NCBI GenBank assembly: GCA_021792255.1
Contig: JAJYUZ010000001.1
Location: 352,001 to 416,000 of the forward strand
Source: Thermoplasmata archaeon
GTDB lineage: Archaea; Thermoplasmatota; Thermoplasmata; Thermoplasmatales; GCA-001856825
Length of the DNA stretch: 64,000 bases
Direction: 5' to 3'
In this document: positions 1-64,000 of the stretch, one piece after another
Layout of the letters: the number at the start of each line of letters is the position of its first letter
Numbering within the stretch: the first letter of the stretch is position 1
Position numbers and translations under genes: made by a program
The notes under the pieces: generated by a model
The model's database searches: none
What the model saw: the letters and a program-made list of their open reading frames with translations, nothing else
What the model was told of the DNA's origin: nothing

Positions 1-1449
1 ATTCATGGAGAGAGCTATAAGCCTATAGTGGCAGAGGCTGCTAAGAAAGCAGCTACCGAAGTAATCAACAGAGTGATGGTCACACGCCTCCTAAAGGATC
101 CGAATGATCCAAACAGGATATCAGGAGCCGTAGGTTTTGATGTCAGAGATGGATCTATGTATGTTTTCAGGAGTAAGGCTGTGATCCTTGCTGCTGGAGG
201 AGCCACACACATATTCAGGCCACGCTCTGTCGGTGAAGGCTGGGGTAGAACGTGGTACTCTCCATGGAGCAGTGGATCTGCCTATGGATTGGCCATTGAG
301 GCTGGGGCCAAGATGGTTCAGATGGAAATAAGACTCGTTCCGACAAGATTCAAGGATGGTTATGGGCCAGTCGGTGCCTGGTTTCTTTACATAAAGTCAA
401 AAGCAACTAACGCGCTCGGAGAGAGCTACGATACAAACAGGGAAAAGCTTAGAAAGAAATACGGAAAATACGCTGATGTAAAACCCATTCCTACCTGCCT
501 CAGGAACGACCTTATGCTCGATGAGATCAGGCAGGGAAAATCGCCGATTCTTATGCATACGGAAGACGCTCTTGACTCAAGAGATAAGGAGGAGGCTGGA
601 TGGGAGGACTTCTTGGATATGACTGTTAGTCAGGCACTGGTGTGGGCATCACAAAATATCGATCCCAAGGAGAAGCCCTCAGAACTTGTTGTAACTGAAC
701 CTTATATAATGGGATCCCACGCGGTAAATGCAGGTACCTGGGTCAGTGGTCCGCCAGGAATCGCACCAAAAGAATATTCTTGGGGGTACAACAGGATGAC
801 CGTGATTATAGGGCTTTTTGCCGCGGGAGATGCTGCAGGCGGTGCTGCACACAAGTTTTCCTCTGGGTCCTTTGCAGAGGGAAGAATAGCAGGCAAGAAT
901 GCTGTTAGATACCTGAGAGATAATAATCCCAAGCTTTCGGAGATGGATGATGAAGCTATAGAATCCTTCAAGTCTGAAATCTTTGCACCGTTTGAAAATT
1001 ATAATCTTGGCCGCAGTTTTATCACTAAGAAGGGAGTGGTATCACCATATTACCTGCTTCCATCCCAGGGGCTTAAACGTCTTGAGAAGATCATGGATGA
1101 ATATTCGGCAGGAGTATCATCGGACTACACGACAAATGCCGTTGCAATGAGAAGAGGTCTGGAATTGCTTGATATGCTTCAGGAGGATCTGCCACTTCTA
1201 GGAGCTGAAGATATTCACCAACTGCAGCGCGCCTGGGAATTGCACCATAGGGTTATGACAGCCCAGGCTGTAATGAGGCACACGCTCTTCAGGGAAGAAA
1301 CGAGATGGCCTGGGTATTATTACAGATCAGACTTTCCGCAGATTGACGATATGAACTGGCACGTATTTGTAGTCTCAAAATATGACAGCAAATCCAATAA
1401 ATGGGAGTTTGAGAAGATCCCAGTCATACATATTATAGGGGACAGCTAA
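1..1449 (+). CDS. aprA: Adenylylsulfate (APS) reductase alpha subunit, 5'-truncated by the window edge
   Basis: Open from base 1 (IHGESYKPIVAEAAK). Contains the AprA motifs FRPRSVGEG..GRTWYSPW, RFKDGYGPVGAWFL, AWEDFLDMT-like, EPYIMGSH, HKFSSGSFAEGRIA and REETRWPGYYYRSDFP. Confidence 0.93.
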   Translation: MHGESYKPIVAEAAKKAATEVINRVMVTRLLKDPNDPNRISGAVGFDVRDGSMYVFRSKAVILAAGGATHIFRPRSVGEGWGRTWYSPWSSGSAYGLAIEAGAKMVQMEIRLVPTRFKDGYGPVGAWFLYIKSKATNALGESYDTNREKLRKKYGKYADVKPIPTCLRNDLMLDEIRQGKSPILMHTEDALDSRDKEEAGWEDFLDMTVSQALVWASQNIDPKEKPSELVVTEPYIMGSHAVNAGTWVSGPPGIAPKEYSWGYNRMTVIIGLFAAGDAAGGAAHKFSSGSFAEGRIAGKNAVRYLRDNNPKLSEMDDEAIESFKSEIFAPFENYNLGRSFITKKGVVSPYYLLPSQGLKRLEKIMDEYSAGVSSDYTTNAVAMRRGLELLDMLQEDLPLLGAEDIHQLQRAWELHHRVMTAQAVMRHTLFREETRWPGYYYRSDFPQIDDMNWHVFVVSKYDSKSNKWEFEKIPVIHIIGDS

Positions 1450-1713
1450 GTACATAGCCTACAGGTGACACGGTGGTGCTGAGATCATTGAAAGCGTTGA
1501 CGTAGCAGACAGGTTCATGGAGGCAGGGCGGCCCTCGTAAATGTTCCTGCACCTCCTGTTTCTGGATATCCTGAGAGATGTGCACGTTTATCATTTATTA
1601 ATCTATAATTCTTTCAATTCTGCATAATATGTAGGTCTAATTCCTCCATTATCTTCCTTGATTTCTTTAATTCCTTTTAGGCAAAAATTAGGGATTCAAT
1701 TACGTTTCACAAG

Positions 1714-1788
1714 CGGGCCCGCGGGGATTTGAACCCCGGATCATTGGCTTAGAAGGCCAATGCCTTATCCAGACTAGGCCACGGGCCC
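1714..1788 (-). tRNA. tRNA-Arg(TCT)
   Basis: Reverse complement is GGGCCCGTGGCCTAGTCTGGATAAGGCATTGGCCTTCTAAGCCAATGATCCGGGGTTCAAATCCCCGCGGGCCCG: full cloverleaf, anticodon TCT, no encoded CCA. Confidence 0.96.
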
Positions 1789-1916
1789 CGATGTTGATTC
1801 CAATGGCAATTGCGATACCATTATTATTTTTTCCTCGTGATCCTTGGTTGAATTCAATCCCCTCTTTGTATTATATCCATCGCTTGGTTTTTTAAGGTCC
1901 ACCTCATACCGACATA

Positions 1917-2507
1917 ATGAAACCAGGCCTCCTTATTGCAGTAGCGAGACACGGTCAAACGGACTCCAATGTCAAAGGATTGTGGGTAGGCAATGGAGAC
2001 GACCCACTCAACGAGACGGGAAAAGAACAAGCCCGAAGGCTTGCCAAATCACTCACTAGTTACAATTTTGATTTCATCGTCTCGAGTGACAAGAGAAGAT
2101 CCATACAGACCGCTGAAATAGTCTCAGGGGCGATCGGCGTCCCATTCTATGGACAGCGTAAGGATCTTAGAGACAGAGATTACGGAGCAATGGAGGGACT
2201 GACGACCGATCAGATCAGAGAAAGGTATGGAGTGGAGATGAAATCTCTCTCTAGGGAAATAGACGACCTGGGCGCTTCTGAAACTGTTGCCTCGGTCTTA
2301 AAGAGAGTAAAAGAGTTCGCCGATATTGTAAGAAATAATTTCGATGGCAAAAAAATAATCGTGATAACACATGGGGCATTTATCAGGTCTTTTTACGAAA
2401 TGTACGTTCATGAGTCCGATAATCTAAGATTCACGAACTGTTCTCACTTTATAGTTCGACTGCTGGAGGGCGAGACTGAACTCGTCGAGGACTTGCAGAC
2501 AATCTGA
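1917..2507 (+). CDS. Histidine phosphatase / phosphoglycerate mutase family protein
   Basis: RHGQT, SSDxxRSIQTA and ITHGAFI motifs. Confidence 0.9.
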   Translation: MKPGLLIAVARHGQTDSNVKGLWVGNGDDPLNETGKEQARRLAKSLTSYNFDFIVSSDKRRSIQTAEIVSGAIGVPFYGQRKDLRDRDYGAMEGLTTDQIRERYGVEMKSLSREIDDLGASETVASVLKRVKEFADIVRNNFDGKKIIVITHGAFIRSFYEMYVHESDNLRFTNCSHFIVRLLEGETELVEDLQTI

Positions 2508-2562
2508 TTTTCTGTTTTAAATTCTCCAGTGAATGATAAATACTGAGACAAGATTGAGAACT

Positions 2563-2857
2563 GGTAGTCCCAGGATGGCCGTCGCCAGATATGGTGAGGA
2601 AAGTCCTCCCTCCGGGTAGCAATCTGGATAAAACCCTGGTCGAGAGACCAGCTCTTCCTCAAAAGAAATGACACAGTTTCGGTCAAGGGTGAACCTTTAG
2701 AAGGGGACGTTCCCGAAAACTTGATGAGACAGAGGGGGTGAGATAGGAGCAAGCTCAAGCAGTTCTCATGACAGCTATCAGAGGAACAGGTAGAGCGCAA
2801 TAGTCAAATGCCATCAACCCGAAAGGGCTAACAGAAGGAGGCTTACTCGGGACAACC
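2563..2857 (+). ncRNA. rnpB: RNase P RNA (archaeal)
   Basis: Universal P4 halves GAGGAAAGTCC and AACAGAAGGAGGCTTA. Ends GGTAGTCCCAG and CTCGGGACAACC form P1. About 295 nt. Confidence 0.93.
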
Positions 2858-2935
2858 TCTACTTTCAATGCTCCAAACTTGAAATTTATCAAAATCAGAC
2901 GTAAGTTTTATAATTCCTCATATCATAAATGGGCA

Positions 2936-3421
2936 ATGGAAGACGAAGTCTCAAACAGAACAGAAGCGCTCCTGATTGCCACAGTGACCGCCTTGGCCAA
3001 AAATGAAATCGCGGCTGCTCTATCCATCGACCCTAAGGTGGTCTCAAAGTCCCTTGGGATTCTGAAAAAGAGATACGAAAACACGTCGCTTGAATTGAAG
3101 ATGATTGGAAGAAAGTACAAAGTGGGAGTGAGGGACAAGTACAGCGACCTGGCATTCAAGTATTCTGAGAGTGAAATTAGCAAAGGTGAACTGGAGATCA
3201 TCGGCCTGCTATTCAGGAAGGGGAAGACGTACATTTCTCACGTGGAGAGACTTCGCGGAAAGAAGACTGAAGAAGAACTGGATCATCTTGGCAAGCTTGG
3301 ACTGGTGGAGATAATTCCAAGAGGAAGAAGAAGACTGGTCAAGCTCACGAGAACTTTCTTCCAGAAGTATGGCAAGGAGCTGAAAGAGAGAGTAAAGCAG
3401 GAAGAAAAGGTGCCTAGTTGA
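2936..3421 (+). CDS. scpB: ScpB-like SMC-associated kite protein (short, divergent)
   Basis: EALLIA, SLELKMIGRKYKVG, SKGELEIIG, ERLRGK and LTRTFFQKYG resemble ScpB. Likely start is ATG 2936. Confidence 0.65.
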   Translation: MEDEVSNRTEALLIATVTALAKNEIAAALSIDPKVVSKSLGILKKRYENTSLELKMIGRKYKVGVRDKYSDLAFKYSESEISKGELEIIGLLFRKGKTYISHVERLRGKKTEEELDHLGKLGLVEIIPRGRRRLVKLTRTFFQKYGKELKERVKQEEKVPS

Positions 3422-4731
3422 GAGCTCTCCTGATTGGTGGAGGGGGAAGAGAGCACGCGATTGGGCTTTCTATTGTAAAATCGGGTGCTGAACTCGTCGT
3501 GATATCGGTCAATAAGAATCCAGGTCTCCAGAGAATTTCTAGGAAGATTGTCGTCGGCGACGAAAATGACAGCGAGTGGGTATTGAAAAATGCATTAAAA
3601 TTGAAACCAGACTACGTCTTCATCGGTCCAGAGGCACCACTGGCCCACGGCGTATCTGACATTCTTTTGGAGAATGGGTTCAATGTTTTTGCCCCATCTT
3701 CGACTGCCGCCAAACTCGAAACTTCCAAGGTTTATTGTCGAAAGTTCTTGTCGGAGAATAAGATAGGAGGGAATATAGAGAGCACCTCTTTCTCTGACCC
3801 AGACAGAGCTGCTGATTTCATTGACGGATTAGAGTACGATTTTGTCATAAAACCAGACGGACTCACGGGAGGGAAGGGAGTCGTGGTTCAGGGAGTTCAC
3901 TTCAGTTCGAAGGAAGATGGTGCGAAGATCGCCCGAGATTATCTTAGCTCGGGTAAGAGTGCCCTGTTGATTGAAAAAAAGATGGTGGGAGAGGAGTTCA
4001 GCCTGCAGGCGTTCGTAAAGGGAAAGAAAATTTACTTCCTTCCAATAGTTCAGGACTACAAGAGGGCTTATGAAAATGACACGGGTCCGAACACTGGAGG
4101 AATGGGATCTATATGTTATTCCGAGAGGGGTCTCCCCTTCATAGATTTTGAAACCGTTGTCAAGGCAAAGGGCATAATGGAAGAGCTGGTAGCTAAATTT
4201 GCAGAAAAAATAGTCGATTATGTTGGTCCGATATACGGAGGTTTCATTTCGACCTCAGATGGTCCGAAACTCCTAGAAATAAATGCGAGGCTTGGGGACC
4301 CAGAGGCTATGAACGTCTTATCCCTCATGGAGAACTCTATGATGGACGTTGCCATAATGATGCTACACGACAGAGAAATAAATCCCGAATTCAGGAACAG
4401 AATCAATGTGCTGAGATATCTTGTACCAAAGGGATATGGAAGCAAACCTGAGCCTTCCGCAATTCAGATGGACGAAGAGGAAATTCTTCTAAAGGATTTG
4501 AAGATTTATTATGCTTCTGTACACCTAAAGGGGAAACATCTGGAGCAAACAAATTCTCGTTCCATTGCTCTGGTCTCCGAAGGTAATGACTTGAGAGAAA
4601 TTTCAAGAAGATTTGATGGGCTTTCGCCTCTATTGAGGGGAAGCTATTACATGAGAAATGACATAGGAACCGAAAAGATGATTGAAGACAAGAAGAATTT
4701 TATGAGCAGAGTCATGGCTGGAATAGCCTGA
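3418..4731 (+). CDS. purD: Phosphoribosylamine-glycine ligase
   Basis: GGGGREHA, GPEAPL, KPDGLTGGKGV, QDYKRAYENDTGPNTGGMG and EINARLGDPE. Confidence 0.96.
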   Translation: MRALLIGGGGREHAIGLSIVKSGAELVVISVNKNPGLQRISRKIVVGDENDSEWVLKNALKLKPDYVFIGPEAPLAHGVSDILLENGFNVFAPSSTAAKLETSKVYCRKFLSENKIGGNIESTSFSDPDRAADFIDGLEYDFVIKPDGLTGGKGVVVQGVHFSSKEDGAKIARDYLSSGKSALLIEKKMVGEEFSLQAFVKGKKIYFLPIVQDYKRAYENDTGPNTGGMGSICYSERGLPFIDFETVVKAKGIMEELVAKFAEKIVDYVGPIYGGFISTSDGPKLLEINARLGDPEAMNVLSLMENSMMDVAIMMLHDREINPEFRNRINVLRYLVPKGYGSKPEPSAIQMDEEEILLKDLKIYYASVHLKGKHLEQTNSRSIALVSEGNDLREISRRFDGLSPLLRGSYYMRNDIGTEKMIEDKKNFMSRVMAGIA

Positions 4732-5314
4732 AGTGGATGAGTTCCAGCACCCCAGGAACCGTAATTTCCCTTTCGTGAATTGAGAATTTCCTCAGACTTC
4801 CCATATTTGACACGAAATCACCATTAGGGAACCCACCAATTATGAGGTTGGACTGATCGGTGATGACGAGACCGGGATTTCCCCTTGGATGAAGGACTGC
4901 AGCGCTTCCAATAATTCCCTTGCTTTCTAGATAATCCATAAGACTCGTTCTCTTTTCACGCTCGATCAGTATTCTTTCCACACGCTCCACAAACTCTGGA
5001 TATCCGGCACCAAAATTTCCAAAGTCTGATTTTTCTATGATTGTGTTATTTTTTGTGTGGATGGCATACTCCAGATCGATAGAGTCGTTGAGTGGCGATT
5101 CTTCATTTATCCTGACGAACTCATAAGCGATGTCTGGAAAACCTATTCTGCGCACTTCATTTGGGAAGTGTCTCTTGATAGAATCCCTCATAAGATAATT
5201 ATCGAGAATCGCCGTCTCCTTACCCATTCTCTTCAGCAAATCCCTGACTTCTTTGTCATCACGCATCCGTTCCGGAACGAGCTCTAGTTCTGCATCTGCC
5301 AAAACGATGAACAT
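4712..5314 (-). CDS. Divergent Nep1/Emg1-like SPOUT methyltransferase
   Basis: LADAELELVP, PDI, ESPLN, IHTKNN and IIGGFPNGDF match the Nep1 layout, but the Arg motifs are altered. Confidence 0.7.
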   Translation of the reverse strand: MFIVLADAELELVPERMRDDKEVRDLLKRMGKETAILDNYLMRDSIKRHFPNEVRRIGFPDIAYEFVRINEESPLNDSIDLEYAIHTKNNTIIEKSDFGNFGAGYPEFVERVERILIEREKRTSLMDYLESKGIIGSAAVLHPRGNPGLVITDQSNLIIGGFPNGDFVSNMGSLRKFSIHEREITVPGVLELIHFRLFQP

Positions 5315-5601
5315 TATCCAAAAATAGAACCAAAGCTATCGTTTACGCTCTGTCTTTCCTTCTCGATCAACTCTTCCACTTTCTTTGCCTTTTCCTTATC
5401 TATCTTCTCCGATATCTTGTTCAGCTCCTCTCTTGCGACTTTCAGTCGCTCTTCTAACCCTTCTAGTATGAGGTACTGGAAACCCTCCTCTCCAAACATT
5501 GAAGAGTCTTTAATTGTGATTGAAAGCCTGAATACTTGGTCCATGGCCAGAATCTTTTCCATATCGGCTTTCTTAGCTAGTGGAATCTTGTAAACGTCCA
5601 T
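5314..5601 (-). CDS. Hypothetical protein (95 aa)
   Basis: SD-like GAGGT upstream, translationally coupled to the next gene, ends in FGSIFG. Confidence 0.7.
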   Translation of the reverse strand: MDVYKIPLAKKADMEKILAMDQVFRLSITIKDSSMFGEEGFQYLILEGLEERLKVAREELNKISEKIDKEKAKKVEELIEKERQSVNDSFGSIFG

Positions 5602-5624
5602 ACTACCTCAGGAGTAATCCCTAA

Positions 5625-7100
5625 TTATCCTTTTTCCAGCCGTTTCACCCAGTTCTTTCTAGACAGGACTATTAAGGAAATCGTCACCGCGACCAGCGCA
5701 GTTAGAGAAATTACCAGGGCTATAAGGGGGTTTTGACTTGTGCCCCTCTGGTAGGGGACAATTGATAGAGACAGGGACTGAGTACCATTCCCGCTGGTCC
5801 CAAACGAGATTATAGTTTCGTTGGCGGTACGGGTGACAGTATAGTTAGTGTCCTTCTCTACCACTCCATTGAGTGAGAACTTAGAAACTGTAAAGTTTCC
5901 CTGAATTACAACGACGATTTTTTGGGTCCCATTCTGGGTGAACTGAAACATCAAGTTCCCGTGATCGAACGAAAGGTTCTGGTATGTGACGTTCGGAGAA
6001 AATGGAATGAAGTACGCCTGGTTATCGATAAATATCTCGGTCGAAGCGTTTCCAAGCACATTATTGCTCTGACTTGGTCCACTGGTCGTCTGGACCGAAG
6101 GCAAGAACCTGACCACCACGAAACTGATTGGAGAATTCACGACTAGGGTGGAGTTATTGAGTGAGGCTCCGCCATAGACGTCCACATATCCGAGAATTCT
6201 GAACCCATTTTGAATTTTGAATATGTGTTCTTCACTCATTGAAATTGGCCAGTGGGACGATGGATCCTCACTCGAGCCCCCGTTTCCGGATTGGCCGTCT
6301 TCCCTGTATCCGAAATGGAAGCCTTCTGCCAGTTTGATATCGATTGAAGTGTTAAACCCGTCGAGATAGATCAACGGGAAAAGACCATCCGAGACGAACA
6401 TTCCCACATTTCCTTTGGTTGTCAGGCTCTGCGTGTTGAAAGAAAGGGAGGCGCTGCCTGAGCTAGAGATCTTCGATATGACTGACACCGCAGATTGTCT
6501 GTTTATGAGCGAATAATTATTGATCTGACCGGCGGAATAGTAAAAACTCGAATAATTTCCATAATAATTATCTCCACTTGATTGGAAACTGTTCTCGATA
6601 TAGTTGTAGTCTGATAATGGGCAGTTTATGTACGAAATTGACAGTTCGCCCATATTAGCAGAACTATTGATCACTATGAGATTTCCTGATTCAGAAATTT
6701 GACCATTTGTGACTAACATTCCGAGATAATTTGTTTGATAAAAATACACATATTCCATTTGGGAGAATGCATAATCGAAAGCGCCTATTCCGGAGTACGA
6801 TAGCGCGGGTACAATGGTGACCGTTCCGGTCCCCTGCCAGAAGAGAGGCATCATTTTGTCTTCACTAACGTAAGGCATATCCATAGAAAGGGAGAATCCA
6901 GAAACGTTGAAGTAGTTGAATACCTCAATGGTCTGACTGTTTACTTGTACGGAAAAATCTGAAATACCATTGGATGTCGTGTTGAAAGTATCGTATGCGC
7001 TTGCTGTACCATCAACGGAACCGCTGGCCTGTACTACACCAGTCAAGCCCGATAACAGCATCAGTGAGATGAGAAATACGACGGCAAACAGGTATTTCAT
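5625..7100 (-). CDS. Secreted, C-terminally anchored surface glycoprotein
   Basis: N-terminal signal peptide, Ser/Asn/Thr-rich with many NxS/T sites, C-terminal TM helix and basic tail. Confidence 0.7.
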   Translation of the reverse strand: MKYLFAVVFLISLMLLSGLTGVVQASGSVDGTASAYDTFNTTSNGISDFSVQVNSQTIEVFNYFNVSGFSLSMDMPYVSEDKMMPLFWQGTGTVTIVPALSYSGIGAFDYAFSQMEYVYFYQTNYLGMLVTNGQISESGNLIVINSSANMGELSISYINCPLSDYNYIENSFQSSGDNYYGNYSSFYYSAGQINNYSLINRQSAVSVISKISSSGSASLSFNTQSLTTKGNVGMFVSDGLFPLIYLDGFNTSIDIKLAEGFHFGYREDGQSGNGGSSEDPSSHWPISMSEEHIFKIQNGFRILGYVDVYGGASLNNSTLVVNSPISFVVVRFLPSVQTTSGPSQSNNVLGNASTEIFIDNQAYFIPFSPNVTYQNLSFDHGNLMFQFTQNGTQKIVVVIQGNFTVSKFSLNGVVEKDTNYTVTRTANETIISFGTSGNGTQSLSLSIVPYQRGTSQNPLIALVISLTALVAVTISLIVLSRKNWVKRLEKG

Positions 7101-7203
7101 TTATTTTGTAGTATAAGTCTATATTAAAGGAATTTGATACAAATTTCGAAATCGATTAAGAAGAGTTATTATTTGTTGCTCAAATTAAGGAGAAGGTGAG
7201 ATT

Positions 7204-8064
7204 GTGCCTGGAACTATCAAGGTTAATGAACCAACCCCTAAATCCCCAGTAGATTTTAAACTCAGTACCGAAGATGAGAGTGTCAAAAATATAGGTAATG
7301 TAATAGTTGTAATGAGCGGGAAAGGAGGCGTGGGTAAATCAACTGTTTCGGCAAATCTAGCAGTTGAATTGTCGACGAGAGGTTATCAAGTAGGTCTGGT
7401 AGACGCAGACATGCACGGACCTGATATACCACAGATGCTGGGACTGGTAGATGACAAACCAGTAATGGATGAAAACAAGAAGATAATTCCAGTCAGTTAC
7501 AGCAACAATTTGAAAGTGATTTCGATAGAATACTTCCTGCCGTCGAGGGATACTCCGGTGATCTGGAGAGGAGCACTTAAGCACAAGATGATTCAACAAT
7601 TCGTAAAGGACATGGCCTGGGGAAAACTCGACTTTCTGATTTTCGACCTTCCTCCAGGAACGGGAGATGAACCCCTGTCAATTGTCCAGATAATTCCAAA
7701 GATAACGGGATTTGTGATTGTTGGAACACCACAAGAAGTGGCGATGATTGACGTCAAGAAAGCTATCAATTTCGCCAAACAACTTAACACGCCGGTGATT
7801 GGTCTAATAGAAAACATGAGTGGATTTATTTGCCCTCACTGTGGAAAAACCACGTACATTTTTAAAGAGGGGACCGGAGAGAAAGTCTCTAAGGAGTTCG
7901 GAATAAACTTCCTCGGCTCAATACCCCTGGAAGCGTCCGTAGTGGAAGACGGGGACGACGGAACTCCGATGATACTTTCGCACCCCGAAAGCGACAGTTC
8001 AAAGAGCTTCAAGACCGTTGTCGATAACGTTCTGAAGTACGCCGGAATCCCCAAGAAACTTTAA
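7204..8064 (+). CDS. mrp: Mrp/NBP35 (ApbC) Fe-S cluster carrier ATPase
   Basis: SGKGGVGKST, DLPPGTGD and ENMSGFICPHCG. Confidence 0.93.
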   Translation: MPGTIKVNEPTPKSPVDFKLSTEDESVKNIGNVIVVMSGKGGVGKSTVSANLAVELSTRGYQVGLVDADMHGPDIPQMLGLVDDKPVMDENKKIIPVSYSNNLKVISIEYFLPSRDTPVIWRGALKHKMIQQFVKDMAWGKLDFLIFDLPPGTGDEPLSIVQIIPKITGFVIVGTPQEVAMIDVKKAINFAKQLNTPVIGLIENMSGFICPHCGKTTYIFKEGTGEKVSKEFGINFLGSIPLEASVVEDGDDGTPMILSHPESDSSKSFKTVVDNVLKYAGIPKKL

Positions 8065-8101
8065 CAGGCATAGTCCCATAAAATAAACAAGAAGGCTCCA
8101 G

Positions 8102-9022
8102 ATGAAAATTAGGACGGAGAGTCTTTCAAAGACTTACGACAAGAAAAACCAAGCACTAAGAGAGCTGTCTTTGGATCTAAATCTTAACGGGATATTCTCG
8201 ATCATAGGTAGGAATGGTGCTGGAAAGACTACACTCATTAGGATATTATCAACTGAGCTGATGCCCACCTCTGGTAAGGGGTTCATAAACGATTTGGACG
8301 TAGTAGAAAAGGCAGAGGTCGTGAGACAGGAAATTGCAATAGTCCCGCAGGAGGCACGTCCACTACCATGGCTAACGCCGTTACAAACCGTAAGTTCGTA
8401 CCTAATGTGGAGGGGGTATTCGTACAGAGAAGCCAAAGAAAAAGGGAAAGAGGCCCTGCGGGAGCTTGGATTGGAAGGAAAGGAAGGAGAAAAGAGCAGG
8501 AAACTCTCCGGCGGACAGAAAAGGAAACTGATGGTAGCGACCGTAATCTCGAGCGAAGCTCCAGTTGTATTCCTTGACGAACCGACGACCGGACTCGACT
8601 ATCTGTCGAGGAAAGAACTCTGGCAGCTGCTATCTAAGATGAAGAAAGATAGGTCGATCATACTGACAACCCACTACCTAGAGGAGGCGGAGATATTGGG
8701 TGACCAAATAATGATACTGGATCAAGGTAAACTCGTCGATATCGGAGGCATAGATCATCTCAGATCGAAAGTTAAATTGCCTTACGTGCTCAAGGTACAT
8801 TCTGGAAATTTTAAGATAGAGGATGATGAAGTTCAAGTTCAACCTGTGTCTGAGAAAGAAACGTTCGTTTATGGCTCCGCTTCAAAGATCTATGGGCTCG
8901 TTCCGTATTTGTTGACAAACAAGATGAAATTCACGGTTGAAGAGGCCTCTCTAAGTGATATATTTGAACAATACCTTGGCAACGAGGAGGAGGGTGGAAA
9001 CGATGAAAAGGAGGATTGGTAG
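8102..9022 (+). CDS. ABC transporter ATP-binding protein (ABC-2/drug export type)
   Basis: GRNGAGKTT, LSGGQ, LDEPTTGLD and TTHYLEEAE. Confidence 0.93.
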   Translation: MKIRTESLSKTYDKKNQALRELSLDLNLNGIFSIIGRNGAGKTTLIRILSTELMPTSGKGFINDLDVVEKAEVVRQEIAIVPQEARPLPWLTPLQTVSSYLMWRGYSYREAKEKGKEALRELGLEGKEGEKSRKLSGGQKRKLMVATVISSEAPVVFLDEPTTGLDYLSRKELWQLLSKMKKDRSIILTTHYLEEAEILGDQIMILDQGKLVDIGGIDHLRSKVKLPYVLKVHSGNFKIEDDEVQVQPVSEKETFVYGSASKIYGLVPYLLTNKMKFTVEEASLSDIFEQYLGNEEEGGNDEKEDW

Positions 9023-9746
9023 CCAGATAATGGCTTCCATCTTGGTGAATTCAATTTATGCTATGATAAATTATCCCGTAATTCTGATCAACACACTCCT
9101 TGCGCCCCTTGCTATACTCGCAGTAGTGACATTCGCAAGCAGAGGTACATTGCTTCCCGTCGCTGCTGTCGGTGCATTAATAATGAACATGGTTTCGAGC
9201 GGTACTTCCCTGCAGCAAGACCTATCGCACCTTAAGAACGATATGAGGCTGCAGGACATGATCGTCAGTTCCCCTACAAGTTCACTTGTCTATGTCGTTG
9301 GCATGGCGATATCTGAGATCGTATATTCCATACCCACACTTGCATTCCTCATAATTTTGAACGTCTTGTTTGTAAAGACCACCGCACTCGGCGCATTTAT
9401 TATTTTCTTAGATATGGCGACTATATTCACATTCTCCATATCCCTTGGATTTTTTCTCTCGACCTTCACTTCTGACATCATACAGTCCTGGGGATTTTCG
9501 GGCATACTTTCACCGCTGCTGACGACCATACCTCCGGTGTACTATCCAATTAGCTACATCCCATTACCATATAGGTACCTTGCATATCTCTCCCCCACGA
9601 CTTATGCATCCGAGATTGCCCAGAGCCAAACGGGATTCTATAGCCCTGGTGCCATTGGTTTTGCGGTTTCGTGGATTGTGCTTCTGTCTGTCACAATCGT
9701 GCTGACCTATCTCGCACTGAAGAGATCGAGATGGAGGGAAAATTAG
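9003..9746 (+). CDS. ABC-2 type permease
   Basis: About six TM segments, PVYYPI and SPTTY motifs, overlaps the ATPase stop. ATG 9003 follows a GGAGG SD. Confidence 0.85.
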   Translation: MKRRIGSQIMASILVNSIYAMINYPVILINTLLAPLAILAVVTFASRGTLLPVAAVGALIMNMVSSGTSLQQDLSHLKNDMRLQDMIVSSPTSSLVYVVGMAISEIVYSIPTLAFLIILNVLFVKTTALGAFIIFLDMATIFTFSISLGFFLSTFTSDIIQSWGFSGILSPLLTTIPPVYYPISYIPLPYRYLAYLSPTTYASEIAQSQTGFYSPGAIGFAVSWIVLLSVTIVLTYLALKRSRWREN

Positions 9747-9809
9747 TCTGAAGCAACCAGAAAATGCATTCAAGCTTAAATAGCAATGATAATTTAGATT
9801 CTCATATCA

Positions 9810-10163
9810 ATGAAGGAAGATAAAAGAGGTAGGACGTTCAAGGGAATTATTTCGTTAATAATTCTAAAGTCCCTATGGAACGCACCTGGCTATGGATATC
9901 AACTAGAGAGGGAAGTCAACAAGGGTCTAAACCAGAAATTGAGCAATGGAGAGATTTATTCCATTCTAAGGAACATGGAGATCCGTGGGTTAATAAAGAA
10001 CAGAAATGACTCCCAGCCTGGAAGGAACAGGAAGTACTATGAAATAAGCGGCGATGGAAAAAAGTACCTGTTGAATCAGGCGCTGAACATGGACCTAGCC
10101 ATAAATACGATGCAGGAAATTATCAAATTTGTCCATTCTGTCTCTGAAAAGGAAAAGTACTGA
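9810..10163 (+). CDS. PadR family transcriptional regulator
   Basis: YGYQL, GEIYSIL and RKYYEISGDG. Confidence 0.9.
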   Translation: MKEDKRGRTFKGIISLIILKSLWNAPGYGYQLEREVNKGLNQKLSNGEIYSILRNMEIRGLIKNRNDSQPGRNRKYYEISGDGKKYLLNQALNMDLAINTMQEIIKFVHSVSEKEKY

Positions 10164-10363
10164 CAGCTTGATCAGATATTCGAGTGGATTGGCCAGTTCG
10201 ACCGAAAGGATCCCAGACGACTCCCACATCTTTTGTCCAAAGAACAATATGTGAATTACCTATCAACGGAGGGAAGACAGAGAAACCCAGTCTTGAACTC
10301 AGAATTTTGTCACTTTAGCTCAGACTCCTAACATTATTTATAAAAGCAGTGAATTCTTAACAC

Positions 10364-11278
10364 GTGAATCAGACAATCCTGTTTTATGGAGATGAGGAGA
10401 TTCTGAAGAGTCTCTCTAAGAGGGGCTCAGAAACCGATATAAGATATTACAACACCAGGATTTCGGGAAACGAAATGACTTTCCTCTACCCCTTCAAATT
10501 CCCCGAGAGGATCCAAACGCTCTTGAACGCTGCATCGGTATCCAACAAGGCAATTTTGGCTGTTAACGAACTTGATAAGAGCGTAGGAGAGTTTTTGCTA
10601 ACGCTGGATTACCACCAGATTAGGAATTTGGGTGTAATATCTGATCCCAATTTAACCGAACAAATTCAGAAGATTGCCACAGGCATGGGAATAAAGGTAC
10701 ACGCGCTTAACCCGAAGTACGAAGACATTGAAAAATTTTCACAGGTACCGCTGGAGGACCCAAAAGCTGAAAACTTGGTGGTACTGGATCAGAGCTTTCA
10801 AGTCAAAGGTGTAGGTACGGTTAGTCTCGGATTCGTGCTTGGCGGTGAGATAAAGAAACACATGGTATTGAAAGCTTATCCATCAGGTAAATCTGTCGAC
10901 ATAAAGAGCATACAAATTATGGATGTGGACATGGAAACTGCAACCCCTTTTTCTAGAGTAGGACTGGCATATAGGAACGCTGAAGTCGATGATGTTCCAA
11001 AAGGTACTTTGCTCTATTCCAGAGAGGGAATAGAATTTACTGATAGCATAACACTTGAAGTCAGGACTAATCCGACCGTTAAGGTGGTTCCTTCGGTAGG
11101 AGACAAGATACAAATTAACTTCCTTTTCAACAACATTAATGCGGAAATCTCTGACATCTCGGAGGGGCGATACCTAATTGATGCGGACAAGAAAGTCCCA
11201 ATTATGGACTCAATCTTCTCAATATCCTCTCTCAACTCTAGCCCAAGGGTGGTAGGAGCTGGGAAACCTGGAAATTGA
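10364..11278 (+). CDS. Archaeal SelB-like (aSelBL) translation factor with degenerate G domain
   Basis: EF-Tu domain II motifs DQSFQVKGVGTVSLG, IKSIQ and RVGLA. No P-loop. Confidence 0.8.
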   Translation: MNQTILFYGDEEILKSLSKRGSETDIRYYNTRISGNEMTFLYPFKFPERIQTLLNAASVSNKAILAVNELDKSVGEFLLTLDYHQIRNLGVISDPNLTEQIQKIATGMGIKVHALNPKYEDIEKFSQVPLEDPKAENLVVLDQSFQVKGVGTVSLGFVLGGEIKKHMVLKAYPSGKSVDIKSIQIMDVDMETATPFSRVGLAYRNAEVDDVPKGTLLYSREGIEFTDSITLEVRTNPTVKVVPSVGDKIQINFLFNNINAEISDISEGRYLIDADKKVPIMDSIFSISSLNSSPRVVGAGKPGN

Positions 11279-11495
11279 AACCAAACTGAAGGTTAAAGGA
11301 AAAGAAGCAGAAATCATCATTCGAGCGGTACTTGAGGATCACAAGAAGTATATGAATTGCAGGAAGACAAAGGAGGGATACCTCTGCACCATTAGGGGTC
11401 AAACCAATGATGTCCGGAAGACGCTCAATGAATTTCTAGAATCCATCTTATACCTGGAGAGAGTGTCAGAAAGCCTCGAAGCCCGAGTGGGGTAG
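11268..11495 (+). CDS. Putative KEOPS subunit Pcc1-like protein (75 aa, non-canonical start; absent from the ORF track)
   Basis: Open frame LEIETKLKVKGKEAEIIIRAVLED...VRKTLNEFLESILYLERV fits the Pcc1 beta-alpha-beta-beta-alpha pattern. CTG 11268 lies 9 nt after GGAG. The stop falls inside the tRNA. Confidence 0.5.
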   Translation: MEIETKLKVKGKEAEIIIRAVLEDHKKYMNCRKTKEGYLCTIRGQTNDVRKTLNEFLESILYLERVSESLEARVG

Positions 11496-11555
11496 TTTGG
11501 ATTATCCTAGAGGCCTGCGGAGCCTCAGACCTGGGTTCGAATCCCAGCTCGGGCG
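11481..11555 (+). tRNA. tRNA-Arg(GCG)
   Basis: GCCCGAG...CTCGGGC acceptor stem, GAGGC-CTGCGGA-GCCTC anticodon arm and GGTTCGAATCC T-loop. Confidence 0.96.
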
Positions 11556-11619
11556 TCTTTCTAGAGCGGTCTGACGGGTCGGTTTACGACAAAAACTAAA
11601 ATACAATTTACAGATAGCA

Positions 11620-12636
11620 TTGAGCAAGATGTCTTTGAGTACAGGGCACGATAAGGTCGCGACAAGATTTTCCTTTTCTGGAAGACTTAAAAGAAATGCT
11701 TCTTTCAAGGTCGGAGTTGTCATAATTGGAATCTATCTGGTCATTTCTTTGTTAGACGTCGCTTACCCGAAATACATTAACGTGAGCAATGCATTTAATT
11801 TGTTTGCCTTTACTAACCCTGGACTTAAATCCGTTGTGCTGACACAACCATCTCCCCCAACACTCAACCATGGCTGGATGTACATATTTGGAACCACAGC
11901 TTATGAGATTCCCATACTTCCCGCTATCCTTGCGTCGATACCGATCGACCTCGGGTATGCTGTACTGATAGCTGGAGTGAGCGCGGTCATAGGCACGCTG
12001 ATCGGAGTAACTGGCGCATTCTTTTCAAGGGAATCAGAATGGCTGATATCGGTCATTTCAAACGCATTTATCAGTTTTCCACTCATCATCTCAGTCGTGA
12101 TTTTCGGCTTTTTGTTTCACTTCACAATACTCTCAATTTTTGCAGGAATAGTAGTGGTACTGTGGGCATATTATGCTCAAATAACTCGGATGCTCACGCT
12201 CAATGTGAAGGCGAAGCAATTTATCGAGGCAGCACGGGCCTCAGGAGCGTCTGACTTGCGCATAGTCTACTCGCACATCGTTCCGAACATAACTACGCCA
12301 ATTCTCATAAGGCTCTCTCTCGACATGGCTACTGTGGTCTTGATCTTCTCGGCTGCAAACTTCATGTTCTGGGCGCAGTTTTTGCCTCTCGCAACGATAC
12401 CAGAACTGGGCAGCCTCATCAATGGATTCCCAGAATTTGGATATCAATTTGGGTATCCAATAGGAGGACCAGTAATGGGGGGGGGCCATTACATTCCTGC
12501 CACTGCTGCCGTATTTCTATATCTGGGATACTGGTGGACCGTCTTGTTTCCCATCTTGTTCTTGTTGGTCCTAGTCATAGGTCTAATAGCACTTTCGGAT
12601 GGCCTTAGAAAAGCTATGGATCCAAGAACCACATAG
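11620..12636 (+). CDS. DppC/OppC-like peptide ABC permease
   Basis: EAARASGASDLRIVYSHIVPN, PELG and DGLRKAMDPR. Confidence 0.88.
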   Translation: MSKMSLSTGHDKVATRFSFSGRLKRNASFKVGVVIIGIYLVISLLDVAYPKYINVSNAFNLFAFTNPGLKSVVLTQPSPPTLNHGWMYIFGTTAYEIPILPAILASIPIDLGYAVLIAGVSAVIGTLIGVTGAFFSRESEWLISVISNAFISFPLIISVVIFGFLFHFTILSIFAGIVVVLWAYYAQITRMLTLNVKAKQFIEAARASGASDLRIVYSHIVPNITTPILIRLSLDMATVVLIFSAANFMFWAQFLPLATIPELGSLINGFPEFGYQFGYPIGGPVMGGGHYIPATAAVFLYLGYWWTVLFPILFLLVLVIGLIALSDGLRKAMDPRTT

Positions 12637-12663
12637 TGCGATGCTGTATATCCCAGAACAATG

Positions 12664-13737
12664 TCAAGTCCGTACGAGCGGATTCTTCGCATAATGGATT
12701 GTGTCTATTGTGATTGCACCGAAGATCAAGATTAGCCCAAGGAGAAATATTGTGACTGCCGTTGGGTAGTACTGACCGTGAGCCATGGTCGTGATGAGAA
12801 ACAGTCCTATCCCAGGATAATCGAACACGTACTCCATCATGACTATGTTGCTGAGTAGAAAGGCTACCATGATGGTCGCAGAAGCCATCACAGGCATTAC
12901 AGCGTTGGGCCTGACGTGCTTTATTTCGATTTGTCTCTCTGGTACGCCGCGACTTCTCGCGCTCCTCACATATTCCGTGCCCATGTTGTCGGTGTAACCG
13001 GCTTCCAAGAGGGAAGTGACGATCGCGGTAATACCAATTACTAACGTTGTGACTGGAAGTACGAGGTGCATAAATGCATTGGCTGCAAGGGTATAATCGC
13101 CGTGTATAAGAGAATCGAACAGGAGCATGTGCGTAGGGCTGGATATCAGCACTCCATTACTCTCCAACCATGCTGGTTTTGGTACTCCTGACGGAAGTGC
13201 GATCGGATTAAACGCGCCAGTAATAGGAAAGACCGCAAGCGGGTTTCCGCTTATCACTCCCTTTCCCAACAGAACCTGGAGAAGCAGACCTACCACGTAA
13301 GCGGGAGTTAGGTAGCCTACGATGACTGCTGACCTTCCGAACTTTGCGAGTCTGTAAGTATGATGTGTGCCGAGGTACCTTCCCAACGGGAACGAGATTA
13401 TCAATGCAATCGGAGCTGCGATGATCACTACTTCAAGAGTAGAAAAGAGATAAATGTCTATAAGCATCGTAAGTGGGCCGCTGTAAGTAGCTTCGGTTCC
13501 TGCTGTGAGATAGCCCCAGTGTCCAATCAAGATATCTACTACGAATATTCCGAAAGCAGTTAGATAAGAAGTAATTGAGTCCGAAAAGGCTGGAAAACCT
13601 GACGAAATAGGACTACCATTTCCTATAAACGAAAACACTACAAATATGAAATAGAGGATGATCAAGATTGTCGGTGGAACCGATGCAAGTCTTTTGAGAA
13701 AGTACGACCACATGCTCATCTTAGACTGTACGACCAA
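12664..13737 (-). CDS. DppB/OppB-like peptide ABC permease
   Basis: YFLKRL, HLVLPVTTL, YVRSARSRGV and EYVFDYPGIG. Convergent with dppC. Confidence 0.88.
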   Translation of the reverse strand: MVVQSKMSMWSYFLKRLASVPPTILIILYFIFVVFSFIGNGSPISSGFPAFSDSITSYLTAFGIFVVDILIGHWGYLTAGTEATYSGPLTMLIDIYLFSTLEVVIIAAPIALIISFPLGRYLGTHHTYRLAKFGRSAVIVGYLTPAYVVGLLLQVLLGKGVISGNPLAVFPITGAFNPIALPSGVPKPAWLESNGVLISSPTHMLLFDSLIHGDYTLAANAFMHLVLPVTTLVIGITAIVTSLLEAGYTDNMGTEYVRSARSRGVPERQIEIKHVRPNAVMPVMASATIMVAFLLSNIVMMEYVFDYPGIGLFLITTMAHGQYYPTAVTIFLLGLILIFGAITIDTIHYAKNPLVRT

Positions 13738-13804
13738 GGTAGAATCGCATAAAGATTTTTTGCCCAGGCAGAAGCAGTACAGACATTGTCATTTCCATGA
13801 TGAC

Positions 13805-14419
13805 TCAGGCCGTCATTGTCAAGATTTCATCGTGGACTAATGCGCTTGGATTCGAAATAGCGATGTGATAGACGTCCATAGCGAACGCGAACTGCCCCGA
13901 GTATCCTGCCACGATAAGCACCATCGAACCAGCACCAGAATTGTTACCAAAAGTACCACCCAATACGATGGCAGTGTACCGGAAATTATTAAATGATTCG
14001 TTCGTCACGGCAACGGAGAACCCTACTCCTTGCTGGTAACCCTGCAGATCTATCATTGCATTTTCGTAGATCTGCGCTACGAACGAAGATGCAGAGGACT
14101 GCGATAAGAATTCGAATGAACCCATTATGAGTTCGCCGTAACCTGATGACCTAACGAAGGATGCAGCTATTGCTTTGATGGGTTTCTCCGAAGACTGACT
14201 GGAAAAGATACTGCTCGTTGCGGGTATCTCGTTTAACCCTACTCCAGATGTATTGTTGACTTGTGAATCGCTGACTATCCCGATGTGGAGAGTAGATAAA
14301 GGATGTAGTGAACCGTTATGACTTTCGATAATTTCAAAGGGAACGAATATTAAAACAGCAACTACTATCACGACTGCGACTCCGGTCACTACGGCACGGA
14401 TTTGTCCGTCAGCATTCAT
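13805..14419 (-). CDS. Membrane-anchored extracellular hypothetical protein
   Basis: Single N-terminal TM helix followed by a Ser/Gly-rich domain. Upstream of dppB. Confidence 0.6.
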   Translation of the reverse strand: MNADGQIRAVVTGVAVVIVVAVLIFVPFEIIESHNGSLHPLSTLHIGIVSDSQVNNTSGVGLNEIPATSSIFSSQSSEKPIKAIAASFVRSSGYGELIMGSFEFLSQSSASSFVAQIYENAMIDLQGYQQGVGFSVAVTNESFNNFRYTAIVLGGTFGNNSGAGSMVLIVAGYSGQFAFAMDVYHIAISNPSALVHDEILTMTA

Positions 14420-14800
14420 AGGTTTATGAAATTAACAAAGAGTAAAAAGATTTCGCAGAGCTTGTTCGCTGGACGAATTCTTGCCATGTTCCAATTTTGC
14501 CTGTAATCCATTAAGATCTAACAAGCAAGTCTGAGGCCCATAATTGTAAGAAATCCATCTAGAGAAATCTAGAGGATTCAGATAGGCACCCTACCCCGAA
14601 TTAGAGTCCACTAAAGAGTAACAAGATAGCATTTAATTAGTCTCAGTTTACGGTCAGGTTGAAAGAAAGGAGAATTACCAAACGATTGGCACAAAGAATA
14701 GGCATCTATACTCACGAAAAACTGGGGTATTGTTGACCGCCGCGGTACTTGGATAAAGTCCTTCGAAATTTACTCAACCTTTGAAACGAGAAGTATTTTT

Positions 14801-15763
14801 TCATCGGCTATGTGATATCACTATAGTATCTCCCCTCAACGCATTTTCAAACTCGGTCTCGAAGATAATGTGCCCTGGATCGTTTCCCGTCCTCTTGATG
14901 ATCACTGGCTCGATTTCCCTAAACCCATCTGACAATCTCTTCTTGATTTTGACATCTTCCCCCTTTTCGAATTCACAGTTTATTCTCAGAAGATCTACGT
15001 CCGAAGGAATCACAATTTGAATTGGCCTGTTCGGAAAATTATATCTATAATTCAAGAACAAGTATCTCTCTTCTGATTTACGCATCGGCCTGTTAAGTGT
15101 AATAGAAATACCTGTTCTATCTGACCCGGAATACAAAACGTTTTCCTCATGTAGTGTGATTTTCTTAGTTTCGTCGAATGCAGATAAGTTTATCTGATTA
15201 AGCGAGTTCAAATCTCCCATAGGTAGAGAAATATTATATCCTGCAATTATGCCTAGACCGAAATTCTTAATGTGAACGAACATTGTAACAAATGTCTCAT
15301 CATGCGTGAAGTCAAATCCGATTGACATACTTGTCGTCTTAATTTCTTGTCCCGATGGACTCCCTGTTTTCTTACCATACAGTACAGTTCCATTCACTGT
15401 CCTTTTGCTCATCAAGTCAAGTTTAAGTAATTTTTTGATATTCCTATAGACGGTAGCTGTTACAACAGGTCTTCCGTATGAATTTTCAAGTAGCGACTTG
15501 ATTTCACCAAATCTCAATTCTTTTTCGCGCAACCGTAAGGAGACAATCTCTTCTAGGGCGTTAAATAATGATCCCTTTGGGGCTTGAGTAATAGAGCTTC
15601 GACTAACTCCATCGCCAGGTTGTCTACAGTAGTGCACTATTCCATTTGCGTGGACGAATTTCAAATAGTGGTATTTTTTTCCTTTAGAGCTAGACGTATA
15701 GTTGATCTTTCTCGCTTGACCACCACAAGCTTGACAGACTTCTAGCACCGCTTTCCTTCCCAT
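14801..15763 (-). CDS. Putative regulator B1: Zn-ribbon + winged HTH + beta-sandwich
   Basis: CQAC...KGKKYHY..VHANGIVHY, Fur-like TATVYRNIKKL and a beta-rich C-terminus. Paralogue of 26487-27419. Confidence 0.75.
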   Translation of the reverse strand: MGRKAVLEVCQACGGQARKINYTSSSKGKKYHYLKFVHANGIVHYCRQPGDGVSRSSITQAPKGSLFNALEEIVSLRLREKELRFGEIKSLLENSYGRPVVTATVYRNIKKLLKLDLMSKRTVNGTVLYGKKTGSPSGQEIKTTSMSIGFDFTHDETFVTMFVHIKNFGLGIIAGYNISLPMGDLNSLNQINLSAFDETKKITLHEENVLYSGSDRTGISITLNRPMRKSEERYLFLNYRYNFPNRPIQIVIPSDVDLLRINCEFEKGEDVKIKKRLSDGFREIEPVIIKRTGNDPGHIIFETEFENALRGDTIVISHSR

Positions 15764-15784
15764 TTAATTGTCAATTACCTTCTT

Positions 15785-15794
15785 CAATATTCAA
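15785..15794 (-). promoter_or_regulatory. Conserved promoter-like box TTGAATATTG upstream of regulator B1
   Basis: Identical 10-mer lies 21 nt before the ATG in both module copies. Confidence 0.55.
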
Positions 15795-15824
15795 ATTTCC
15801 GTTTTCCTAGACTGAAAGTGATTC

Positions 15825-16781
15825 TCAGGAGTGCTTCCATTTGAATTGCAGGACAGAAAATGGCTCGACGTCGGAGATTCTGATACCACTGATGTGTTTC
15901 CACATGGGAGAAGAAGCTTCCATACTGTTATTCGATAACTCTCTGGTTTCATTCCTAGATGCCAGGGTCAAGGATGCACTGAGCTTAATGTCATTATCCC
16001 CAGAAATTGAAAATTGAAAATTGTCCATCCTGGTCGCAGCGGAAAAAACGAATGACATTTTTGGTTCCGGCCACTTATATTCTACCTTAATGTCTCTTAG
16101 TTCTCCGGGGAGGAGCGGGATAGGCATTTTCAAAAGTACTCTCTTGTCCGTGGGAGAATCTTCAATCAGCAGTACTTTAAAATCTTTGGAATTGGAAGGA
16201 TCTGTAGCGTGCAATTCTATATCTTCGAACCTCATATCCACATCTCCTACGTATCTGAATGGAACGTAATAAAGTGGCCAAGAGTGGTCATTTTTGATTA
16301 TGTAAGTGAATACGTGTTTCTTGAATGTATAGTCTTTATCAATGTCCACCAGTCCGATTTTCAGTGAGTTGATTACGAAACTCAAACGATCTTTTGATAC
16401 CGTGTTTATGTAATAGAGACTCCTTCCTCTCTTATGCTTTTCAATCATTCCAATTTTTGCTAGTCTTTCCAAACTGACCTTGATTGAACCAAACCCGATA
16501 TCGGAGAAGTTTTTGACAAGTAGTTTTTTGATATCCTTGTTCCTAAACGTGCCAAGTTTGAAATCTTGAGAGTTAATAGTCTCTATAAGGACCCTCTCAA
16601 GTTCTCCTTTCTTTATGTACTTCTGACCTTTTTGATCCTGGTTTGAATAATGAATGGCTCCTTCGTGATGATAAATGAAGTAATCATAACGCTTGCCATA
16701 TTTGTTCATCACCCATTTACGGGTTACCCTCGCTCGCTCACCGCATACAGGGCAAACCTCCTGACGCTCGCCAAAGGTCAT
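15825..16781 (-). CDS. Putative regulator A1: Zn-ribbon + winged HTH + beta-sandwich
   Basis: CPVC...NKYGKRYDY..YHHEGAIHY and wHTH SLERLAKIGMIEKHKRGR. Paralogue of 25471-26427. ATG 16781 aligns with the paralogue start. Confidence 0.78.
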   Translation of the reverse strand: MTFGERQEVCPVCGERARVTRKWVMNKYGKRYDYFIYHHEGAIHYSNQDQKGQKYIKKGELERVLIETINSQDFKLGTFRNKDIKKLLVKNFSDIGFGSIKVSLERLAKIGMIEKHKRGRSLYYINTVSKDRLSFVINSLKIGLVDIDKDYTFKKHVFTYIIKNDHSWPLYYVPFRYVGDVDMRFEDIELHATDPSNSKDFKVLLIEDSPTDKRVLLKMPIPLLPGELRDIKVEYKWPEPKMSFVFSAATRMDNFQFSISGDNDIKLSASLTLASRNETRELSNNSMEASSPMWKHISGIRISDVEPFSVLQFKWKHS

Positions 16782-16807
16782 CGACAAACAATAGTATATA
16801 GTATAAA

Positions 16808-16819
16808 AAAGTTAGAAAA
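16808..16819 (-). promoter_or_regulatory. Operator half-site TTTTCTAACTTT abutting the TATA-like box of regulator A1
   Basis: Exact copy of one arm of the 16986-17010 palindrome. The core ends 28 nt before the ATG, as in copy 2. Confidence 0.6.
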
Positions 16820-16841
16820 ACTAATCCATTGAAAAGCTGCT

Positions 16842-16937
16842 TTACGCTCCGCCCACGTAGGCTCCACCTAGTGGTCTTACGATTGCGAAGTACGTACTAA
16901 CCACAAGAGCGAGCACCGCTACAATTAGCTCAAACAT
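16842..16937 (-). CDS. Short hydrophobic peptide P1 (MFELIVAVLALVVSTYFAIVRPLGGAYVGGA)
   Basis: SD-like GGGGGAT before the ATG. Ungapped similarity to the peptide at 25312-25413 in the same position of the second module. Confidence 0.7.
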   Translation of the reverse strand: MFELIVAVLALVVSTYFAIVRPLGGAYVGGA

Positions 16938-16985
16938 TTGAATCCCCCATTGTTCTATAATATACTGGTATTTCGATACTACTGC

Positions 16986-17010
16986 AAAGTTAGAAAAGTT
17001 TTCTAACTTT
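16986..17010. promoter_or_regulatory. Perfect palindromic operator AAAGTTAGAAAA-G-TTTTCTAACTTT
   Basis: 12-bp inverted repeat with a 1-nt spacer, 48 nt upstream of the P1 start. Confidence 0.7.
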
Positions 17011-17055
17011 ATAATACTATTGAATAGTCTCATTAAGTTATACAGTTGAAGAGTG

Positions 17056-17240
17056 ATGGAATCTAAAGCGTTAGGTACTGTCAGGGTGATGCGAATTAGC
17101 TCTGTACGGCACCGATCAGAATCGCGAGACGGACAGATTGAGTCAAAAGACGGAGAAATAAGACTGCGGCAGAGTAGCGGGCGCCCTTCGAGGAACCAAT
17201 CCCCCTCCTCGTGTGTGGAGCTAGTTCTCACCGACAGCCT
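17056..17240 (+). other. Divergent structured element (candidate ncRNA or leader), overlapping a weak 139-aa ORF
   Basis: Long-range stem: 17078-17102 pairs with 17218-17237. Preceded by the conserved TATTGAATA box. Confidence 0.35.
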
Positions 17241-17464
17241 TTATTCTCCTAGCTTTCTAGACGTAACAGACGAATTAGAACTTCTAGAGATCGTACGCTC
17301 GGAAGGTATGTACACTCTCGGTTTAGCCGATAAAAAGTGGATAAAATCTAAACCTAACTCTGCGGTCGCTTATAATTCAATGCGTAGAGCAAAGTTCATT
17401 TTAAATCTTGACCCCTCAATTTGGTTCAGTTACGGGACCTTTTCGATTGGAACTGATGTGGAGG

Positions 17465-17890
17465 ATGCCTGAATTGTCTCTAGGCGAGCTGGATTTTGAG
17501 AATGGTAGTGTCCTTAGAGAACAGAAAGATATCAAAGAGAGAGTAAAGGATGACACAAAGCTTCTGGTCTCTTTGCATGATATTGAATTTTCAAAAGAGA
17601 AAGAGGGATATTTAGAGGTAGCTACCGACATTTTCTTCTCGAGACTCCTTCATCTCCTTTATGTACGCAACGTAGAAGCTGGAAAGGATTTCGAAACAGC
17701 GAAAGAGAAAGCAAAGACAGTCCTCATCTCTCAGTTGGAGAAAAAGAAACAAACCCTCCTGACAAAGTCAGTATTTCAGAATGACAGCGCTAAAGATTAT
17801 GGCATGAGAGGGAAGAGATTGTTTCTGCTGAACAAAGCCATCTCGATACTTGAGGCTTACAACGGTGAACCGCCATATTTCAATTACTGA
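17465..17890 (+). CDS. Hypothetical protein (about 141 aa, helical and charged)
   Basis: GGAGG directly before ATG 17465 and coding-like composition. Confidence 0.6.
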   Translation: MPELSLGELDFENGSVLREQKDIKERVKDDTKLLVSLHDIEFSKEKEGYLEVATDIFFSRLLHLLYVRNVEAGKDFETAKEKAKTVLISQLEKKKQTLLTKSVFQNDSAKDYGMRGKRLFLLNKAISILEAYNGEPPYFNY

Positions 17891-18105
17891 GTATGTTTTA
17901 CTTAAGCTAGGGAAAAACCGATTTTATACTTAGTTCTCACCTTGACAGTGGCAGAGAAACAGGCTTTTTATTTTTCCAATCCTTAAGCTCTGTCCCTACT
18001 ATATACTTTGGAAGATGCCATTTCGAAAAATACTAACCTTTCCTAGATAATCAGCACGGGACTTCCAGTTGATTCCCGCGCTTCTCTTTGATTTCGATTT
18101 ATCAG

Positions 18106-18873
18106 TCATCGGGATTTAAGTTGCGTCTCTATCTTACTTATTTTCCTCAAAACTTCTGTAACAAGGGCTTTCGAGCTTTCGAGTTTTTCAGACTTAGCGG
18201 ATACTTCCACCTCGATTTCGGATTCTTCTCCTCCCTTTAACATCGGGTGCGATTTAATGTAAATCTTGCCGTTATATTCCTCCATCAATTCTGTAATATA
18301 TGGAGCGAGTGAGGCTTCATAGATCCCAGTCACCAGCACTGAATCTTCGAAATAAAAGCTATTACTCAGTTTAATCCTATTTTCTATGTGTTTCAACATT
18401 GACCTCATTTCGCTTGGCACTCCAGGAAGGATGAAAATTTTAGTAGATTGCAGATGGTATTCGATCCCGGGAGCAGTCCCTTCAACGTTCCTTATAACGG
18501 TCGATCCTTTTGGTACCAGTGCCATTTTTTCCCTCTCCTTAGTCATCTCAACCCCCCGCTTTTCGATCCTGGCTTTAATTGTTTTATATATCTCTGCGTC
18601 TACGACAATTGGAATTTTGAATTCATCAGCAAATGAGGATACTGTTATGTCGTCAAACGTTGGCCCTAGTCCCCCAGAAGAAACAATCACGTCACAGAGC
18701 CCAACAAGAGATCTGAAAGCATTCCCTATTTCCTCTTTGATATCGGGCACCGATATGCCTCTATGGACGTCATAACCTGCGAAGTAAAGCATTCTACCGA
18801 TCTCGGCTGCGTTGGTATTCACCGTCTTTCCTTTGAGAATTTCATTCCCTATCGTTATGACGCAAGCCTTCAT
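18106..18873 (-). CDS. CinA N-terminal-like molybdopterin-binding (COG1058) protein
   Basis: IGNEILKGKTVNTN, SGGLGPTFDDIT, GTAPG and LPGVPSEM. Confidence 0.9.
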   Translation of the reverse strand: MKACVITIGNEILKGKTVNTNAAEIGRMLYFAGYDVHRGISVPDIKEEIGNAFRSLVGLCDVIVSSGGLGPTFDDITVSSFADEFKIPIVVDAEIYKTIKARIEKRGVEMTKEREKMALVPKGSTVIRNVEGTAPGIEYHLQSTKIFILPGVPSEMRSMLKHIENRIKLSNSFYFEDSVLVTGIYEASLAPYITELMEEYNGKIYIKSHPMLKGGEESEIEVEVSAKSEKLESSKALVTEVLRKISKIETQLKSR

Positions 18874-19010
18874 ATTGAGGTTAGTGTAGACGCAGTCTTA
18901 TTGGTTTCTATGTTTGAACTTTTTATTCCTAATTCAAGACTAAATATTATTTTGGTGCGCTAAAATGTTTCAGTGATAAAACTTTTATTAGCAAAATAAC
19001 TCACCGGTAA

Positions 19011-20756
19011 ATGGAATACAAATGGACGGTCTTGGTAAACACTACTTTGGGCGGGCTAATGGGATCAATCAACATGACCATTGTCCTCATTTCACTACCT
19101 ACGATTTTTAGGGGTCTTAACATTGACCCTACTGCCCCGGGAGAGTTCATAATGTTGCTCTGGGTAATGTTGGGTTACAGCATTATTCTTGCCACTCTGC
19201 TGGTGACATTTGGGAGGCTTTCCGACGTTTATGGTAGGACGCGGCTTTACACTTTGGGTTTTATCATCTTTACAGTTGGGTCTATCTTAAGCTCCATAAT
19301 TCCGGATGGATCTGGTAACAGAGGAGCAGAGATGCTCATTGGATTTAGGATGGTGCAGGCAATTGGTGGAGGGCTACTGATGGTAAACAGTACTGCACTC
19401 ATCACCGATGCTTTTGACTCCAGTGAAAGGGGACGAGCACTCGGAATTAATCAGATTTCTTTCATATCAGGATCGTTGATCGGACTAATAGCTGGCGGTC
19501 TGCTTGCGTCAAGTAACTGGCACTTGGTATTCATAGTGAACATTCCCTTTGCTGTTGCTGGTTCTCTTTGGTCCGTATTCAAGCTGAAACAGACTACGAA
19601 GAGAGTAAAGGTTCCAATGGACATAGCTGGAAACATTGCACTTGGAGGGGGGTTAGTCTTGATAAGCCTTGGATTCACTTACGCACTCGTACCATATGGT
19701 ACCTCCTCCATGGGTTGGGGAAGCCCTTGGGTCTTGATCTCTTTTGCAGTGGGCTCAGTCTTGTTGATACTATTCGCGTTCATCGAACTGAGGGTAAAGT
19801 ATCCATTATTCAATTTGCACCTTTTTAAAATAAGAGCCTTCAACTACGGCAACCTTGCAAACTTCATGTCTGCCCTCGGAAGAGGGGCTATTATGTTCCT
19901 CGTAGTCATATGGCTACAGGGCATTTATCTTCCACTGCACGGATTCTCTTATTCATCGACACCATTCTGGGCTGGCATATACATGCTGCCAATGATGGTC
20001 GGTTTCATTGCTCTTGGCCCAATCGGAGGTATGCTGACTGACAAGTATGGTGCACGTATTTTCGCTACAGTGGGTATGGTAATAATTGCATTATCCTTGT
20101 ATCTGCTGACCTTACTTCCATACAATTTCAACGTATGGCAATTCGAAATAATTCTACTAATGAACGGTATCGGTAGCGGATTATTTGCAGCACCCAATAC
20201 AACCGCTGTCATGAACTCTTTACCCCCCGAAAGCAGGGGAGCTGGTAGCGGAATGAGAACGACATTCAATAACATCGGTCAGACTATCAGTATGGCAATA
20301 TTCTTTTCAATAGCAATCACTGTATTTTCACAGAAACTTCCGTCTTCACTTTTGCAGACATCCCAGTCGATCGGACTCCCGACACAGATCGCAGTAGCGA
20401 TCTCCCAAATTCCGCCTTCTGGCGCCCTGTTCGCGGCCTTCCTTGGAATAAATCCTGCCGCCAGTTTTCCTTCTTCAATGCTGAGTCTGGTTTCACCTAC
20501 CGCGTTAAAGTCATTGATGTCCCTTACTTTCTTTCCTAACGCAATCGGACCGTCCTTCATGATAGGTCTCAAGTACTCACTGTACGTCGCAATCGTGATA
20601 ACCCTTATTGGAGCAGTACTCTCTGCACTCAGTGGAGGGAGGTATGTACACGGAGAAGGGTACACAGACGGAAAGAGATCAAGGAGTTCTGAAGATAAAA
20701 AAGCCAGCGATGTCCCTACCACCGAACCGAGTACTGGACACGGGGGCCAAAAATGA
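19011..20756 (+). CDS. MFS transporter (DHA2/EmrB-like, 14 TM)
   Basis: GRLSDVYGR motif, ERGRALGIN and many TM segments. Confidence 0.9.
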   Translation: MEYKWTVLVNTTLGGLMGSINMTIVLISLPTIFRGLNIDPTAPGEFIMLLWVMLGYSIILATLLVTFGRLSDVYGRTRLYTLGFIIFTVGSILSSIIPDGSGNRGAEMLIGFRMVQAIGGGLLMVNSTALITDAFDSSERGRALGINQISFISGSLIGLIAGGLLASSNWHLVFIVNIPFAVAGSLWSVFKLKQTTKRVKVPMDIAGNIALGGGLVLISLGFTYALVPYGTSSMGWGSPWVLISFAVGSVLLILFAFIELRVKYPLFNLHLFKIRAFNYGNLANFMSALGRGAIMFLVVIWLQGIYLPLHGFSYSSTPFWAGIYMLPMMVGFIALGPIGGMLTDKYGARIFATVGMVIIALSLYLLTLLPYNFNVWQFEIILLMNGIGSGLFAAPNTTAVMNSLPPESRGAGSGMRTTFNNIGQTISMAIFFSIAITVFSQKLPSSLLQTSQSIGLPTQIAVAISQIPPSGALFAAFLGINPAASFPSSMLSLVSPTALKSLMSLTFFPNAIGPSFMIGLKYSLYVAIVITLIGAVLSALSGGRYVHGEGYTDGKRSRSSEDKKASDVPTTEPSTGHGGQK

Positions 20757-21187
20757 AAAATGAATATGCTATGCTATTGGACCAATTGACCTCGATAAGG
20801 AAACTGAGAAAAAAAATACTCAGTGAAATTAATGCCAACCTGAAAGACTTCAATTCCAGTGATTTCCAGGTTTTACACAGGATATGCAGGGGAATAAAAG
20901 AACCCATGATGAGCGACCTTTCAAAATCGACCGGATTGTCTCACGCTTTGATAACTTCATCTGTTGATAGCCTGGAAGAACTGGATCTTGTAAAGAGGAA
21001 GAGAGGACCTGACAGAAGAAGCTACGTCATAAAACTGACAAGTAAGGGGGTCGAGAAGTGTCAAGAAATGGAAGAACTGAAGAACAGGAGTATAGATTCA
21101 TTGTTCAGGAGCATGTCTAAGGAGGATCTTTCAGAGCTGAAAGAGACCCTTAAAAAATTGAACGATCTCATGGGAAAATATGCATGA
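20753..21187 (+). CDS. MarR family regulator
   Basis: LEELDLVKRKRGPDRRSYVIKLTSKG. Confidence 0.9.
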   Translation: MKNEYAMLLDQLTSIRKLRKKILSEINANLKDFNSSDFQVLHRICRGIKEPMMSDLSKSTGLSHALITSSVDSLEELDLVKRKRGPDRRSYVIKLTSKGVEKCQEMEELKNRSIDSLFRSMSKEDLSELKETLKKLNDLMGKYA

Positions 21188-21449
21188 CAAATGACACTGA
21201 ATGATCTACCAGTGAGATCACCCGTTTCGACCGATCCATAAGCTGAATCTTTTACGTTCTTTTCCTGGATTAGAGTTTCCCTATCAGCAAGGTTCCTTTT
21301 AGGAATCAGAAACCAAGCCCTTGCTATTGGTAACAGACTTCTTCAAATCAAAAAGAGCCCTTATCTCCAACGGAGAAAGATTTTACTACCTTCAAATCTG
21401 TAAACATTTTTTTTCTTGTCTTCTGTAATAAGTTGGCATCATAGAAGCA

Positions 21450-22712
21450 TTAGATTATCAGCGTTTCCTGATCCACTTTTCTCTTTGAGAGTCCGAGGTC
21501 AGCTACATTTATTTCTAAACCACCATAAAGTCTTGTCGACTGTTTTCCTGAGAATAGTGCAGCTGCGACCATTCCTGCTGCGTCGGCTTTCATTATCCCG
21601 CTTCCACTACTCCCATTTACTACTGAAAGGTTCATGTGTCTTTCGAAAACGTAGGTGCCATCCATGTTATTCATGGAATAGAAGCCCGCCCAGCTCGACC
21701 GTATGCGGGAATTAGAAAAAGCCGGAACGTACTCTCTAAGGACTGTGTAAAGATTGTTTGAGTAATAATCCTCATCAGCAGTCGGATTCTCTTCTAGTGA
21801 AAATCCTCTCCCGATTCCCTCAACGTAGGATACCCAGAACATCTTTGATTTTGGATCTGGCCTCAGGTCAATTGTGGGACTAGGGAGAATTGTAAACGGA
21901 AAGAGGTCCTCCTCCCCCGTCACTTTTCTTGTCATCATTTTAGAGATTTCCTCGCTCTGGACCTGAAACACCTGAACCTTCTTTGGTTGAGTGAATGCGT
22001 CAATTCCGAGTGGCCTCAACAAATCGTTTGTCCATACGTCAGTCGCAAGCAAAAACTGGTCCGCAAAAACATCTCCTTTGCTTGTTTCGACCGACTCTAT
22101 TACCTTATCTTGCCAGATGAACGGTTCTCCAGGAAAATTTAGCTTGTTGCGAGGTGCTATGCTCAGTCTTTCCACGTTGGTGTTGAATCTAAACTCTACA
22201 CCCATATTCTCCAATTTTGTGACATAAAACGATGCAAGTAGGTCGGGTTCCATGATGCCACAATTTTCACCTACTAAACCTCCTTCGATATTCCTCAGGT
22301 TCATAATACTGGCAGCATCCGGGTCAGGATTCGTCCTTATTCCAAGTTCTGAAATTTCTTCCCTGCTTATTATTTTAGATTTGACCTTATTAAGAAGTTT
22401 CCGGACTGCCGGAGAGTTCAGATTGTCCTTATCCATCAGGAACAGGTAGCCGTTGAAGTGCATTCCCAAGTTGAACCCTTTCCTTTGAACGTCCTTGTAA
22501 AAAGAGATGGAAGAGGACGCTAACTTGTAATTTGTCTCCGAAGTAAAGACATCTCGAAAAGCGGCAGCACTTTTGGCCGTGTTTCCTTGAGCATACGTAC
22601 TCCCCTTGTCTAAAACGCAAATATTCAGATCTGGATTTTCTGACTTGATGTGGTAAGCCGAAGAGAGACCTGAAATACCGGCTCCAACGATTAATAGATC
22701 GTACTTTTGCAT
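21450..22712 (-). CDS. FAD-dependent oxidoreductase (DAO / proline dehydrogenase beta-like)
   Basis: IVGAGISG, TAKSAA, WAGFY and GSSGSGIMKA. Confidence 0.85.
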   Translation of the reverse strand: MQKYDLLIVGAGISGLSSAYHIKSENPDLNICVLDKGSTYAQGNTAKSAAAFRDVFTSETNYKLASSSISFYKDVQRKGFNLGMHFNGYLFLMDKDNLNSPAVRKLLNKVKSKIISREEISELGIRTNPDPDAASIMNLRNIEGGLVGENCGIMEPDLLASFYVTKLENMGVEFRFNTNVERLSIAPRNKLNFPGEPFIWQDKVIESVETSKGDVFADQFLLATDVWTNDLLRPLGIDAFTQPKKVQVFQVQSEEISKMMTRKVTGEEDLFPFTILPSPTIDLRPDPKSKMFWVSYVEGIGRGFSLEENPTADEDYYSNNLYTVLREYVPAFSNSRIRSSWAGFYSMNNMDGTYVFERHMNLSVVNGSSGSGIMKADAAGMVAAALFSGKQSTRLYGGLEINVADLGLSKRKVDQETLII

Positions 22713-22783
22713 TCGCCTGAAGGATAGCGAACCGTTATTTAATATATCATTTCAAATCCCACTAGACAGATAAAGATCGCTAC

Positions 22784-23689
22784 CTAGATCAAATTCATCT
22801 TCTTCAGTAGGTAGCGTGCGGAGACGATATCCTCTAACCCAATCCCCATGGTCTTGAATATCGTTTTCTTGAAACCCCTGTACTTCTCCGTTTCTCCGAT
22901 TACATTCTTAAATTCCGTCGGTCTCCCCCCGCCGTTCACAAAATCTACGATCTCAGAAGACTCCTTGAGTGCCTGCTCCAGGTGTTCAACCACTACGAGA
23001 TCAGCGCCATCTATTACTTTTCTTGAAACCTCTTTTCTGGAGAGAACATTGGAGCCTGAAATGTTAAGATGATATTCATCTAAAAAGGATAGATCATTGA
23101 TTATCGGTTCTCGAGAAGAAGTAATGCTTGTGATGACATCTGCATTTTCCAGACCGGATCTTAAGTCATCATAATACGTTATTTCCTTCCCAAACTTTCT
23201 GTTCATTCTCTCTGCAAAATCTGTGCCGTGTGCTGGCGTGCGGGAGTACACCCTTATTTCGCGAGGATCTGAGACCGCGAGTAGTCCTTCAAGTTGAGTT
23301 TCTGCTTGAAATCCAGATCCTATCAAGGTAAAAACAGAGCACTTACCGTGCAAAGCAGAGGTTGCAAGTGCTGTCACTGCGCCTGTTCTTACTTGCCCCA
23401 ACTTGTTGGCTTCTACTACAGCAATAAGCTCACTCGAAATTGTATCAAACAGCAGAACCACGAACTTGGCTCCTTCTTTTGTTGCTACGTACGTTTTGAG
23501 GCCTGTTATGTTGTACCTATTCATGAAAGCAGGCATTGTGCTGAGGACTGACATACTCGAAAAGGTTCTGATGCGAGAATCAGCTCCTGCTTCACCTCTG
23601 AAGTATTCTCCAAAGGCATCGCGCATTGCTTCAATGGCCATTTTCATGTCAAAATTCTCTACAACATCTTCCTCTGTTATCACGTACAT
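22784..23689 (-). CDS. Ornithine cyclodeaminase / mu-crystallin family protein
   Basis: LGQVRTGA, IGSGFQAETQL and FKTMGIGLEDI. Confidence 0.88.
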   Translation of the reverse strand: MYVITEEDVVENFDMKMAIEAMRDAFGEYFRGEAGADSRIRTFSSMSVLSTMPAFMNRYNITGLKTYVATKEGAKFVVLLFDTISSELIAVVEANKLGQVRTGAVTALATSALHGKCSVFTLIGSGFQAETQLEGLLAVSDPREIRVYSRTPAHGTDFAERMNRKFGKEITYYDDLRSGLENADVITSITSSREPIINDLSFLDEYHLNISGSNVLSRKEVSRKVIDGADLVVVEHLEQALKESSEIVDFVNGGGRPTEFKNVIGETEKYRGFKKTIFKTMGIGLEDIVSARYLLKKMNLI

Positions 23690-23807
23690 GTGAAACTTCA
23701 ACCTGAGGGAAGCTAAATACTCTTTTAAAGAAATTTATCGCTAGATCAAAATTCTAAGGAAATAGGCGCATTACAAATTTACTTTCTTGAGAATACTTTA
23801 CCGAAAA

Positions 23808-24362
23808 TCAGGTCAGCGAGGCCACAATTGAACCAGTCGTACCTGAATAATTAATTACTACTTTAAAGTCCGATAATACTATTGCTTTTCCGGTCGAATG
23901 GAAAACTATGAAAATTATGGCCCCAGATTCTATGGAAGATGCGCCATTAAGTGGGACAGCTCCATTAGCCGTCCACACATCACCGCTGCTCGTAAAAGTG
24001 TTCATGTAAAGTGCTGATCCGTCTGGATTTGTGATTGTCGCATTCTCAATCGTCCAGCCGACCCCTGTTGAGGTCGTGTTCAAAATTTGCAGATGAAAAT
24101 TGGATGGATCCTTAAGAGATGTCGGAGAAGCAAGCGTCAACAGTAGTGTAGTCGAATTTGGTCCAGAAGGTTCTTCCGTCAGGCTTCCCACTAGTGGTCC
24201 AGGCCCGGGAGTATAGTATGAAACCAGCAGATATACAGCAGCAGCTAAAACTACTGTGACTGCCACCATCAGGATAGTTGCTATTACTGGAGATACCGCC
24301 TCGTCTTTTTCAACGTGAAGTGACCAAATCTTCCTGCGAGTTCTCCTAATGACTTCTTTCAT
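23808..24362 (-). CDS. Archaeal type IV pilin-like protein
   Basis: Class III signal KDEA|VSPVIATILMVAVTVVLAAAVY. Confidence 0.88.
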   Translation of the reverse strand: MKEVIRRTRRKIWSLHVEKDEAVSPVIATILMVAVTVVLAAAVYLLVSYYTPGPGPLVGSLTEEPSGPNSTTLLLTLASPTSLKDPSNFHLQILNTTSTGVGWTIENATITNPDGSALYMNTFTSSGDVWTANGAVPLNGASSIESGAIIFIVFHSTGKAIVLSDFKVVINYSGTTGSIVASLT

Positions 24363-25086
24363 CTCTTCCCCCTGGTGAACCAAGAGCGAAAAGAAATGCC
24401 TAAACCCAATATATATTTTGAGGTTCTCTCTATTCCTGAATTAGTTGAATTTATGGATTAAATCGTGCTGCCAAATACTCTGCCGGCTATGATAAACATA
24501 TCTTGACCTTTCCATATTGATATCTATTTTTGATCTTCCTTATAAAAATGACTTTCTGTTTTCTAGTGGTGGTAAGAAAGCGCACCAAACTCGTAAGAGG
24601 GAAGGAAATCAAATACTTTTTATATATCTTGAGGAGCCCGTAGAATCCTCTATCGTATAAAGGCCTTGATCTCATTAAATTCTAATAGCGAACTATGCTT
24701 TTCCTCACGATTTACTTGACTCCGAGATTGACATCAACTTTTTCTTGCTCATGCTAAAACTGATTTTGAAAACTATGTCAGATCACCCGAGGTATACAAA
24801 GATATTTTACTAATAGTTCTCAAACCTTTGCCTGCTTTCGGAAGAATGGAATTGACTATAAAATTAGTGTAATCAACATTTCTCAGACATGTTTTCTTTT
24901 TTATATTTTTAAAATGACGAAAATGTAACTTAGATCATTTCTCTTTTAAATCGGACATTTTTTGTTTTAAATAGTTTCAGTCCTCCGGTCATTATTTTCA
25001 TTATGGAAATTCAGCTAGACCGGATCGTGTTGAAGAGCGCTTGACTCTTATTCTCGGTAAATCCTCACAACTTCCACTCAAGAAAA

Positions 25087-25115
25087 AAGAGGAAGTCCTA
25101 CTAGAACTTCCTCTT
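25087..25115 (-). terminator. Strong hairpin followed by a T-tract on the minus strand (possible terminator or operator)
   Basis: Minus strand reads AAGAGGAAGTTCT-AGT-AGGACTTCCTCTT then TTTTC. Confidence 0.4.
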
Positions 25116-25237
25116 AACTGGCCCCTCCTCGTGATTGATGATACTGCAGTGTGGGAAGCGTCACGTTGGTTACACGAATCCACTTCGTGCATTATTCAAT
25201 ATTTCATAAATTTGAGGTCCCTATTTAATACCACCAG

Positions 25238-25262
25238 AAAGTTAGAAATGTTAGCTAACTTC
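25238..25262. promoter_or_regulatory. Degenerate copy of the operator: AAAGTTAGAAAT-G-TTAGCTAACTTC
   Basis: 21 of 25 positions identical to 16986-17010 on the + strand. Lies 49 nt upstream of the P2 start. Confidence 0.68.
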
Positions 25263-25311
25263 CTGTTAGTATAAAAATACGAGAATAAGTTGATTTTTTG
25301 AGGGATACGAA

Positions 25312-25413
25312 ATGTTCGTAATATTTGCCTTCGTGATTGGCCTGGCTATAACCGTGTACTACACTTTAATTAACCCACAGGGCAATGGCGGAATAGCGGC
25401 GGGTGGCGGATAG
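25312..25413 (+). CDS. Short hydrophobic peptide P2 (MFVIFAFVIGLAITVYYTLINPQGNGGIAAGGG); absent from the ORF track
   Basis: SD-like GAGGGAT. Homologous to P1 in position and sequence. Confidence 0.7.
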   Translation: MFVIFAFVIGLAITVYYTLINPQGNGGIAAGGG

Positions 25414-25432
25414 AAATAATTCTATCTTTCAA

Positions 25433-25442
25433 TTTTCTAACT
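25433..25442 (+). promoter_or_regulatory. Operator half-site TTTTCTAACT before the TATA-like box of regulator A2
   Basis: Ends 28 nt upstream of ATG 25471, the same spacing as copy 1. Confidence 0.55.
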
Positions 25443-25470
25443 ATTAATATAAGCTGAATCTTACTGAGAA

Positions 25471-26427
25471 ATGTCAAATTTAAAAGAAGAAGGAGTTTGT
25501 CCATACTGTAAGAAAAAATCTTACATTACAAGAAAATGGGTTCTAAACAAGTACAAGAAAAGATACAATTATGCTATATATCATCACGACGGAACCTTGC
25601 ATTACTTGAATGAATCTAAAGATAATTCAAAAACCTTCAGGAAGGGAGAAATTGAGAAATTATTGATTGAAACGATAAACTCTGAAAGATTCAAAGATGG
25701 TTTGTTTCTAACTGAAGACATAAAGAAGTTACTTGAGAAGGAATATCCTGAAATTCAATCAGATACTATCAGAGCAAACCTCTATCAATTGACGAAAATA
25801 GGAATGCTTGAAACTATGAAAAAGGGGAGACAGGTCTTCTTCCTTAACGTGGTTTTCAGGGAAAGACTGGGCTATATTTTCGATTCAGTCAAGATATTAC
25901 TCGGAGATATTGAGGGCGATACTTTCTTCAGAAATCACGTTGCCCTTTATCAAATCAGAAATGACAAAACGTGGCCACTTTACTTCCTTCCTTATCGAGT
26001 TTTCGGAGATGCTGACGCCGAGTTTAGAACGATGCAATTTCGGGCGTTTGATATATCAAATAACGAGCGATTGAGAGTACTCTTATTAGAAGACAATCCC
26101 AGGGAAAAGAGAGTACTGCTTCGATTGAGTAATCCTCTGTTCCCAAACGAAATATTGAAAGTCAGATTTGAGTACGATTGGCAGGAGCCTAAACAAGCTT
26201 TTGTCTTCACTGCTGCAACTCAATTAAAGAGCTTCGAGATTTATCTCTCTGGCAACAATCAACTTAAGATACAGGCGATTCAGACCGTATCGACCACCAA
26301 TGAAATTAAAGATCTCACCAATGACGTTTCAAAAAGTAGGAACAAAGAATGGGACTTCGTGTATTCGATAAAGTTGAAATCGATCAAACCCTTTTCAGTA
26401 ATACAATTAAAGTGGAAACGCATTTAA
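25471..26427 (+). CDS. Putative regulator A2: Zn-ribbon + wHTH + beta-sandwich
   Basis: CPYC..RKWVLNKYKKRYNYAIYHHDGTLHY, WPLYFLPYR and PFSVIQLKWK are shared with A1. Confidence 0.78.
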   Translation: MSNLKEEGVCPYCKKKSYITRKWVLNKYKKRYNYAIYHHDGTLHYLNESKDNSKTFRKGEIEKLLIETINSERFKDGLFLTEDIKKLLEKEYPEIQSDTIRANLYQLTKIGMLETMKKGRQVFFLNVVFRERLGYIFDSVKILLGDIEGDTFFRNHVALYQIRNDKTWPLYFLPYRVFGDADAEFRTMQFRAFDISNNERLRVLLLEDNPREKRVLLRLSNPLFPNEILKVRFEYDWQEPKQAFVFTAATQLKSFEIYLSGNNQLKIQAIQTVSTTNEIKDLTNDVSKSRNKEWDFVYSIKLKSIKPFSVIQLKWKRI

Positions 26428-26455
26428 AAGGAGTTAGCGTTGCACATTCGCAAAC

Positions 26456-26465
26456 TTGAATATTG
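26456..26465 (+). promoter_or_regulatory. Conserved promoter-like box TTGAATATTG upstream of regulator B2
   Basis: 21 nt before ATG 26487, preceded by a BRE-like CGCAAA. Confidence 0.55.
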
Positions 26466-26486
26466 TTTGCTTTATATCCGCGCTGA

Positions 26487-27419
26487 ATGCCTAGGAAACC
26501 GTTGCAGGCAATGTGTAAAATTTGTGGAGCAAACGCAACACTTGTGCATCACCAGGCCACTGGAGCTAACGGAATAATTTATTTTTATGAGAAGTACGTC
26601 CACCGAAATGGCAAGACTCATTATTTTCGACAAGACAGAAAAGCACAAAGTGAAGAAGCTTCCGTTTCTTTTGAAGACTTGATTGATACGAAGATGAACA
26701 ATGGCAAGTACAGGTTCAAAGAAATCAAACTCCTAATTGAATCTGTCAATCGGAGAAACGTTAGCAACACTATGGTCTACAGGAGTATTGAAAAGGCAAT
26801 ACGGGCCAATTCAATAGAGAAGAATATTGAGGAAGGCATAATCTATTATTCGAAAAGAATCAACCAAGATTCATCAGGACAACTGAAAATAAAGGAAGCG
26901 TTTGTAACTTATGTTCTATCAGACTCTACCGTGAATATGACAATACTGTTACTGTTCGAGAATCTTAGCGGTTTGCTTATGAACAGAATACCAATCACCC
27001 TCCCTACAGGGACTGTAGATTCTCAAAAAGAGCTGCACCTTCAAGTATTCGATCAGATGGGACCAATTCCGGAAAAGAATGTAGAAATGGCATATTCATT
27101 CTCTAGTCAGACCGGAATTGCGATAAACTTTAACAAACCCCTAAAACCGAATGAGTTCAATTTCGTCTTTATGAGCACTCAATTCAAGACAAGAGAGCGA
27201 ATGTTGAAATTTGCTTTGCCACTGTACACCAATTCTCTGAAACTGTACGTCACATTAGATCACGGCAAACCAGTTCACATAATAAAACGCCTGCTCGATG
27301 GAGTCAAGGAGACAAATCCGGATTTGGCCAGAAAGGGGACATTGAATAACGGTCAGACTTACAAGGAAGTGGAGTTCAATAATGCGTCCTGGGGAGAGGC
27401 GATAATAGTCTCTTGGTGA
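26487..27419 (+). CDS. Putative regulator B2: Zn-ribbon + wHTH + beta-sandwich
   Basis: CKIC...VHRNGKTHY, RFKEIKLLIE..TMVYRSI, KRLLDGVKE and EFNNA.GEAIIVS are shared with B1. Confidence 0.75.
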   Translation: MPRKPLQAMCKICGANATLVHHQATGANGIIYFYEKYVHRNGKTHYFRQDRKAQSEEASVSFEDLIDTKMNNGKYRFKEIKLLIESVNRRNVSNTMVYRSIEKAIRANSIEKNIEEGIIYYSKRINQDSSGQLKIKEAFVTYVLSDSTVNMTILLLFENLSGLLMNRIPITLPTGTVDSQKELHLQVFDQMGPIPEKNVEMAYSFSSQTGIAINFNKPLKPNEFNFVFMSTQFKTRERMLKFALPLYTNSLKLYVTLDHGKPVHIIKRLLDGVKETNPDLARKGTLNNGQTYKEVEFNNASWGEAIIVSW

Positions 27420-27673
27420 TATTCAATTTCTAATTTGAGGTAGCTTCCTCTCGAATCTATTTGAGTCAAAAAGAGTAGCGATGGCAAGAAAGTGCAGCTG
27501 ATACCTCGGCAGGGTCAATCATTGTATTTGAACCCCAGATTATTCTCCAATGTCGGTAAGAACTATTTTGAGAACCATTTGAGACAGAAATTGGAGATTT
27601 CAAAAATGTACCAAACAATTAATGTATTAGATTTGGAAGTCGTAATTGTATAAAAAAGAGGAGAAGATGAGAA

Positions 27674-27970
27674 ATGGTAATTGAGTGGACCACCATAATG
27701 GATTTCGTCCTTACGTTCGTGGCAGGATTGCTCTTCGGTCTAGCTATCAAGAAGGGAGTTGTCGCGTTTGTGCTAGCAATAGTAGGCTTCGTGATAGCGG
27801 GATATGTAGGGTTGACGTTTGTTCCCAAGATTTCATTAAGCTACGAGATAAGTAAATTCATTGCTCTTGCACTGGCATACTTCAAGGACGCGCAAATTGG
27901 AACGCTTGCCGTTTCTCTCACAGTTATTCTGTTCCTTATCGGACTTGTCATAGGACTGTGGAAAGGATAA
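27674..27970 (+). CDS. Small membrane protein (FUN14-like)
   Basis: GLLFGLAIKKG..LAIVG..GYVG pattern with three hydrophobic segments. Confidence 0.6.
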   Translation: MVIEWTTIMDFVLTFVAGLLFGLAIKKGVVAFVLAIVGFVIAGYVGLTFVPKISLSYEISKFIALALAYFKDAQIGTLAVSLTVILFLIGLVIGLWKG

Positions 27971-28093
27971 TCTTAAAACGACCTGTAGGTGCAGATTCTT
28001 GACTATTGATTTTTTCTATCTTTCCTATTGAGTCATCGGACCGTTTTATCAGCAGCATCTGAAGAAGCGTAAAGGTTGATAAGGCCGAAATAT

Positions 28094-28669
28094 ATGCTTT
28101 TTAGATTGAGTAAGATAAAGAACGAAGAGGCCGTTTCGGAAGTCGTCGGGACTATCCTTATACTAGCTATAACGGTAGTGCTATTTGCAACAGTATTTGT
28201 CTATGTACAACAAGTTCCACTGGCTACGGCCCCTGAACAAGTCACTATCTACCAAGAGATATCCTACGACGCAAATTCTCACGTCCTCTATGAGAATCTT
28301 TCTGATAAAGGAGGGAGCATTCTTCTTAGAAGCGAGACCTATCTGATCGTACTCGTTAACAATGTAGAATATTCGAGCGTTCTGACTTCACTTCAAGTAA
28401 GCGATCCCTATGGAAATGCTTCAAAATATTTTGAACCGGGCGATTCTATTCTCTGGAACAGTTCTTCCATTGGAGCCAAAGTATCGAATGGCTCAAAAAT
28501 CAACTCCATTTTGTTCTATAAATCCACAAACCAAGTACTGTGGCAATCCGAGAACGACCTGCCGGTACAATATTTGCTGACGGACCTTTTCGCTCTTCAG
28601 GGTTCCCAAGGAACTGGAAACGAGACAATATTCCACCATTTACTTTCTGCAAAACACTGGCAGATGTGA
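28094..28669 (+). CDS. Archaeal type IV pilin-like protein
   Basis: KNEEA|VSEVVGTILILAITVVLFATVF, FEPGD and NQVLW. Confidence 0.82.
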   Translation: MLFRLSKIKNEEAVSEVVGTILILAITVVLFATVFVYVQQVPLATAPEQVTIYQEISYDANSHVLYENLSDKGGSILLRSETYLIVLVNNVEYSSVLTSLQVSDPYGNASKYFEPGDSILWNSSSIGAKVSNGSKINSILFYKSTNQVLWQSENDLPVQYLLTDLFALQGSQGTGNETIFHHLLSAKHWQM

Positions 28670-28706
28670 CAGCTTTTTTGGAGGAGTCGATGTGACTCCG
28701 TACTAT

Positions 28707-28725
28707 TTCCTGACAATATTTTGTT
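28707..28725 (+). repeat. 19-bp direct repeat, copy 1 (TTCCTGACAATATTTTGTT)
   Basis: Exact match at 29767-29785. Confidence 0.8.
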
Positions 28726-28884
28726 CATCCAGACACGTTCCTGGACGTTCAAACTCTTATCCTCGTTTTGAAGTTTTCTAACTTTCTGTTTTGCTCTAGA
28801 ATGTCGGATGGAAGCCTATTAACAACATTTCTTTATCACAGCCCCTCTGACAAACATCTATATAATTCGAAGAGATTATAATTC

Positions 28885-29463
28885 GTGATAGCCGAGCTTG
28901 AAATCTTAGGGATTATCGGAACAGTTTATGTTCTCGGTGTTTTTGTGCTGTCTGTTTTGAACTTCTCCAACATAGTGAGAAGACAGTTCTTAAAAGCCTC
29001 GGCCCTATTCTTTATATTCTCTCTGATATCGATGATACTAGTCATCGTGGTAAGTTACAACACTGCATTCTTTCTTCCTCTCGTGACAGCAGAGTTTCTG
29101 CTCATGATGACTCTGTTCTATAGCTATCTGAAGTCGAACGTCTATTTTTTGTCTGCACTTGCATTAGCACCGAGCCCTTGGACGAGACTGAACCCGTATT
29201 TTGAAGACGTTGTTGTCATTCTCTCCATCTACTTCTCTCTCTACATTACTGGATCGATTCTGCAGGCTAAATCTCAAGAAAGAAAGGGGAGCACTCTAGT
29301 GATGGGATCATTCATAATGATGGATATATCTCTGGTTGTAGAAGCGTTTTACATTCTGAGTTTCAACAGTTCTTTCATGCAGATCGGTGTTTCGCTGTTC
29401 GTCATCTCCATTGTGTTGTTTCTCCTTCCATTTCTGATTGGGGGCCTATCAAAGAATGCGTAA
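28885..29463 (+). CDS. Polytopic membrane protein, function unknown
   Basis: About six to seven TM segments. Directly upstream of the wHTH gene. Confidence 0.65.
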   Translation: MIAELEILGIIGTVYVLGVFVLSVLNFSNIVRRQFLKASALFFIFSLISMILVIVVSYNTAFFLPLVTAEFLLMMTLFYSYLKSNVYFLSALALAPSPWTRLNPYFEDVVVILSIYFSLYITGSILQAKSQERKGSTLVMGSFIMMDISLVVEAFYILSFNSSFMQIGVSLFVISIVLFLLPFLIGGLSKNA

Positions 29464-29479
29464 GGGAGGGGAACCAAGG

Positions 29480-29755
29480 ATGAGAAAGAATAGAAACGAG
29501 GCTCAGATAATCTTCGAACTTCTTGAAAGCATAAACAGCGGTAACACACAAATCTCATCCCTGTTGAGAAAGGTGAACATCCCCTTCAACAAATATCAAG
29601 ATCTTATTCAACAGTTGAAAGAGAGGGATATGATCAAAACCACACAAGAGGAGAACAAGAATTCCCTGGAATTGACCCCCAAAGGTAAAGAGTTTCTGGA
29701 GCAGTACAGGAAATTCAGCAAGCTGATGGTTAGTAGTTATGGTCTGAACCTTTAG
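29480..29755 (+). CDS. Winged HTH regulator (HTH_45/COG3432-like)
   Basis: RNEAQIIFELL, VNIPF and ELTPKGKEFL. Confidence 0.8.
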   Translation: MRKNRNEAQIIFELLESINSGNTQISSLLRKVNIPFNKYQDLIQQLKERDMIKTTQEENKNSLELTPKGKEFLEQYRKFSKLMVSSYGLNL

Positions 29756-29766
29756 AATCCATTAAA

Positions 29767-29785
29767 TTCCTGACAATATTTTGTT
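29767..29785 (+). repeat. 19-bp direct repeat, copy 2
   Basis: Exact match at 28707-28725. Confidence 0.8.
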
Positions 29786-29840
29786 AGACAGCGAAAGGCA
29801 AAAGTATTTCATGATTCTGGTTATATAGTTCTCGATTATT

Positions 29841-30143
29841 ATGGTGAGCGAAGGGAGAATCGTGGAAAGTGCGACGGGACCTGTTGTAACCGCGATGGTT
29901 CATTTAAAGGCTGATACGGGTAAAATAGAGTCCATAAGCGCCAGTCTTTCGGAACTCAACTTTGTCGAAGACATTTATCTGGTGACGGGGAACTGGGATA
30001 TGATATTGAAAGTCAGATTCCCTGACGTAAATCAGATGAGAAATTTCCTGGTAAAAGAACTCAGAAAGATTGATGGAATAAAGGATTCGTACACTTCGAT
30101 GGTTATAAGCATATTCAAAGACAGGGGGGTCAAATTCCAGTGA
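29841..30143 (+). CDS. Lrp/AsnC ligand-binding domain protein (demi-FFRP)
   Basis: YLVTGNWDMILKV and LRKIDGIKDSYTSMV. Confidence 0.88.
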   Translation: MVSEGRIVESATGPVVTAMVHLKADTGKIESISASLSELNFVEDIYLVTGNWDMILKVRFPDVNQMRNFLVKELRKIDGIKDSYTSMVISIFKDRGVKFQ

Positions 30144-30431
30144 GTGATTTATATGGACGAAATGACACAGATTTTGATGGATAGCACAAAAATGCTTGAC
30201 GACTTGATCTCGGACTACTCTATACCGAGAAACATTAGAAAGAACATACAGATTGCGAAGATGAAGCTGATTCAGAATAAGGGCAACCTCGATGTAAGAG
30301 CAGCTACCTCTATTTCAACACTGGATGAGATAGTCAATGACCCTAATACCCCAGGTCATGCGAGAACCCTCATCTACACAATAATGGGCAAATTGGAGAT
30401 TCTCCAGAAGAAGGCGTCGTCACTTCACTGA
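30144..30431 (+). CDS. UPF0147 family protein
   Basis: IPRNIRK and LDEIVNDPNTPGHARTLI. Confidence 0.88.
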   Translation: MIYMDEMTQILMDSTKMLDDLISDYSIPRNIRKNIQIAKMKLIQNKGNLDVRAATSISTLDEIVNDPNTPGHARTLIYTIMGKLEILQKKASSLH

Positions 30432-30859
30432 TCCATCTTCCACTTTTTCTTCGCGACCTTCCTTACGTGTTCGATTACCTGCTCCAAGGGAGTTCCAGGA
30501 CCGAAATTCCCAGTTATGCCAAGTTTCTCCAGCCTCTTTCTGTCTGCGGGTGGTATGATCCCTCCACCGACGACCTGAATGTCACTGGCTCCGAGTTTCT
30601 TGAGCCACTTTTTCACTTCGGGGAACGCACTGAGATGCGCACTGTTGTGGAGACTCAAGGCCACAACGTCAACGTCTTCATCAACGGCAATCTTTGCTAC
30701 CTTTTCTGGCGTAGGTAGCAGTCCAGCGTACAGCACCTCCATTCCAGCATCCCTGAACGCCTTGGCCAACACCAACACCCCCCTGTCGTGGCCGTCAAGC
30801 GCAGGCTTAGCCACTAGAATTCTAATTCTTCTCTTCAGAGTATCGTTGGTTCCTTCCAT
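30425..30859 (-). CDS. Cobalamin-binding subunit of an acyl-CoA mutase
   Basis: LDGHDRG, SL and GGGIIP B12-binding motifs. Confidence 0.92.
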   Translation of the reverse strand: MEGTNDTLKRRIRILVAKPALDGHDRGVLVLAKAFRDAGMEVLYAGLLPTPEKVAKIAVDEDVDVVALSLHNSAHLSAFPEVKKWLKKLGASDIQVVGGGIIPPADRKRLEKLGITGNFGPGTPLEQVIEHVRKVAKKKWKMDQ

Positions 30860-32472
30860 CCGCCGAACACCTCCCTTCCGACATTTGTGATCTCTTCTAG
30901 AGTTGCATAATTCTTGACTGCCTCGATAATGCTCTCCATAGAATTTTCATCTCCACTGTACACCTCTTTGAGTTTTTCTAGACTCTTTTGAACCCTGTTC
31001 GAGTTCCTTTTTGCCTTCAATTCCTCCAACCTCTTCCTCTGGATTCTCTCAGCCTTGAGATCTATTTTTAGGACGTTGATAGGCTCCTCATTCTTGTTTG
31101 CAAAAGCATTTACTCCTACTATCTTTGCCTCTCCACTTTCCACTTTCCTTTGCTGTGCATACGCAGTAGCAGCAATCTCTCTCTGAAGGTACCCATTCTT
31201 GATAGCCTTCACGACACCTCCCATTCCATTGATCGTATGGAAGTACTTGTAAGCCTCTTCTTCCATCTTGTCAGTCAGGTTTTCAATATAGTAGGAACCA
31301 CCGAGGGGGTCAATTACGTCAGGAATCCCGGTTTCATAGGCCAGAATCTGCTGGGTCCTGAGTGCTACCTCCACTGCCTGTTCTGAAGGGAGAGCCCACG
31401 CTTCATCGTACGAATTCGTGTGGAGGCTCTGGGTCCCTCCCATAATCGCAGCCATCCCTTCCACCGTGGTTCTCACGATATTGTTAAGCGGCTGCTGCCA
31501 CGTGAGAGAGTATCCTGAAGTCTGGCTGTGAAATCTTAGCTTCATGGACCTGTCGTTCTTTGCTCCATACGTTTCCTTCATTTCTCTAGCCCATATCCTC
31601 CTTGCTGCACGGAATTTGGCTATCTCCTCGAAGAAATTTATAGAACTGTTGAAGAAAAAACTCAGTCTGGGTGTAAAAGAGTCTACATCCAGCCCATTTT
31701 CTATCCCAAGTTTCACGTATTCAAAACCGTCCGCTAAGGTGAAGGCTAGTTCCTGGACCGCAGAAGCTCCCGCTTCTCTTATGTGGTACCCGGAAATTGA
31801 TATGTAATTCCACTTTGGCATGCTGTTGGTGCAGTAGACCATCATGTCCCTTATTATTCTCATGTGAGCTTCTGGGGGATAGAGCCATTCTTTTTGGGCG
31901 ATATACTCTTTTAAAATATCTGCCTGGACGGTTCCAGCGAGATCTCGCTTCTTGACTCTGCCCTTCTCGCCTACCACTGCGTACATGGCAGTCAAAATGT
32001 TCGCGGGAGCATTGATCGTCATTGAAGTCGAAACCCTGTCAAGTGGGATTCCCTTGAAGATTACCTCCATGTCTTTTAGAGATGAAACGTTGACCCCGCA
32101 CTTTCCTACTTCTCCGTGTGCCCTTTCGGAGTTAGCATCGAGCCCGTAAAGGGTAGGCATGTCGAACGCGACGCTCAGTCCGGTCTCTCCCTGAGAAAGG
32201 AGCAGTTTTAGTCTCCCATTCGTGTCTTCAGGAGTGCCGAATCCCGAGAACATCCTCATCGTCCACAACTTTCCCCTGTACATGTCCTTGTGAATTCCAC
32301 GGGTGTACGGGTACTCCCCTGGGGAGGCTAGTTTCGAATCATAATTTTCCTTGAAATCTTTTGGGCCATAGAAGTCTTTTAGCTTAAATTCAGAACTGTT
32401 GGTTCTCTCTACCGCAGAAGCATTTCCTATTTCTTGTCTATATGCCCACTTGCCTTTGTTTTTTTGAGGCAT
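30835..32472 (-). CDS. Acyl-CoA mutase large subunit (methylmalonyl-CoA mutase family, isobutyryl-CoA mutase-type residues)
   Basis: PGEYPYTRG, AFDMPT, SGYHIREAG and SLHTNSYDEA. Specificity motifs are MRMFSGF and KEYIAQKEW. Confidence 0.88.
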   Translation of the reverse strand: MPQKNKGKWAYRQEIGNASAVERTNSSEFKLKDFYGPKDFKENYDSKLASPGEYPYTRGIHKDMYRGKLWTMRMFSGFGTPEDTNGRLKLLLSQGETGLSVAFDMPTLYGLDANSERAHGEVGKCGVNVSSLKDMEVIFKGIPLDRVSTSMTINAPANILTAMYAVVGEKGRVKKRDLAGTVQADILKEYIAQKEWLYPPEAHMRIIRDMMVYCTNSMPKWNYISISGYHIREAGASAVQELAFTLADGFEYVKLGIENGLDVDSFTPRLSFFFNSSINFFEEIAKFRAARRIWAREMKETYGAKNDRSMKLRFHSQTSGYSLTWQQPLNNIVRTTVEGMAAIMGGTQSLHTNSYDEAWALPSEQAVEVALRTQQILAYETGIPDVIDPLGGSYYIENLTDKMEEEAYKYFHTINGMGGVVKAIKNGYLQREIAATAYAQQRKVESGEAKIVGVNAFANKNEEPINVLKIDLKAERIQRKRLEELKAKRNSNRVQKSLEKLKEVYSGDENSMESIIEAVKNYATLEEITNVGREVFGGWKEPTIL

Positions 32473-32581
32473 CGATTACCTCATTAGTATTTATTAAAAA
32501 ATTCTTTCCTCTTTTGTCCTAAACGGTATGTCAGATTGTCAGTTACGCAATAATTAATAATTCTCCTTCAATCAGTCGCAG

Positions 32582-35236
32582 ATGAGCTCAAAAATCAACA
32601 TCGAAGGGAAGGAATTCGCCTATTTCCCTCTCAAGGACCTTGAAGCGAAGGGGTACAAAGTAGACAGTTTGCCGTACTCAACCAAAGTGCTTCTCGAAAA
32701 TCTACTCAGAAAAATGGACGGAAGGGTCGTTAAGGAGGAGCATTTGATGAAGGTAATTGAAAGGAAAAGAGAAGAAATTCCGTTCTTTCCCTCCCGAGTC
32801 ATACTTCAAGACTATACAGGAGTCCCCCTGATCGTCGACCTCATAGCGATGAGGAATGCAGCGTCAAAGATGGGAAAGGATCCCCAGAAGATCAATCCTG
32901 TGATACCGGTTCAGCTTGTAGCGGACCATTCAGTCCAAGTCGATAAGTTCGGCACGAAGTACGCTATGCTGCAAAACCTATCTCTAGAATACAAGAGGAA
33001 TGGAGAAAGGTATGCTGCCCTGAAGTGGGCACAAAATAACTTCAGGAACCTCAAAATAGTTCCTCCGGGAAATGGAATAGTTCATCAGGTAAATGTAGAA
33101 TTTCTTTCTGAAGTGGTTGCCGAAAGAGAAGGAACGCTGGTCTTGGACACCCTCATAGGAACCGACTCCCATACAACCATGGTCAACGGCATATCCGTAC
33201 TGGGGTGGGGAGTTGGGGGACTGGAGGCTGAGGCGGTGATGGTCGGTGAGCCGTCCTACATTTTAGTTCCTGAAGTCGTCGGAGTTAAACTGAAGGGCCA
33301 ACCGAAGGAAGGCGTTACCGCTACCGACATCGTATTGTCGTTGACGGAATTCCTGAGAAAGGCAAACGTGGTAGGAAAATTCGTTGAATTTTACGGAGAT
33401 GGAATAAGATATCTGAGCACACAAGACAAGACTACGATATCAAACATGTCTCCAGAGTACGGTGCTACTGTGGGATATTTTCCGTACTCCAGGAACACTT
33501 CGAGGTACCTGTCTTTGACTGGAAGAAGCCCTGAACACATCAAGATTGTCGAGAGTTACCTAAGGGAGCAGGGACTATATTATGACGGAAAGAAGAAAGA
33601 CTACGATCAGTACTTGGATTTTGATCTTTCGAGTGTCGTGCCTTCAATTGCCGGTCCATCCAATCCGGAGGACAGAATTTCTCTTTCAAGTGTTCAGACT
33701 ATCAAAAAGATAATAGAAGACAACCTGTCGAAGAATCTTAACATCAAGGAGGAAAGAAGCTTCGTTTTAAAGGTCGCTGGGAAGGAGACACAACTCAAGG
33801 ATGGTAGCGTAGTAATTGCAGCCATAACGAGTTGTACTAACACATCCAATCCGGAAGTACTGATTGGAGCGGGTCTCATAGCAAAGAGGGCAGTGGAGTT
33901 GGGACTTTCGAGGAGACCATATGTGAAAACGAGTTTCGCTCCTGGGAGTCCCGTAGTGGAAGAATATCTAAAGAAGGCAAATCTTCAGCCTTACCTAGAC
34001 GCATTGGGATTCCACATCGTCGGATACGGATGTACTACGTGCATAGGAAATTCAGGACCACTGATCTCAGAAGTGGACGAAGCCATAAAACAAAACAAGA
34101 TTTACACGGTCGCCGTATTGAGCGGAAACAGAAATTTTGAAGGAAGAATAAACCCTTCCGTCTCTGGTGCTTTTTTGGCCTCACCAATGCTGGTGGTAGC
34201 GTATTCTATTGCGGGCAGAATTGATATCGATTTCACCAATGAATCACTAGCTATCGATCCAAACGGAAATCCCGTGTTCCTCAAAGATCTATGGCCAGAA
34301 GACGATTTGATAAAGCAATACGAGGATGAATTTCTTAGCAAGAAACACTATGCAGAGAGGAAGGAAAAAATATTTGAAGGGGTCGAAGAATGGAAAAATC
34401 TTGAGATCCCTGCGGGTGCGGAGTACGCCTTCGACACAAATTCGACTTACGTGAGAGAGCCGCCGTGGTTTAACGTCTCGTCTACGCTTGTTCCAATAAA
34501 TAATGCAAGAATCCTCGCCATTTTCGGAGACAGAATCACGACCGACCACATTTCTCCAGCCGGAAGCATAGTCCAAGACATGGAAAAGTACAGGAAGATG
34601 TGGGAAGACCTCCAGAGAGGAGACACCTCCTCACTGAACCATGCGGAATCACCTGCTGCCAGATACCTGATGACAAATGGGGTATCCCCAGACGATTTTA
34701 ACTCGTTTGGCGCAAGAAGAGGAAACCATGAGGTCATGATGCGAGGAGGTTTTTCAAATCCCAAAATAAAAAATAAGATGATCGAGAGTGCTGGAGGATT
34801 CACGATCCATTATCCTGGAGGAGAGAAGATGTCTTTCTTCGATGCAGCAGAGCTCTACAAGAAGGAGAGCGTTCCTCTGGTTATTTTTGCAGGAAAGATG
34901 TATGGAGTAGGAAGCAGCAGAGACTGGGCAGCGAAAGCAACATATCTCCTGAACGTAAAAGCAGTCGTAGCTGAAAGTTTCGAGAGAATTCACCGCTCTA
35001 ATCTTACCAACATGGGTGTCATTCCGATCGAAGCAGACACGTCCCAGCTGACCCTAAAGGGAAATGAAACCATTTCCGTGGATCTCAGCAGCGTGAAGGA
35101 AGGAGGCAGCGTCACGATACTTATCAAAGGGGAAGGAGAAAAGACAGTGATCGGAAAAGTCAGGTTGGATACTGAGGCTGAAATCGAGTACTGTAAGAAC
35201 GGAAACATACTCAATTACACACTCTCGAAAATTTAA
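32582..35236 (+). CDS. acnA: Aconitate hydratase A
   Basis: LQDYTGVP, DHSVQVD, DSHTTM, AITSCTNTSNP, GCTTCIGNSG and GSSRDWAAK. Confidence 0.95.
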   Translation: MSSKINIEGKEFAYFPLKDLEAKGYKVDSLPYSTKVLLENLLRKMDGRVVKEEHLMKVIERKREEIPFFPSRVILQDYTGVPLIVDLIAMRNAASKMGKDPQKINPVIPVQLVADHSVQVDKFGTKYAMLQNLSLEYKRNGERYAALKWAQNNFRNLKIVPPGNGIVHQVNVEFLSEVVAEREGTLVLDTLIGTDSHTTMVNGISVLGWGVGGLEAEAVMVGEPSYILVPEVVGVKLKGQPKEGVTATDIVLSLTEFLRKANVVGKFVEFYGDGIRYLSTQDKTTISNMSPEYGATVGYFPYSRNTSRYLSLTGRSPEHIKIVESYLREQGLYYDGKKKDYDQYLDFDLSSVVPSIAGPSNPEDRISLSSVQTIKKIIEDNLSKNLNIKEERSFVLKVAGKETQLKDGSVVIAAITSCTNTSNPEVLIGAGLIAKRAVELGLSRRPYVKTSFAPGSPVVEEYLKKANLQPYLDALGFHIVGYGCTTCIGNSGPLISEVDEAIKQNKIYTVAVLSGNRNFEGRINPSVSGAFLASPMLVVAYSIAGRIDIDFTNESLAIDPNGNPVFLKDLWPEDDLIKQYEDEFLSKKHYAERKEKIFEGVEEWKNLEIPAGAEYAFDTNSTYVREPPWFNVSSTLVPINNARILAIFGDRITTDHISPAGSIVQDMEKYRKMWEDLQRGDTSSLNHAESPAARYLMTNGVSPDDFNSFGARRGNHEVMMRGGFSNPKIKNKMIESAGGFTIHYPGGEKMSFFDAAELYKKESVPLVIFAGKMYGVGSSRDWAAKATYLLNVKAVVAESFERIHRSNLTNMGVIPIEADTSQLTLKGNETISVDLSSVKEGGSVTILIKGEGEKTVIGKVRLDTEAEIEYCKNGNILNYTLSKI

Positions 35237-35445
35237 GAATCGAGCTTCTAGTAGTAGAGTAGATAAGAGTTTCGACTCTGACCTTCATTTCGGTCGCAGT
35301 GATTGAGCTGACAGTATTTCCACCGCTGTCATCTTTTTCATCATTGGAATGCTGCTAGGAGAAGAGATTCACATTTTAAGTACCAGGAAACGAAATTTAC
35401 AATAGGATAACGATACCGCAGTGGACTTGCCGATGGAAATTGAAG

Positions 35446-36243
35446 CTATCTCAGTCCATAAAAATCGTTATAAAAGTCCATCGAATGCTCTATCTTTTCC
35501 TTGTCAATGCCTTCTTGGATAAGCATTGCCACTCTCTTTGGGACTGAATCCGGTGGTAGGACAAAATTGGGGTTGCTTTCGTCTCCCGCAAAATCGGTCT
35601 CGAAGAAGAATCCAGCTTTTCCCCAGGGAGCCATTCTCACATTTTTTCTACCGGCAGGAACTGAAGGTATTATATCACAATTTTCAGAGAATATGGGTGC
35701 ACTAAAGTGCTTCACGACGAGAGAGTTTTTTCCGTTCTTTTTTGCCATTCTCATAATATCGCACATACCGTTTGAATCGAGTGATTCCGTGTGAAGTATG
35801 ACGGGGATGTCCTTTCCAGCTGTGCACTGGAATATGTACTCCATTATAATGTTACTTTCCACTATTATTTCGTTGGCAGTCTCAAAATGAGGTCTTCCGA
35901 CTTCACCAATCGCGTCCGCCTTTCCGTCTTCTATCAAGCTTATTGCCAGATCTATTGATTTCCTGTAGACTTCAACCGCCTTCTCTCGCCCAAACCTCTC
36001 TCTCATTTCGATATAATTTACTGGATAGGGTCCGATAGTGACCACTACCTCCAAGCCCTCTTGTCTCAGTCCTCTAGATATTGAAATCGTTTCGTCGTAT
36101 TTTTCTGCAAATTCTTCGAACGAACGGCAGTTCTCGGTCAAATTGACCAAATTAATGGAAGTTCCTCCCGCTTTTTTGAAAGTTTTTAAAAAGAAGTCCT
36201 TTGATAAAGGATTCAAGTGAACGTGGTTGTCAAATATGCTCAC
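35446..36243 (-). CDS. TatD-related metal-dependent hydrolase
   Basis: DNHVH, IGEVGRPHF, LHTE, KHF and FETDF. Confidence 0.85.
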   Translation of the reverse strand: MSIFDNHVHLNPLSKDFFLKTFKKAGGTSINLVNLTENCRSFEEFAEKYDETISISRGLRQEGLEVVVTIGPYPVNYIEMRERFGREKAVEVYRKSIDLAISLIEDGKADAIGEVGRPHFETANEIIVESNIIMEYIFQCTAGKDIPVILHTESLDSNGMCDIMRMAKKNGKNSLVVKHFSAPIFSENCDIIPSVPAGRKNVRMAPWGKAGFFFETDFAGDESNPNFVLPPDSVPKRVAMLIQEGIDKEKIEHSMDFYNDFYGLR

Positions 36244-36376
36244 TCTCGTAAATTGAGTAACTGTTTAAAATTGTATCTAAGAAAGCTCACTGATAAGATC
36301 TGAAAAGCGTTTACAATTTTGTGATCAAGATCCGACTCTCTGCAAGCTTGATATAATCGATAGGCATACGCTATAA

Positions 36377-39300
36377 ATGCTTGAGAGTAGGTTTGGTACT
36401 CTCGGAAATTTCATTAAAAAAAGATACAAAATCATAATCGTAATTTGGATCGTTGCCCTTGTGGCACTCCTTCCTTTTACCGCGCAATCCACTAGCGTCA
36501 CCAATTATAACGTAGAGTTTGGTGGTTCAAGCAAACAATCAATGTCCAACGAAGCTCAGTCGTTGATGAACAGTCAGTTCAACAGCTCGAACAATAGTTC
36601 TTCGAATGGTACCGTTGTGGTCCTGTACATAGACTCTCCATTCTACTCCAGCACATCTTATAGCATATGGAATTCTCTTAACTCTTCGTACAAGAATGAA
36701 CTCAGCAGCATTGGCGTGACCGGTATAATATCTCCGTACACAGTGGCCAATACTGTCGTAAATTCAGTCTCTAATTCCACCCTTACCATCACAATAATAT
36801 CCTCAAAGCCTCAAACGGAACTATCTCTGGCTACGACACCTTTAACAGTTCAGTCTTGAGTGTTAAGAATTTCACCTTCCAGCTAAAAACCATAGACATC
36901 TATTACAACTCGACTTATCAGAACGTATCGTTCGCGGTACAGAGCTACTCAAGCATTCTTACAAGCTATAAAAGTTTGATAAGTGGCGTCGCCAATCTGA
37001 CGTATGGTATTCCCATCGGATACTTCAACGTTTACGAACAAATTCCCTCGTCACTTTCTGTCCCTCAAAGAGACGTTGCTGCTAAGAATCAATTTCTCAA
37101 TGTGACAGGCAATCTTAGCAACAACCGGACTTCACAAAAATACTTCAATTCATTTTATACATCTTGGAACAATTCCGCCTACTTCAACTCCACAAATTCT
37201 ACTTATCTAAGACTGAACTTATCAATCGATCAAGCGTTCAGTCAGTTCAATGCTACCCTGAATCAGACTCAAAGACAGCTGTTTGATACTATTTTTTCCG
37301 GTTTTAACGTTACCTCTTACTCCAACAGTTCGACAAGGGAAAGTACGACACTTCAACTCGATTATGCACTGACGGCTCCCTATGGTGCGGGGGAGATGCA
37401 GATATTCAATGCGACTTATCAGAATTTTGTGATGAACGGGAATGGTACCCTGCTATCGGAAAATTTGACAGGATCGCTTCTGAATTCGAGGGATCCACAG
37501 ATCTCTGAATTTACGACTGCCAGCTTCAATATGACCCCTGAGGAATTTTCCGGATATTTTGTTTCATTGAAATCTATCAATAATTCGTTCGTTGAAATGC
37601 AGATCAACCGATCTCTTCTTTCATCCTCCGTAACGGAGCTCTACCAGTCCATCAATATTCCGGGTTCAGTTTTCTTTTCAGATCTATTTAACAACAATAC
37701 TATTGCATTCAGACAGTATTTTATTAATTTCACTGCATCAAGCATTGATGCGCTTGCGACCCCTCTGGATCAGAACTCTTCCCAGATGGTCTCCCGATTC
37801 CTTTCTACCGGTTCCAAAAACTCCTCCCTCTATTACTCCACTAATTTCCTCAACGATCACTTCGCCGGATACCCCTATTTTTCTTTCACAAATGCTCCTA
37901 AATTTGTCAACATGTCCATCTCTTCGAAGGGAAATGTATCTTCCATTGTCAATGGAGACTATAACGAGTCTGGAATATCTCTAAGCCCTTCCCTATTCCA
38001 ATCCCTAGTTCCGTCAGATTTTTCCGGTTACATAGTAGTGTTGCAGTTCTCCGAGTCGAGCCTGAATGGCACTCAACTGGAGACGCTGAATTCATATATT
38101 GCGAGCGTTCAGAAGAACGTCGATCCCGTGAAAATATATTTCACCAGCGGGGACGAGATCTCTCATGGAATAGAAAGCACAGCATATTCGGGACTAATGT
38201 ATTCTCTGATAATTGGTATAATAGTTTCCATATTCATAGTAGGAATTTACTTCCGATCTGTGCTACTTGCCTTCGTCCCATTGATGTTCTTCGGCGTAAG
38301 TTTCAGCATCACCCTGGGTTTGGTCTACCTAATATTTGGAGTCATAGAAAAGAGCTCTCTGTCATTCATAATTACAACACTGAGTTCCATACTGATTCTG
38401 GGTCTGAGCACAGATTACTCGGTCTACATGCTAAACAGATACATGAAAGAGAGTTCGGAAGACAAGCTCGGGACGACTGTGAAATGGGCAGGGCATGCAG
38501 TGTTCACCTCTGGAGTCACCGTCATAATATCATACATAGTTCTCGCTCTTTTCAACATACCGATCATTGGAGACGGAGGTTTTGTAAACGCTATGGGCAT
38601 CGCTGTTTCACTCGGAGTCGCGTTGACTTTACTTCCGTCGTTTATGGTCCTGTTCAAGAAGAGAATAAAGCCGAAGAAGAGGGTCGTGAATTTTGAGAAA
38701 GTAGCAAACATTAGTAGGAGACACAAGAAGGTCCTGGTAGTTATCCTTGCACTAATTTTTGTTTCGACCATCGTTGTCTACGAAACTACTCCTACTTCCT
38801 TTGATCTCTTCTCACTCATCCCAAACAATGCAGGCAAGACGGGTTACTATGAAATGACTGCGGCATTTGGCGGCGACAGCCTTTCTCCTAACTACGTGCT
38901 CTTGACGTTTCCAAACCAGATATATTCTGGCGGTCATTTCAACGAAGCTGACATAGGTATACTGAACAATGTCTCATCCGCACTGCTCAGGTACTCTGAA
39001 GTTTCTATGATAGGAACGGTGACTTATCCATTCGGCAAATTGGTCAACGTTTCGAACATCAGTGGTAGCACACTGTCCGTCAGCACCATCTTAAATCAAT
39101 CTCTATCGTACGTTGGAAAGGATGGACATACTGTCTTGATAAACGTCACTACAAAGTCAGTCTCTTATACCCAAAACGGAATAAACGAGATAGCCCACAT
39201 AGACGCCCTAATGAAACAGGTAGTCCCATCTGGAGTTACGTACCTGGTCGGAGGATCTGCCCAGGGGCTCCTGGACAGCTCGAACAGCATCGATCTCTCG

Positions 39301-39825
39301 ACATACAGAATCGTAGAAATACTCTCCATCATAGTATTCTTTGTCCTTGCGTTCCAGCTGACATCCCTCTTCACCCCGCTGCGACTCCTTTTCAACGTAG
39401 GAACATCAGCACTCCTCGCAGTATCCCTGTTCTACATAGTCTTCCATTACATCATGAACCTCCCGATCATCGTATTCGGGCCACTGTTCGTCATAGTAAC
39501 GCTATTCGGAGTAGGACTCGACTATGATATCTTCTTGGTAACGAGAACCAGAGAAGCTGTGATGAAAGGGAAGAACGACGAAGAAGCCATCGCGGAAGCA
39601 ATAAAAGAAAATGCGAGCGTAGTGCTTGTCTTGGGATTCATACTTTCAGGAGTGTTTGGGTCACTGATTTTTAGCCCAATAGGGATAATTAGTGAGATAG
39701 GGTTTTCAGTCACCATAGGTGTGCTGATAGACACCATTGTGTCTTGGCTTTTCCTGATACCTGCACTAATGCTGGTCCTCAAGAAATACAACTGGTGGCC
39801 TTCTCACATAAGACGAGACCAATAA
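36377..39825 (+). pseudogene. MMPL/RND family transporter split by one frameshift near 36775-36859
   Basis: The N-terminal TM ORF (36377-36859) and the main ORF carrying GLSTDYS, GVGLDYDIF and KYNWWP are in different frames. The second frame is open from 36775. Confidence 0.7.
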
Positions 39826-39906
39826 AATTTGAATCAAATTCTGTCGGCCTGGAACTGCAACTTGACTGAGCCAAAAGTATTTTAGGTAATGGGACATAAT
39901 TTGCAC

Positions 39907-40242
39907 ATGACTTCTATAGATTTGTTGAAAGATGTGGTAAAATCTCTGGATGGACTGCCTGATCTAAAGAAGGAAATAGTTTCAATCAACAAGACTTTTC
40001 AATTCAACGTCTCTGACGGTAGCCCGTTTTATGTCCACGCGGGCGATGGTGAGGTGGCGGTCAATGAGGGGACAAAAACGCCATCCGCAGCGACCATAAT
40101 AGCTTCTGAACAAGTTCTTACAGACCTTTTCACCGGAAAGCTCGATGGAGTCCAGGCTTTTATGCAAGGCAAACTCAAAATTAGCGGAGATATTTTCTCA
40201 GTCCAAAAACTGTCTTCTAGTATTCTTAAAGCTAGGAAGTGA
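39907..40242 (+). CDS. SCP2 sterol-carrier domain protein
   Basis: FTGKLDGVQAFMQGKLKISGD. Confidence 0.9.
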   Translation: MTSIDLLKDVVKSLDGLPDLKKEIVSINKTFQFNVSDGSPFYVHAGDGEVAVNEGTKTPSAATIIASEQVLTDLFTGKLDGVQAFMQGKLKISGDIFSVQKLSSSILKARK

Positions 40243-40246
40243 AAAA

Positions 40247-42238
40247 TTGAGAGTCACGGTCATCGGTTCGGGAGAGATGGGTAGAGGGATTGCTTTGGTT
40301 TTTGCTCAGTACGGAAATGATGTGATTTTGGAAGACTCAATACCAGCCGCATTGGAAAGAGGATCCAAGTACATTAAGGAAAACCTCGAGAAGATGGTAG
40401 AAAAGAGCATAATCAAGCAGGAAGAGAAGGAGAAGATACTGGGAAAGATAGCATATTCCTCGAACTTTGAAGATAGTGCCAAGAGTGCCGATCTTGTGGT
40501 TGAGGCAGTTCCAGAAGTTGTGGAGCTCAAACAAGAGATATTTTCAAAACTGGACAAGATATGCAAACCAGACTCGATTCTTGCAACCAACACATCTAAC
40601 ATCAAGATATCCGAAATCACCAAGAATCTGTCCAGAAAGGAGAGAGTGCTTGGAATGCACTTTTTCAATCCTGCGAACAGGATGAAGCTCGTGGAGATCA
40701 TAAGATCCGAAGCTACGAGCGATGCAAATTTCGAAAAGGCGGTCAAGATAGGCGAAAGCATTGGGAAAGTCCCAGTAAGGGTTCTTAAGGATTCTCCGGG
40801 ATTCATCGTGAACAGAATAAACGCGCCCGACATGCTGTTCTTCTGTTCGGTGATAGACAAAGGAATAGAAAAACCGGAGGAACTGGACTCATATGCAAAG
40901 GGCCAAGGTTTACCAATGGGTCCCTACGAACTGATGGACTTTGTGGGCCTTGATACCGTGGTGCACTCCCTTGATTATTACGCGGTCACAATATCCCCCG
41001 AATACAACAAGTGTACGTCTCTTCGTACCCTGGTGAAGGAAGGCAAGCTGGGAAAGAAGTCTGGAAAAGGTTTCTACGACTGGTCGTCCGGAAAGGCGTC
41101 CATTCCGAAGACAGAACCGTCCGAAAAGGTCACGATAATGGACATTTTTGCTATCGAAATTAACGAGGCGGTAAAGCTCATTGAGGAGGAAGTGGCACTT
41201 CCAGACGAAATTGAGAATGCAGTTAAGCTTGGTCTGAACAGACCATTCGGCCCCATTTCGGTCGCAAAGAGTATGACCAATGCAGAAGTAAAGAAGATGC
41301 TTGAAAAATTGAGCGAGTCTTACAACATTGAAGTCTTCAAACCTGCTGCATCCATTGTGAATGGTAAGTTAAAGGAAGTACTTTCAACCAAGGCATTTGC
41401 TCTGAAGGAAGGAGCCAAACCCATTGCCAGAACTGATGAAAAGAAGGAAAAAATAGAGACAAGTTATTCCACGCTGATAGTCGAAAAGAGGGACAAGCAC
41501 GTCGCAAGAATTCTGCTCAACAGACCTAGACACAACCTCATCAACTCTGACCTACTGAATGATCTGGAAAACGCCATCAAGGAGGTATGGAGTGACAACG
41601 AAATTCGAGTGTTGTTAATCACAGGGAAAGGCGAAACCTTTTCGGCTGGTGCAGAACTTTCACAATTCATACCAGGAGCGTTTGATTTTGTCGAATATTC
41701 TAGGAAGGGAGAAAGAATATTCAAGCTGCTTCAGGAAATTCCTAAGGTCGTGATAGCGGAGATCAAGGGATATGCCCTGGGTGGTGGTTTTGAAATGTCG
41801 CTCTCTGCGGACATACGTGTATCCACACCGGATGCACAGATGGGACTGCCGGAGGTTACGTTAGGCCTAATACCTGCGTGGTCCGGGAGCCAAAGACTGG
41901 CCAGACTGATCGGAAATTCAAGGGCACAGTACATGATACTTACGGGCAAGAGAATAACAGGTGAAGAAGCCAAAAACTTTGGGATCGTCTCGGAAATATT
42001 CCCGAAGGAGAGCATCGACGAAGGCGCGTTGGAAATGGCGGAAACGATTTCAATGAGCACCTCTCCAATAGCAGCCAGTCTTGCAAAGAGACTCATCAAT
42101 AGGGGAGCAGATGTGGCTTATGATTCTGGACTGGAGATGGAGGCTATGGCCGCAGGTATACTGTACGGAACTGAGGATATGAAAGAAGGCATCTCTGCCC
42201 TTCTTCAGAAGAGGAAACCGAGTTACCAGGGAAAGTGA
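40247..42238 (+). CDS. 3-hydroxyacyl-CoA dehydrogenase / enoyl-CoA hydratase fusion
   Basis: VIGSGEMG, EAVPE, ATNTS, GMHFFNP, ALGGGFE and LPEVTLGLIP. TTG start at 40247. Confidence 0.92.
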   Translation: MRVTVIGSGEMGRGIALVFAQYGNDVILEDSIPAALERGSKYIKENLEKMVEKSIIKQEEKEKILGKIAYSSNFEDSAKSADLVVEAVPEVVELKQEIFSKLDKICKPDSILATNTSNIKISEITKNLSRKERVLGMHFFNPANRMKLVEIIRSEATSDANFEKAVKIGESIGKVPVRVLKDSPGFIVNRINAPDMLFFCSVIDKGIEKPEELDSYAKGQGLPMGPYELMDFVGLDTVVHSLDYYAVTISPEYNKCTSLRTLVKEGKLGKKSGKGFYDWSSGKASIPKTEPSEKVTIMDIFAIEINEAVKLIEEEVALPDEIENAVKLGLNRPFGPISVAKSMTNAEVKKMLEKLSESYNIEVFKPAASIVNGKLKEVLSTKAFALKEGAKPIARTDEKKEKIETSYSTLIVEKRDKHVARILLNRPRHNLINSDLLNDLENAIKEVWSDNEIRVLLITGKGETFSAGAELSQFIPGAFDFVEYSRKGERIFKLLQEIPKVVIAEIKGYALGGGFEMSLSADIRVSTPDAQMGLPEVTLGLIPAWSGSQRLARLIGNSRAQYMILTGKRITGEEAKNFGIVSEIFPKESIDEGALEMAETISMSTSPIAASLAKRLINRGADVAYDSGLEMEAMAAGILYGTEDMKEGISALLQKRKPSYQGK

Positions 42239-42388
42239 AATATATCCTCAAACGACCAGCGGTGAATTCCATTCTATAACGAATAGTGGATATAATGTCT
42301 AGACTGCGTCTGCTCTGAGTCTTCAAAACGAGTACTCTAACGATAGAAGAAAGATAATATATATTATATGCCAATATAGAAGCGAATT

Positions 42389-44401
42389 ATGTACCTATTT
42401 TCTATCCTACTTCTGGTCGGTATATTGATTTCTGGCGGACTTTTTCTCTTCCAGGTATCCAGACTCCTCTGGAATATGGCAAGGGTTTCAACTAAAAAAA
42501 CTGCAATAGGCAAGAACGTCCTTTACAGAGTCTTTCTTGGTCTTAGGAATGTGATTTTTCAGGGCAAGCTATTCAAGGACTTCGGAGGGGGAATCATGCA
42601 TGCCTTGATGTTCTGGGGATTCCTTGCATTTGCTTTTTATTCCATCGACGTTTTCCTTACTGGATTAAATCCATCGTCGACATTCTTCCTTACTGGCTGG
42701 CCTGAGTATGCCATCTTTTTCACAGTCGATGTCTTCGCCATAATCGTAGTCGCAGACGTGGTCTATGCTGTGGTCAGGAGGTGGGTAGTGAGAGTGAAAA
42801 GGTATCAGGGGTACAACGGCTTTGAGGCCTCATTCATCCTCTTTCTGATAGCAAGTCTGATGGTCAGTTATTTGATTCTCTCCGCTCTTAGAATCGACGG
42901 ATACACGCATGGAATACCTGGAGAAGTCATGGGAAATCTTCCCGCTTCGGTCACCCCGATCAGTGCCATTGTAGCCTCTATAATTCCATCCATTTCGCTT
43001 TCATCAGCGGTCGATCTCTACTGGTCAATCTGGTCATTCCACGTAATCATTTTCCTAGTATTTCTAGCGTACATTCCTTCGTCTAAGCATCTCCACCTTG
43101 TGGCAGCCCCGTTCAACGTCCTGCTTACAGATGAAAAGCCAAGGGGCCAGCTTTCCTACATAGATTTTGAAAAGGAGACAAAGTTTGGGGCGACGGACAT
43201 AAGGGACTTTAGCTGGAAGGACTACCTCGACTTTTATTCCTGTACCGAGTGCGGACGATGCACCGCAGCCTGTCCTGCAAACCTTACCGGAAAGACGCTC
43301 TCTCCGAGAGACATAATCTGGGATCTGAGGATGGCCCTTTTGGATCAGGGAAACGAAATAAGGCGCCACGACAAGAGTAAGCCAGACGAGGTCTTCAAGA
43401 CTGTACTGAACAACGTCATCAAAGAGGAGGATCTGTGGTCCTGTACCACCTGCAGCGCGTGCGTTGAAGAATGTCCGGTTATGATAAACCACGTCGACAA
43501 GATCGTCGATATGAGAAGGTCCCTGGTTCTCAATCAGGGCAGCGCTCCAAAGGGTATTACGGACATGTACGCCAACATGGAATCCTACCAGAGTCCTTGG
43601 ACGAATGACCCATCGACGAGAGCGGACTGGGCAAAGGGTCTAAACGTACCCGACTTATCAAAGAATCCTGGTCAGAAATTCGAGTACCTCTTCTGGGTGG
43701 GCTGCTCTGGCAGCTACGACCCAAGAAACCAAGAGATTTCCAAAGCTCTCGTAAAAGTATTCGAGAAAGCTGGCGTCTCATATGCCATCCTGGGAACGGA
43801 AGAGAAATGCACGGGCGATCCGGCTAGGAGATCCGGAAATGAATACCAATTCCAATCTCTGCAGACACAAAATGTCGAGACCTTCCAGAAGTACGGTGTG
43901 AAGAAGGTAGTGACGATGTGCCCTCACTGTTTCAACACTTTCAAGAACGAATACAATACGAAAGTGAATTTGGAAGTGGTACACCACACAGAATTCATCG
44001 ATTCCCTACTCAAAGAAGGAAAAATTTCTTTGAAGGAGAAAACGGAGACTGAGAAATTCACCTATCACGACTCTTGCTATCTCGGAAGATACAACAGAGT
44101 TTTTGACGCCCCTAGAAACATCATCGGAAGGGTGACCTCAAACTACCAAGAGATGGAGATGAACAAGACAAAGGGTCTCTGTTGCGGAGCAGGAGGTGCG
44201 AGAATGTGGATGGAAGAGAATGTAGGAACGAAGATATCGCACAAAAGGATCGAGCAAGCCGATAAGATAAATGCGTCTGTAGTAGTGACAGCCTGCCCTT
44301 ACTGCATGTCTATGCTAGACGATGCAAGGAAAGTGACTAACAAAGAAGAGAAAATGAAAGTCAAGGATATTGCAGAGCTGGTCGCAGAAAACCTGTCATA
44401 G
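42389..44401 (+). CDS. Membrane Fe-S oxidoreductase, FadF / ETF:quinone oxidoreductase (EMO)-like
   Basis: Five-TM cytochrome b-like N-terminus with His residues, two CxxCxxCxxxCP motifs and CCG domains (YHDSCYLGR, CCGAGG). Confidence 0.85.
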   Translation: MYLFSILLLVGILISGGLFLFQVSRLLWNMARVSTKKTAIGKNVLYRVFLGLRNVIFQGKLFKDFGGGIMHALMFWGFLAFAFYSIDVFLTGLNPSSTFFLTGWPEYAIFFTVDVFAIIVVADVVYAVVRRWVVRVKRYQGYNGFEASFILFLIASLMVSYLILSALRIDGYTHGIPGEVMGNLPASVTPISAIVASIIPSISLSSAVDLYWSIWSFHVIIFLVFLAYIPSSKHLHLVAAPFNVLLTDEKPRGQLSYIDFEKETKFGATDIRDFSWKDYLDFYSCTECGRCTAACPANLTGKTLSPRDIIWDLRMALLDQGNEIRRHDKSKPDEVFKTVLNNVIKEEDLWSCTTCSACVEECPVMINHVDKIVDMRRSLVLNQGSAPKGITDMYANMESYQSPWTNDPSTRADWAKGLNVPDLSKNPGQKFEYLFWVGCSGSYDPRNQEISKALVKVFEKAGVSYAILGTEEKCTGDPARRSGNEYQFQSLQTQNVETFQKYGVKKVVTMCPHCFNTFKNEYNTKVNLEVVHHTEFIDSLLKEGKISLKEKTETEKFTYHDSCYLGRYNRVFDAPRNIIGRVTSNYQEMEMNKTKGLCCGAGGARMWMEENVGTKISHKRIEQADKINASVVVTACPYCMSMLDDARKVTNKEEKMKVKDIAELVAENLS

Positions 44402-45283
44402 GTGTGACATAATTTTCGGAACCACTTGATAGAGGTCTCCTACGATACCGTAGTCGGCTTCTTGGAAGATGGGTGCGTTCTTGTCTTTGTTGACTGCTAC
44501 TACCACCTTTGAGCCTCTCATTCCAGCTATGTGCTGTATTTGCCCAGAAATCCCGAGGGCTACGTAGACCTTTGGCTTGACCGTTCTACCAGAGTACCCA
44601 ACCTGTCTGTCTTCTGACAACCAGTGGTAATCTAGGCATACCGGTCTTGATCCCGCAAATTCTCCTTTCACTGCTTTGACGAATGGATCTATCTGTTGGA
44701 TTCCCTCCTTCTTTCCTAACCCTCTACCAACGGCGACTATTATATTCGCCTTCTCCAGATTGACTTCCTTTTCTTTTTTCATTTCGATTTCAAGGATCTT
44801 GACCGCCCCTTCTGGAATACTCCTCGTCTCTTTGGGAGAAACCCCGTCACCCGGAACGTCTTCGGAGATCCCGGTGAGAAAAGTGAAAACTTTGGATTTG
44901 GATTCCTCCTCCAAAACTGCCTTCCCACCGAGTCCGTACCTTTTCGTTATGACCGTGGTTTCGTTGAATTTTAGGTCAAATATTTCTGGAGTGACTTCGA
45001 GTGACTTCTGACCGGAAAATAGTGATGCTATATCCCTTCCAAGCACAGTAGATGCTATCAAAATATAGTCATAACCTCCGTTCGAAAATTCATCAGAAAG
45101 AATTGAAGCGATTCCCTTAGGATCTGGTTTCCCTTCTAGGAGGAGGACTTTTTGTGCACCATACTTTGAAATGGACTCATTCCTCTCGGTTGATGAGAGA
45201 ACGAAATCTCCTTTTCCTCTCAGGAAGGTCATTACCTGTTTCGCGCTATCTTCGCTGTCAGAGAATATCAAGAATTTCATCAC
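44396..45283 (-). CDS. etfA: Electron transfer flavoprotein alpha subunit
   Basis: GRG, SRP, QVGYSG, GISGQIQH and NKDKNAPIF. Confidence 0.93.
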   Translation of the reverse strand: MMKFLIFSDSEDSAKQVMTFLRGKGDFVLSSTERNESISKYGAQKVLLLEGKPDPKGIASILSDEFSNGGYDYILIASTVLGRDIASLFSGQKSLEVTPEIFDLKFNETTVITKRYGLGGKAVLEEESKSKVFTFLTGISEDVPGDGVSPKETRSIPEGAVKILEIEMKKEKEVNLEKANIIVAVGRGLGKKEGIQQIDPFVKAVKGEFAGSRPVCLDYHWLSEDRQVGYSGRTVKPKVYVALGISGQIQHIAGMRGSKVVVAVNKDKNAPIFQEADYGIVGDLYQVVPKIMSHL

Positions 45284-46026
45284 ATGGCCTCCTTTAACAC
45301 TTTAGCTACTTCTTGTGCTCCCTTGTCAACGTCCTCGAACGTCAATCTCTTTCTGTCGCTCTTTGGGGCTTTCCTGGAAATCGTCCTGAAGGTACTATCT
45401 AACTTGATGGAAGATTGTTCAGTGTTTATGGCCTTCTTTCCAGCCTTGATAATTTGCAGCACTGGTGGAAATCTAGGCTCGTTCGTTTCTTGGGTTACGG
45501 AGATGACTACTGGCATTGAAGTTTCTAATTTGATTACCTCTTTTTCAGTAGCTGTGCTCGCCTTCACAATCTTTTCTGCAGTATCAATGGAGATTACGTT
45601 AGGCAATAACGGAACGTTCAACTCGGTCGCTACTAATCCAGGCAATAAGCCGCTCATAGAGTCAGCCGACTGATTTCCAAGCACCACGAGATCGTAGTGC
45701 AGTTGCTTTATCTTTTGGGCTAGCACCTTTGCAGTTAGAGTTGGATTGTTCCCAGTGTATCCGGTTATGAGGTATCCATCGTCCACCCCCATGGCATACG
45801 CCTCTTTCATTACCTGGGTTCCCCTCTCATTCCCAAAAAGTATGGCCGATACCTTCCCCCCATTCTTCTCCTTGATCCTAACAGCAGCCTCCACAGAATT
45901 CTTGCTTAGGTTCTCTAGCTTGAAAGGCACTCCTTCGGTTATAGGTTCTCCCGTCGTTTGATCCACTTTTACAAGTTCTAAATCAGGGATTTGTTTAATA
46001 AGCACGATGATGTCGTATGGCATCAC
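45280..46026 (-). CDS. etfB: Electron transfer flavoprotein beta subunit
   Basis: IKQIPD, AMGVD, GNQSAD and NEPR. Confidence 0.92.
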   Translation of the reverse strand: MMPYDIIVLIKQIPDLELVKVDQTTGEPITEGVPFKLENLSKNSVEAAVRIKEKNGGKVSAILFGNERGTQVMKEAYAMGVDDGYLITGYTGNNPTLTAKVLAQKIKQLHYDLVVLGNQSADSMSGLLPGLVATELNVPLLPNVISIDTAEKIVKASTATEKEVIKLETSMPVVISVTQETNEPRFPPVLQIIKAGKKAINTEQSSIKLDSTFRTISRKAPKSDRKRLTFEDVDKGAQEVAKVLKEAM

Positions 46027-46341
46027 AAACCACCGTTTCTGTTATGCGCTCTTACAATATTATCCTTGCTTTCAGCCAGAAGATTTAGAATTCACTTTTG
46101 AAGCGTGCTTCAGACTCGCCGAACAATTCGCCTTCTGAATCGACAGCAAACAGACTTAACTCAAGATAGGACATCGCTACCCGATTGGTGACTTTTAAAG
46201 CGTCCTGTTGTTTGACAGTGGTCATGAGAAGTCGGATCAATCCGCCAATAAGGATGCCTAAAATATTTAGTCGATGCTCAACGGCGTGGCACAGACGTTA
46301 AAGGATTATATATTCGTCTTGATTCTTTAAGTGTAATACTT

Positions 46342-47532
46342 ATGCAAAATAATGAAGTCTATTTGGTCTATTACAAAAGAACCCCATTTTCAAAGTCCAA
46401 ACCTAGCGATCCTACGAAGGATGTTTTTAATAGTATCCGTATGGACGAAGCTCTTGCAGAACTAATGAAAGATTCTGTAAAGACGACCGGTGTGAAATCG
46501 ACCGAAATAAATGACGTCATCCTAGGCTCCGCATTACAAGTTGGGGAGAACTGGATGTACGGCGGAAGACAGCCGGTCTTGCTCGCGGGGTTTCCTGTGG
46601 AAGTTCCCGCAATGGCAATGGACAGGGCGTGCTCATCATCGCTGAATGCAATTACCATTGGTGCAATGGAAATAATGACCGGCAACTCTGAAATTGTCCT
46701 CGCCGGCGGGATGGAACATATGACACACGTTCCGCTCAGTGACAACCAGATGGTCAGCCCTAACCTCAAGTTGCTCCTCAGACCGGAGTACATGAAATAC
46801 GACATGAAGACCGCTTTCAGCATGGGATTGACCGCCGAAAAACTGGCAAAAATGAAAGGAATTCCCAGAGAAGAGATGGATCAGTTTTCATATGAAAGTC
46901 ACAAACTGGCTTCTCAGGCACAAGATAGTGGTTACTTCAAGGACGAAATACTACCGACCGAGGTTGAGTTCGAAGGGGAAACCAAAATTATTGATAAAGA
47001 TCAGAGCATAAGAAAAGATATCTCGATTGAGACGGTGAAAAAACTTCCTCCCGCTTTCAAGGAAGGAGGAGTTATCACTGCTGGAAATTCATCTCCACTA
47101 AACGCAGGTGCTTCTCTTGTAATGTTGGTGTCTGGAAAAAAGGTCAAAGAGTACGGCCTAAAACCTCTTTCAAAAGTGAGCACATTTGGCTGGGCAGCCG
47201 TCGATCCATCGATAATGGGAGAGGGTCCTGTACCTGCATCAAAAAAACTTCTAGCAAAAGCGGGACTGACTTCAGACGATATAGACCTATGGGAAATAAA
47301 TGAGGCGTTTGCAGTCGTAGTGCTGAATGCAATGAAAGAGCTGAACATCTCTAGGAACAAGGTCAACGTTAAAGGAGGAGCGATAGCAATAGGGCACCCG
47401 CTTGGAGCTTCCGGAGCGAGACTTGCTGGGACACTGTCACGACTCCTGAACACGAACGGAAAGGAGAAAGGTATTGCTACCCTTTGCGTAGGTGGAGGAC
47501 AAGGATATTCTGTACTTTTAGAGAAGGTGTAA
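46342..47532 (+). CDS. Acetyl-CoA acyltransferase (thiolase)
   Basis: RACSSS, NEAFA, GHPLGASG and CVGGGQG. Confidence 0.95.
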   Translation: MQNNEVYLVYYKRTPFSKSKPSDPTKDVFNSIRMDEALAELMKDSVKTTGVKSTEINDVILGSALQVGENWMYGGRQPVLLAGFPVEVPAMAMDRACSSSLNAITIGAMEIMTGNSEIVLAGGMEHMTHVPLSDNQMVSPNLKLLLRPEYMKYDMKTAFSMGLTAEKLAKMKGIPREEMDQFSYESHKLASQAQDSGYFKDEILPTEVEFEGETKIIDKDQSIRKDISIETVKKLPPAFKEGGVITAGNSSPLNAGASLVMLVSGKKVKEYGLKPLSKVSTFGWAAVDPSIMGEGPVPASKKLLAKAGLTSDDIDLWEINEAFAVVVLNAMKELNISRNKVNVKGGAIAIGHPLGASGARLAGTLSRLLNTNGKEKGIATLCVGGGQGYSVLLEKV

Positions 47533-47534
47533 AA

Positions 47535-48662
47535 ATGGATTTTGAATTAAGTGATGATGTAAAAGGGGCCATCGCAAGGGCCAAGGATTTTGCTGACAAA
47601 TATTTCACCGAAGAGATTGCTGAAAGGGCGGATTCGGAGGAGCAATTTCCATCCGATATTGTAGCGATTTCTAAAAAAGAGAAGATACTCGATTTCTCAA
47701 ACCCGTGGCAAGTTCTTGTTACAATAGAGGAACTAGTCAGAAGAGACCCAGGACTGGGAATATCTGTAACCATTTCGGCTTTTGGTGCTGAGATCTTCAT
47801 GTTCTTTGGAAACGATGCTCAAAAGGAGAAGTACATGAATCCAGTCTTTGCCGGGAAAAAGTCTCTCGGTCTCGGCGTAACAGAGGCTAGTGGTGGTTCA
47901 GATGTTGCGAGCATCACGACTGAAGCCAAACTTGACGGGGATTCCTATATTCTGAATGGCGGAAAGATGTTCATAAGCAATGGGCAGATCGCAGACAACT
48001 TCCTCGTACTTGCAAGGACCAGTCCTGCGCCATCTCCAGAAAAGAAACACAGAGGACTGAGCGTTTTCGTGGTCGATGCAAAATCGCCTGGATTTGGTAT
48101 AAACAAGCTTCACGGAAAGCTTGGTGTAAGAGCCACTAATACTGCAGAACTCATCTTCGATAATGTGAGGGTACCAAAAGAAAATATGGTCGGAGAGGAA
48201 GGGAAGGGATTCTACTACATTATGACCTTTTTCAATATAAGCAGAATATACGTTGCTGCACAGGGCCTTGGTATTGCCCACGGAGCTCTGGATCGACTTA
48301 TCGAGTACTCAAAGAAGTACGCTGATCACTCCGAAACGGGGGAACTGAAAGAGGACATGCAACTAGCTATTGCGGAAATAGCGACAAGAGTAGAAGCAAC
48401 TCGAAACATCACCTATAAGGCAGCCTCTTACCTATTCAAATTCACACCAAATCCGATCGTGACTAGCATGGCAAAGTTCTATGCTGCAGAATCCGCAGTG
48501 TTCTCAACCCAGAAGGCCATGGAACTGATGTCGCTACACGGACTGACGAGTGATCTGGAGAGATTCTTCAGAGACGCCAAAATTCTCGACATTTGGGAAG
48601 GTACCACTGAGGTAGAGAAACTTATAATCACGAGGATGATGCTGAAGGAAGGAGGAGCGTGA
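47535..48662 (+). CDS. Acyl-CoA dehydrogenase
   Basis: TEASGGSD, KMFISNG, KLGVRA and IWEGTTE. Confidence 0.92.
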   Translation: MDFELSDDVKGAIARAKDFADKYFTEEIAERADSEEQFPSDIVAISKKEKILDFSNPWQVLVTIEELVRRDPGLGISVTISAFGAEIFMFFGNDAQKEKYMNPVFAGKKSLGLGVTEASGGSDVASITTEAKLDGDSYILNGGKMFISNGQIADNFLVLARTSPAPSPEKKHRGLSVFVVDAKSPGFGINKLHGKLGVRATNTAELIFDNVRVPKENMVGEEGKGFYYIMTFFNISRIYVAAQGLGIAHGALDRLIEYSKKYADHSETGELKEDMQLAIAEIATRVEATRNITYKAASYLFKFTPNPIVTSMAKFYAAESAVFSTQKAMELMSLHGLTSDLERFFRDAKILDIWEGTTEVEKLIITRMMLKEGGA

Positions 48663-48667
48663 CCTAG

Positions 48668-49705
48668 ATGGAAGAAGAGTACGAAATTCTAGAAAATACT
48701 GTTAAAGATTTCAATACCAAGTATGTGGACAACAATTCGATGAAACTCGAAAACGATGAGATGGGAAAGGAGTTTGTCAAGATGCTGGCTGATCAGGGGT
48801 TCCTTTCAATGACTTATCAGCCGGGAGCAGGCAAGAATACAGACATCAAAGCGTTCTCAATTGTTCTTGAAAATCTTGCCAAGTCAGCTCCGGCAATATC
48901 TCTGAAGACCCTGCTTACAAATTCGTTCTTGAGCATAGTGAATGAACAAAGCATTCTTGATGAAGTCGCAAAAGGTGAGAAGTCGGGGACCGTCACCTTT
49001 TCTGATCTCCTGGTTGGTAAGGGTCAAAATGGTAAGCTTTTGATCGAAAATAACAGAGTCAAAGGAGAAAAACAATTCGTGCTTGGAAGCGATTCCGATT
49101 TCATCGTGACAACTTTAGATACTGGAGAACTGGTCTTACTCAGATCCGGATTTAAGGTAGGAAAGAAACACAAGAGGTTGGGATTCAGGAGTGTAGGATT
49201 CGCTAGCATTGTTGTAGACTCTGACGATTTCAAGGTAATAGATAAGGATGGAACAAGGATGCTCCAAAAATTGTACGAAGATCTTTCCGTTCCTGTCGCA
49301 GCGATGTCCCTGGGAATGAGCGAAGGAGTGTCTCAAAAAGCTCTTGATTATGCAAAGGTCAGAACTGCTTTCGGGCATTACCTGAAAGACTTCCAACCGC
49401 TAGCCTTTGAGTTGACTTCTCAGATCGCGGAAATGGAGATCCTGAAGAAGTATTTCCACGACATTGTTTCCTCCACCGTCAATCAGAAGGAGGCGATGTT
49501 TCTGAAGGTCAAGGCCCTAGCTCTTGCAAAGGACATCAGCAAAACGTCGCTCCAGATTCATGGAGGCTATGGTTATCTTGAAGACTTTGGAGTCGAGAAA
49601 TTCTACAGAGATTCAATGGCACTATCGGTCCTGTTCCACCACGAAGAAAAGGACATGGAGAAGCTCTCGGGAATGGTCTTTGAATCAAGGGCGGGGTTCG
49701 TCTAA
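48668..49705 (+). CDS. Degenerate acyl-CoA dehydrogenase subunit
   Basis: Retains R.AFG..L.DFQ, QIHGGYGY and VEKFYRD. Lacks TEP..GSD and the YEG motif. Confidence 0.8.
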   Translation: MEEEYEILENTVKDFNTKYVDNNSMKLENDEMGKEFVKMLADQGFLSMTYQPGAGKNTDIKAFSIVLENLAKSAPAISLKTLLTNSFLSIVNEQSILDEVAKGEKSGTVTFSDLLVGKGQNGKLLIENNRVKGEKQFVLGSDSDFIVTTLDTGELVLLRSGFKVGKKHKRLGFRSVGFASIVVDSDDFKVIDKDGTRMLQKLYEDLSVPVAAMSLGMSEGVSQKALDYAKVRTAFGHYLKDFQPLAFELTSQIAEMEILKKYFHDIVSSTVNQKEAMFLKVKALALAKDISKTSLQIHGGYGYLEDFGVEKFYRDSMALSVLFHHEEKDMEKLSGMVFESRAGFV

Positions 49706-49853
49706 GGTACTGGTTTACGATTTGAAACTGAATCACTTCGTGATGGTCGTCATGAAGTGATTTACTCTTTTTTGTAAATATTCAGTAACGGGAATTAGCC
49801 ACAGCTCGAGCGTTCAATTGAAGGAATACGCCAATTTGTTCAACTCTGCAGCG

Positions 49854-51512
49854 TCACTGTGACCTGAGTTCTCTCCTCAATATTTTTCCTACCAGTGTCT
49901 TGGGCAAATCCTTTCTGAATTCCACGTATCTCGGTATCTTGAACTTGGCTATTTTTCCCTGGAAGAAATCCTTGATTTCTTGTTCGGTTGAGGTTTCTCC
50001 ATCCTTAAGGACAACAAACGCCTTCACTACTTCGCCGTGGGCAGCTTCTTTTACTCCGATGGCCGCAGCTTCCTTCACCTTTGGATTTTGGTACAGTATT
50101 TCTTCCACTTCTCGTGGATACACATTGAATCCTCCAACGATAATCACGTCCTTCTTCCTATCCACTATGTAGAAATAGCCTTCCTCATCCATCTTTGCTA
50201 TGTCTCCCGTATACAGCCAGCCGTCCTTTAGAACTCCCGCCGTTTCTTCCGATTCCTTGTAGTACCCTTCCATGACCTGAGGACCCTTTATTATTAGTTC
50301 ACCTTCAGCGTTGATCGGCATTTCTTTGTCCCCGTTTTCTGCATCTACTATCCTCGCATAGGTCGAAGGAACGGGAAGTCCTATAGAACCGGGCTTTATC
50401 TTGCCGAATAGTGGATTTACGTGAGTGACCGGTGAAGCTTCAGTAAGCCCATAGCCTTCCACCAGATGTCCTCCCGTGATCTTGTCCCATTTTTCGATTA
50501 TCTCTACCGGGAGCGAGGCAGAACCGGAAATGCAGTACTGTACTGACTTCATGTCCACCTTTTGAAGATCCTTGTGCAAGAGAATACTCGAGTAGAGAGT
50601 CGGAACACCGGGGAAAAATGTCGGGTGGTATTTTTTGATTAGCTTGAGTATGCCGTCCACTTCGGGTTTTGGTTGAAGAATCATCGTCGCTCCTATCTTG
50701 ATCGGGAAGTTCATGGCTATGGTCATCCCAAAAACGTGAAAGAATGGAATGACGCTCAACATAGAATCCTTGCCGAACTTCTGATCGGGTATCGTGGCAA
50801 TCGATTGAATTGTGTTGGACACAAGATTTCTGTTCGTAAGCATTGCGCCTTTCGGCGTTCCTGTCGTTCCTCCAGTGTACTGGAGAACCGCGAGAGAGCT
50901 GGGATCGTTGTTTTCTTCTGAATCCCCCTTGAATTTCTGATGCTCGTTGAACTTCTTGAACCTATCTGGGATCTTGACGAATTTCTTACCCAGTCTTCGC
51001 TGAAGCCCATAAAGGAAGTTGAGCGGGAAGGCGAGATAATCTTCAATTCTCGTCGCGACCACGACCAGGTCAGGGAATTTCTTCAGTGTTTCTTCTATCC
51101 TGGGTAAGAGGTCGTCAAAGATAATAAGCACTTTAGCGCCTGAGTTCCCGATTATCCGGTCTATTTCTACCTCAAAATATGTGGGCGAGATCTGAGTTAC
51201 AACTGCCCCGATCTTGTTTATTGCAAAGAATGCAATTATGTATTGAGGGCAATTTGGAAGGTCCACTGCTACTTTGTCGCCTTTATTGATACCCAGTGAC
51301 TTCAGGTATGCTGAAAACGAATCGACCCTCTCTTTCAACTCGCCATATTTGATCTTGTAATTGAAAAACACTACTGCCATTCGGTCTGGAATGCTGGTCG
51401 CACTATATTTAAGGAAATCGTACGGCTTCGAATCTTTGCATTCAATGTCTGCAGGGACTCCTTTATCATATGATTTCAACCAAATTCGGTCGCTCTCTGA
51501 AGATTGTCGCAC
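49854..51512 (-). CDS. fadD: Long-chain fatty acid-CoA ligase
   Basis: YTGGTTGTPKG, GYGLTE, TGD and PKTLVGKILRR. Confidence 0.92.
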   Translation of the reverse strand: MRQSSESDRIWLKSYDKGVPADIECKDSKPYDFLKYSATSIPDRMAVVFFNYKIKYGELKERVDSFSAYLKSLGINKGDKVAVDLPNCPQYIIAFFAINKIGAVVTQISPTYFEVEIDRIIGNSGAKVLIIFDDLLPRIEETLKKFPDLVVVATRIEDYLAFPLNFLYGLQRRLGKKFVKIPDRFKKFNEHQKFKGDSEENNDPSSLAVLQYTGGTTGTPKGAMLTNRNLVSNTIQSIATIPDQKFGKDSMLSVIPFFHVFGMTIAMNFPIKIGATMILQPKPEVDGILKLIKKYHPTFFPGVPTLYSSILLHKDLQKVDMKSVQYCISGSASLPVEIIEKWDKITGGHLVEGYGLTEASPVTHVNPLFGKIKPGSIGLPVPSTYARIVDAENGDKEMPINAEGELIIKGPQVMEGYYKESEETAGVLKDGWLYTGDIAKMDEEGYFYIVDRKKDVIIVGGFNVYPREVEEILYQNPKVKEAAAIGVKEAAHGEVVKAFVVLKDGETSTEQEIKDFFQGKIAKFKIPRYVEFRKDLPKTLVGKILRRELRSQ

Positions 51513-51750
51513 AATACAAAAAGTTGTCCGATAATTAAAGGTATCGATGAGATTCGCTAATTAACCTTAAGAAATTTTGGCATACTATACTTGAATATTT
51601 TGAGTTCTTTACCATAAGCTGTTAGGTACTTTGGAAAAGTGGTGTACTATCGCTTATTCCAAAAAAAAGGATGAGGAATTATTGACACTATTTTTATGGT
51701 ACTTCTAAATTGCATTACGCTAGATAATCGAAACTCTGGTTGGTGAAAAA

Positions 51751-53013
51751 ATGGAAGATTTTCTGCTTAATGAAAAGGAAAGAAGAACAAAATATGACGT
51801 GAGGAAAACGGTCAAATCGGTTCCCCACGAATTGATAAGAAGAATAGAGAAGGAAGAAATAGTCTTTCCAAAGGAGTTCATAGATTTGATCACTGGGGCG
51901 GGAATAGTTGGCCTGAGATTCCCAGAAATCTATGGCGGCAGGGAAAGTACTTGGACGGGAGAGGTGGCGGCGGTAGAAGAGATGGGTTACCTTGGATTCA
52001 CGCTGAGTTGCATGTATTCTCTTGGAACGATCGTAGGTGAGCCAATCTTCAGGTTCGGGACAAAACAACAAAAGGAAACTTACTTGAGAGGCATAACGAA
52101 GGGCAACAAGTACGGAGCTGAGGCAATCACCGAACCCTCAGGAGGTTCAGACCTTTTTGGAATGATGCACTCGGCCGCCGATAAGAGAGGAAACAAGTTT
52201 ATTCTGAATGGACAGAAACGCTTCATAGTCGGAGGTAAAGGGGCGGATTTCTTTGTCACTTACGCAATAACGGACAAGAATGCCAAATCGAGGACCAGAG
52301 GGATTAGCGCCTTCATCGTAGACAGAGATACTCCTGGACTAAAGGTAGAGACAATGTATGGTCTTATGGGTAACAAGGGAGGAGGAACGGCGAGAATAGT
52401 TTTCAAAGATGCAGAGGTTCCAGAAGAGAACCTGATAGGAGAATTGAACGGAGGCTATGACATTTTCAACAGGATGATGGTTCCAGAAAGGTTGACGACA
52501 GCCGCTGGCTCGATCGGAGTAAGCATGGCAGCACTTGAGGTCGCAACTGCTTACACGCTAAAGAGAGAATCTTTCGGAAAGAAATTGATTGAGCACGAAG
52601 GAATCAGCTTTAAACTCGCCGAGAGCCTGGCATTAGTCCAGAGTGCTTCCTCGATGGTTTATGTTGCTAGCAGGGCAGCAGACCTGCTGGAAGAAGGAAA
52701 GACGACGCTTCCGTATGTCAGAAAACTGGTATCCATTGCTAAACTTCAATCTACCGAGGCAATGTGGAAAATAGTGAACGATTCGATGCAAATGCTAGGC
52801 GGCATTGGATACACGACCGTCTATCCTGTCGAAAGACTCCTGAGGGATTCGAGACTGGGCTTAATCTGGACTGGGAGCAGTGAAGTCATGAAGATGATCA
52901 TACAGCACGAATTTCTGAAAGAGTATACGGACAAGAATTATGCGGTTACGAAGAGGGATATAGAAAAGGACGCACTAGATTTCAAGCTGGAAGAGGAAAA
53001 GGTCTATAACTGA
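51751..53013 (+). CDS. Acyl-CoA dehydrogenase
   Basis: TEPSGGSD, NGQKRFI, RESFGK and LGGIGY. Confidence 0.92.
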   Translation: MEDFLLNEKERRTKYDVRKTVKSVPHELIRRIEKEEIVFPKEFIDLITGAGIVGLRFPEIYGGRESTWTGEVAAVEEMGYLGFTLSCMYSLGTIVGEPIFRFGTKQQKETYLRGITKGNKYGAEAITEPSGGSDLFGMMHSAADKRGNKFILNGQKRFIVGGKGADFFVTYAITDKNAKSRTRGISAFIVDRDTPGLKVETMYGLMGNKGGGTARIVFKDAEVPEENLIGELNGGYDIFNRMMVPERLTTAAGSIGVSMAALEVATAYTLKRESFGKKLIEHEGISFKLAESLALVQSASSMVYVASRAADLLEEGKTTLPYVRKLVSIAKLQSTEAMWKIVNDSMQMLGGIGYTTVYPVERLLRDSRLGLIWTGSSEVMKMIIQHEFLKEYTDKNYAVTKRDIEKDALDFKLEEEKVYN

Positions 53014-53109
53014 CTGCTGCCCTTCCACTTTTTTTCTTTCAAAGAAAAAATGGTATTTTTGACTGTGCAACTGGAGGGATCATGTCTCCCTTGCGCGATA
53101 GAAAAATAT

Positions 53110-54309
53110 CTAATTTCGCTTTCTTCCTGGCAAGAATACAAGAAGTATGGCTGATGCTAGGGCAAACACAATCATAATGATGAACGATTGGTACATGCTC
53201 TTGAACACAAGAAGACCGTCAAATAGCAACAATCCTGCGCTTCCTCCGATTGTGCTTCCGACTCCCCATACCAAGGAGTTTGCTCTCGTAAAATGCTCCT
53301 TTGGAACCATCTGAGAAACATAACCGAGCAGCACCGGGAAACCAGTATAAGTGAAGAGAGCAAAGAAAGTGAAACTTATCAAGATGGACCAAAAAGATCT
53401 CGATAGGAACAAGAACAGTAGGAAGAATACTATCAGACCTATCGACGTCAATGAAATCGTAAATTTCCCACCGTACCTCGATGTTAAATACCCGAAGAAT
53501 GGCTGTCCGATCACTGCTGAAAGGAAAGCTATTCCCAGGATCACTCCCATGATCGTTTTTGAGGCAAAAACGCTATCGAGATATGTAGGAATGTAAGTGG
53601 TGCTGACCGAAATGAACATTGATCGCAAAAACACTATGACCACTAGGATCAAGATGAAGAAAGAAGCTGACGTGCCATTTTCAGCCCGATCGGCAACTCT
53701 TGAGTCACGCTGGAAGTTCGATTGAAAATTTTTCCTCTTGAAGAATCCGAGTCCGTAATATACTAAAACCGAAACTATTAGAAAATATATCACAAAATAA
53801 TCGAGACCCAGTGTTATTCCCACTGCAGTTGCAATAAATACGAAGATAATGGGGAAGACACTCCTTCCAAGGCTTCCGAATGAACCGTTTATTCCAAGAT
53901 AAGATGCCGATTCTTTCGGACCGAAAGTGTACGAAATAACCGTTGCCCCTATAGGGTGATATATGGACTGACCTATTCCCAGAATGACTGAACCCAAAAT
54001 CATGATTAGATATGCTTGAGATTTAAAAACGAATGGAAATGAGAAGATAAGAATGGCAACTGCGTTAAGAAATATGCCAAAACTCAGGATTACCCTATCA
54101 TTATCAGCCCTGTCGGCATATGATCCTACGAAGATGCTCAAGAATCCTGAGATGAGATTGTAGAGAACAGGCATCAACCCTATCACGAGTATGGAAAGTC
54201 CTGGAATCTCAACATAGTATGTGATAAGTACTGGGAACAAAAGGAAGTTGCCATCCACTGAAAAATGGCTGAGGGAAGTGAACAGCAGCGATCTTAATTT
54301 TGAATTCAT
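53110..54309 (-). CDS. MFS transporter
   Basis: About 12 TM segments, HFSVD and YHPIG. Confidence 0.85.
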   Translation of the reverse strand: MNSKLRSLLFTSLSHFSVDGNFLLFPVLITYYVEIPGLSILVIGLMPVLYNLISGFLSIFVGSYADRADNDRVILSFGIFLNAVAILIFSFPFVFKSQAYLIMILGSVILGIGQSIYHPIGATVISYTFGPKESASYLGINGSFGSLGRSVFPIIFVFIATAVGITLGLDYFVIYFLIVSVLVYYGLGFFKRKNFQSNFQRDSRVADRAENGTSASFFILILVVIVFLRSMFISVSTTYIPTYLDSVFASKTIMGVILGIAFLSAVIGQPFFGYLTSRYGGKFTISLTSIGLIVFFLLFLFLSRSFWSILISFTFFALFTYTGFPVLLGYVSQMVPKEHFTRANSLVWGVGSTIGGSAGLLLFDGLLVFKSMYQSFIIMIVFALASAILLVFLPGRKRN

Positions 54310-54471
54310 GACCGTTGTACCTTATGGTTTTAAACACTTAAAGTTAGTATCTCGGAAGACTGGTGGTCGGATCCAAAATTCACCCCCATTTACCTGGACC
54401 CGCAATCATCGCGAAAGAAGGCTAGCTTGCTCTTTACGCATGACTTATTAGTCAGCTTCTAATAATGCCCG

Positions 54472-55005
54472 TTGACGAATTCAAGAGGTGCAAGGAATAG
54501 GAATGATGCGGAAGAAAGGAGCCCGAGGGAGAGTGAGTCGACAATTGCGAGGGCTATGCTTCCTCCGGATGCGAACCCCGCAGGCAACGTATTTGGAGGT
54601 ACCATCTTGAAAATGATAGACGAGATTGCGGGTATAGTAGCCACGAAACACTGCAGGCGGAATTGTGTAACCGCCAATATCGAACACATCGATTTTATCT
54701 ATCCTGTTCACATCGGCGATCTGCTGGAACTAAAAGGAAGACTGAATTTTGTCGGGAAATCTTCCATGGAAGTAGGGGTGGAAGTCTTCGCGGAAAACCT
54801 AGAAGAGGGAGACATCAACTTTGCAGGCAGAGCCACCGTCACGATGGTTGCACTCGATGAGAGTGCTAGGCCCATCCAGGTGCCACGACTCAAACTGCAA
54901 ACTGAAGAAGATAAGAACATGTTCAAGGCAGGTCTAACAAGGTACAATGAAAGAGTCAAGAGACTTAAGATGCTCAAGAGGACTAAAAAACGAGGATCGA
55001 ACTGA
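54472..55005 (+). CDS. Acyl-CoA thioesterase (YciA-like hotdog fold)
   Basis: DANPAGNVFGGTILKMIDE and GKSSMEVGV. Confidence 0.92.
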   Translation: MTNSRGARNRNDAEERSPRESESTIARAMLPPDANPAGNVFGGTILKMIDEIAGIVATKHCRRNCVTANIEHIDFIYPVHIGDLLELKGRLNFVGKSSMEVGVEVFAENLEEGDINFAGRATVTMVALDESARPIQVPRLKLQTEEDKNMFKAGLTRYNERVKRLKMLKRTKKRGSN

Positions 55006-55063
55006 AATAATTTCTTTGATGATTTCTGAAATATCCACTCTCTGACTAGCTGATTATTATATA

Positions 55064-55552
55064 ATGGAAGCTGATAAACCAACCATGAACATTGGAAACA
55101 AGGCACCAGATTTTGAACTGGTAGACACGGAATTGAAGAGTGTCAAGCTTTCTGGCTTGATGGGCCACCCTACTGTTTTGGTATTTTTTCCCGGAGCATT
55201 TACCTCGGTTTGCACTGCAGAGCTTTGTACCTTCAGGGATTCTATGGCACGCTTCAACAAGATAAATGCTTCAGTTATAGGGATAAGCGTGGACCAGCCC
55301 TTTTCTCTGGCACAGTTCAAGAAGGAGAACAACTTGAATTTTCCATTGCTGAGCGACTTCACGGAAACGGTGAGCAGAAGCTACGGTGGAGTTCACGAGA
55401 ATTTCGTAAACGTGAAGGGGCTAAACGTTTCAAAGAGGGCAGTCTTTGTATTGGACAAGAACGGAACAGTTGCGTATAAGTGGGTGAGTGAGGATCCGAA
55501 AAAAGAACCCAACTACAAGGAAGTAGAGGAAGCGGTCGCGAAATTAGGGTGA
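55064..55552 (+). CDS. Peroxiredoxin (BCP/PrxQ-like)
   Basis: FPGAFTSVCTAELC and FPLLSD. Confidence 0.9.
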   Translation: MEADKPTMNIGNKAPDFELVDTELKSVKLSGLMGHPTVLVFFPGAFTSVCTAELCTFRDSMARFNKINASVIGISVDQPFSLAQFKKENNLNFPLLSDFTETVSRSYGGVHENFVNVKGLNVSKRAVFVLDKNGTVAYKWVSEDPKKEPNYKEVEEAVAKLG

Positions 55553-55556
55553 ATCT

Positions 55557-56201
55557 TTGCTTTTCTTTATTAATTTCAAAGCGTACAAAGAATCTACGGG
55601 ATCAAATGCGGTTACCCTTATAAGGGGCATTGAAAAGCAGTTCGGAGACCATCCTTCGATAATAGCGGTGTTAAATCCACTGGATTCTTTGATAGATACA
55701 AAATTGACCAAATTTGCACAAACTGCGGACCCGCTGAATCCGGGAGCATACACTGGCCATATTCCCGTCGGATTGCTAGGGGGATATCGCTATTCTGGAG
55801 TCATGATAAATCACTCCGAATGTAAACTGACCCTAGAGAAGATAAGGGATATCGTGCAAATGGCATCAGAACAGGGTTTCAGGACTTTGGTGTGTGCTGC
55901 AGACCTGAAGGAGGTCAAAGAGATAGTTGCATTCTCTCCAGATTACATTGCCTACGAACCCCCGGAACTGATAGGAGGAGAGATATCCGTTTCAACTGCG
56001 AAACCAGAAATCATACAAGAAGCTGTCAAGTTGTTACAAGGCACCGGGTCAAAATTGGTGGTTGGAGCTGGAATAAAGAACAGAAATGACGTGCGAGTCA
56101 GCAAGGAGCTCGGAGCGGAGGGCATACTTGTATCTTCAGGAGTTGTTAAATCCCCGGAGCCAATCGGGGTAATCATAGAAATGATGAAGGAGGTAGTTTA
56201 G
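55557..56201 (+). CDS. tpiA: Triosephosphate isomerase (archaeal type)
   Basis: INFKAY, NHSE, AYEPPELIG and GAGI. Confidence 0.93.
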   Translation: MLFFINFKAYKESTGSNAVTLIRGIEKQFGDHPSIIAVLNPLDSLIDTKLTKFAQTADPLNPGAYTGHIPVGLLGGYRYSGVMINHSECKLTLEKIRDIVQMASEQGFRTLVCAADLKEVKEIVAFSPDYIAYEPPELIGGEISVSTAKPEIIQEAVKLLQGTGSKLVVGAGIKNRNDVRVSKELGAEGILVSSGVVKSPEPIGVIIEMMKEVV

Positions 56202-56489
56202 GTGGAAACGTTTGACAGAGGGAGGTACGTAGCAGCAGACGTCGCTAGAGGAAAGATGATGCTAGCATCGTTCTTCATCGCTGCATTCCTAGGATTCCTC
56301 TCAGGACTGTTACCGTCTGCAGAAGGTTTTGTTGGGATAATCCTGCTTTTGGTTGCGCTAATTATAGCGGTATACCTGATACACAGATCGGGCCACGAAA
56401 CAAAGAAGAACACAGACTATGCGATAGCTTTCTTCATATCATTCCTGACATTTTTAGGATTCTGGATAATCTCACTCAATATTCCTTGA
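56202..56489 (+). CDS. Small membrane protein
   Basis: Three TM segments, abuts the tpiA stop. Confidence 0.6.
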   Translation: METFDRGRYVAADVARGKMMLASFFIAAFLGFLSGLLPSAEGFVGIILLLVALIIAVYLIHRSGHETKKNTDYAIAFFISFLTFLGFWIISLNIP

Positions 56490-57785
56490 TTCAGTTTCGA
56501 TCCATTTCCCCAGAGAGGGGAATAGAAATCTTTTCTTTATTTCAGTCGGAATAGAGTCGAGGTCGGAACCAGAAATGACCAGCATTTTTTCTGATTTGAA
56601 ATCCTTTGATAGTCGTACCTTGGGGAGAATTTCGGCGATTGCTCCAACTATACTTTTTTCTTCTCTCTCTCTCAGAACGCACACTCTGTCCCCGATCATA
56701 AATGGCATGCCGAATTTTGTTCCGCCCCCCCACTTTTGAAGGAACGATGTTACGTTAGGACTCGTGACCGGAGGCCCGATGTGCAAGGCCGCTTCTCCCA
56801 GTGCCTCTGCCTCCGGGATAATGACGATGTACCCTCCTCTATTGACGAAAACTGAACTGTACAAGATTCTAAATCCAAGGTTCTCTAGTTCTCCCTTTAT
56901 GATGGAACTGATCCTTTTCAGATTTGGCAACAGGACTTCCTCGTTGCATTTCCCGCAGGGTATAAATACGGCTACTGCTTCTTTCGGCAGAGAGAAATTG
57001 CCTATCTTGGGAAACAAAAAGTCTTTCCATTTTTCTTTGGAAAAGAGGCTTGAAGCAAGGATGAAGGTAGCTAGATTTTCTAACGAGACATTCGCAGCCG
57101 CGTTTCTGTTATAGTCGACAGGGTCCGGGATGACCAAGTTCGCTCCGTCGAAATCTTTTGCACCTCTATCGAGAACACAGGGAATCTTCCAGTCCTTAGC
57201 TTTGGATATGACCTCCTCGAATGTCTTGTAACGATATATTAGAAGCTCCGCGACGTAACCGGAGAATCCCTGGATCGAAGACTCGGCTCCATAGCTTCCA
57301 ATACCCTTGAGAAACTGTTTAAGAATTCTCACTTCATTTTTCATTTCTTCGGTAAAATTCTCGGTCACGAATTTTACGTGGAATGGAGTCCTGTCTACAG
57401 CCGTCTTAAGATCTCTTCCCGTAGACGCTTTGTAGCCTGGCACTATATCGATAGTAAAAGACTCTTGCGGCAGGGTGAGATAAGGATGGTCCGAATATTC
57501 CTCTTTACCCTCTGGGAATTCCCTCTTCAGAATCTTGATGACCTCTAGGGGAGCGAACTCTTCCGGGAACAGCATAAAAATGTCAGCGTCTGACCCTTTG
57601 ATGTCAGTTCCCTTTGCAAATGACCCTCCGAGAAAGATTTCGAAATCCAGCTTTTCTTTCTTCCTTAGACTTTTGAGCCGTTTTTCTATCTCTTCGATCA
57701 TTTCCAGTCTTCTCTTTCTTACGGACTTTTTTTCAACTATGCTGTCCAACACCCTGTCCTTTTCAAAGGGAGTTTCGTTCGTCAT
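56472..57785 (-). CDS. cca: CCA-adding enzyme (class I, archaeal)
   Basis: GSFAKGT..SDADIF, HPY, AVDRTPFH and GFSGYVAELL. Confidence 0.93.
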   Translation of the reverse strand: MTNETPFEKDRVLDSIVEKKSVRKRRLEMIEEIEKRLKSLRKKEKLDFEIFLGGSFAKGTDIKGSDADIFMLFPEEFAPLEVIKILKREFPEGKEEYSDHPYLTLPQESFTIDIVPGYKASTGRDLKTAVDRTPFHVKFVTENFTEEMKNEVRILKQFLKGIGSYGAESSIQGFSGYVAELLIYRYKTFEEVISKAKDWKIPCVLDRGAKDFDGANLVIPDPVDYNRNAAANVSLENLATFILASSLFSKEKWKDFLFPKIGNFSLPKEAVAVFIPCGKCNEEVLLPNLKRISSIIKGELENLGFRILYSSVFVNRGGYIVIIPEAEALGEAALHIGPPVTSPNVTSFLQKWGGGTKFGMPFMIGDRVCVLREREEKSIVGAIAEILPKVRLSKDFKSEKMLVISGSDLDSIPTEIKKRFLFPSLGKWIETESRNIE

Positions 57786-58147
57786 TTACCCGTCATCAGC
57801 GCTATTATGGCTTCAGCCGGCTTGTAGCCATTCTTTCTCAGAGCTTCAACCGCCTTCGCCCTTTCTACGCCCGTTTTCTGAATCACGAGGTTGATATCCT
57901 CTTCATTTATGTCAGAATCCATTGATTTCGAAGTCTCCGCCCCACCTACAACTTCTTCTCCCCCGACAACTTGATAAGTCCTGGTACCTTGAACATCCAA
58001 AATTGTGACTTGTGGATTCCTAACAGTAATTTTCTTATCACTAAAGATAAAATCCACCTGAATTACTCCGTCCATCTCGCTTGACTTGATTCCGGCCTGC
58101 TGCATCATCCGCCGAATCTGCCTTTCATTCATTCTTCCGCCCATCAT
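57782..58147 (-). CDS. nac: Nascent polypeptide-associated complex protein
   Basis: RRMMQQAGI, NPQV and EEDINLV..TGV...A..AL.....AEAI. Confidence 0.92.
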   Translation of the reverse strand: MMGGRMNERQIRRMMQQAGIKSSEMDGVIQVDFIFSDKKITVRNPQVTILDVQGTRTYQVVGGEEVVGGAETSKSMDSDINEEDINLVIQKTGVERAKAVEALRKNGYKPAEAIIALMTGK

Positions 58148-58297
58148 AGCGATTATAATAGCATATTGCGATAATATCTTTGCTCATTCGATCTCCTTAA
58201 AATTCACTTATATAAATATTGAAAAAGAGATTAATTTAAAGGTTAAATATATAGAAAATGATGTATGTCAGACAGAAAGTCAGGAGAAGGATGTTAA

Positions 58298-58639
58298 ATG
58301 TCTGATCTACCAGACCAGTCTCGAATTACAGTGCGTCTATCACTGGGCTCAGTGACCAAGATCAACGAGCTGATAGAGGAAGGTAAGTTCAAGAATATTT
58401 CGGAGTTCATCAGAGAAGCAATAGAGTCCCATCTTGACGAGCTTACCAGTTCAGGTCCTTCTAAGAAAATGACCCTAAGACTTCCAAGGAACGAAGTCGA
58501 AAACATCGACGTCATTGTGAACAAGGGAATGGCGGTAGATGGGGAAGACCTGATTAGGACAGCTGTCAGGGATTACATCAGGGACAAAATCAGGGAAATG
58601 GAAAGAGAACAGCTGGGCAGAGCTGCGAATAATGGCTGA
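58298..58639 (+). CDS. Tandem ribbon-helix-helix regulator (CdrS-like context)
   Basis: RITVRL...SEFIREAI followed by KMTLRL...EDLIRTAVR. Confidence 0.82.
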   Translation: MSDLPDQSRITVRLSLGSVTKINELIEEGKFKNISEFIREAIESHLDELTSSGPSKKMTLRLPRNEVENIDVIVNKGMAVDGEDLIRTAVRDYIRDKIREMEREQLGRAANNG

Positions 58640-59501
58640 AACTAAACTCGGAAACGTAAGGGTGTTAGGGGTCGGACACCTTGGAGTTGCGGTGGCCTCG
58701 TACTTTAACGGGGATACACTTACCTCTGGGTTAGATTACGATCCCGAGAGCATAAGGGACTGCAGAGTAGACAATGTGCTTCAGCTCAAGGAATTCGATG
58801 GGGGATTTGGACCAAAGATTGTTGAGGTACTTACTAGCGAGAGAAACACAATACTTGACAACTTTTCCGGGAACCTTATATTCTTGGTCGCTCAAGTAGA
58901 AGGGAGATTCCAGGAAGCAATCATTCCACCGCTCCTCAAGATATTAAGATCGACCGGCGCATTCATTGGATTTTTCCCTATTATTCCGATAGGGGCAGAC
59001 AGAAAAAGGGAGCTAGAAAAGGTTCAGAGAGTGAAGGCAGACTTGGACATGCTCGAATTAATTGACTCCGAATACATCTTATCTGGTTCGAGCAATCAAA
59101 GGGTTCTGGACATAAACAATCGTTATTACAAATACATCTGGGAGAAGGTTGTGAGCATTGCGAGAGTCGTAGACAATTCGACTGCACTTGGGATATCGCT
59201 TCACGACATCAAGATGCTGACGACACTTTATGGACCAGTTCAGGTATCTAGTTTCACTTATCCGTTCGTGAATTTCAGCATCGCGGAAAGGGATCTGTTT
59301 GAGGAAGTCAACAAAATGCCGCGAGAGAAGATAAAGAGAATTTACATGGTGCTGGAGATAGGGAGCGAAGTTGACTCCAACGACGTGATAATGTTCGTAA
59401 AGAAGATAAAAAACAGGCTAGGGAACATTGACTTTAGACAGGGCTTCATCCATACCCAAGGTAATTTCGGGCTGATACTGCTGAGCTTCGGCTCATTCTG
59501 A
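58632..59501 (+). CDS. Highly degenerate FtsZ/tubulin-like protein
   Basis: VRVLGVGHLG (T1-like), LIFLVAQVEG, FPIIP and GISLHDIK (T7-like). No GGGTG. Confidence 0.55.
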   Translation: MAETKLGNVRVLGVGHLGVAVASYFNGDTLTSGLDYDPESIRDCRVDNVLQLKEFDGGFGPKIVEVLTSERNTILDNFSGNLIFLVAQVEGRFQEAIIPPLLKILRSTGAFIGFFPIIPIGADRKRELEKVQRVKADLDMLELIDSEYILSGSSNQRVLDINNRYYKYIWEKVVSIARVVDNSTALGISLHDIKMLTTLYGPVQVSSFTYPFVNFSIAERDLFEEVNKMPREKIKRIYMVLEIGSEVDSNDVIMFVKKIKNRLGNIDFRQGFIHTQGNFGLILLSFGSF

Positions 59502-59575
59502 AAAGAGTGACGAGTTCCAATTGTGGTAAAAGCAGAAGTTTATTTAGCCTCAAAGTTTCTCCATTATAGGCCGAA

Positions 59576-61039
59576 ATGAGATATCTCGCTAGACGATATG
59601 GAGAGTTCTTCGGGTTCAAGATTCCCAGCGTACTTAGCATAGACCAATTTCCGTTCGACCATCAAACTCTGGAGACTCGCAAGGACCTAATATTTCAAAC
59701 CGGGAACATAGTATTCTTGAACCGGATAAACAAGCTCAATGCGAGGGAATTTATCAGAACCGTAATGGAGGTAAGAACGCGCTATCCGAACAAGTTGATC
59801 TATCTACCCGCATTTGGACTTCCAAACGACTATCCTATTTTGTTCTACGCAGGCATAGACCTGCTAGATGACTCGTCGATAAGATTGCTGGGAGACAACA
59901 ACTGTCTGAGTGAATTCGGCGTCTATAGAGGAAGTGACTGTCTTACCAAGAATGAAGAGCAGAAGGTGAGAGTGCTAGACCTCATCAATCTCTCCCTAGA
60001 AAATGGAAAGTTTAGGGAAATCGTCGAAACGCACAGTTTCTCAAACTTCTCAAAAGAGGCTCTAAGAATACTTGACATGGAATTCTATCAGTACATCGAT
60101 GGGTTTATGGACTATCGACCAAAGAAGATCGTAGCTGCAAATGTTGAAGGAATCTACAGGCCAGAGATAGTCAACTACAGAGAGAGAATTAAGGGCTTGA
60201 GGCAGACTGCAGAAAATCTACTTCTTATTCCTTGTTCGGCAATCAAGCCCTATTCACAGTCAAAGACCCACAGGATTCTTCATTCCTTCGTTCACTCTTC
60301 GCAAGGAGGAATTCAGGAGGTCATAGTCACCAGCCCTCTGGGACTCGTACCTAGGGAGCTAGAGTCATTCTTTCCCCCAATGTACTACGACATACCAGTA
60401 ACCGGTTACTGGTTTGAGGAAGAGAGAAAGGTACTGTACGATTTGTCGAAGGAATACTTCCTGCGGAAAAAGTATGCAAATGTCTTCTATTTACTCCCAC
60501 AGCAAGAGGGTGATATTCTGGGACTCTTCGAGAATACGGAAGGAGTGACTGGTAGCATAAATTTTGAAAACTCCGAGAAATTATCCAAGATTATTGATTC
60601 CCACAAAATTCAGGGTGACAAGCGAAAGAAAGAATCGATCGAGATCGCGAACGTATTGAAATTCATGTTCGATATCGATCTAGAACCTGAGCACCTCAAG
60701 CAAAGAAAAGAAGGCAACAGGAGAATCATTCTCTTGAACGACTTGCCTATCTTGAGGAGAACAATGTCTGGTATCAAAATGATGAAAGGACTCGGCGATG
60801 TACTACTGTCGAAAGGAATGAGGGTCGTCGAAACAGAAGGGATCTTCAAGGGCGACAATCTCTTCATCCCAGGGATAAAAGGAGTTTCTGAGGACGTGAA
60901 GCCCGGGATGGAGGTCGCCTTGGTCAAAGATGGTTCGGTGATAGGGAGGGGTATGTCGCAAGTTTCTGGTCTCGATCTGCTGATGGAAAAGAGAGGAATC
61001 GGTGTCAACGACGTGACATATTTCAACCACGAAGATTAG
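59576..61039 (+). CDS. arcS: Archaeosine synthase alpha (ArcS/TgtA2) with PUA domain
   Basis: PCSAIKPYSQSKTH, TSPLGLVPRELE, YDIPVTGYW and a C-terminal PUA domain. Confidence 0.88.
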   Translation: MRYLARRYGEFFGFKIPSVLSIDQFPFDHQTLETRKDLIFQTGNIVFLNRINKLNAREFIRTVMEVRTRYPNKLIYLPAFGLPNDYPILFYAGIDLLDDSSIRLLGDNNCLSEFGVYRGSDCLTKNEEQKVRVLDLINLSLENGKFREIVETHSFSNFSKEALRILDMEFYQYIDGFMDYRPKKIVAANVEGIYRPEIVNYRERIKGLRQTAENLLLIPCSAIKPYSQSKTHRILHSFVHSSQGGIQEVIVTSPLGLVPRELESFFPPMYYDIPVTGYWFEEERKVLYDLSKEYFLRKKYANVFYLLPQQEGDILGLFENTEGVTGSINFENSEKLSKIIDSHKIQGDKRKKESIEIANVLKFMFDIDLEPEHLKQRKEGNRRIILLNDLPILRRTMSGIKMMKGLGDVLLSKGMRVVETEGIFKGDNLFIPGIKGVSEDVKPGMEVALVKDGSVIGRGMSQVSGLDLLMEKRGIGVNDVTYFNHED

Positions 61040-61042
61040 AGA

Positions 61043-61771
61043 TCACAGAACGAAGAGTTTGTAGAGTTTTTCCAGCTGTTTGGGGTCTTTGATCCTCTCT
61101 CTCAGGTCGTTCTTTAGATTAGACCGGTCATAAGAGAATCTCTTCAACTCGAAGGACTCTTTCTCTGTATCAAATACAGCATAAGCAGGTTTGGGGTTCC
61201 CATCTCTCGGTTGCCCTGAAGATCCTGGATTCACTATCAAGTTTCCGCTATAGTTTACTAAGAACTGATAGTGCGTATGCCCCACCAAATAATTCCCTTG
61301 TTCCTGAGTAAAGCTCATGGGATCCCTTAATAGGTCATTGGAGATTTTCCACGGATAAAGGTATCCATAAAGAGAATCGGCAGGAGCACCGTGCACCAGA
61401 TGAAAAGCGACCCCGTCCAGTTCTACATCCAGAGATGTCGGTAATGACCTTAGGAAGTCTATCTCCTTCTTGCCTAGATCCTTCATCGTAATATTTTCTC
61501 TTGTGTAAACAGACAGCTCGTGATTCTCCTGAGAACAGAGACAGTCCTTGTTAAAAGCGGCTGCATAGTCGTGGTTCCCCGATACTATATGCTTTGCCGT
61601 CCTTCTGACTTCTTCCACCACCTCAGTTGGGCTGGTTCCATAATCGACTATGTCCCCAAGAAAAACGGCCTCGTCAAAATTCTCATTATTTAGTAAAGTG
61701 CTCAGTGCGTATTTGTTTGCGTGAATGTCGCTGAATATTAAGATCCTCATAGAGAGCCCAATACGTCTCAT
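61043..61771 (-). CDS. Metallophosphoesterase
   Basis: SDIHAN, GDIVDYG, GNHD, GHTH and NPGSSGQPRDG. Confidence 0.92.
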   Translation of the reverse strand: MRRIGLSMRILIFSDIHANKYALSTLLNNENFDEAVFLGDIVDYGTSPTEVVEEVRRTAKHIVSGNHDYAAAFNKDCLCSQENHELSVYTRENITMKDLGKKEIDFLRSLPTSLDVELDGVAFHLVHGAPADSLYGYLYPWKISNDLLRDPMSFTQEQGNYLVGHTHYQFLVNYSGNLIVNPGSSGQPRDGNPKPAYAVFDTEKESFELKRFSYDRSNLKNDLRERIKDPKQLEKLYKLFVL

Positions 61772-61855
61772 TCTAAACTTTTTGTGTTCTCTCCAACCTG
61801 TCTCAATTTGACCTCAAACAGATTGCAATTTTGAGGACCAAAATATAGAAATATT

Positions 61856-62893
61856 ATGGGAAATTTAGTTCATGGAGCTATGTTTCCATTTATAGTTTTC
61901 TTGAGGAAACTTAGGCAGAAACTCAAAGACATATTCTATGGAACCATAATATCGACCGTCGTCGTAATATTTTATGGAACGTTCTCGGAGTATTATATCG
62001 AGAATCCTATCCCCAACTCCGGAATACATTCTCTGTTCGAAAGTTTTTGGTGGGTGATCCAGACTATCACCACAGTTGGATATGGAGACGTTCCTATCGT
62101 AAGCTTCTGGGGAAAACTAAATGCCATCGTCGTGATGTTGGTTGGTATAGGGGCTCTAGGGGCATTTACGGCTTCACTTGCAGCAAACATGGTCGATGCA
62201 AACATAGCTGCAAGACTTGGTGAGAGGAGAGTAAATATGAAAGACCACGTAATTGTGTGCAGCGCAGACGAAGGAATAGCCGATGTAGTCAGCGAGTTTA
62301 ATGAAAATGCTCTTGAAGTTGTGCTACTCGATACTGAAGACCCGAAACCCGCGAAGGGGTCTTATACCTTTGTCAGAGGGAAGTGTTCTGCCGAAGATGA
62401 CCTCAAAAACGCGGGGATAGGTAGGGCATCCAAGATACTGATATTCCCTGAGAGAGGGACTTCAGATGCATCTTCTGCAGATGCTAAGTCCATCCTAACG
62501 GCCATGGTAATCAAGAAACTCAAAAACGACTCTTATATCGTTCTTGAGCTCTTAAAGGAGGAGAACAGAGCACACGCAGTTTTGGCTGGGGCTGACGAAG
62601 TGGTGGTCAAAGGCTCTATATCGACGCTTCTGATGACAAGTGCAGTTACTTCACCGGGAGTCAGCAAGCTGTTTTATGAACTTCTAAGGGGAAAAGATGG
62701 TTACAGAATCAAGGAGTACCCAATCGAGGACGGATTCAAGGGCAAGACCTGCAGTGAAATGTACAAGGAAATGGATATCGAAGGTAGGGTGGTCCTAGGG
62801 TTCAGGTCCGAAGATGTTATAAAAATTAGGCCGGCGGGTCAGTCTGTAGTGACGTGGGAGTCCGTGATCGTAATGGAACCCAATTCCGGTTAA
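61856..62893 (+). CDS. Potassium channel with RCK domain (MthK-like)
   Basis: TITTVGYGD selectivity filter, two TM helices and an RCK domain. Confidence 0.92.
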   Translation: MGNLVHGAMFPFIVFLRKLRQKLKDIFYGTIISTVVVIFYGTFSEYYIENPIPNSGIHSLFESFWWVIQTITTVGYGDVPIVSFWGKLNAIVVMLVGIGALGAFTASLAANMVDANIAARLGERRVNMKDHVIVCSADEGIADVVSEFNENALEVVLLDTEDPKPAKGSYTFVRGKCSAEDDLKNAGIGRASKILIFPERGTSDASSADAKSILTAMVIKKLKNDSYIVLELLKEENRAHAVLAGADEVVVKGSISTLLMTSAVTSPGVSKLFYELLRGKDGYRIKEYPIEDGFKGKTCSEMYKEMDIEGRVVLGFRSEDVIKIRPAGQSVVTWESVIVMEPNSG

Positions 62894-62981
62894 TTTGCCT
62901 CAATTTTTGATTTTATTCAATATGACGAGAAAAAATTAATTAATGGCCCCGGAATCCCTTGCACAATAAGAGGTAGATAAA

Positions 62982-64000
62982 TTGGCTAAGTATGTGTTGA
63001 TGTCGGATAACACATTAATGTATGGATATAGGGACTTCCCTCTTCTAGATTTCCTTCCATGCGCTCCCGTTTCGAAGGTTCCCGCTCCTGTCTTCAATTT
63101 TCTCAAGGGTCCACCATATCCGGCAATGAGCGATGGACAACCAATCCACACAGCATATGCCGTCAGGAAAATGGAAGCTTCACTTCTTAGAAGGAATAAG
63201 AGAGAAGATATTTATGTCGCTCAGAACGATAGTATCGAGAGTGCCATAAAGGACGATACAGAAGTCATTGGCGTAAGCACCATGGACCCTCTGGGACTCG
63301 GTCCGACCACAATGTCCTACTACGTCCTTTTCGGAGGGGACCCATACGCTTGGGTGAGGAAAGAGTGGGAGACACTGATTGCAAAGATAAATGCGGCTAG
63401 GAAGGGAAAGAAAGCCAAGCTCTTGATTGGAGGACCCGGCGTCCTGGAATTCTTCCAGATGAGGGAGGAACTAGACAAAGAAGGAATCGATTTTGCGTTC
63501 TCCGGCGAAGCCGACGACATAATGCCGGACTTATTCGAACAAGTGGCAGCAGATAACATAGATTCAAAGATGTTTTACAAGGGATATACGGAATACGACG
63601 AAAAGTTCAGCAGGAAGTACAAGCAGGACGAAAAGATAATTTCGAGAGCCCAGACTGGTAAACTTTATCCTAGGTTGGAGGAGATCCCGACCATCGTCAA
63701 TCCCTCTGTCAAAGGTATGGTCGAGGTGATGAGAGGCTGCGGGATAGGATGCGACTTCTGTGAAGTCACTCTGAGACCCTTAAGGTATTACACCCCAGAA
63801 ATGATCAGGACGGAAGTCGAAGTAAACCTAAAGAAGGGCGGAAATTCTCACGTTTGGCTTCACTCCGACGACATTTGGGGATATAAGCACGACAATTTCT
63901 TTAGACCAAATGAAGAGGAACTCGTAGACATGTTCAAGGTGGTAATGGATACCCCCGGCATATCGGGAATGAATCCGACCCACGGAAGAATCTCAATTCC
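62982..64000 (+). CDS. Radical SAM protein (B12-binding-like family), 3'-truncated
   Basis: TTG after GAGGT. Motifs VSTMDPLGLGP, IGGPG and EVMRGCGIGCDFC. Open to the window end. Confidence 0.88.
   Translation, partial: MAKYVLMSDNTLMYGYRDFPLLDFLPCAPVSKVPAPVFNFLKGPPYPAMSDGQPIHTAYAVRKMEASLLRRNKREDIYVAQNDSIESAIKDDTEVIGVSTMDPLGLGPTTMSYYVLFGGDPYAWVRKEWETLIAKINAARKGKKAKLLIGGPGVLEFFQMREELDKEGIDFAFSGEADDIMPDLFEQVAADNIDSKMFYKGYTEYDEKFSRKYKQDEKIISRAQTGKLYPRLEEIPTIVNPSVKGMVEVMRGCGIGCDFCEVTLRPLRYYTPEMIRTEVEVNLKKGGNSHVWLHSDDIWGYKHDNFFRPNEEELVDMFKVVMDTPGISGMNPTHGRISI

What the first reader, a model, noticed from the sequence alone, without database searches (positions are those of the whole stretch)
14801..27419. 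Duplicated palindrome-peptide-regulator pair module: candidate archaeal peptide-signalling system
Seen: two diverged copies in opposite orientation (14801-17010 minus; 25238-27419 plus) share one order: 25-bp palindrome, 31/33-aa hydrophobic peptide ORF, regulator A, regulator B. Non-coding geometry is conserved. Palindrome to peptide ATG is 48/49 nt, half-site to A start 28/28 nt, and TTGAATATTG to B start 21/21 nt. A TATTnAATA box sits 7/7 nt on the other side. Known: in Firmicutes, SHP/Rgg, PapR/PlcR and Phr/Rap systems pair a short exported peptide with an adjacent cytoplasmic regulator and re-import it through Opp. Inference: this is an analogous, non-homologous archaeal system in which an A/B heteromer senses a processed peptide, and the two copies are two specificity groups. 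I know of no described archaeal system with this layout.
Basis: partly seen in the sequence, partly recalled or inferred. Interest (0 to 1): 0.88.

Follow-up and report, generated by a model that had tools for sequence, protein, structure and literature searches.

The report
Archaeal mini-membrane-peptide and twin-regulator cassette
Two copies of a previously undescribed gene cassette, in which a tiny conserved membrane peptide sits beside two related DNA-binding proteins under a shared palindromic switch, are real and conserved in one family of acid-mine archaea, but whether the peptide is a signal is unproven.

Summary
Both copies have the stated order and spacings.

- **Conservation:** the cassette occurs in 16 of 17 searched genomes of the genus and 19 of 24 of the family. 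Only one weak hit appeared in 35 genomes of other families.
- **Peptide:** a 28-37 aa ORF with a transmembrane helix and a Gly-rich tail precedes regulator A in 31 of 34 modules. It has a strong Shine-Dalgarno site and in-frame pN/pS of 0.42-0.43.
- **Regulators:** A and B are distant paralogs. The A model shows a Zn ribbon, a winged helix and a beta-sandwich domain. No curated family matches.
- **Operator:** GTTAGAA-N4-6-TTCTAAC is the centre of a bidirectional promoter.

The quorum-sensing reading is only partly supported. There is no TPR receptor and no N-terminal basic residues on the peptide. A2/B2 stay under purifying selection in two genomes that lost the peptide. My best reading is an autoregulated cassette whose membrane peptide partners with A/B inside the cell. 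That mechanism is inferred.

The parts
14801..15763 (-). Regulator B1 (320 aa): Zn ribbon (CxxC..H..H), putative winged helix, C-terminal domain
   Evidence: ORF. Paralog of A1: 29% identity over 154 aligned columns, E 1e-8. C10, C13, H38 and H44 are invariant in 23 B sequences. No Pfam or NCBIfam family above cut-off.
15785..15794 (-). TTGAATATTG box 21 nt before the B1 ATG; probably the TATA element of a leaderless B transcript (inferred)
   Evidence: AAAnTTGAATAT is conserved in the A-B spacer of most of the 27 loci shown.
15825..16781 (-). Regulator A1 (318 aa from the ATG): Zn ribbon, winged helix, beta-sandwich domain
   Evidence: AF2 model: mean pLDDT 81.7, with 87-96 over most of residues 141-318. 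Foldseek top hits are the beta-sandwich-containing chains of M1 aminopeptidases/LTA4H and ribophorin I, E about 1e-6, TMq 0.31-0.41. Penicillinase_R 18.1 bits against a cut-off of 22.6. BlaI 1p6r E 0.0054 and A118 integrase zinc-ribbon region E 0.0057.
16788..16817 (-). A1 promoter region: half-site TTCTAAC (16811-16817) directly abutting a T/A-rich TATA-like box
   Evidence: TTCTAAC is seen upstream of A in most of the 28 loci.
16842..16937 (-). Peptide 1 (31 aa): hydrophobic helix plus tail GGAYVGGA, preceded by SD GGGGGA
16986..17010 (.). Perfect 25-bp palindromic operator; centre of a bidirectional promoter, with TATA-like boxes 10 nt from each half-site (16969-16978 on the peptide side, 17018-17026 on the divergent side)
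17056..17472 (+). D1: divergent 138-codon frame, open in all 12 type-1 loci but evolving almost neutrally. Contains nucleotide-level conserved islands, including TCCCCCTCCTC at about 17200-17210.
   Evidence: pN/pS 0.40-1.01 in 6 pairs.
17456..17890 (+). D2: conserved 144-aa protein (motif FFSxLLxLLYV), small beta-sheet plus helical hairpin, no known family
   Evidence: pN/pS 0.18-0.47. AF2 pLDDT 76. No Foldseek hit at E <= 0.001. No significant PDB sequence hit.
25088..25128 (-). Copy 2 divergent arm: invariant GGAGGGGCCA island (25119-25128) followed by a GC-rich hairpin (25088-25114) and a T-tract. Candidate small RNA of about 110 nt (the predicted start near 25192 and this length are inferred). 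D2 is lost here; a 63-codon remnant ORF lies at 25001-25192.
   Evidence: RNAalifold gave 14 pairs, 8 with compensatory changes, in 10 loci.
25238..25262 (.). Copy 2 operator (right half degenerate in this genome), flanked by TATA-like boxes at 25222-25230 and 25270-25279
25312..25413 (+). Peptide 2 (33 aa): hydrophobic helix plus tail GGIAAGGG, SD GAGGGA
25435..25441 (+). Half-site TTCTAAC 29 nt before the A2 ATG
25471..26427 (+). Regulator A2 (318 aa), 44-45% identical to A1
26456..26465 (+). TTGAATATTG box 21 nt before the B2 ATG
26487..27419 (+). Regulator B2 (310 aa), 27-28% identical to B1

Best explanation
This is a lineage-specific, autoregulated transcription cassette.

Two paralogous cytoplasmic regulators, A and B, each have a Zn ribbon, a winged helix and a beta-sandwich sensor-like domain. 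They bind the GTTAGAA/TTCTAAC half-sites as a dimer; whether that is a homo- or heterodimer is not shown. The full palindrome lies just upstream of two back-to-back TATA-like boxes. From that position, which is typical of archaeal activators, it controls two arms:
- the peptide gene;
- a divergent arm with a structured RNA, the D1 frame and protein D2.

A single half-site abutting the TATA-like box of A gives autoregulation.

The 28-37 aa peptide is a single-pass membrane mini-protein. Its Gly-rich tail most likely faces the cytoplasm. It acts as the cognate partner or co-sensor of the A/B sensor domains, either tethering or releasing them at the membrane or being clipped there. Each paralogous module keeps its own tail type.

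Shown: the parts, their conservation, purifying selection and the cis-element geometry. Inferred: DNA binding by A/B, dimer composition, direction of regulation, peptide topology and the peptide-A/B contact.
For: Conservation:
- The cassette is found in 16 of 17 genus genomes and 19 of 24 family genomes, and A is always followed by B.
- The peptide ORF is present in 31 of 34 modules. This covers three paralog types, a fourth divergent type, and two other genera.
- The peptide has a strong SD. pN/pS is 0.42-0.43 in frame against 0.89-1.66 out of frame.
- Only two such ORFs exist in the whole genome.

Operator:
- An exact GTTAGAA-N4-6-TTCTAAC is present in 18 of 28 loci.
- Two loci carry a symmetric variant, GTTCGAA/TTCGAAC, changed in both halves. 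That is what a dimeric binder predicts.
- Two loci have a short spacer, four have one degenerate half, and two show none.
- The half-site lies 10 nt from a TATA-like box on both sides of the palindrome.
- All 5 genomic TTTCTAACTTT sites lie in this 12-kb stretch.

Regulators:
- The A fold is Zn ribbon, wHTH and beta-sandwich. There are weak BlaI-type wHTH matches.
- The C-domain recurs fused to class III cyclase, caspase or a plain wHTH, as signalling sensor domains do.

Peptide tails and topology:
- Tail types follow module types: GGxFxGxG, GGxxxGGG, SLGN/SFGN.
- 0 of 31 peptides have K/R in residues 2-5, and 17 of 31 have K/R after the hydrophobic core (my count by eye). By the positive-inside rule (recalled knowledge) this favours a cytoplasmic tail.
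Against: - No result shows a peptide-A/B contact.
- A2 and B2 stay intact and under purifying selection (pN/pS 0.18 and 0.25) in the two related genomes whose type-2 peptide is gone. The cis-encoded peptide is therefore not strictly needed. Both genomes keep a type-1 peptide.
- The same C-domain in Nitrososphaeria cyclases has no such peptide nearby (0 of 18 loci).
- All module types share one half-site, so there is no insulation at the DNA level.
- Only 17 of 31 peptides carry the charge pattern that predicts topology. Type-2 tails are mostly uncharged.
- D1, D2 and the RNA hairpin have no role in this model.
Confidence: 0.4

Rival explanations
1. One reading: a quorum-sensing-like system. 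The peptide is exported and cleaved, and the released Gly-rich tail is re-imported through a peptide ABC transporter. A/B then bind it, closing an autoinduction loop. The paralogous modules are separate pheromone specificity groups.
For: - A short hydrophobic propeptide lies next to its regulator, with a full operator at an activator-like position upstream of the peptide promoter. This allows positive feedback.
- Tails differ between module types.
- A helix-breaking Pro, or an N-P pair, precedes the tail in many peptides.
- Streptococcal SHP pheromones are also short, hydrophobic and end in GG (recalled knowledge; the Rgg/SHP papers were seen only as listings and abstract starts).
- Two BPD_transp_1 permease genes lie 1-3 kb from copy 1.
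Against: - The receptors lack any TPR domain.
- 0 of 31 peptides have the basic N-terminus typical of exported propeptides, and 17 of 31 have K/R on the C-terminal side (by eye).
- The N-terminal MFE/MIE and the Y-F/Y pair inside the helix are conserved across types. That is unexpected for a disposable export segment.
- A2/B2 persist without their own peptide.
- No processing or export gene is part of the conserved neighbourhood that my short flanks could show.
Confidence: 0.15
2. The peptide is the output, not the input. It is a membrane-active effector, for example a type I toxin-like or holin-like peptide. A/B control its transcription, and the divergent structured RNA controls its translation. 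The cassette would then be a toxin-antitoxin-like or stress or defence module.
For: - The peptide is a small hydrophobic single-helix protein, the size class of type I toxins.
- It faces a divergent, non-overlapping transcript with conserved RNA structure.
- In type-1 loci a stem-loop with a covarying 4-bp stem shows UCCCCC. This is complementary to the peptide's SD GGGGGA. The flanking bases differ in step in two lineages (read by eye).
- The promoter-proximal RNA island survives where D2 was lost.
- The C-domain is also fused to a caspase and to cyclases, which are effector types seen in conflict systems.
- The operator motif is confined to this locus, so the circuit looks closed.
Against: - Because the genes are divergent, the 'complementarity' equals a direct repeat on the DNA.
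- The homologous island lies on the opposite strand relative to the peptide in type-2 loci.
- No consistent target for the type-2 island was found in the peptide-A-B transcript in 9 loci.
- No PADLOC family matches above noise.
- The Gly-rich uncharged tail is unlike the charged tails of known type I toxins (recalled knowledge).
- Two dedicated transcription factors per peptide are not a feature of known type I systems.
Confidence: 0.2
3. The small ORF is a cis-acting leader (uORF). Its translation, not its product, tunes expression of A.
For: It sits 41-76 nt upstream of A in the same orientation in all modules that have it.
Against: - A has its own half-site and TATA-like box in the spacer.
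- The peptide's amino-acid features are conserved with pN/pS 0.42-0.43.
- At 28-37 aa the helix would still be inside the ribosome tunnel at termination. A MifM-like insertion monitor is therefore implausible (inference from recalled knowledge).
Confidence: 0.05

Closest known systems
Rgg/SHP, ComR/ComS, PlcR/PapR and PrgX-type (RRNPP) peptide-regulator pairs of Firmicutes
   Same: A short hydrophobic peptide gene lies next to a cytoplasmic DNA-binding regulator. There is an operator upstream of the peptide promoter. Several paralogous pairs occur per genome, each with its own peptide tail.
   Different: - No homology: the receptors are Zn ribbon, wHTH and beta-sandwich, not HTH plus TPR.
- There are two paralogous regulators per peptide.
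- The peptide N-terminus is acidic or neutral, not basic.
- Export, processing and import are unshown.
- The host is archaeal.
Divergently transcribed type I toxin-antitoxin loci (tisB/istR-1, zor/orz, shoB/ohsC; recalled knowledge)
   Same: A small single-helix hydrophobic peptide faces a divergent, non-overlapping, structured transcript.
   Different: - Dedicated protein regulators are present.
- Pairing to the peptide mRNA is not consistent between module types.
- The tail is Gly-rich and uncharged.
- No toxicity data exist.
Membrane sequestration circuits (PspBC-PspA-PspF, Mlc-PtsG, anti-sigma factors; recalled knowledge)
   Same: In my best reading, a small membrane protein controls the availability of a cytoplasmic transcription factor.
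   Different: No homology, and no evidence of contact. The partner here is far smaller, and it is encoded upstream of two paralogous regulators.
BlaI/MecI/CopY winged-helix repressors
   Same: There is a weak sequence resemblance in the wHTH: Penicillinase_R 18.1 bits and PDB 1p6r E 0.0054. One public record of a homologue (P0028) carries this name.
   Different: - The match is below the Pfam cut-off of 22.6 bits.
- A/B carry an extra N-terminal Zn ribbon and a 180-aa C-domain.
- No BlaR1-like sensor protease was seen next to the module.

Membership tests
RRNPP peptide-receptor systems | Receptor with a TPR-type peptide-binding domain (usually with an N-terminal HTH) | tested here: not met
   No TPR or RRNPP family in Pfam or NCBIfam at E <= 1 for any of the four proteins. 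The AF2 model of A1 has an all-beta C-domain.
RRNPP peptide-receptor systems | Small propeptide gene adjacent to the receptor gene | tested here: met
   31 of 34 modules.
RRNPP peptide-receptor systems | Peptide is secreted, processed and re-imported by an oligopeptide permease | not testable with these tools
   Two BPD_transp_1 permease genes lie near copy 1, but my loci were too short to test their synteny. The charge pattern argues against export (by eye).
Type I toxin-antitoxin | Small hydrophobic membrane peptide | tested here: met
   28-37 aa with one hydrophobic helix.
Type I toxin-antitoxin | RNA antitoxin that base-pairs with the toxin mRNA | tested here: inconclusive
   The type-1 loop UCCCCC matches the SD, with flanks that differ in step (by eye). 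However, this is equivalent to a DNA direct repeat, and no consistent target was found for the type-2 island in 9 loci.
Type I toxin-antitoxin | Peptide is toxic when over-expressed | not testable with these tools
   Needs an expression experiment.
BlaI/MecI/CopY regulators | Match to the family model above its curated threshold | tested here: not met
   PF03965 scored 18.1 bits against a cut-off of 22.6 for A1 and gave no hit for A2, B1 or B2. TIGR02698 scored 14.3 bits against a cut-off of 121.95.
Known anti-phage defence proteins (PADLOC) | Significant match to a defence-system model | tested here: not met
   The best hits are AbiEi E 6e-4 over the wHTH of A2 only and PtuB E 0.022 for A1. 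There were no hits for B1, B2, D1 or D2.

The most novel reading that the evidence does not exclude
This is the first peptide-based cell-cell signalling system of archaea. It would have been built independently of the bacterial RRNPP systems from a Zn-ribbon/wHTH/beta-sandwich receptor pair and a membrane-processed mini-propeptide. Two to four pheromone specificity groups per genome would converge on one operator.
Probability: 0.15. Interest if true: 0.9.

Novelty: categorically new. Interest (0 to 1): 0.62.

Why it matters
- None of the five parts belongs to a curated family. The A family has only 133 representatives among 1.84 billion proteins.
- The cassette nonetheless has unusually legible wiring: operator, three promoters and a conserved 30-aa membrane peptide. 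That makes it directly testable by EMSA, peptide binding and topology reporters.
- Small-protein partners of archaeal transcription factors are, to my knowledge, almost unknown. My four literature searches listed no peptide-regulator module in archaea (listings and abstract starts only, no paper read in full).
- If the peptide proves to be a ligand or signal, this would open peptide signalling in archaea. If it proves to be a toxin, it would be a new kind of protein-plus-RNA controlled membrane effector.
- The C-domain is shared with cyclases of ammonia-oxidising archaea, so it is an uncharacterised sensor domain of wider interest.

Tried and rejected
- **Complex prediction.** Complex prediction on A + B + peptide, each with an alignment, gave no verdict (score 0.04, mark 0.32). 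I do not use it as evidence either way.
- **Expression.** The look-up of sequencing runs listed no RNA holder, only 11 DNA runs from 3 studies of mine drainage, tailings and sediment. Expression and transcript ends could not be checked, and read laying was not used.
- **Rfam.** The only match in 14000-29500 at E <= 1 was a chance miRNA-model hit on the palindrome.
- **D2.** No PDB sequence hit better than E 0.016, no Foldseek hit at E <= 0.001 and no usable Atlas hit.
- **A1 C-domain in the Atlas.** Only unnamed bacterial clusters at 0.90-0.91, which is a lead at most.
- **Radical-SAM idea.** One type-3 locus (L025) has a divergent ORF with a CxxxCxxC motif. I recognised it by eye and ran no family search. 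No ORF of 90 aa or more with such a motif appeared in the 90-residue ORF previews of the upstream flanks of three other type-3 loci, so I dropped it.
- **Extra operator-like site at 28773-28783.** TTCTAAC is absent from the 3.1 kb downstream of type-2 modules in 4 of 4 other genomes. I treat the site as chance or strain-specific.
- **RNA duplex search.** The search between the peptide leader and the divergent transcript timed out with shuffles. It was re-run without controls. The long loopy duplexes are not interpretable, so only the local SD/loop match is reported, and as inconclusive.
- **MifM-like insertion monitor.** Rejected on length grounds.
- **Rows left out of counts.** L003-L007 are duplicates of the own loci. 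L027 is a weak hit in another family. L022 and L061 are cut by contig ends.
- **Supplements.** Supplements of papers were not consulted.

Full report
**What is there**

The window is part of contig C3 of a 1.59-Mb, 93.6%-complete genome. The same DNA occurs in mine-drainage, tailings and sediment metagenomes.

- Copy 1, minus strand: a perfect 25-bp palindrome (16986-17010), a 31-codon ORF (16842-16937), A1 (15825-16781) and B1 (14801-15763).
- Copy 2, plus strand: an imperfect palindrome (25238-25262), a 33-codon ORF (25312-25413), A2 (25471-26427) and B2 (26487-27419).

All four spacings hold.
- Palindrome to peptide ATG is 48/49 nt.
- TTGAATATTG to B start is 21/21 nt.
- The TATTnAATA box lies 7/7 nt beyond the palindrome.

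The pattern is not chance.
- The operator pattern matched once in the window, against 0 matches in each of 100 shuffles.
- All 5 genomic copies of TTTCTAACTTT lie between window positions 16818 and 28775.
- A strict filter for a hydrophobic stretch plus a Gly-rich tail returns only these two ORFs from the whole genome.

**The proteins**

A and B are distant paralogs: 29% identity over the first 154 aligned columns, E 1e-8. The genome holds only these four members.

No Pfam, NCBIfam or PADLOC family reaches threshold. Two weak hits point to a BlaI-type winged helix: 18.1 bits against a cut-off of 22.6, and PDB 1p6r at E 0.0054. Another points to the zinc beta-ribbon region of a serine integrase, E 0.0057.

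CxxC...H...H is invariant in 37 A and 23 B sequences. The AF2 model of A1 (pLDDT 81.7) shows three parts.
- A beta-ribbon at about residues 7-47.
- A winged helix at about 60-126.
- A confident beta-sandwich at 135-318.

The closest solved structures for the model are chains containing the beta-sandwich domains of M1 aminopeptidases/LTA4H and ribophorin I, at E about 1e-6 and TMq 0.31-0.41. This is a fold resemblance only.

An exhaustive profile search found only 133 representatives in 1.84 billion proteins. In that set the C-domain also occurs fused to other modules.
- Class III adenylate/guanylate cyclase domains, in Nitrosopumilaceae and Nitrososphaeraceae.
- A caspase domain.
- A plain winged helix.

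The domain therefore behaves like a portable sensor or adaptor domain.

**Conservation of the cassette**

With A1 as query, 16 of 17 other genomes of the genus and 19 of 24 of the family have a match. Only one weak hit (E 8e-5) appeared in 35 genomes of six other families of the order.

A is always followed by B after 4-66 nt. There are two orthologous types, one for each of the window's copies. In several genomes they lie about 10 kb apart in opposite orientation, as here. Some genomes add a third type, and two carry a fourth divergent type.

**The small ORF is a gene**

I evaluated 34 modules with enough upstream sequence.

| Module group | Evaluated | With peptide ORF |
|---|---|---|
| Type 1 | 12 | 12 |
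| Fourth type | 2 | 2 |
| Type 2 | 11 | 9 |
| Type 3 | 6 | 6 |
| Other genera | 3 | 2 |
| Total | 34 | 31 |

The three exceptions are L031 and L032, which are type 2 in two related genomes, and L024, which has only a 12-codon remnant. I left out L003-L007 (duplicates of the own loci), L027, and the truncated L022 and L061.

The ORF is 28-37 codons and lies 41-76 nt before A. Nearly all copies have a strong Shine-Dalgarno sequence: GGGGGA, GAGGGA or GGAGGTG.

Raw pN/pS values:

| Type | In frame | Pairs | Other two frames |
|---|---|---|---|
| Type 1 | 0.43 | 45 | 0.89 and 1.66 |
| Type 2 | 0.42 | 36 | 1.00 and 1.52 |

Several features are conserved across types:
- M-[FIV]-[ED] at the start;
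- a Y-[FY] pair late in the helix;
- often a Pro after the helix;
- a G-G-x-x-x-G tail core.

Tails differ by type: GGAFMGSG-like, GGIAQGGG-like, and SLGN or SFGN(G).

**Cis-elements**

Of the 28 loci displayed:
- 18 have an exact GTTAGAA-N4-6-TTCTAAC upstream of the peptide gene;
- 2 (L015, L017) have GTTCGAA/TTCGAAC, changed symmetrically in both halves, which is the signature of a dimeric binding protein;
- 2 have a short-spacer form;
- 4, including the window's copy 2, have one degenerate half;
- 2 show none.

On both sides of the palindrome a TAT-rich box follows the half-site after 10 nt. The palindrome is therefore the centre of a bidirectional promoter. It lies upstream of both TATA-like boxes, where archaeal activators usually bind (recalled knowledge).

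Type-3 modules keep the promoter-proximal half-site at a similar distance from a TATA-like box.

In all 12 type-1 loci the other side of the palindrome starts an open frame of 137-145 codons (D1). A second gene (D2, about 144 aa) follows, overlapping or abutting it.

D2 has these properties:
- It is a real protein, with pN/pS 0.18-0.47.
- It also occurs at some type-2 loci and in another genus.
- It models as a small sheet plus a helical hairpin.
- It has no relatives in PDB by sequence or fold.

D1 evolves almost neutrally, with pN/pS 0.40-1.01 in 6 pairs, yet it stays open and holds islands conserved at every codon position.

In type-2 loci an invariant GGAGGGGCCA is followed by a 12-bp GC-rich hairpin and a T-tract. 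RNAalifold gave 14 pairs in 10 loci, 8 of them with compensatory changes. This island is kept even where D2 has been lost, as in the window's copy 2. There, only a 63-codon remnant is left (25001-25192). I read this as a small structured RNA or leader. Its role is unexplained.

**How it probably works**

A/B most likely bind the half-sites as a dimer, control both divergent promoters and autoregulate A.

I favour the peptide as an intracellular partner of the A/B sensor domains, anchored in the membrane with its tail in the cytoplasm (confidence 0.4). The reasons are:
- near-universal linkage to A/B;
- whole-peptide constraint;
- tail types that follow module types;
- the charge pattern: 0 of 31 with N-terminal K/R and 17 of 31 with K/R after the helix, counted by eye.

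Against this reading:
- No contact is shown.
- A2/B2 remain under purifying selection (0.18 and 0.25) in the two genomes without a type-2 peptide.
- The C-domain works without such a peptide in Nitrososphaeria (0 of 18 loci).
- All types share one DNA half-site.

**Rivals**

It lacks a TPR receptor, an export-type N-terminus and any linked processing gene.
- An effector or type I toxin-like reading (0.2) gains from the divergent structured RNA. It also gains from a type-1 stem-loop whose UCCCCC loop matches the peptide's SD, with flanks that differ in step. That match equals a DNA direct repeat, however. The homologous island is on the other strand in type 2, and I found no consistent target in 9 type-2 loci.
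- A pure leader-peptide role is unlikely (0.05).

**Comparison with the known, and novelty**

The cassette works most like the Rgg/SHP class in layout but is not a member, because the defining TPR receptor is absent. It is not a BlaI-family member by the curated threshold.

Four literature searches listed nothing comparable in archaea. I saw listings and abstract starts only.

All parts are unannotated 'hypothetical proteins' in public records, except one BlaI-type label. I rate the system as categorically new in composition, with its function open.

Noticed in passing
window 28773-28783 (+): A fifth copy of TTTCTAACTTT lies between a pilin-like gene and a 192-aa membrane-protein gene. That gene is followed by an HTH_45 winged-helix gene (29438-29755). 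TTCTAAC is absent from the equivalent 3.1 kb in 4 of 4 other genomes.
   Followed up: partly
window 27674-27970 (+), 23808-24383 (-), 28076-28669 (+): A 98-aa membrane protein follows B2. It is 72-77% identical across the 10 other type-2 loci, which is more conserved than A or B. Two archaeal type IV pilin-like genes (Pilin_N) flank copy 2, and the upstream one is syntenic in 10 loci.
   Followed up: partly
P0057-P0072; loci L036-L053: The A/B C-terminal beta-sandwich domain (motif EYDWEEPE) is fused to class III cyclase domains in Nitrosopumilaceae and Nitrososphaeraceae and to a caspase domain in one metagenomic protein. The cyclase genes often sit next to a convergent ORF of about 268 aa whose N-terminus looks like a winged-helix regulator (my guess by eye; no family search was run).
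   Followed up: partly
L015 and L017 (same genus), upstream of the peptide gene: The operator is GAGTTCGAAA-G-TTTCGAACTC. Both half-sites changed symmetrically from GTTAGAA to GTTCGAA, while the half-site before A stays TTCTAAC.
   Followed up: no
L031 and L032 (type 2, two related genomes): The peptide gene is replaced by unrelated sequence. The operator (one mismatch), the divergent RNA hairpin, A2 and B2 are all kept.
   Followed up: partly
L025 (type-3 module of another genome of the genus): The divergent neighbour is an ORF of more than 226 aa with a CxxxCxxC motif that looks like a radical SAM enzyme. I recognised it by eye and ran no family search. No such motif appeared in the 90-residue ORF previews for three other type-3 loci, where the divergent gene is instead a 376-528 aa protein with an N-terminal membrane anchor.
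   Followed up: partly
window 17160-17330 (+), inside D1: Two further nucleotide-level islands are conserved in 12 type-1 loci: GTTTAGCCGATAAA and AAAATCTAAAC. They form an inverted repeat, GTTTAG/CTAAAC, that resembles the operator half-site with one extra T.
   Followed up: no
window 11620-13737: Two ABC-type permease genes (BPD_transp_1) lie in opposite orientations 1-3 kb from copy 1. Whether they travel with the cassette could not be tested with the short flanks I held.
   Followed up: no

Follow-up and report, generated by a model that had tools for sequence, protein, structure and literature searches.

The window, i.e. the whole stretch of 64,000 nucleotides of Thermoplasmata archaeon DNA that was analyzed (contig JAJYUZ010000001.1), contains two very short genes, P1 and P2, each located 54-57 nt upstream of a pair of paralogous genes, A and B, whose products are approximately 320 aa long. 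P1, A1 and B1 are referred to as cassette 1 (type 1), and P2, A2 and B2 as cassette 2 (type 2). The genes and their translation signals are the following.

16845-16937 (stop codon 16842-16844), minus strand: P1, micropeptide of type 1, 31 codons and a stop
16942-16948, minus strand: Shine-Dalgarno-like GGGGGAT, 4 nt before the P1 ATG
15825-16781, minus strand: A1, 318 aa, predicted C2H2 zinc ribbon, winged helix-turn-helix and beta-sandwich
14801-15763, minus strand: B1, 320 aa, paralog of A1 with the same three-domain layout
25312-25410 (25312..25413 including the stop), plus strand: P2, micropeptide of type 2, 33 codons and a stop
25300-25306, plus strand: Shine-Dalgarno-like GAGGGAT, 5 nt before the P2 ATG
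25471-26427, plus strand: A2, paralog of A1 (45% identity, E 3e-111)
26487-27419, plus strand: B2, paralog of B1 (27% identity over the full length, E 9e-45)

The translations of both short ORFs match exactly those quoted in the initial annotation, which had described P1 and P2 as homologous. Compared by eye without gaps, they are indeed identical at M1, F2, V8, L11, Y16, P22 and G24, with an aromatic residue in position 17 in both, and the G(G/A)GGGAT sites ascribed to them are found before both start codons. In a six-frame scan of the 1.59 Mb genome, P1 and P2 are the only ORFs that combine an initial Met, a hydrophobic stretch, Pro, and a Gly/Ala-rich tail. Peptides of type 1 begin with the conserved MFE[LI]I, continue with a hydrophobic segment of approximately 17-20 residues, and have a basic residue in position 21 and an LGG-x3-GG[AG] tail; in type 2, a ..LINP.. 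turn is followed by a GG[IV][AS][AQE]GGG tail. Taken together, the peptides of the two types mostly start with M-[FIV]-[ED] and have no Lys or Arg before the helix, a basic residue usually being found after it. At E <= 1, the Pfam scan yields no family for P1 and only PF11044 (E 0.15) for P2, and neither peptide has a match above noise in Pfam, PADLOC or PHROGs. A longer ORF in frame with P1 (129 aa, from GTG 17231) was considered and rejected: it is open in this genome only and reads through a conserved palindrome (see below), the relatives having stops or merely 57-codon extensions in its place.

Conservation of the ORF in related genomes, on which the claim of a hidden gene had been made to depend, is observed in 28 of 33 related loci (I-plasma group, Thermoplasmatales), where a hydrophobic ORF of 28-33 aa is located 37-70 nt upstream of an A homolog. 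The ORF of type 1 has 31 codons in ten orthologous loci and 30 codons in two, and that of type 2 has 33 codons in the type-2 loci carrying it. All 29 ORFs listed have a G-rich Shine-Dalgarno-like site shortly before the ATG; the core GGG and the next A are invariant columns in the alignment of 11 type-1 loci, and P2 orthologs have related G-rich sites. The mean Kyte-Doolittle hydropathy of the first 20 residues is 1.8-2.8 in these ORFs. Position, length and the Shine-Dalgarno-like site are kept even where the A proteins of the cassettes are only 27-32% identical to those of the window, and the ORF length, hydrophobic profile and Gly-rich end are common to cassette types with no detectable nucleotide similarity. 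Moreover, a profile search of 1.84 billion proteins yielded 16 cluster representatives of 30-57 aa, relatives already predicted by automatic gene callers.

The dN/dS ratio, proposed earlier as a check, is 0.28 for type 1 (10 distinct coding sequences; 418/251/649 differences by codon position) and 0.20 for type 2 (9 coding sequences; 418/244/708). The third codon position is the most variable one in both types, and such variability, together with dN/dS of 0.2-0.3, is not expected of conserved regulatory DNA. The pairwise identity in residues 1-5, 6-20 and from 21 to the end is 0.80, 0.55 and 0.56, respectively, in type 1, and 0.59, 0.41 and 0.63 in type 2, i.e. both ends of the peptide are conserved more than the helix, and these ends are under purifying selection. 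In the family alignment, the tails of types 1 and 2, aligned with a two-residue gap, have the common pattern GG-x3-G-[GSN]-[GA], and the only invariant columns are M1 and one Gly of the tail. The tails are conserved inside each paralog type and differ between the types. Thus, the homology of P1 and P2 and the translation signals hold, as does the order of one hydrophobic helix and then a Gly-rich tail, but the tail is not freely variable as had been proposed. Based on the coding patterns, P1 and P2 are genuine coding genes, representing a new clade-restricted family of predicted single-pass membrane micropeptides of 28-33 residues.

Domain composition of A and B was derived mainly from structural models. 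The AF2 models of A1 (pLDDT 78.7) and B1 (pLDDT 80.8) agree in the order of their secondary-structure elements. Residues 57-130 of the A1 model match the winged helices of Fur, PerR, MecI and others (Z 8.6-10.2, rmsd 1.7-3.1 A over 64-70 residues), and residues 133-318 are similar in fold to the N-domain of M1 aminopeptidases and to ribophorin I (Z 13-14). The similarity to ribophorin/OST was rejected as a clue to the function, since only the beta-sandwich fold is shared, at 5-12% identity. Residues C10, C13, H39 and H44 are invariant in A1, and C10, C13, H38 and H44 in B1; in BLASTP, A1 and B1 are 28.6% identical over approximately 150 N-terminal residues (E 8e-8). Hence A and B are paralogous proteins with a modeled zinc ribbon, winged helix and beta-sandwich, predicted to be DNA-binding regulators, and this architecture is previously undescribed.

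Database searches with A and B gave nothing above noise in Pfam, NCBIfam, PADLOC and PHROGs. Penicillinase_R matches weakly (E 0.0035, below the Pfam cut-off), and the best PADLOC hit, not significant, is that of A2 to AbiEi (E 6e-4, winged helix only). A search of PDB sequences with the A profile returned only winged-helix matches (E 0.09-0.3), and ESM Atlas only the unnamed cluster of the protein itself. All named A homologs are hypothetical proteins, with the exception of one BlaI/MecI/CopY-family regulator. Prediction of the A1+B1+P1 complex from alignments, with P1 as the partner, gave 0.00 in two runs made without control folds, and this value speaks neither for nor against an interaction.

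The upstream regions of both cassettes contain the following elements.

16988-17008: operator-like palindrome AGTTAG-N9-CTAACT, centered 60.5 nt upstream of the P1 ATG
25240-25260: second exact copy of AGTTAG-N9-CTAACT, centered 61.5 nt upstream of the P2 ATG
16810-16818, minus strand: half-site TTTCTAACT in the A1 promoter, abutting the TTTTTTATAC TATA box
25434-25442, plus strand: half-site TTTCTAACT in the A2 promoter, adjoining a TATA-like box

The exact palindrome, with zero mismatches, occurs twice in the 1.59 Mb genome, both times at P promoters. At P1 it lies directly upstream of the conserved TATCGAAATA promoter block, and at P2 it is followed by the TATAAAAATA box; the P2 promoter block is the best-conserved DNA in the 930-nt intergenic region (76-90% identity in relatives). 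Allowing at most one mismatch, 21 of 29 loci have the palindrome, at 58-62.5 nt before the P ATG. In locus L009 both arms are changed in step (AGTTCG..CGAACT), and a matching two-arm change is seen in L011, whose upstream sequence, outside the type-1 alignment, was read by eye. The arms and their spacing are identical in types 1 and 2, so at the level of DNA there is no insulation between the two cassettes.

The A promoter has, at its TATA box, a further copy of one arm of the palindrome. In particular, TCTAAC is located at -32 from the start of the A open frame in 9 of 12 type-1 loci. The A1 mRNA is probably leaderless. Seven of the 23 genomic copies of TTTCTAACT are inside the 18 kb around both cassettes. 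The gene at 28885-29463, also preceded by a TTTCTAACT box, was considered as a regulon member and rejected, as TTCTAAC is absent before its homolog in the five relatives examined (one of them has the inverse GTTAGAA).

Next to cassette 1, the region upstream of P1 contains three further features.

17147-17254, minus strand: candidate structured RNA, long hairpin of approximately 100 nt with the invariant apical AGGGGGAT
17321-17353: second palindrome, GTTTAG-N21-CTAAAC, preceding the divergent gene and separate from the P palindrome
17408-17890, plus strand: divergent conserved gene, approximately 145-160 aa, start uncertain

The P1 promoter lies on one side of the candidate RNA and the divergent gene on the other; the RNA shares the P1 strand without overlapping P1, and its apical loop repeats the P1 Shine-Dalgarno motif. 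The hairpin comprises 27 pairs, 13 of them with compensatory changes; 85.6% of the cells are paired, and none of 500 shuffles equals this. Covariance model R1 has one match per genome in 10 of 25 genomes (70-109 bits for the sense strand, 24-33 bits for the antisense one). These matches adjoin cassette 1 in the genomes with known cassette-1 coordinates, and none is found at cassettes of types 2 or 3. The divergent gene is syntenic in relatives (46-53% identity); it has no match in Pfam, NCBIfam and PADLOC, and only marginal ones in PHROGs (E 0.019 and 0.056). Both arms of the second palindrome are retained at a fixed distance in five of six relatives, the sixth having one arm.

Homologs of A were detected in 19 of the 24 same-family genomes and in none of the 35 that represent other families of this order, and no relative of A was found in the IMG/VR viral contigs. 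None of the sequencing runs listed as containing this DNA is recorded as RNA. A genome may contain up to three paralogous cassettes, each with its specific peptide tail, and the divergent pair of cassettes 1 and 2, with 8-10 kb between them, is found in synteny in five other genomes. As judged by genome comparison, the module is chromosomal and vertically stable.

A and B are the sole invariant neighbors of the peptide, and by this gene context P, A and B constitute a self-contained three-gene module with P in the first position. No genes for export, processing or re-import are conserved alongside the module. An ABC-2-type transporter three genes off is syntenic within the genus, being unlinked to the other cassette types. 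Cassette 2 of L025 and L026 has retained A2, B2 and most of the palindrome and lost the hydrophobic ORF, with a non-hydrophobic ORF of 55 codons at the P2 position; hence A and B can persist without the peptide.

These data are best explained, in our tentative opinion, by P being a single-pass membrane micropeptide that is controlled by A/B and feeds back on them as a membrane partner or effector, a reading to which we would assign somewhat less than an even chance. A dimer of A/B would bind AGTTAG-N9-CTAACT upstream of the BRE/TATA element and control transcription of P (a site in this position is typical for archaeal activators), and the half-site at the A promoter may provide autoregulation of A/B. 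The peptide itself would reside in the membrane with the acidic N-terminus outside and the Gly-rich tail in the cytoplasm; this topology is what the positive-inside rule predicts for a peptide with an acidic residue 3 and a basic one directly past the helix. In type 2 the argument is weak, since eight of the nine peptides have Asn or Gln immediately past the helix. In type 1, E3 and R21 are separated by only 17 residues, a span that is short for a tetraether membrane and counts against the membrane-spanning reading. The cytoplasmic tail could be the recognition target of the beta-sandwich domain of the cognate A/B, as the tails differ among cassette types, and P, as a tether or modulator, may thus report the membrane state to its own regulators. 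As far as motif searches show, P would also be the main output of the circuit.

The same closed circuit, with P itself the sole clear target, could instead control a membrane-active effector or toxin, similar to type I toxins, holins, abortive-infection or stress effectors. Induced P would then permeabilize or depolarize the membrane, and an antisense RNA or the upstream hairpin might restrain it. In size and hydrophobicity P resembles type I toxins, described as "small hydrophobic" in PMC6563280 and PMC2887945, and a GxxxG-type tail could drive oligomerization. A conserved structured RNA candidate whose loop repeats the P1 Shine-Dalgarno motif does adjoin cassette 1, but its same-strand, non-overlapping location and its absence at cassette types 2 and 3 count against this reading. 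Moreover, the module is syntenic and vertically inherited, neither patchy nor island-borne, PADLOC has no significant match, and the tail is neutral, Gly-rich and uncharged. We regard such a role as unlikely.

The initial annotation had favored a pheromone precursor. According to this explanation, the peptide is a functional analog of the Rgg/SHP or RRNPP signals: it would be exported, cut, accumulated outside and taken up again, and a fragment would bind the beta-sandwich of A/B and activate the P promoter in a positive feedback. The layout does recall shp/rgg, since the gene of a hydrophobic peptide adjoins genes of predicted DNA-binding proteins and has its own operator-like palindrome upstream of TATA. 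The presence of as many as three paralogous cassettes in one genome, with a distinct tail in each, is reminiscent of the several copies of shp/rgg that PMC3679016 reports for some streptococci, and the ends ..GGIIVGGR (L015, L030) and ..GGAFMGSG (type 1) bear a loose resemblance to ..IIVGG, with which SHP2 and SHP3 end (PMC3257209).

Other features of the module are at odds with signaling. A and B are not RRNPP-like, as searches of Pfam and NCBIfam show no TPR family and a beta-sandwich would be the sensor domain. The peptide polarity is reversed (M-F-E start, no Lys-rich N-terminus, basic residue past the helix), so the tail is predicted to face the cytoplasm. The five N-terminal residues are the most conserved part of the type-1 peptide, which is surprising for a discarded leader, and the original argument of a conserved helix with a variable tail fails, the ends being conserved more than the helix. 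Genes of Opp/Dpp/Nik-type permeases adjoin cassette 1, but as a re-import route they were rejected: the segment 11620-14419 is absent from the syntenic position in the six other genomes compared downstream of B1, so this adjacency is not conserved. Similarly, no protease or exporter accompanies the third-type cassettes. Thus, the gene layout and the palindrome speak for a pheromone precursor, while the polarity and the lack of linked export and re-import genes speak against it, and we consider this explanation distinctly unlikely. In its most far-reaching form, P-A-B would be the first archaeal cassette for cell-to-cell peptide signaling, built of parts unrelated to bacterial RRNPP systems, where a short hydrophobic pro-peptide would be processed, and its Gly-rich fragment would be sensed by the zinc-ribbon/winged-helix regulator via the beta-sandwich of the M1-peptidase N-domain fold, the regulator then switching on the promoter of the peptide through AGTTAG-N9-CTAACT, giving two or three paralogous "channels" per genome; this form is improbable. 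Among the literature matches listed, nothing was found on the module or on archaeal peptide signaling.

Alternatively, P could act in a membrane structure that has nothing to do with A/B, e.g. one formed by the type IV pilin-like neighbors, as its small subunit or assembly factor, and be co-located with A/B via shared regulation. Pilin_N genes do flank cassette 2 on both sides (23808-24383, minus strand, and 28076-28669, plus strand), and this neighborhood is kept within the genus. However, no homolog of the window's pilin-like genes is found near cassette 1 or near third-type cassettes of relatives, where the peptide is present, and only A and B accompany it invariably. Pilin_N matches three neighboring genes and neither P1 nor P2. 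Such a role seems quite improbable. Finally, the possibility that P is not a functional protein, being a by-product of conserved regulatory DNA or an upstream ORF with an irrelevant peptide sequence, is suggested by the very short ORF and the highly conserved promoter DNA around it, but we deem it very improbable, given the dN/dS ratio and third-position variability, the length, hydrophobicity and Gly-rich end persisting across types that lack nucleotide similarity, and a separate TATA box of the A gene located past the P stop and before the A start, so that A does not require P translation as a leader.

In archaeal genomes, proteins shorter than approximately 50 residues usually escape notice, and a partner is known for very few of them. 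Here a new microprotein family emerges from comparative data alone, with a defined promoter, a predicted operator and two dedicated predicted regulators, which makes the module directly testable. The hosts are wall-less or S-layer acidophiles of acid-mine drainage living near pH 1, and should the peptide act as a tether or modulator of A/B, a compact membrane-to-DNA signaling circuit would exist in these acidophiles; if it is a secreted signal, the question of peptide communication in Archaea is raised. In practical terms, P-type ORFs and their third-type relatives merit addition to gene calls and to the search databases of acid-mine-drainage proteomics.

Comparison with known systems places P-A-B close to several of them in some features and apart from each in others. 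Like P-A-B, the SHP/Rgg quorum-sensing systems of streptococci (PMC3257209, PMC3679016) combine a short hydrophobic peptide gene (approximately 22-33 codons) with an adjacent gene for a cytoplasmic DNA-binding protein, can be present as several paralogous pairs in one genome, and have peptide ends rich in Gly and Ile/Val; a dedicated operator precedes the peptide gene, corresponding here to the palindrome at the P promoter, where binding is predicted. The differences are in the regulators, which in SHP/Rgg combine XRE-HTH with TPR-like repeats and in A/B a zinc ribbon, a winged helix and a beta-sandwich (no TPR/Rgg family is matched by A1, A2, B1 and B2 in Pfam or by A1 and B1 in NCBIfam), and in their number, as there are two regulator paralogs per peptide in P-A-B. 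Moreover, P-A-B has no conserved linked exporter, protease or oligopeptide permease, its host is archaeal, and the charge polarity of the peptide is opposite to that of SHP2 and SHP3, which have an MKK start and a Lys-rich N-terminus (PMC3257209).

Type I toxins such as Hok, TisB, Fst and Ibs (PMC6563280, PMC2887945) share with P a small hydrophobic single helix and a tightly controlled gene. Unlike type I toxin-antitoxin systems, P-A-B contains two protein regulators, is inherited vertically in synteny, and encodes a peptide with a Gly-rich uncharged tail. A hydrophobic N-terminal helix is also characteristic of archaeal type IV pilins (Pilin_N, PF07790), and mimicry of it had been offered as one alternative; this is contradicted by the absence of a Pilin_N match to P1 and P2, of a charged leader with a Gly/Ala cleavage site, and of a globular domain, since the peptides start directly with M-F-E.

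KdpF (Pfam PF09604, approximately 29 residues) is comparable to P in length and also consists of a single hydrophobic helix, but A and B rather than kdpABC are located downstream of P1 and P2. Of the earlier suggestion of a KdpF-like membrane regulatory microprotein, the KdpF part is not retained, as the KdpF family does not match the peptides and the P-type ATPase (KdpB-type) family has no match among the proteins scanned near the cassettes, while a membrane regulatory microprotein is the reading favored here. For the latter, the nearest parallels are MgrB with PhoQ and Prli42 with the stressosome, bacterial membrane microproteins that modulate or tether regulators. P has no sequence relationship to them, and its partners would be soluble winged-helix proteins rather than histidine kinases or stressosome proteins. 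By analogy only, MgrB and Prli42 resemble P in having approximately 30-50 residues and one transmembrane helix, and the parallel may extend further, to a short tail that contacts a signaling protein and to a gene controlled by the very system on which its product feeds back, both of which are predicted for P.

The two short hydrophobic peptide ORFs described in the initial annotation, P1 and P2, were recovered with exactly the claimed translation for P1 and the claimed one for P2, together with their SD-like sites (GGGGGAT 4 nt before the ATG of P1, GAGGGAT 5 nt before that of P2). The window covers 64 kb of contig C3 in the source genome (1.59 Mb, 44% G+C). P1 and P2 were the only returns of a six-frame scan of this whole genome for M, a hydrophobic stretch, P and a Gly/Ala-rich end. 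Each heads a cassette with paralogous genes A and B downstream, and the conserved unit is this three-gene module, P-A-B:

16845-16937, minus strand: P1, 31 codons, head of cassette 1
15825-16781, minus strand: A1, downstream of P1
14801-15763, minus strand: B1, after A1
25312-25410, plus strand: P2, 33 codons, head of cassette 2
25471-26427, plus strand: A2, downstream of P2
26487-27419, plus strand: B2, after A2

The identity is 45% between A1 and A2 and 27% between B1 and B2, and A and B are themselves homologous across about 150 N-terminal residues. The AF2 models of A1 (pLDDT 78.7) and B1 (pLDDT 80.8) have three parts in common, that is, a C2H2 zinc ribbon (invariant C10, C13, H39, H44 in A, and C10, C13, H38, H44 in B), a winged helix-turn-helix resembling Fur, PerR and MecI (Z 8.6-10.2 in structure comparison of the AF2 model), and a beta-sandwich, about 185 residues long, whose fold is shared by the N-domain of M1 aminopeptidases and ribophorin I (Z 13-14; about 160 residues superposed with an rmsd of about 3 A; identity 5-12%). 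Curated family libraries yielded no match for A or B. Named A homologues all come from Thermoplasmata metagenome bins, and all but one, a BlaI/MecI/CopY-family regulator, are called "hypothetical"; the "I-plasma" bin of acid mine drainage belongs to this genus.

A homologues were found in 19 of 24 further genomes within the same family, and in none of 35 genomes from six other families of the order. Five A-homologue matches (G007:C71, G002:C21, G014:C40, G004:C22, G009:C23) are flagged with one in-frame stop each (TAG, TAA or TGA), which may fall at a match edge or interrupt the gene. One 2-kb contig (L048), which encodes an A homologue (64% identity), is assigned to an "uncultured Gammaproteobacteria" bin, probably through a binning error and not gene transfer.

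In the initial annotation, a lack of ORF conservation in related genomes was one of the findings that would refute its reading. At 33 loci with an A homologue and upstream DNA (L016, at a contig end, being excluded), a script searched the 300 nt upstream for ATG-started ORFs of 20-45 codons and selected the one with the highest hydrophobicity. For 28 of these loci, which come from related genomes and hence are non-independent, this is an ORF of 28-33 codons ending 37-70 nt before the A open-frame start, every one with a G-rich SD-like site. Cassette 2 of two genomes, G009 and G012 (L025 and L026), lacks a hydrophobic peptide ORF; L018 has only a 12-codon ORF, the candidate at L020 lies farther upstream, and at L017 a different ORF was picked, although there is a candidate of 36 codons whose start is 134 nt upstream. 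At L025 and L026 we observed a 55-codon non-hydrophobic ORF overlapping the A2 start, alike in both genomes, and the upstream palindrome (see below) is largely retained.

Pooled Nei-Gojobori estimates of dN/dS are 0.28 for ten distinct type 1 coding sequences (418/251/649 differences by codon position) and 0.20 for nine type 2 sequences (418/244/708). A profile of 26 peptides, compared with 1.84 billion representative proteins, produced 16 matches, all of 30-57 aa and with the same pattern, and none longer than 57 aa. The codon-position and dN/dS pattern, the conserved ORF and the restriction to these short matches indicate that the P ORFs are coding and form a small, clade-restricted family; a non-functional ORF, contradicted by the codon-position pattern, is highly improbable. 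The P1 and P2 genes are real and conserved, as originally observed.

There are three cassette types, each with its own peptide. Type 1 peptides follow the pattern MFE[LI]I ... [RKH][PS]LGG-x3-G[GSN][GA], type 2 peptides M[IVF]EI[FL] ... LINP-x3-GG[IV][AS][AQE]GGG, and those of further cassette types end in ..YMGGIIVGGR, ..SLGN or ..GSGSFGN(G). The helix is less conserved than either end, and the tail, initially described as variable, is conserved within each type, its Gly pattern being common to types 1 and 2.

The palindrome AGTTAG-N9-CTAACT has only two genomic copies with zero mismatches (16988-17008 and 25240-25260). With up to one mismatch and 5-10 nt between the arms, 21 of 29 loci have it centred 58-62.5 nt ahead of the P ATG, and at L009 both arms carry the same change (AGTTCG..CGAACT). 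Since the arms are constant, while the spacer varies in sequence and length, a site for a dimeric protein is a better fit to the palindrome than a hairpin is. A conserved TATA-like block lies just downstream; in archaeal promoters activator sites are usually located just upstream of TATA, and the palindrome may be such a site. One arm, TTTCTAACT, recurs abutting the A-promoter TATA box between the P stop and the A start, so A probably has a separate, leaderless transcript. TTTCTAACT has 23 genomic copies (20 expected), seven of them at 16810-28775 of the window; relatives do not conserve the copy that precedes 28885-29463. On present evidence from these sites, the circuit appears closed, with P and A-B as its recognisable targets.

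A further element lies between the P1 promoter and a divergent gene:

17147-17254, minus strand: hairpin of roughly 100 nt, a candidate structured RNA
17321-17353: second palindrome, GTTTAG-N21-CTAAAC, upstream of the divergent gene
17408-17890, plus strand: divergent conserved gene with no assigned family

The hairpin has 27 pairs, 13 of them with compensatory changes, and 85.6% of cells paired; these values were reached by none of 500 shuffles, and pairing in slid controls is 47-56%. The P1 SD motif is part of the invariant apical AGGGGGAT, and the G-U pairs of the hairpin favour the P-sense strand. The covariance model matches 10 of 25 genomes, each of them once, nine of these ten matches belonging to the training alignment, and the match adjoins cassette 1 wherever that cassette's coordinates are known; no Rfam family matched at gathering score. 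The second palindrome, which differs from that at the P promoters, encloses A/T-rich TATA-like boxes and keeps a constant spacing to the divergent gene; it is found with both arms in five of six relatives and with one arm in the sixth.

Synteny with five other genomes extends over both divergent cassettes, which are 8-10 kb apart, and over the intervening genes; third-type cassettes occupy unrelated genomic contexts, and no relative was found in IMG/VR. P-A-B has the look of a chromosomal module passed on vertically and does not resemble a mobile or defence-island element. The region next to B1 (11481-14800) contains:

11481-11555: tRNA-Arg(gcg), adjoining the segment
11620-12636, plus strand: OppC-like permease gene
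12664-13737, minus strand: OppB-like permease gene, convergent with the former
13805-14419, minus strand: 204-aa membrane protein with an N-terminal hydrophobic stretch

These Opp/Dpp/Nik-type permease genes and the 204-aa protein gene (11620-14419) are absent from the syntenic position in the six other genomes examined there, and the segment may have been inserted at the tRNA gene. The archaeal RNase P RNA (2563-2857, plus strand, 158 bits) and tRNA-Arg(tct) (1713-1788, minus strand) are ordinary.

Cassette 2 is flanked by two archaeal Pilin_N proteins (23808-24383, minus strand; 28076-28669, plus strand) and a 98-aa membrane protein (27674-27970, plus strand), an arrangement conserved within the genus. 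That P is a pilus-related subunit is improbable, as pilin neighbours occur at cassette 2 only. The pilin N-helix mimic and the KdpF-like protein, suggested earlier, gained no support in our tests.

P is very probably a genuine gene for a membrane micropeptide with a functional link to A and B. We tentatively propose, at somewhat less than even odds, that P is a membrane-resident partner tethering or modulating its own regulators. A and B would bind the putative operator and control P. As residue 3 is acidic and a basic residue directly follows the helix in most types, the positive-inside rule would put the N-terminus on the outer side and leave the Gly-rich tail in the cytoplasm. The tail would then have the beta-sandwich domains of A and B as its only plausible partners in co-evolution. 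A membrane-active effector or toxin would be consistent with the size, hydrophobicity and closed circuit, but is unlikely, since the module is syntenic and vertically inherited and has no recognised antisense partner.

The regulator architecture of A and B is unusual and the function of the module is testable. P-A-B is a new family, though of a general kind already known, in which small membrane proteins are coupled to regulators. The pheromone precursor suggested initially is possible but not favoured: its layout resembles shp/rgg, the streptococcal peptide-pheromone/regulator pairs, but the N-terminus is the most conserved part of the type 1 peptide, and a signalling role seems still less likely than an effector one. 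As far as the available accounts of SHP/Rgg extend, the two systems share the gene layout and, superficially, the ..IIVGG peptide ends, whereas P-A-B differs in having regulators unrelated to Rgg, a reversed charge polarity of the peptide, and no transport or processing genes travelling with the module.
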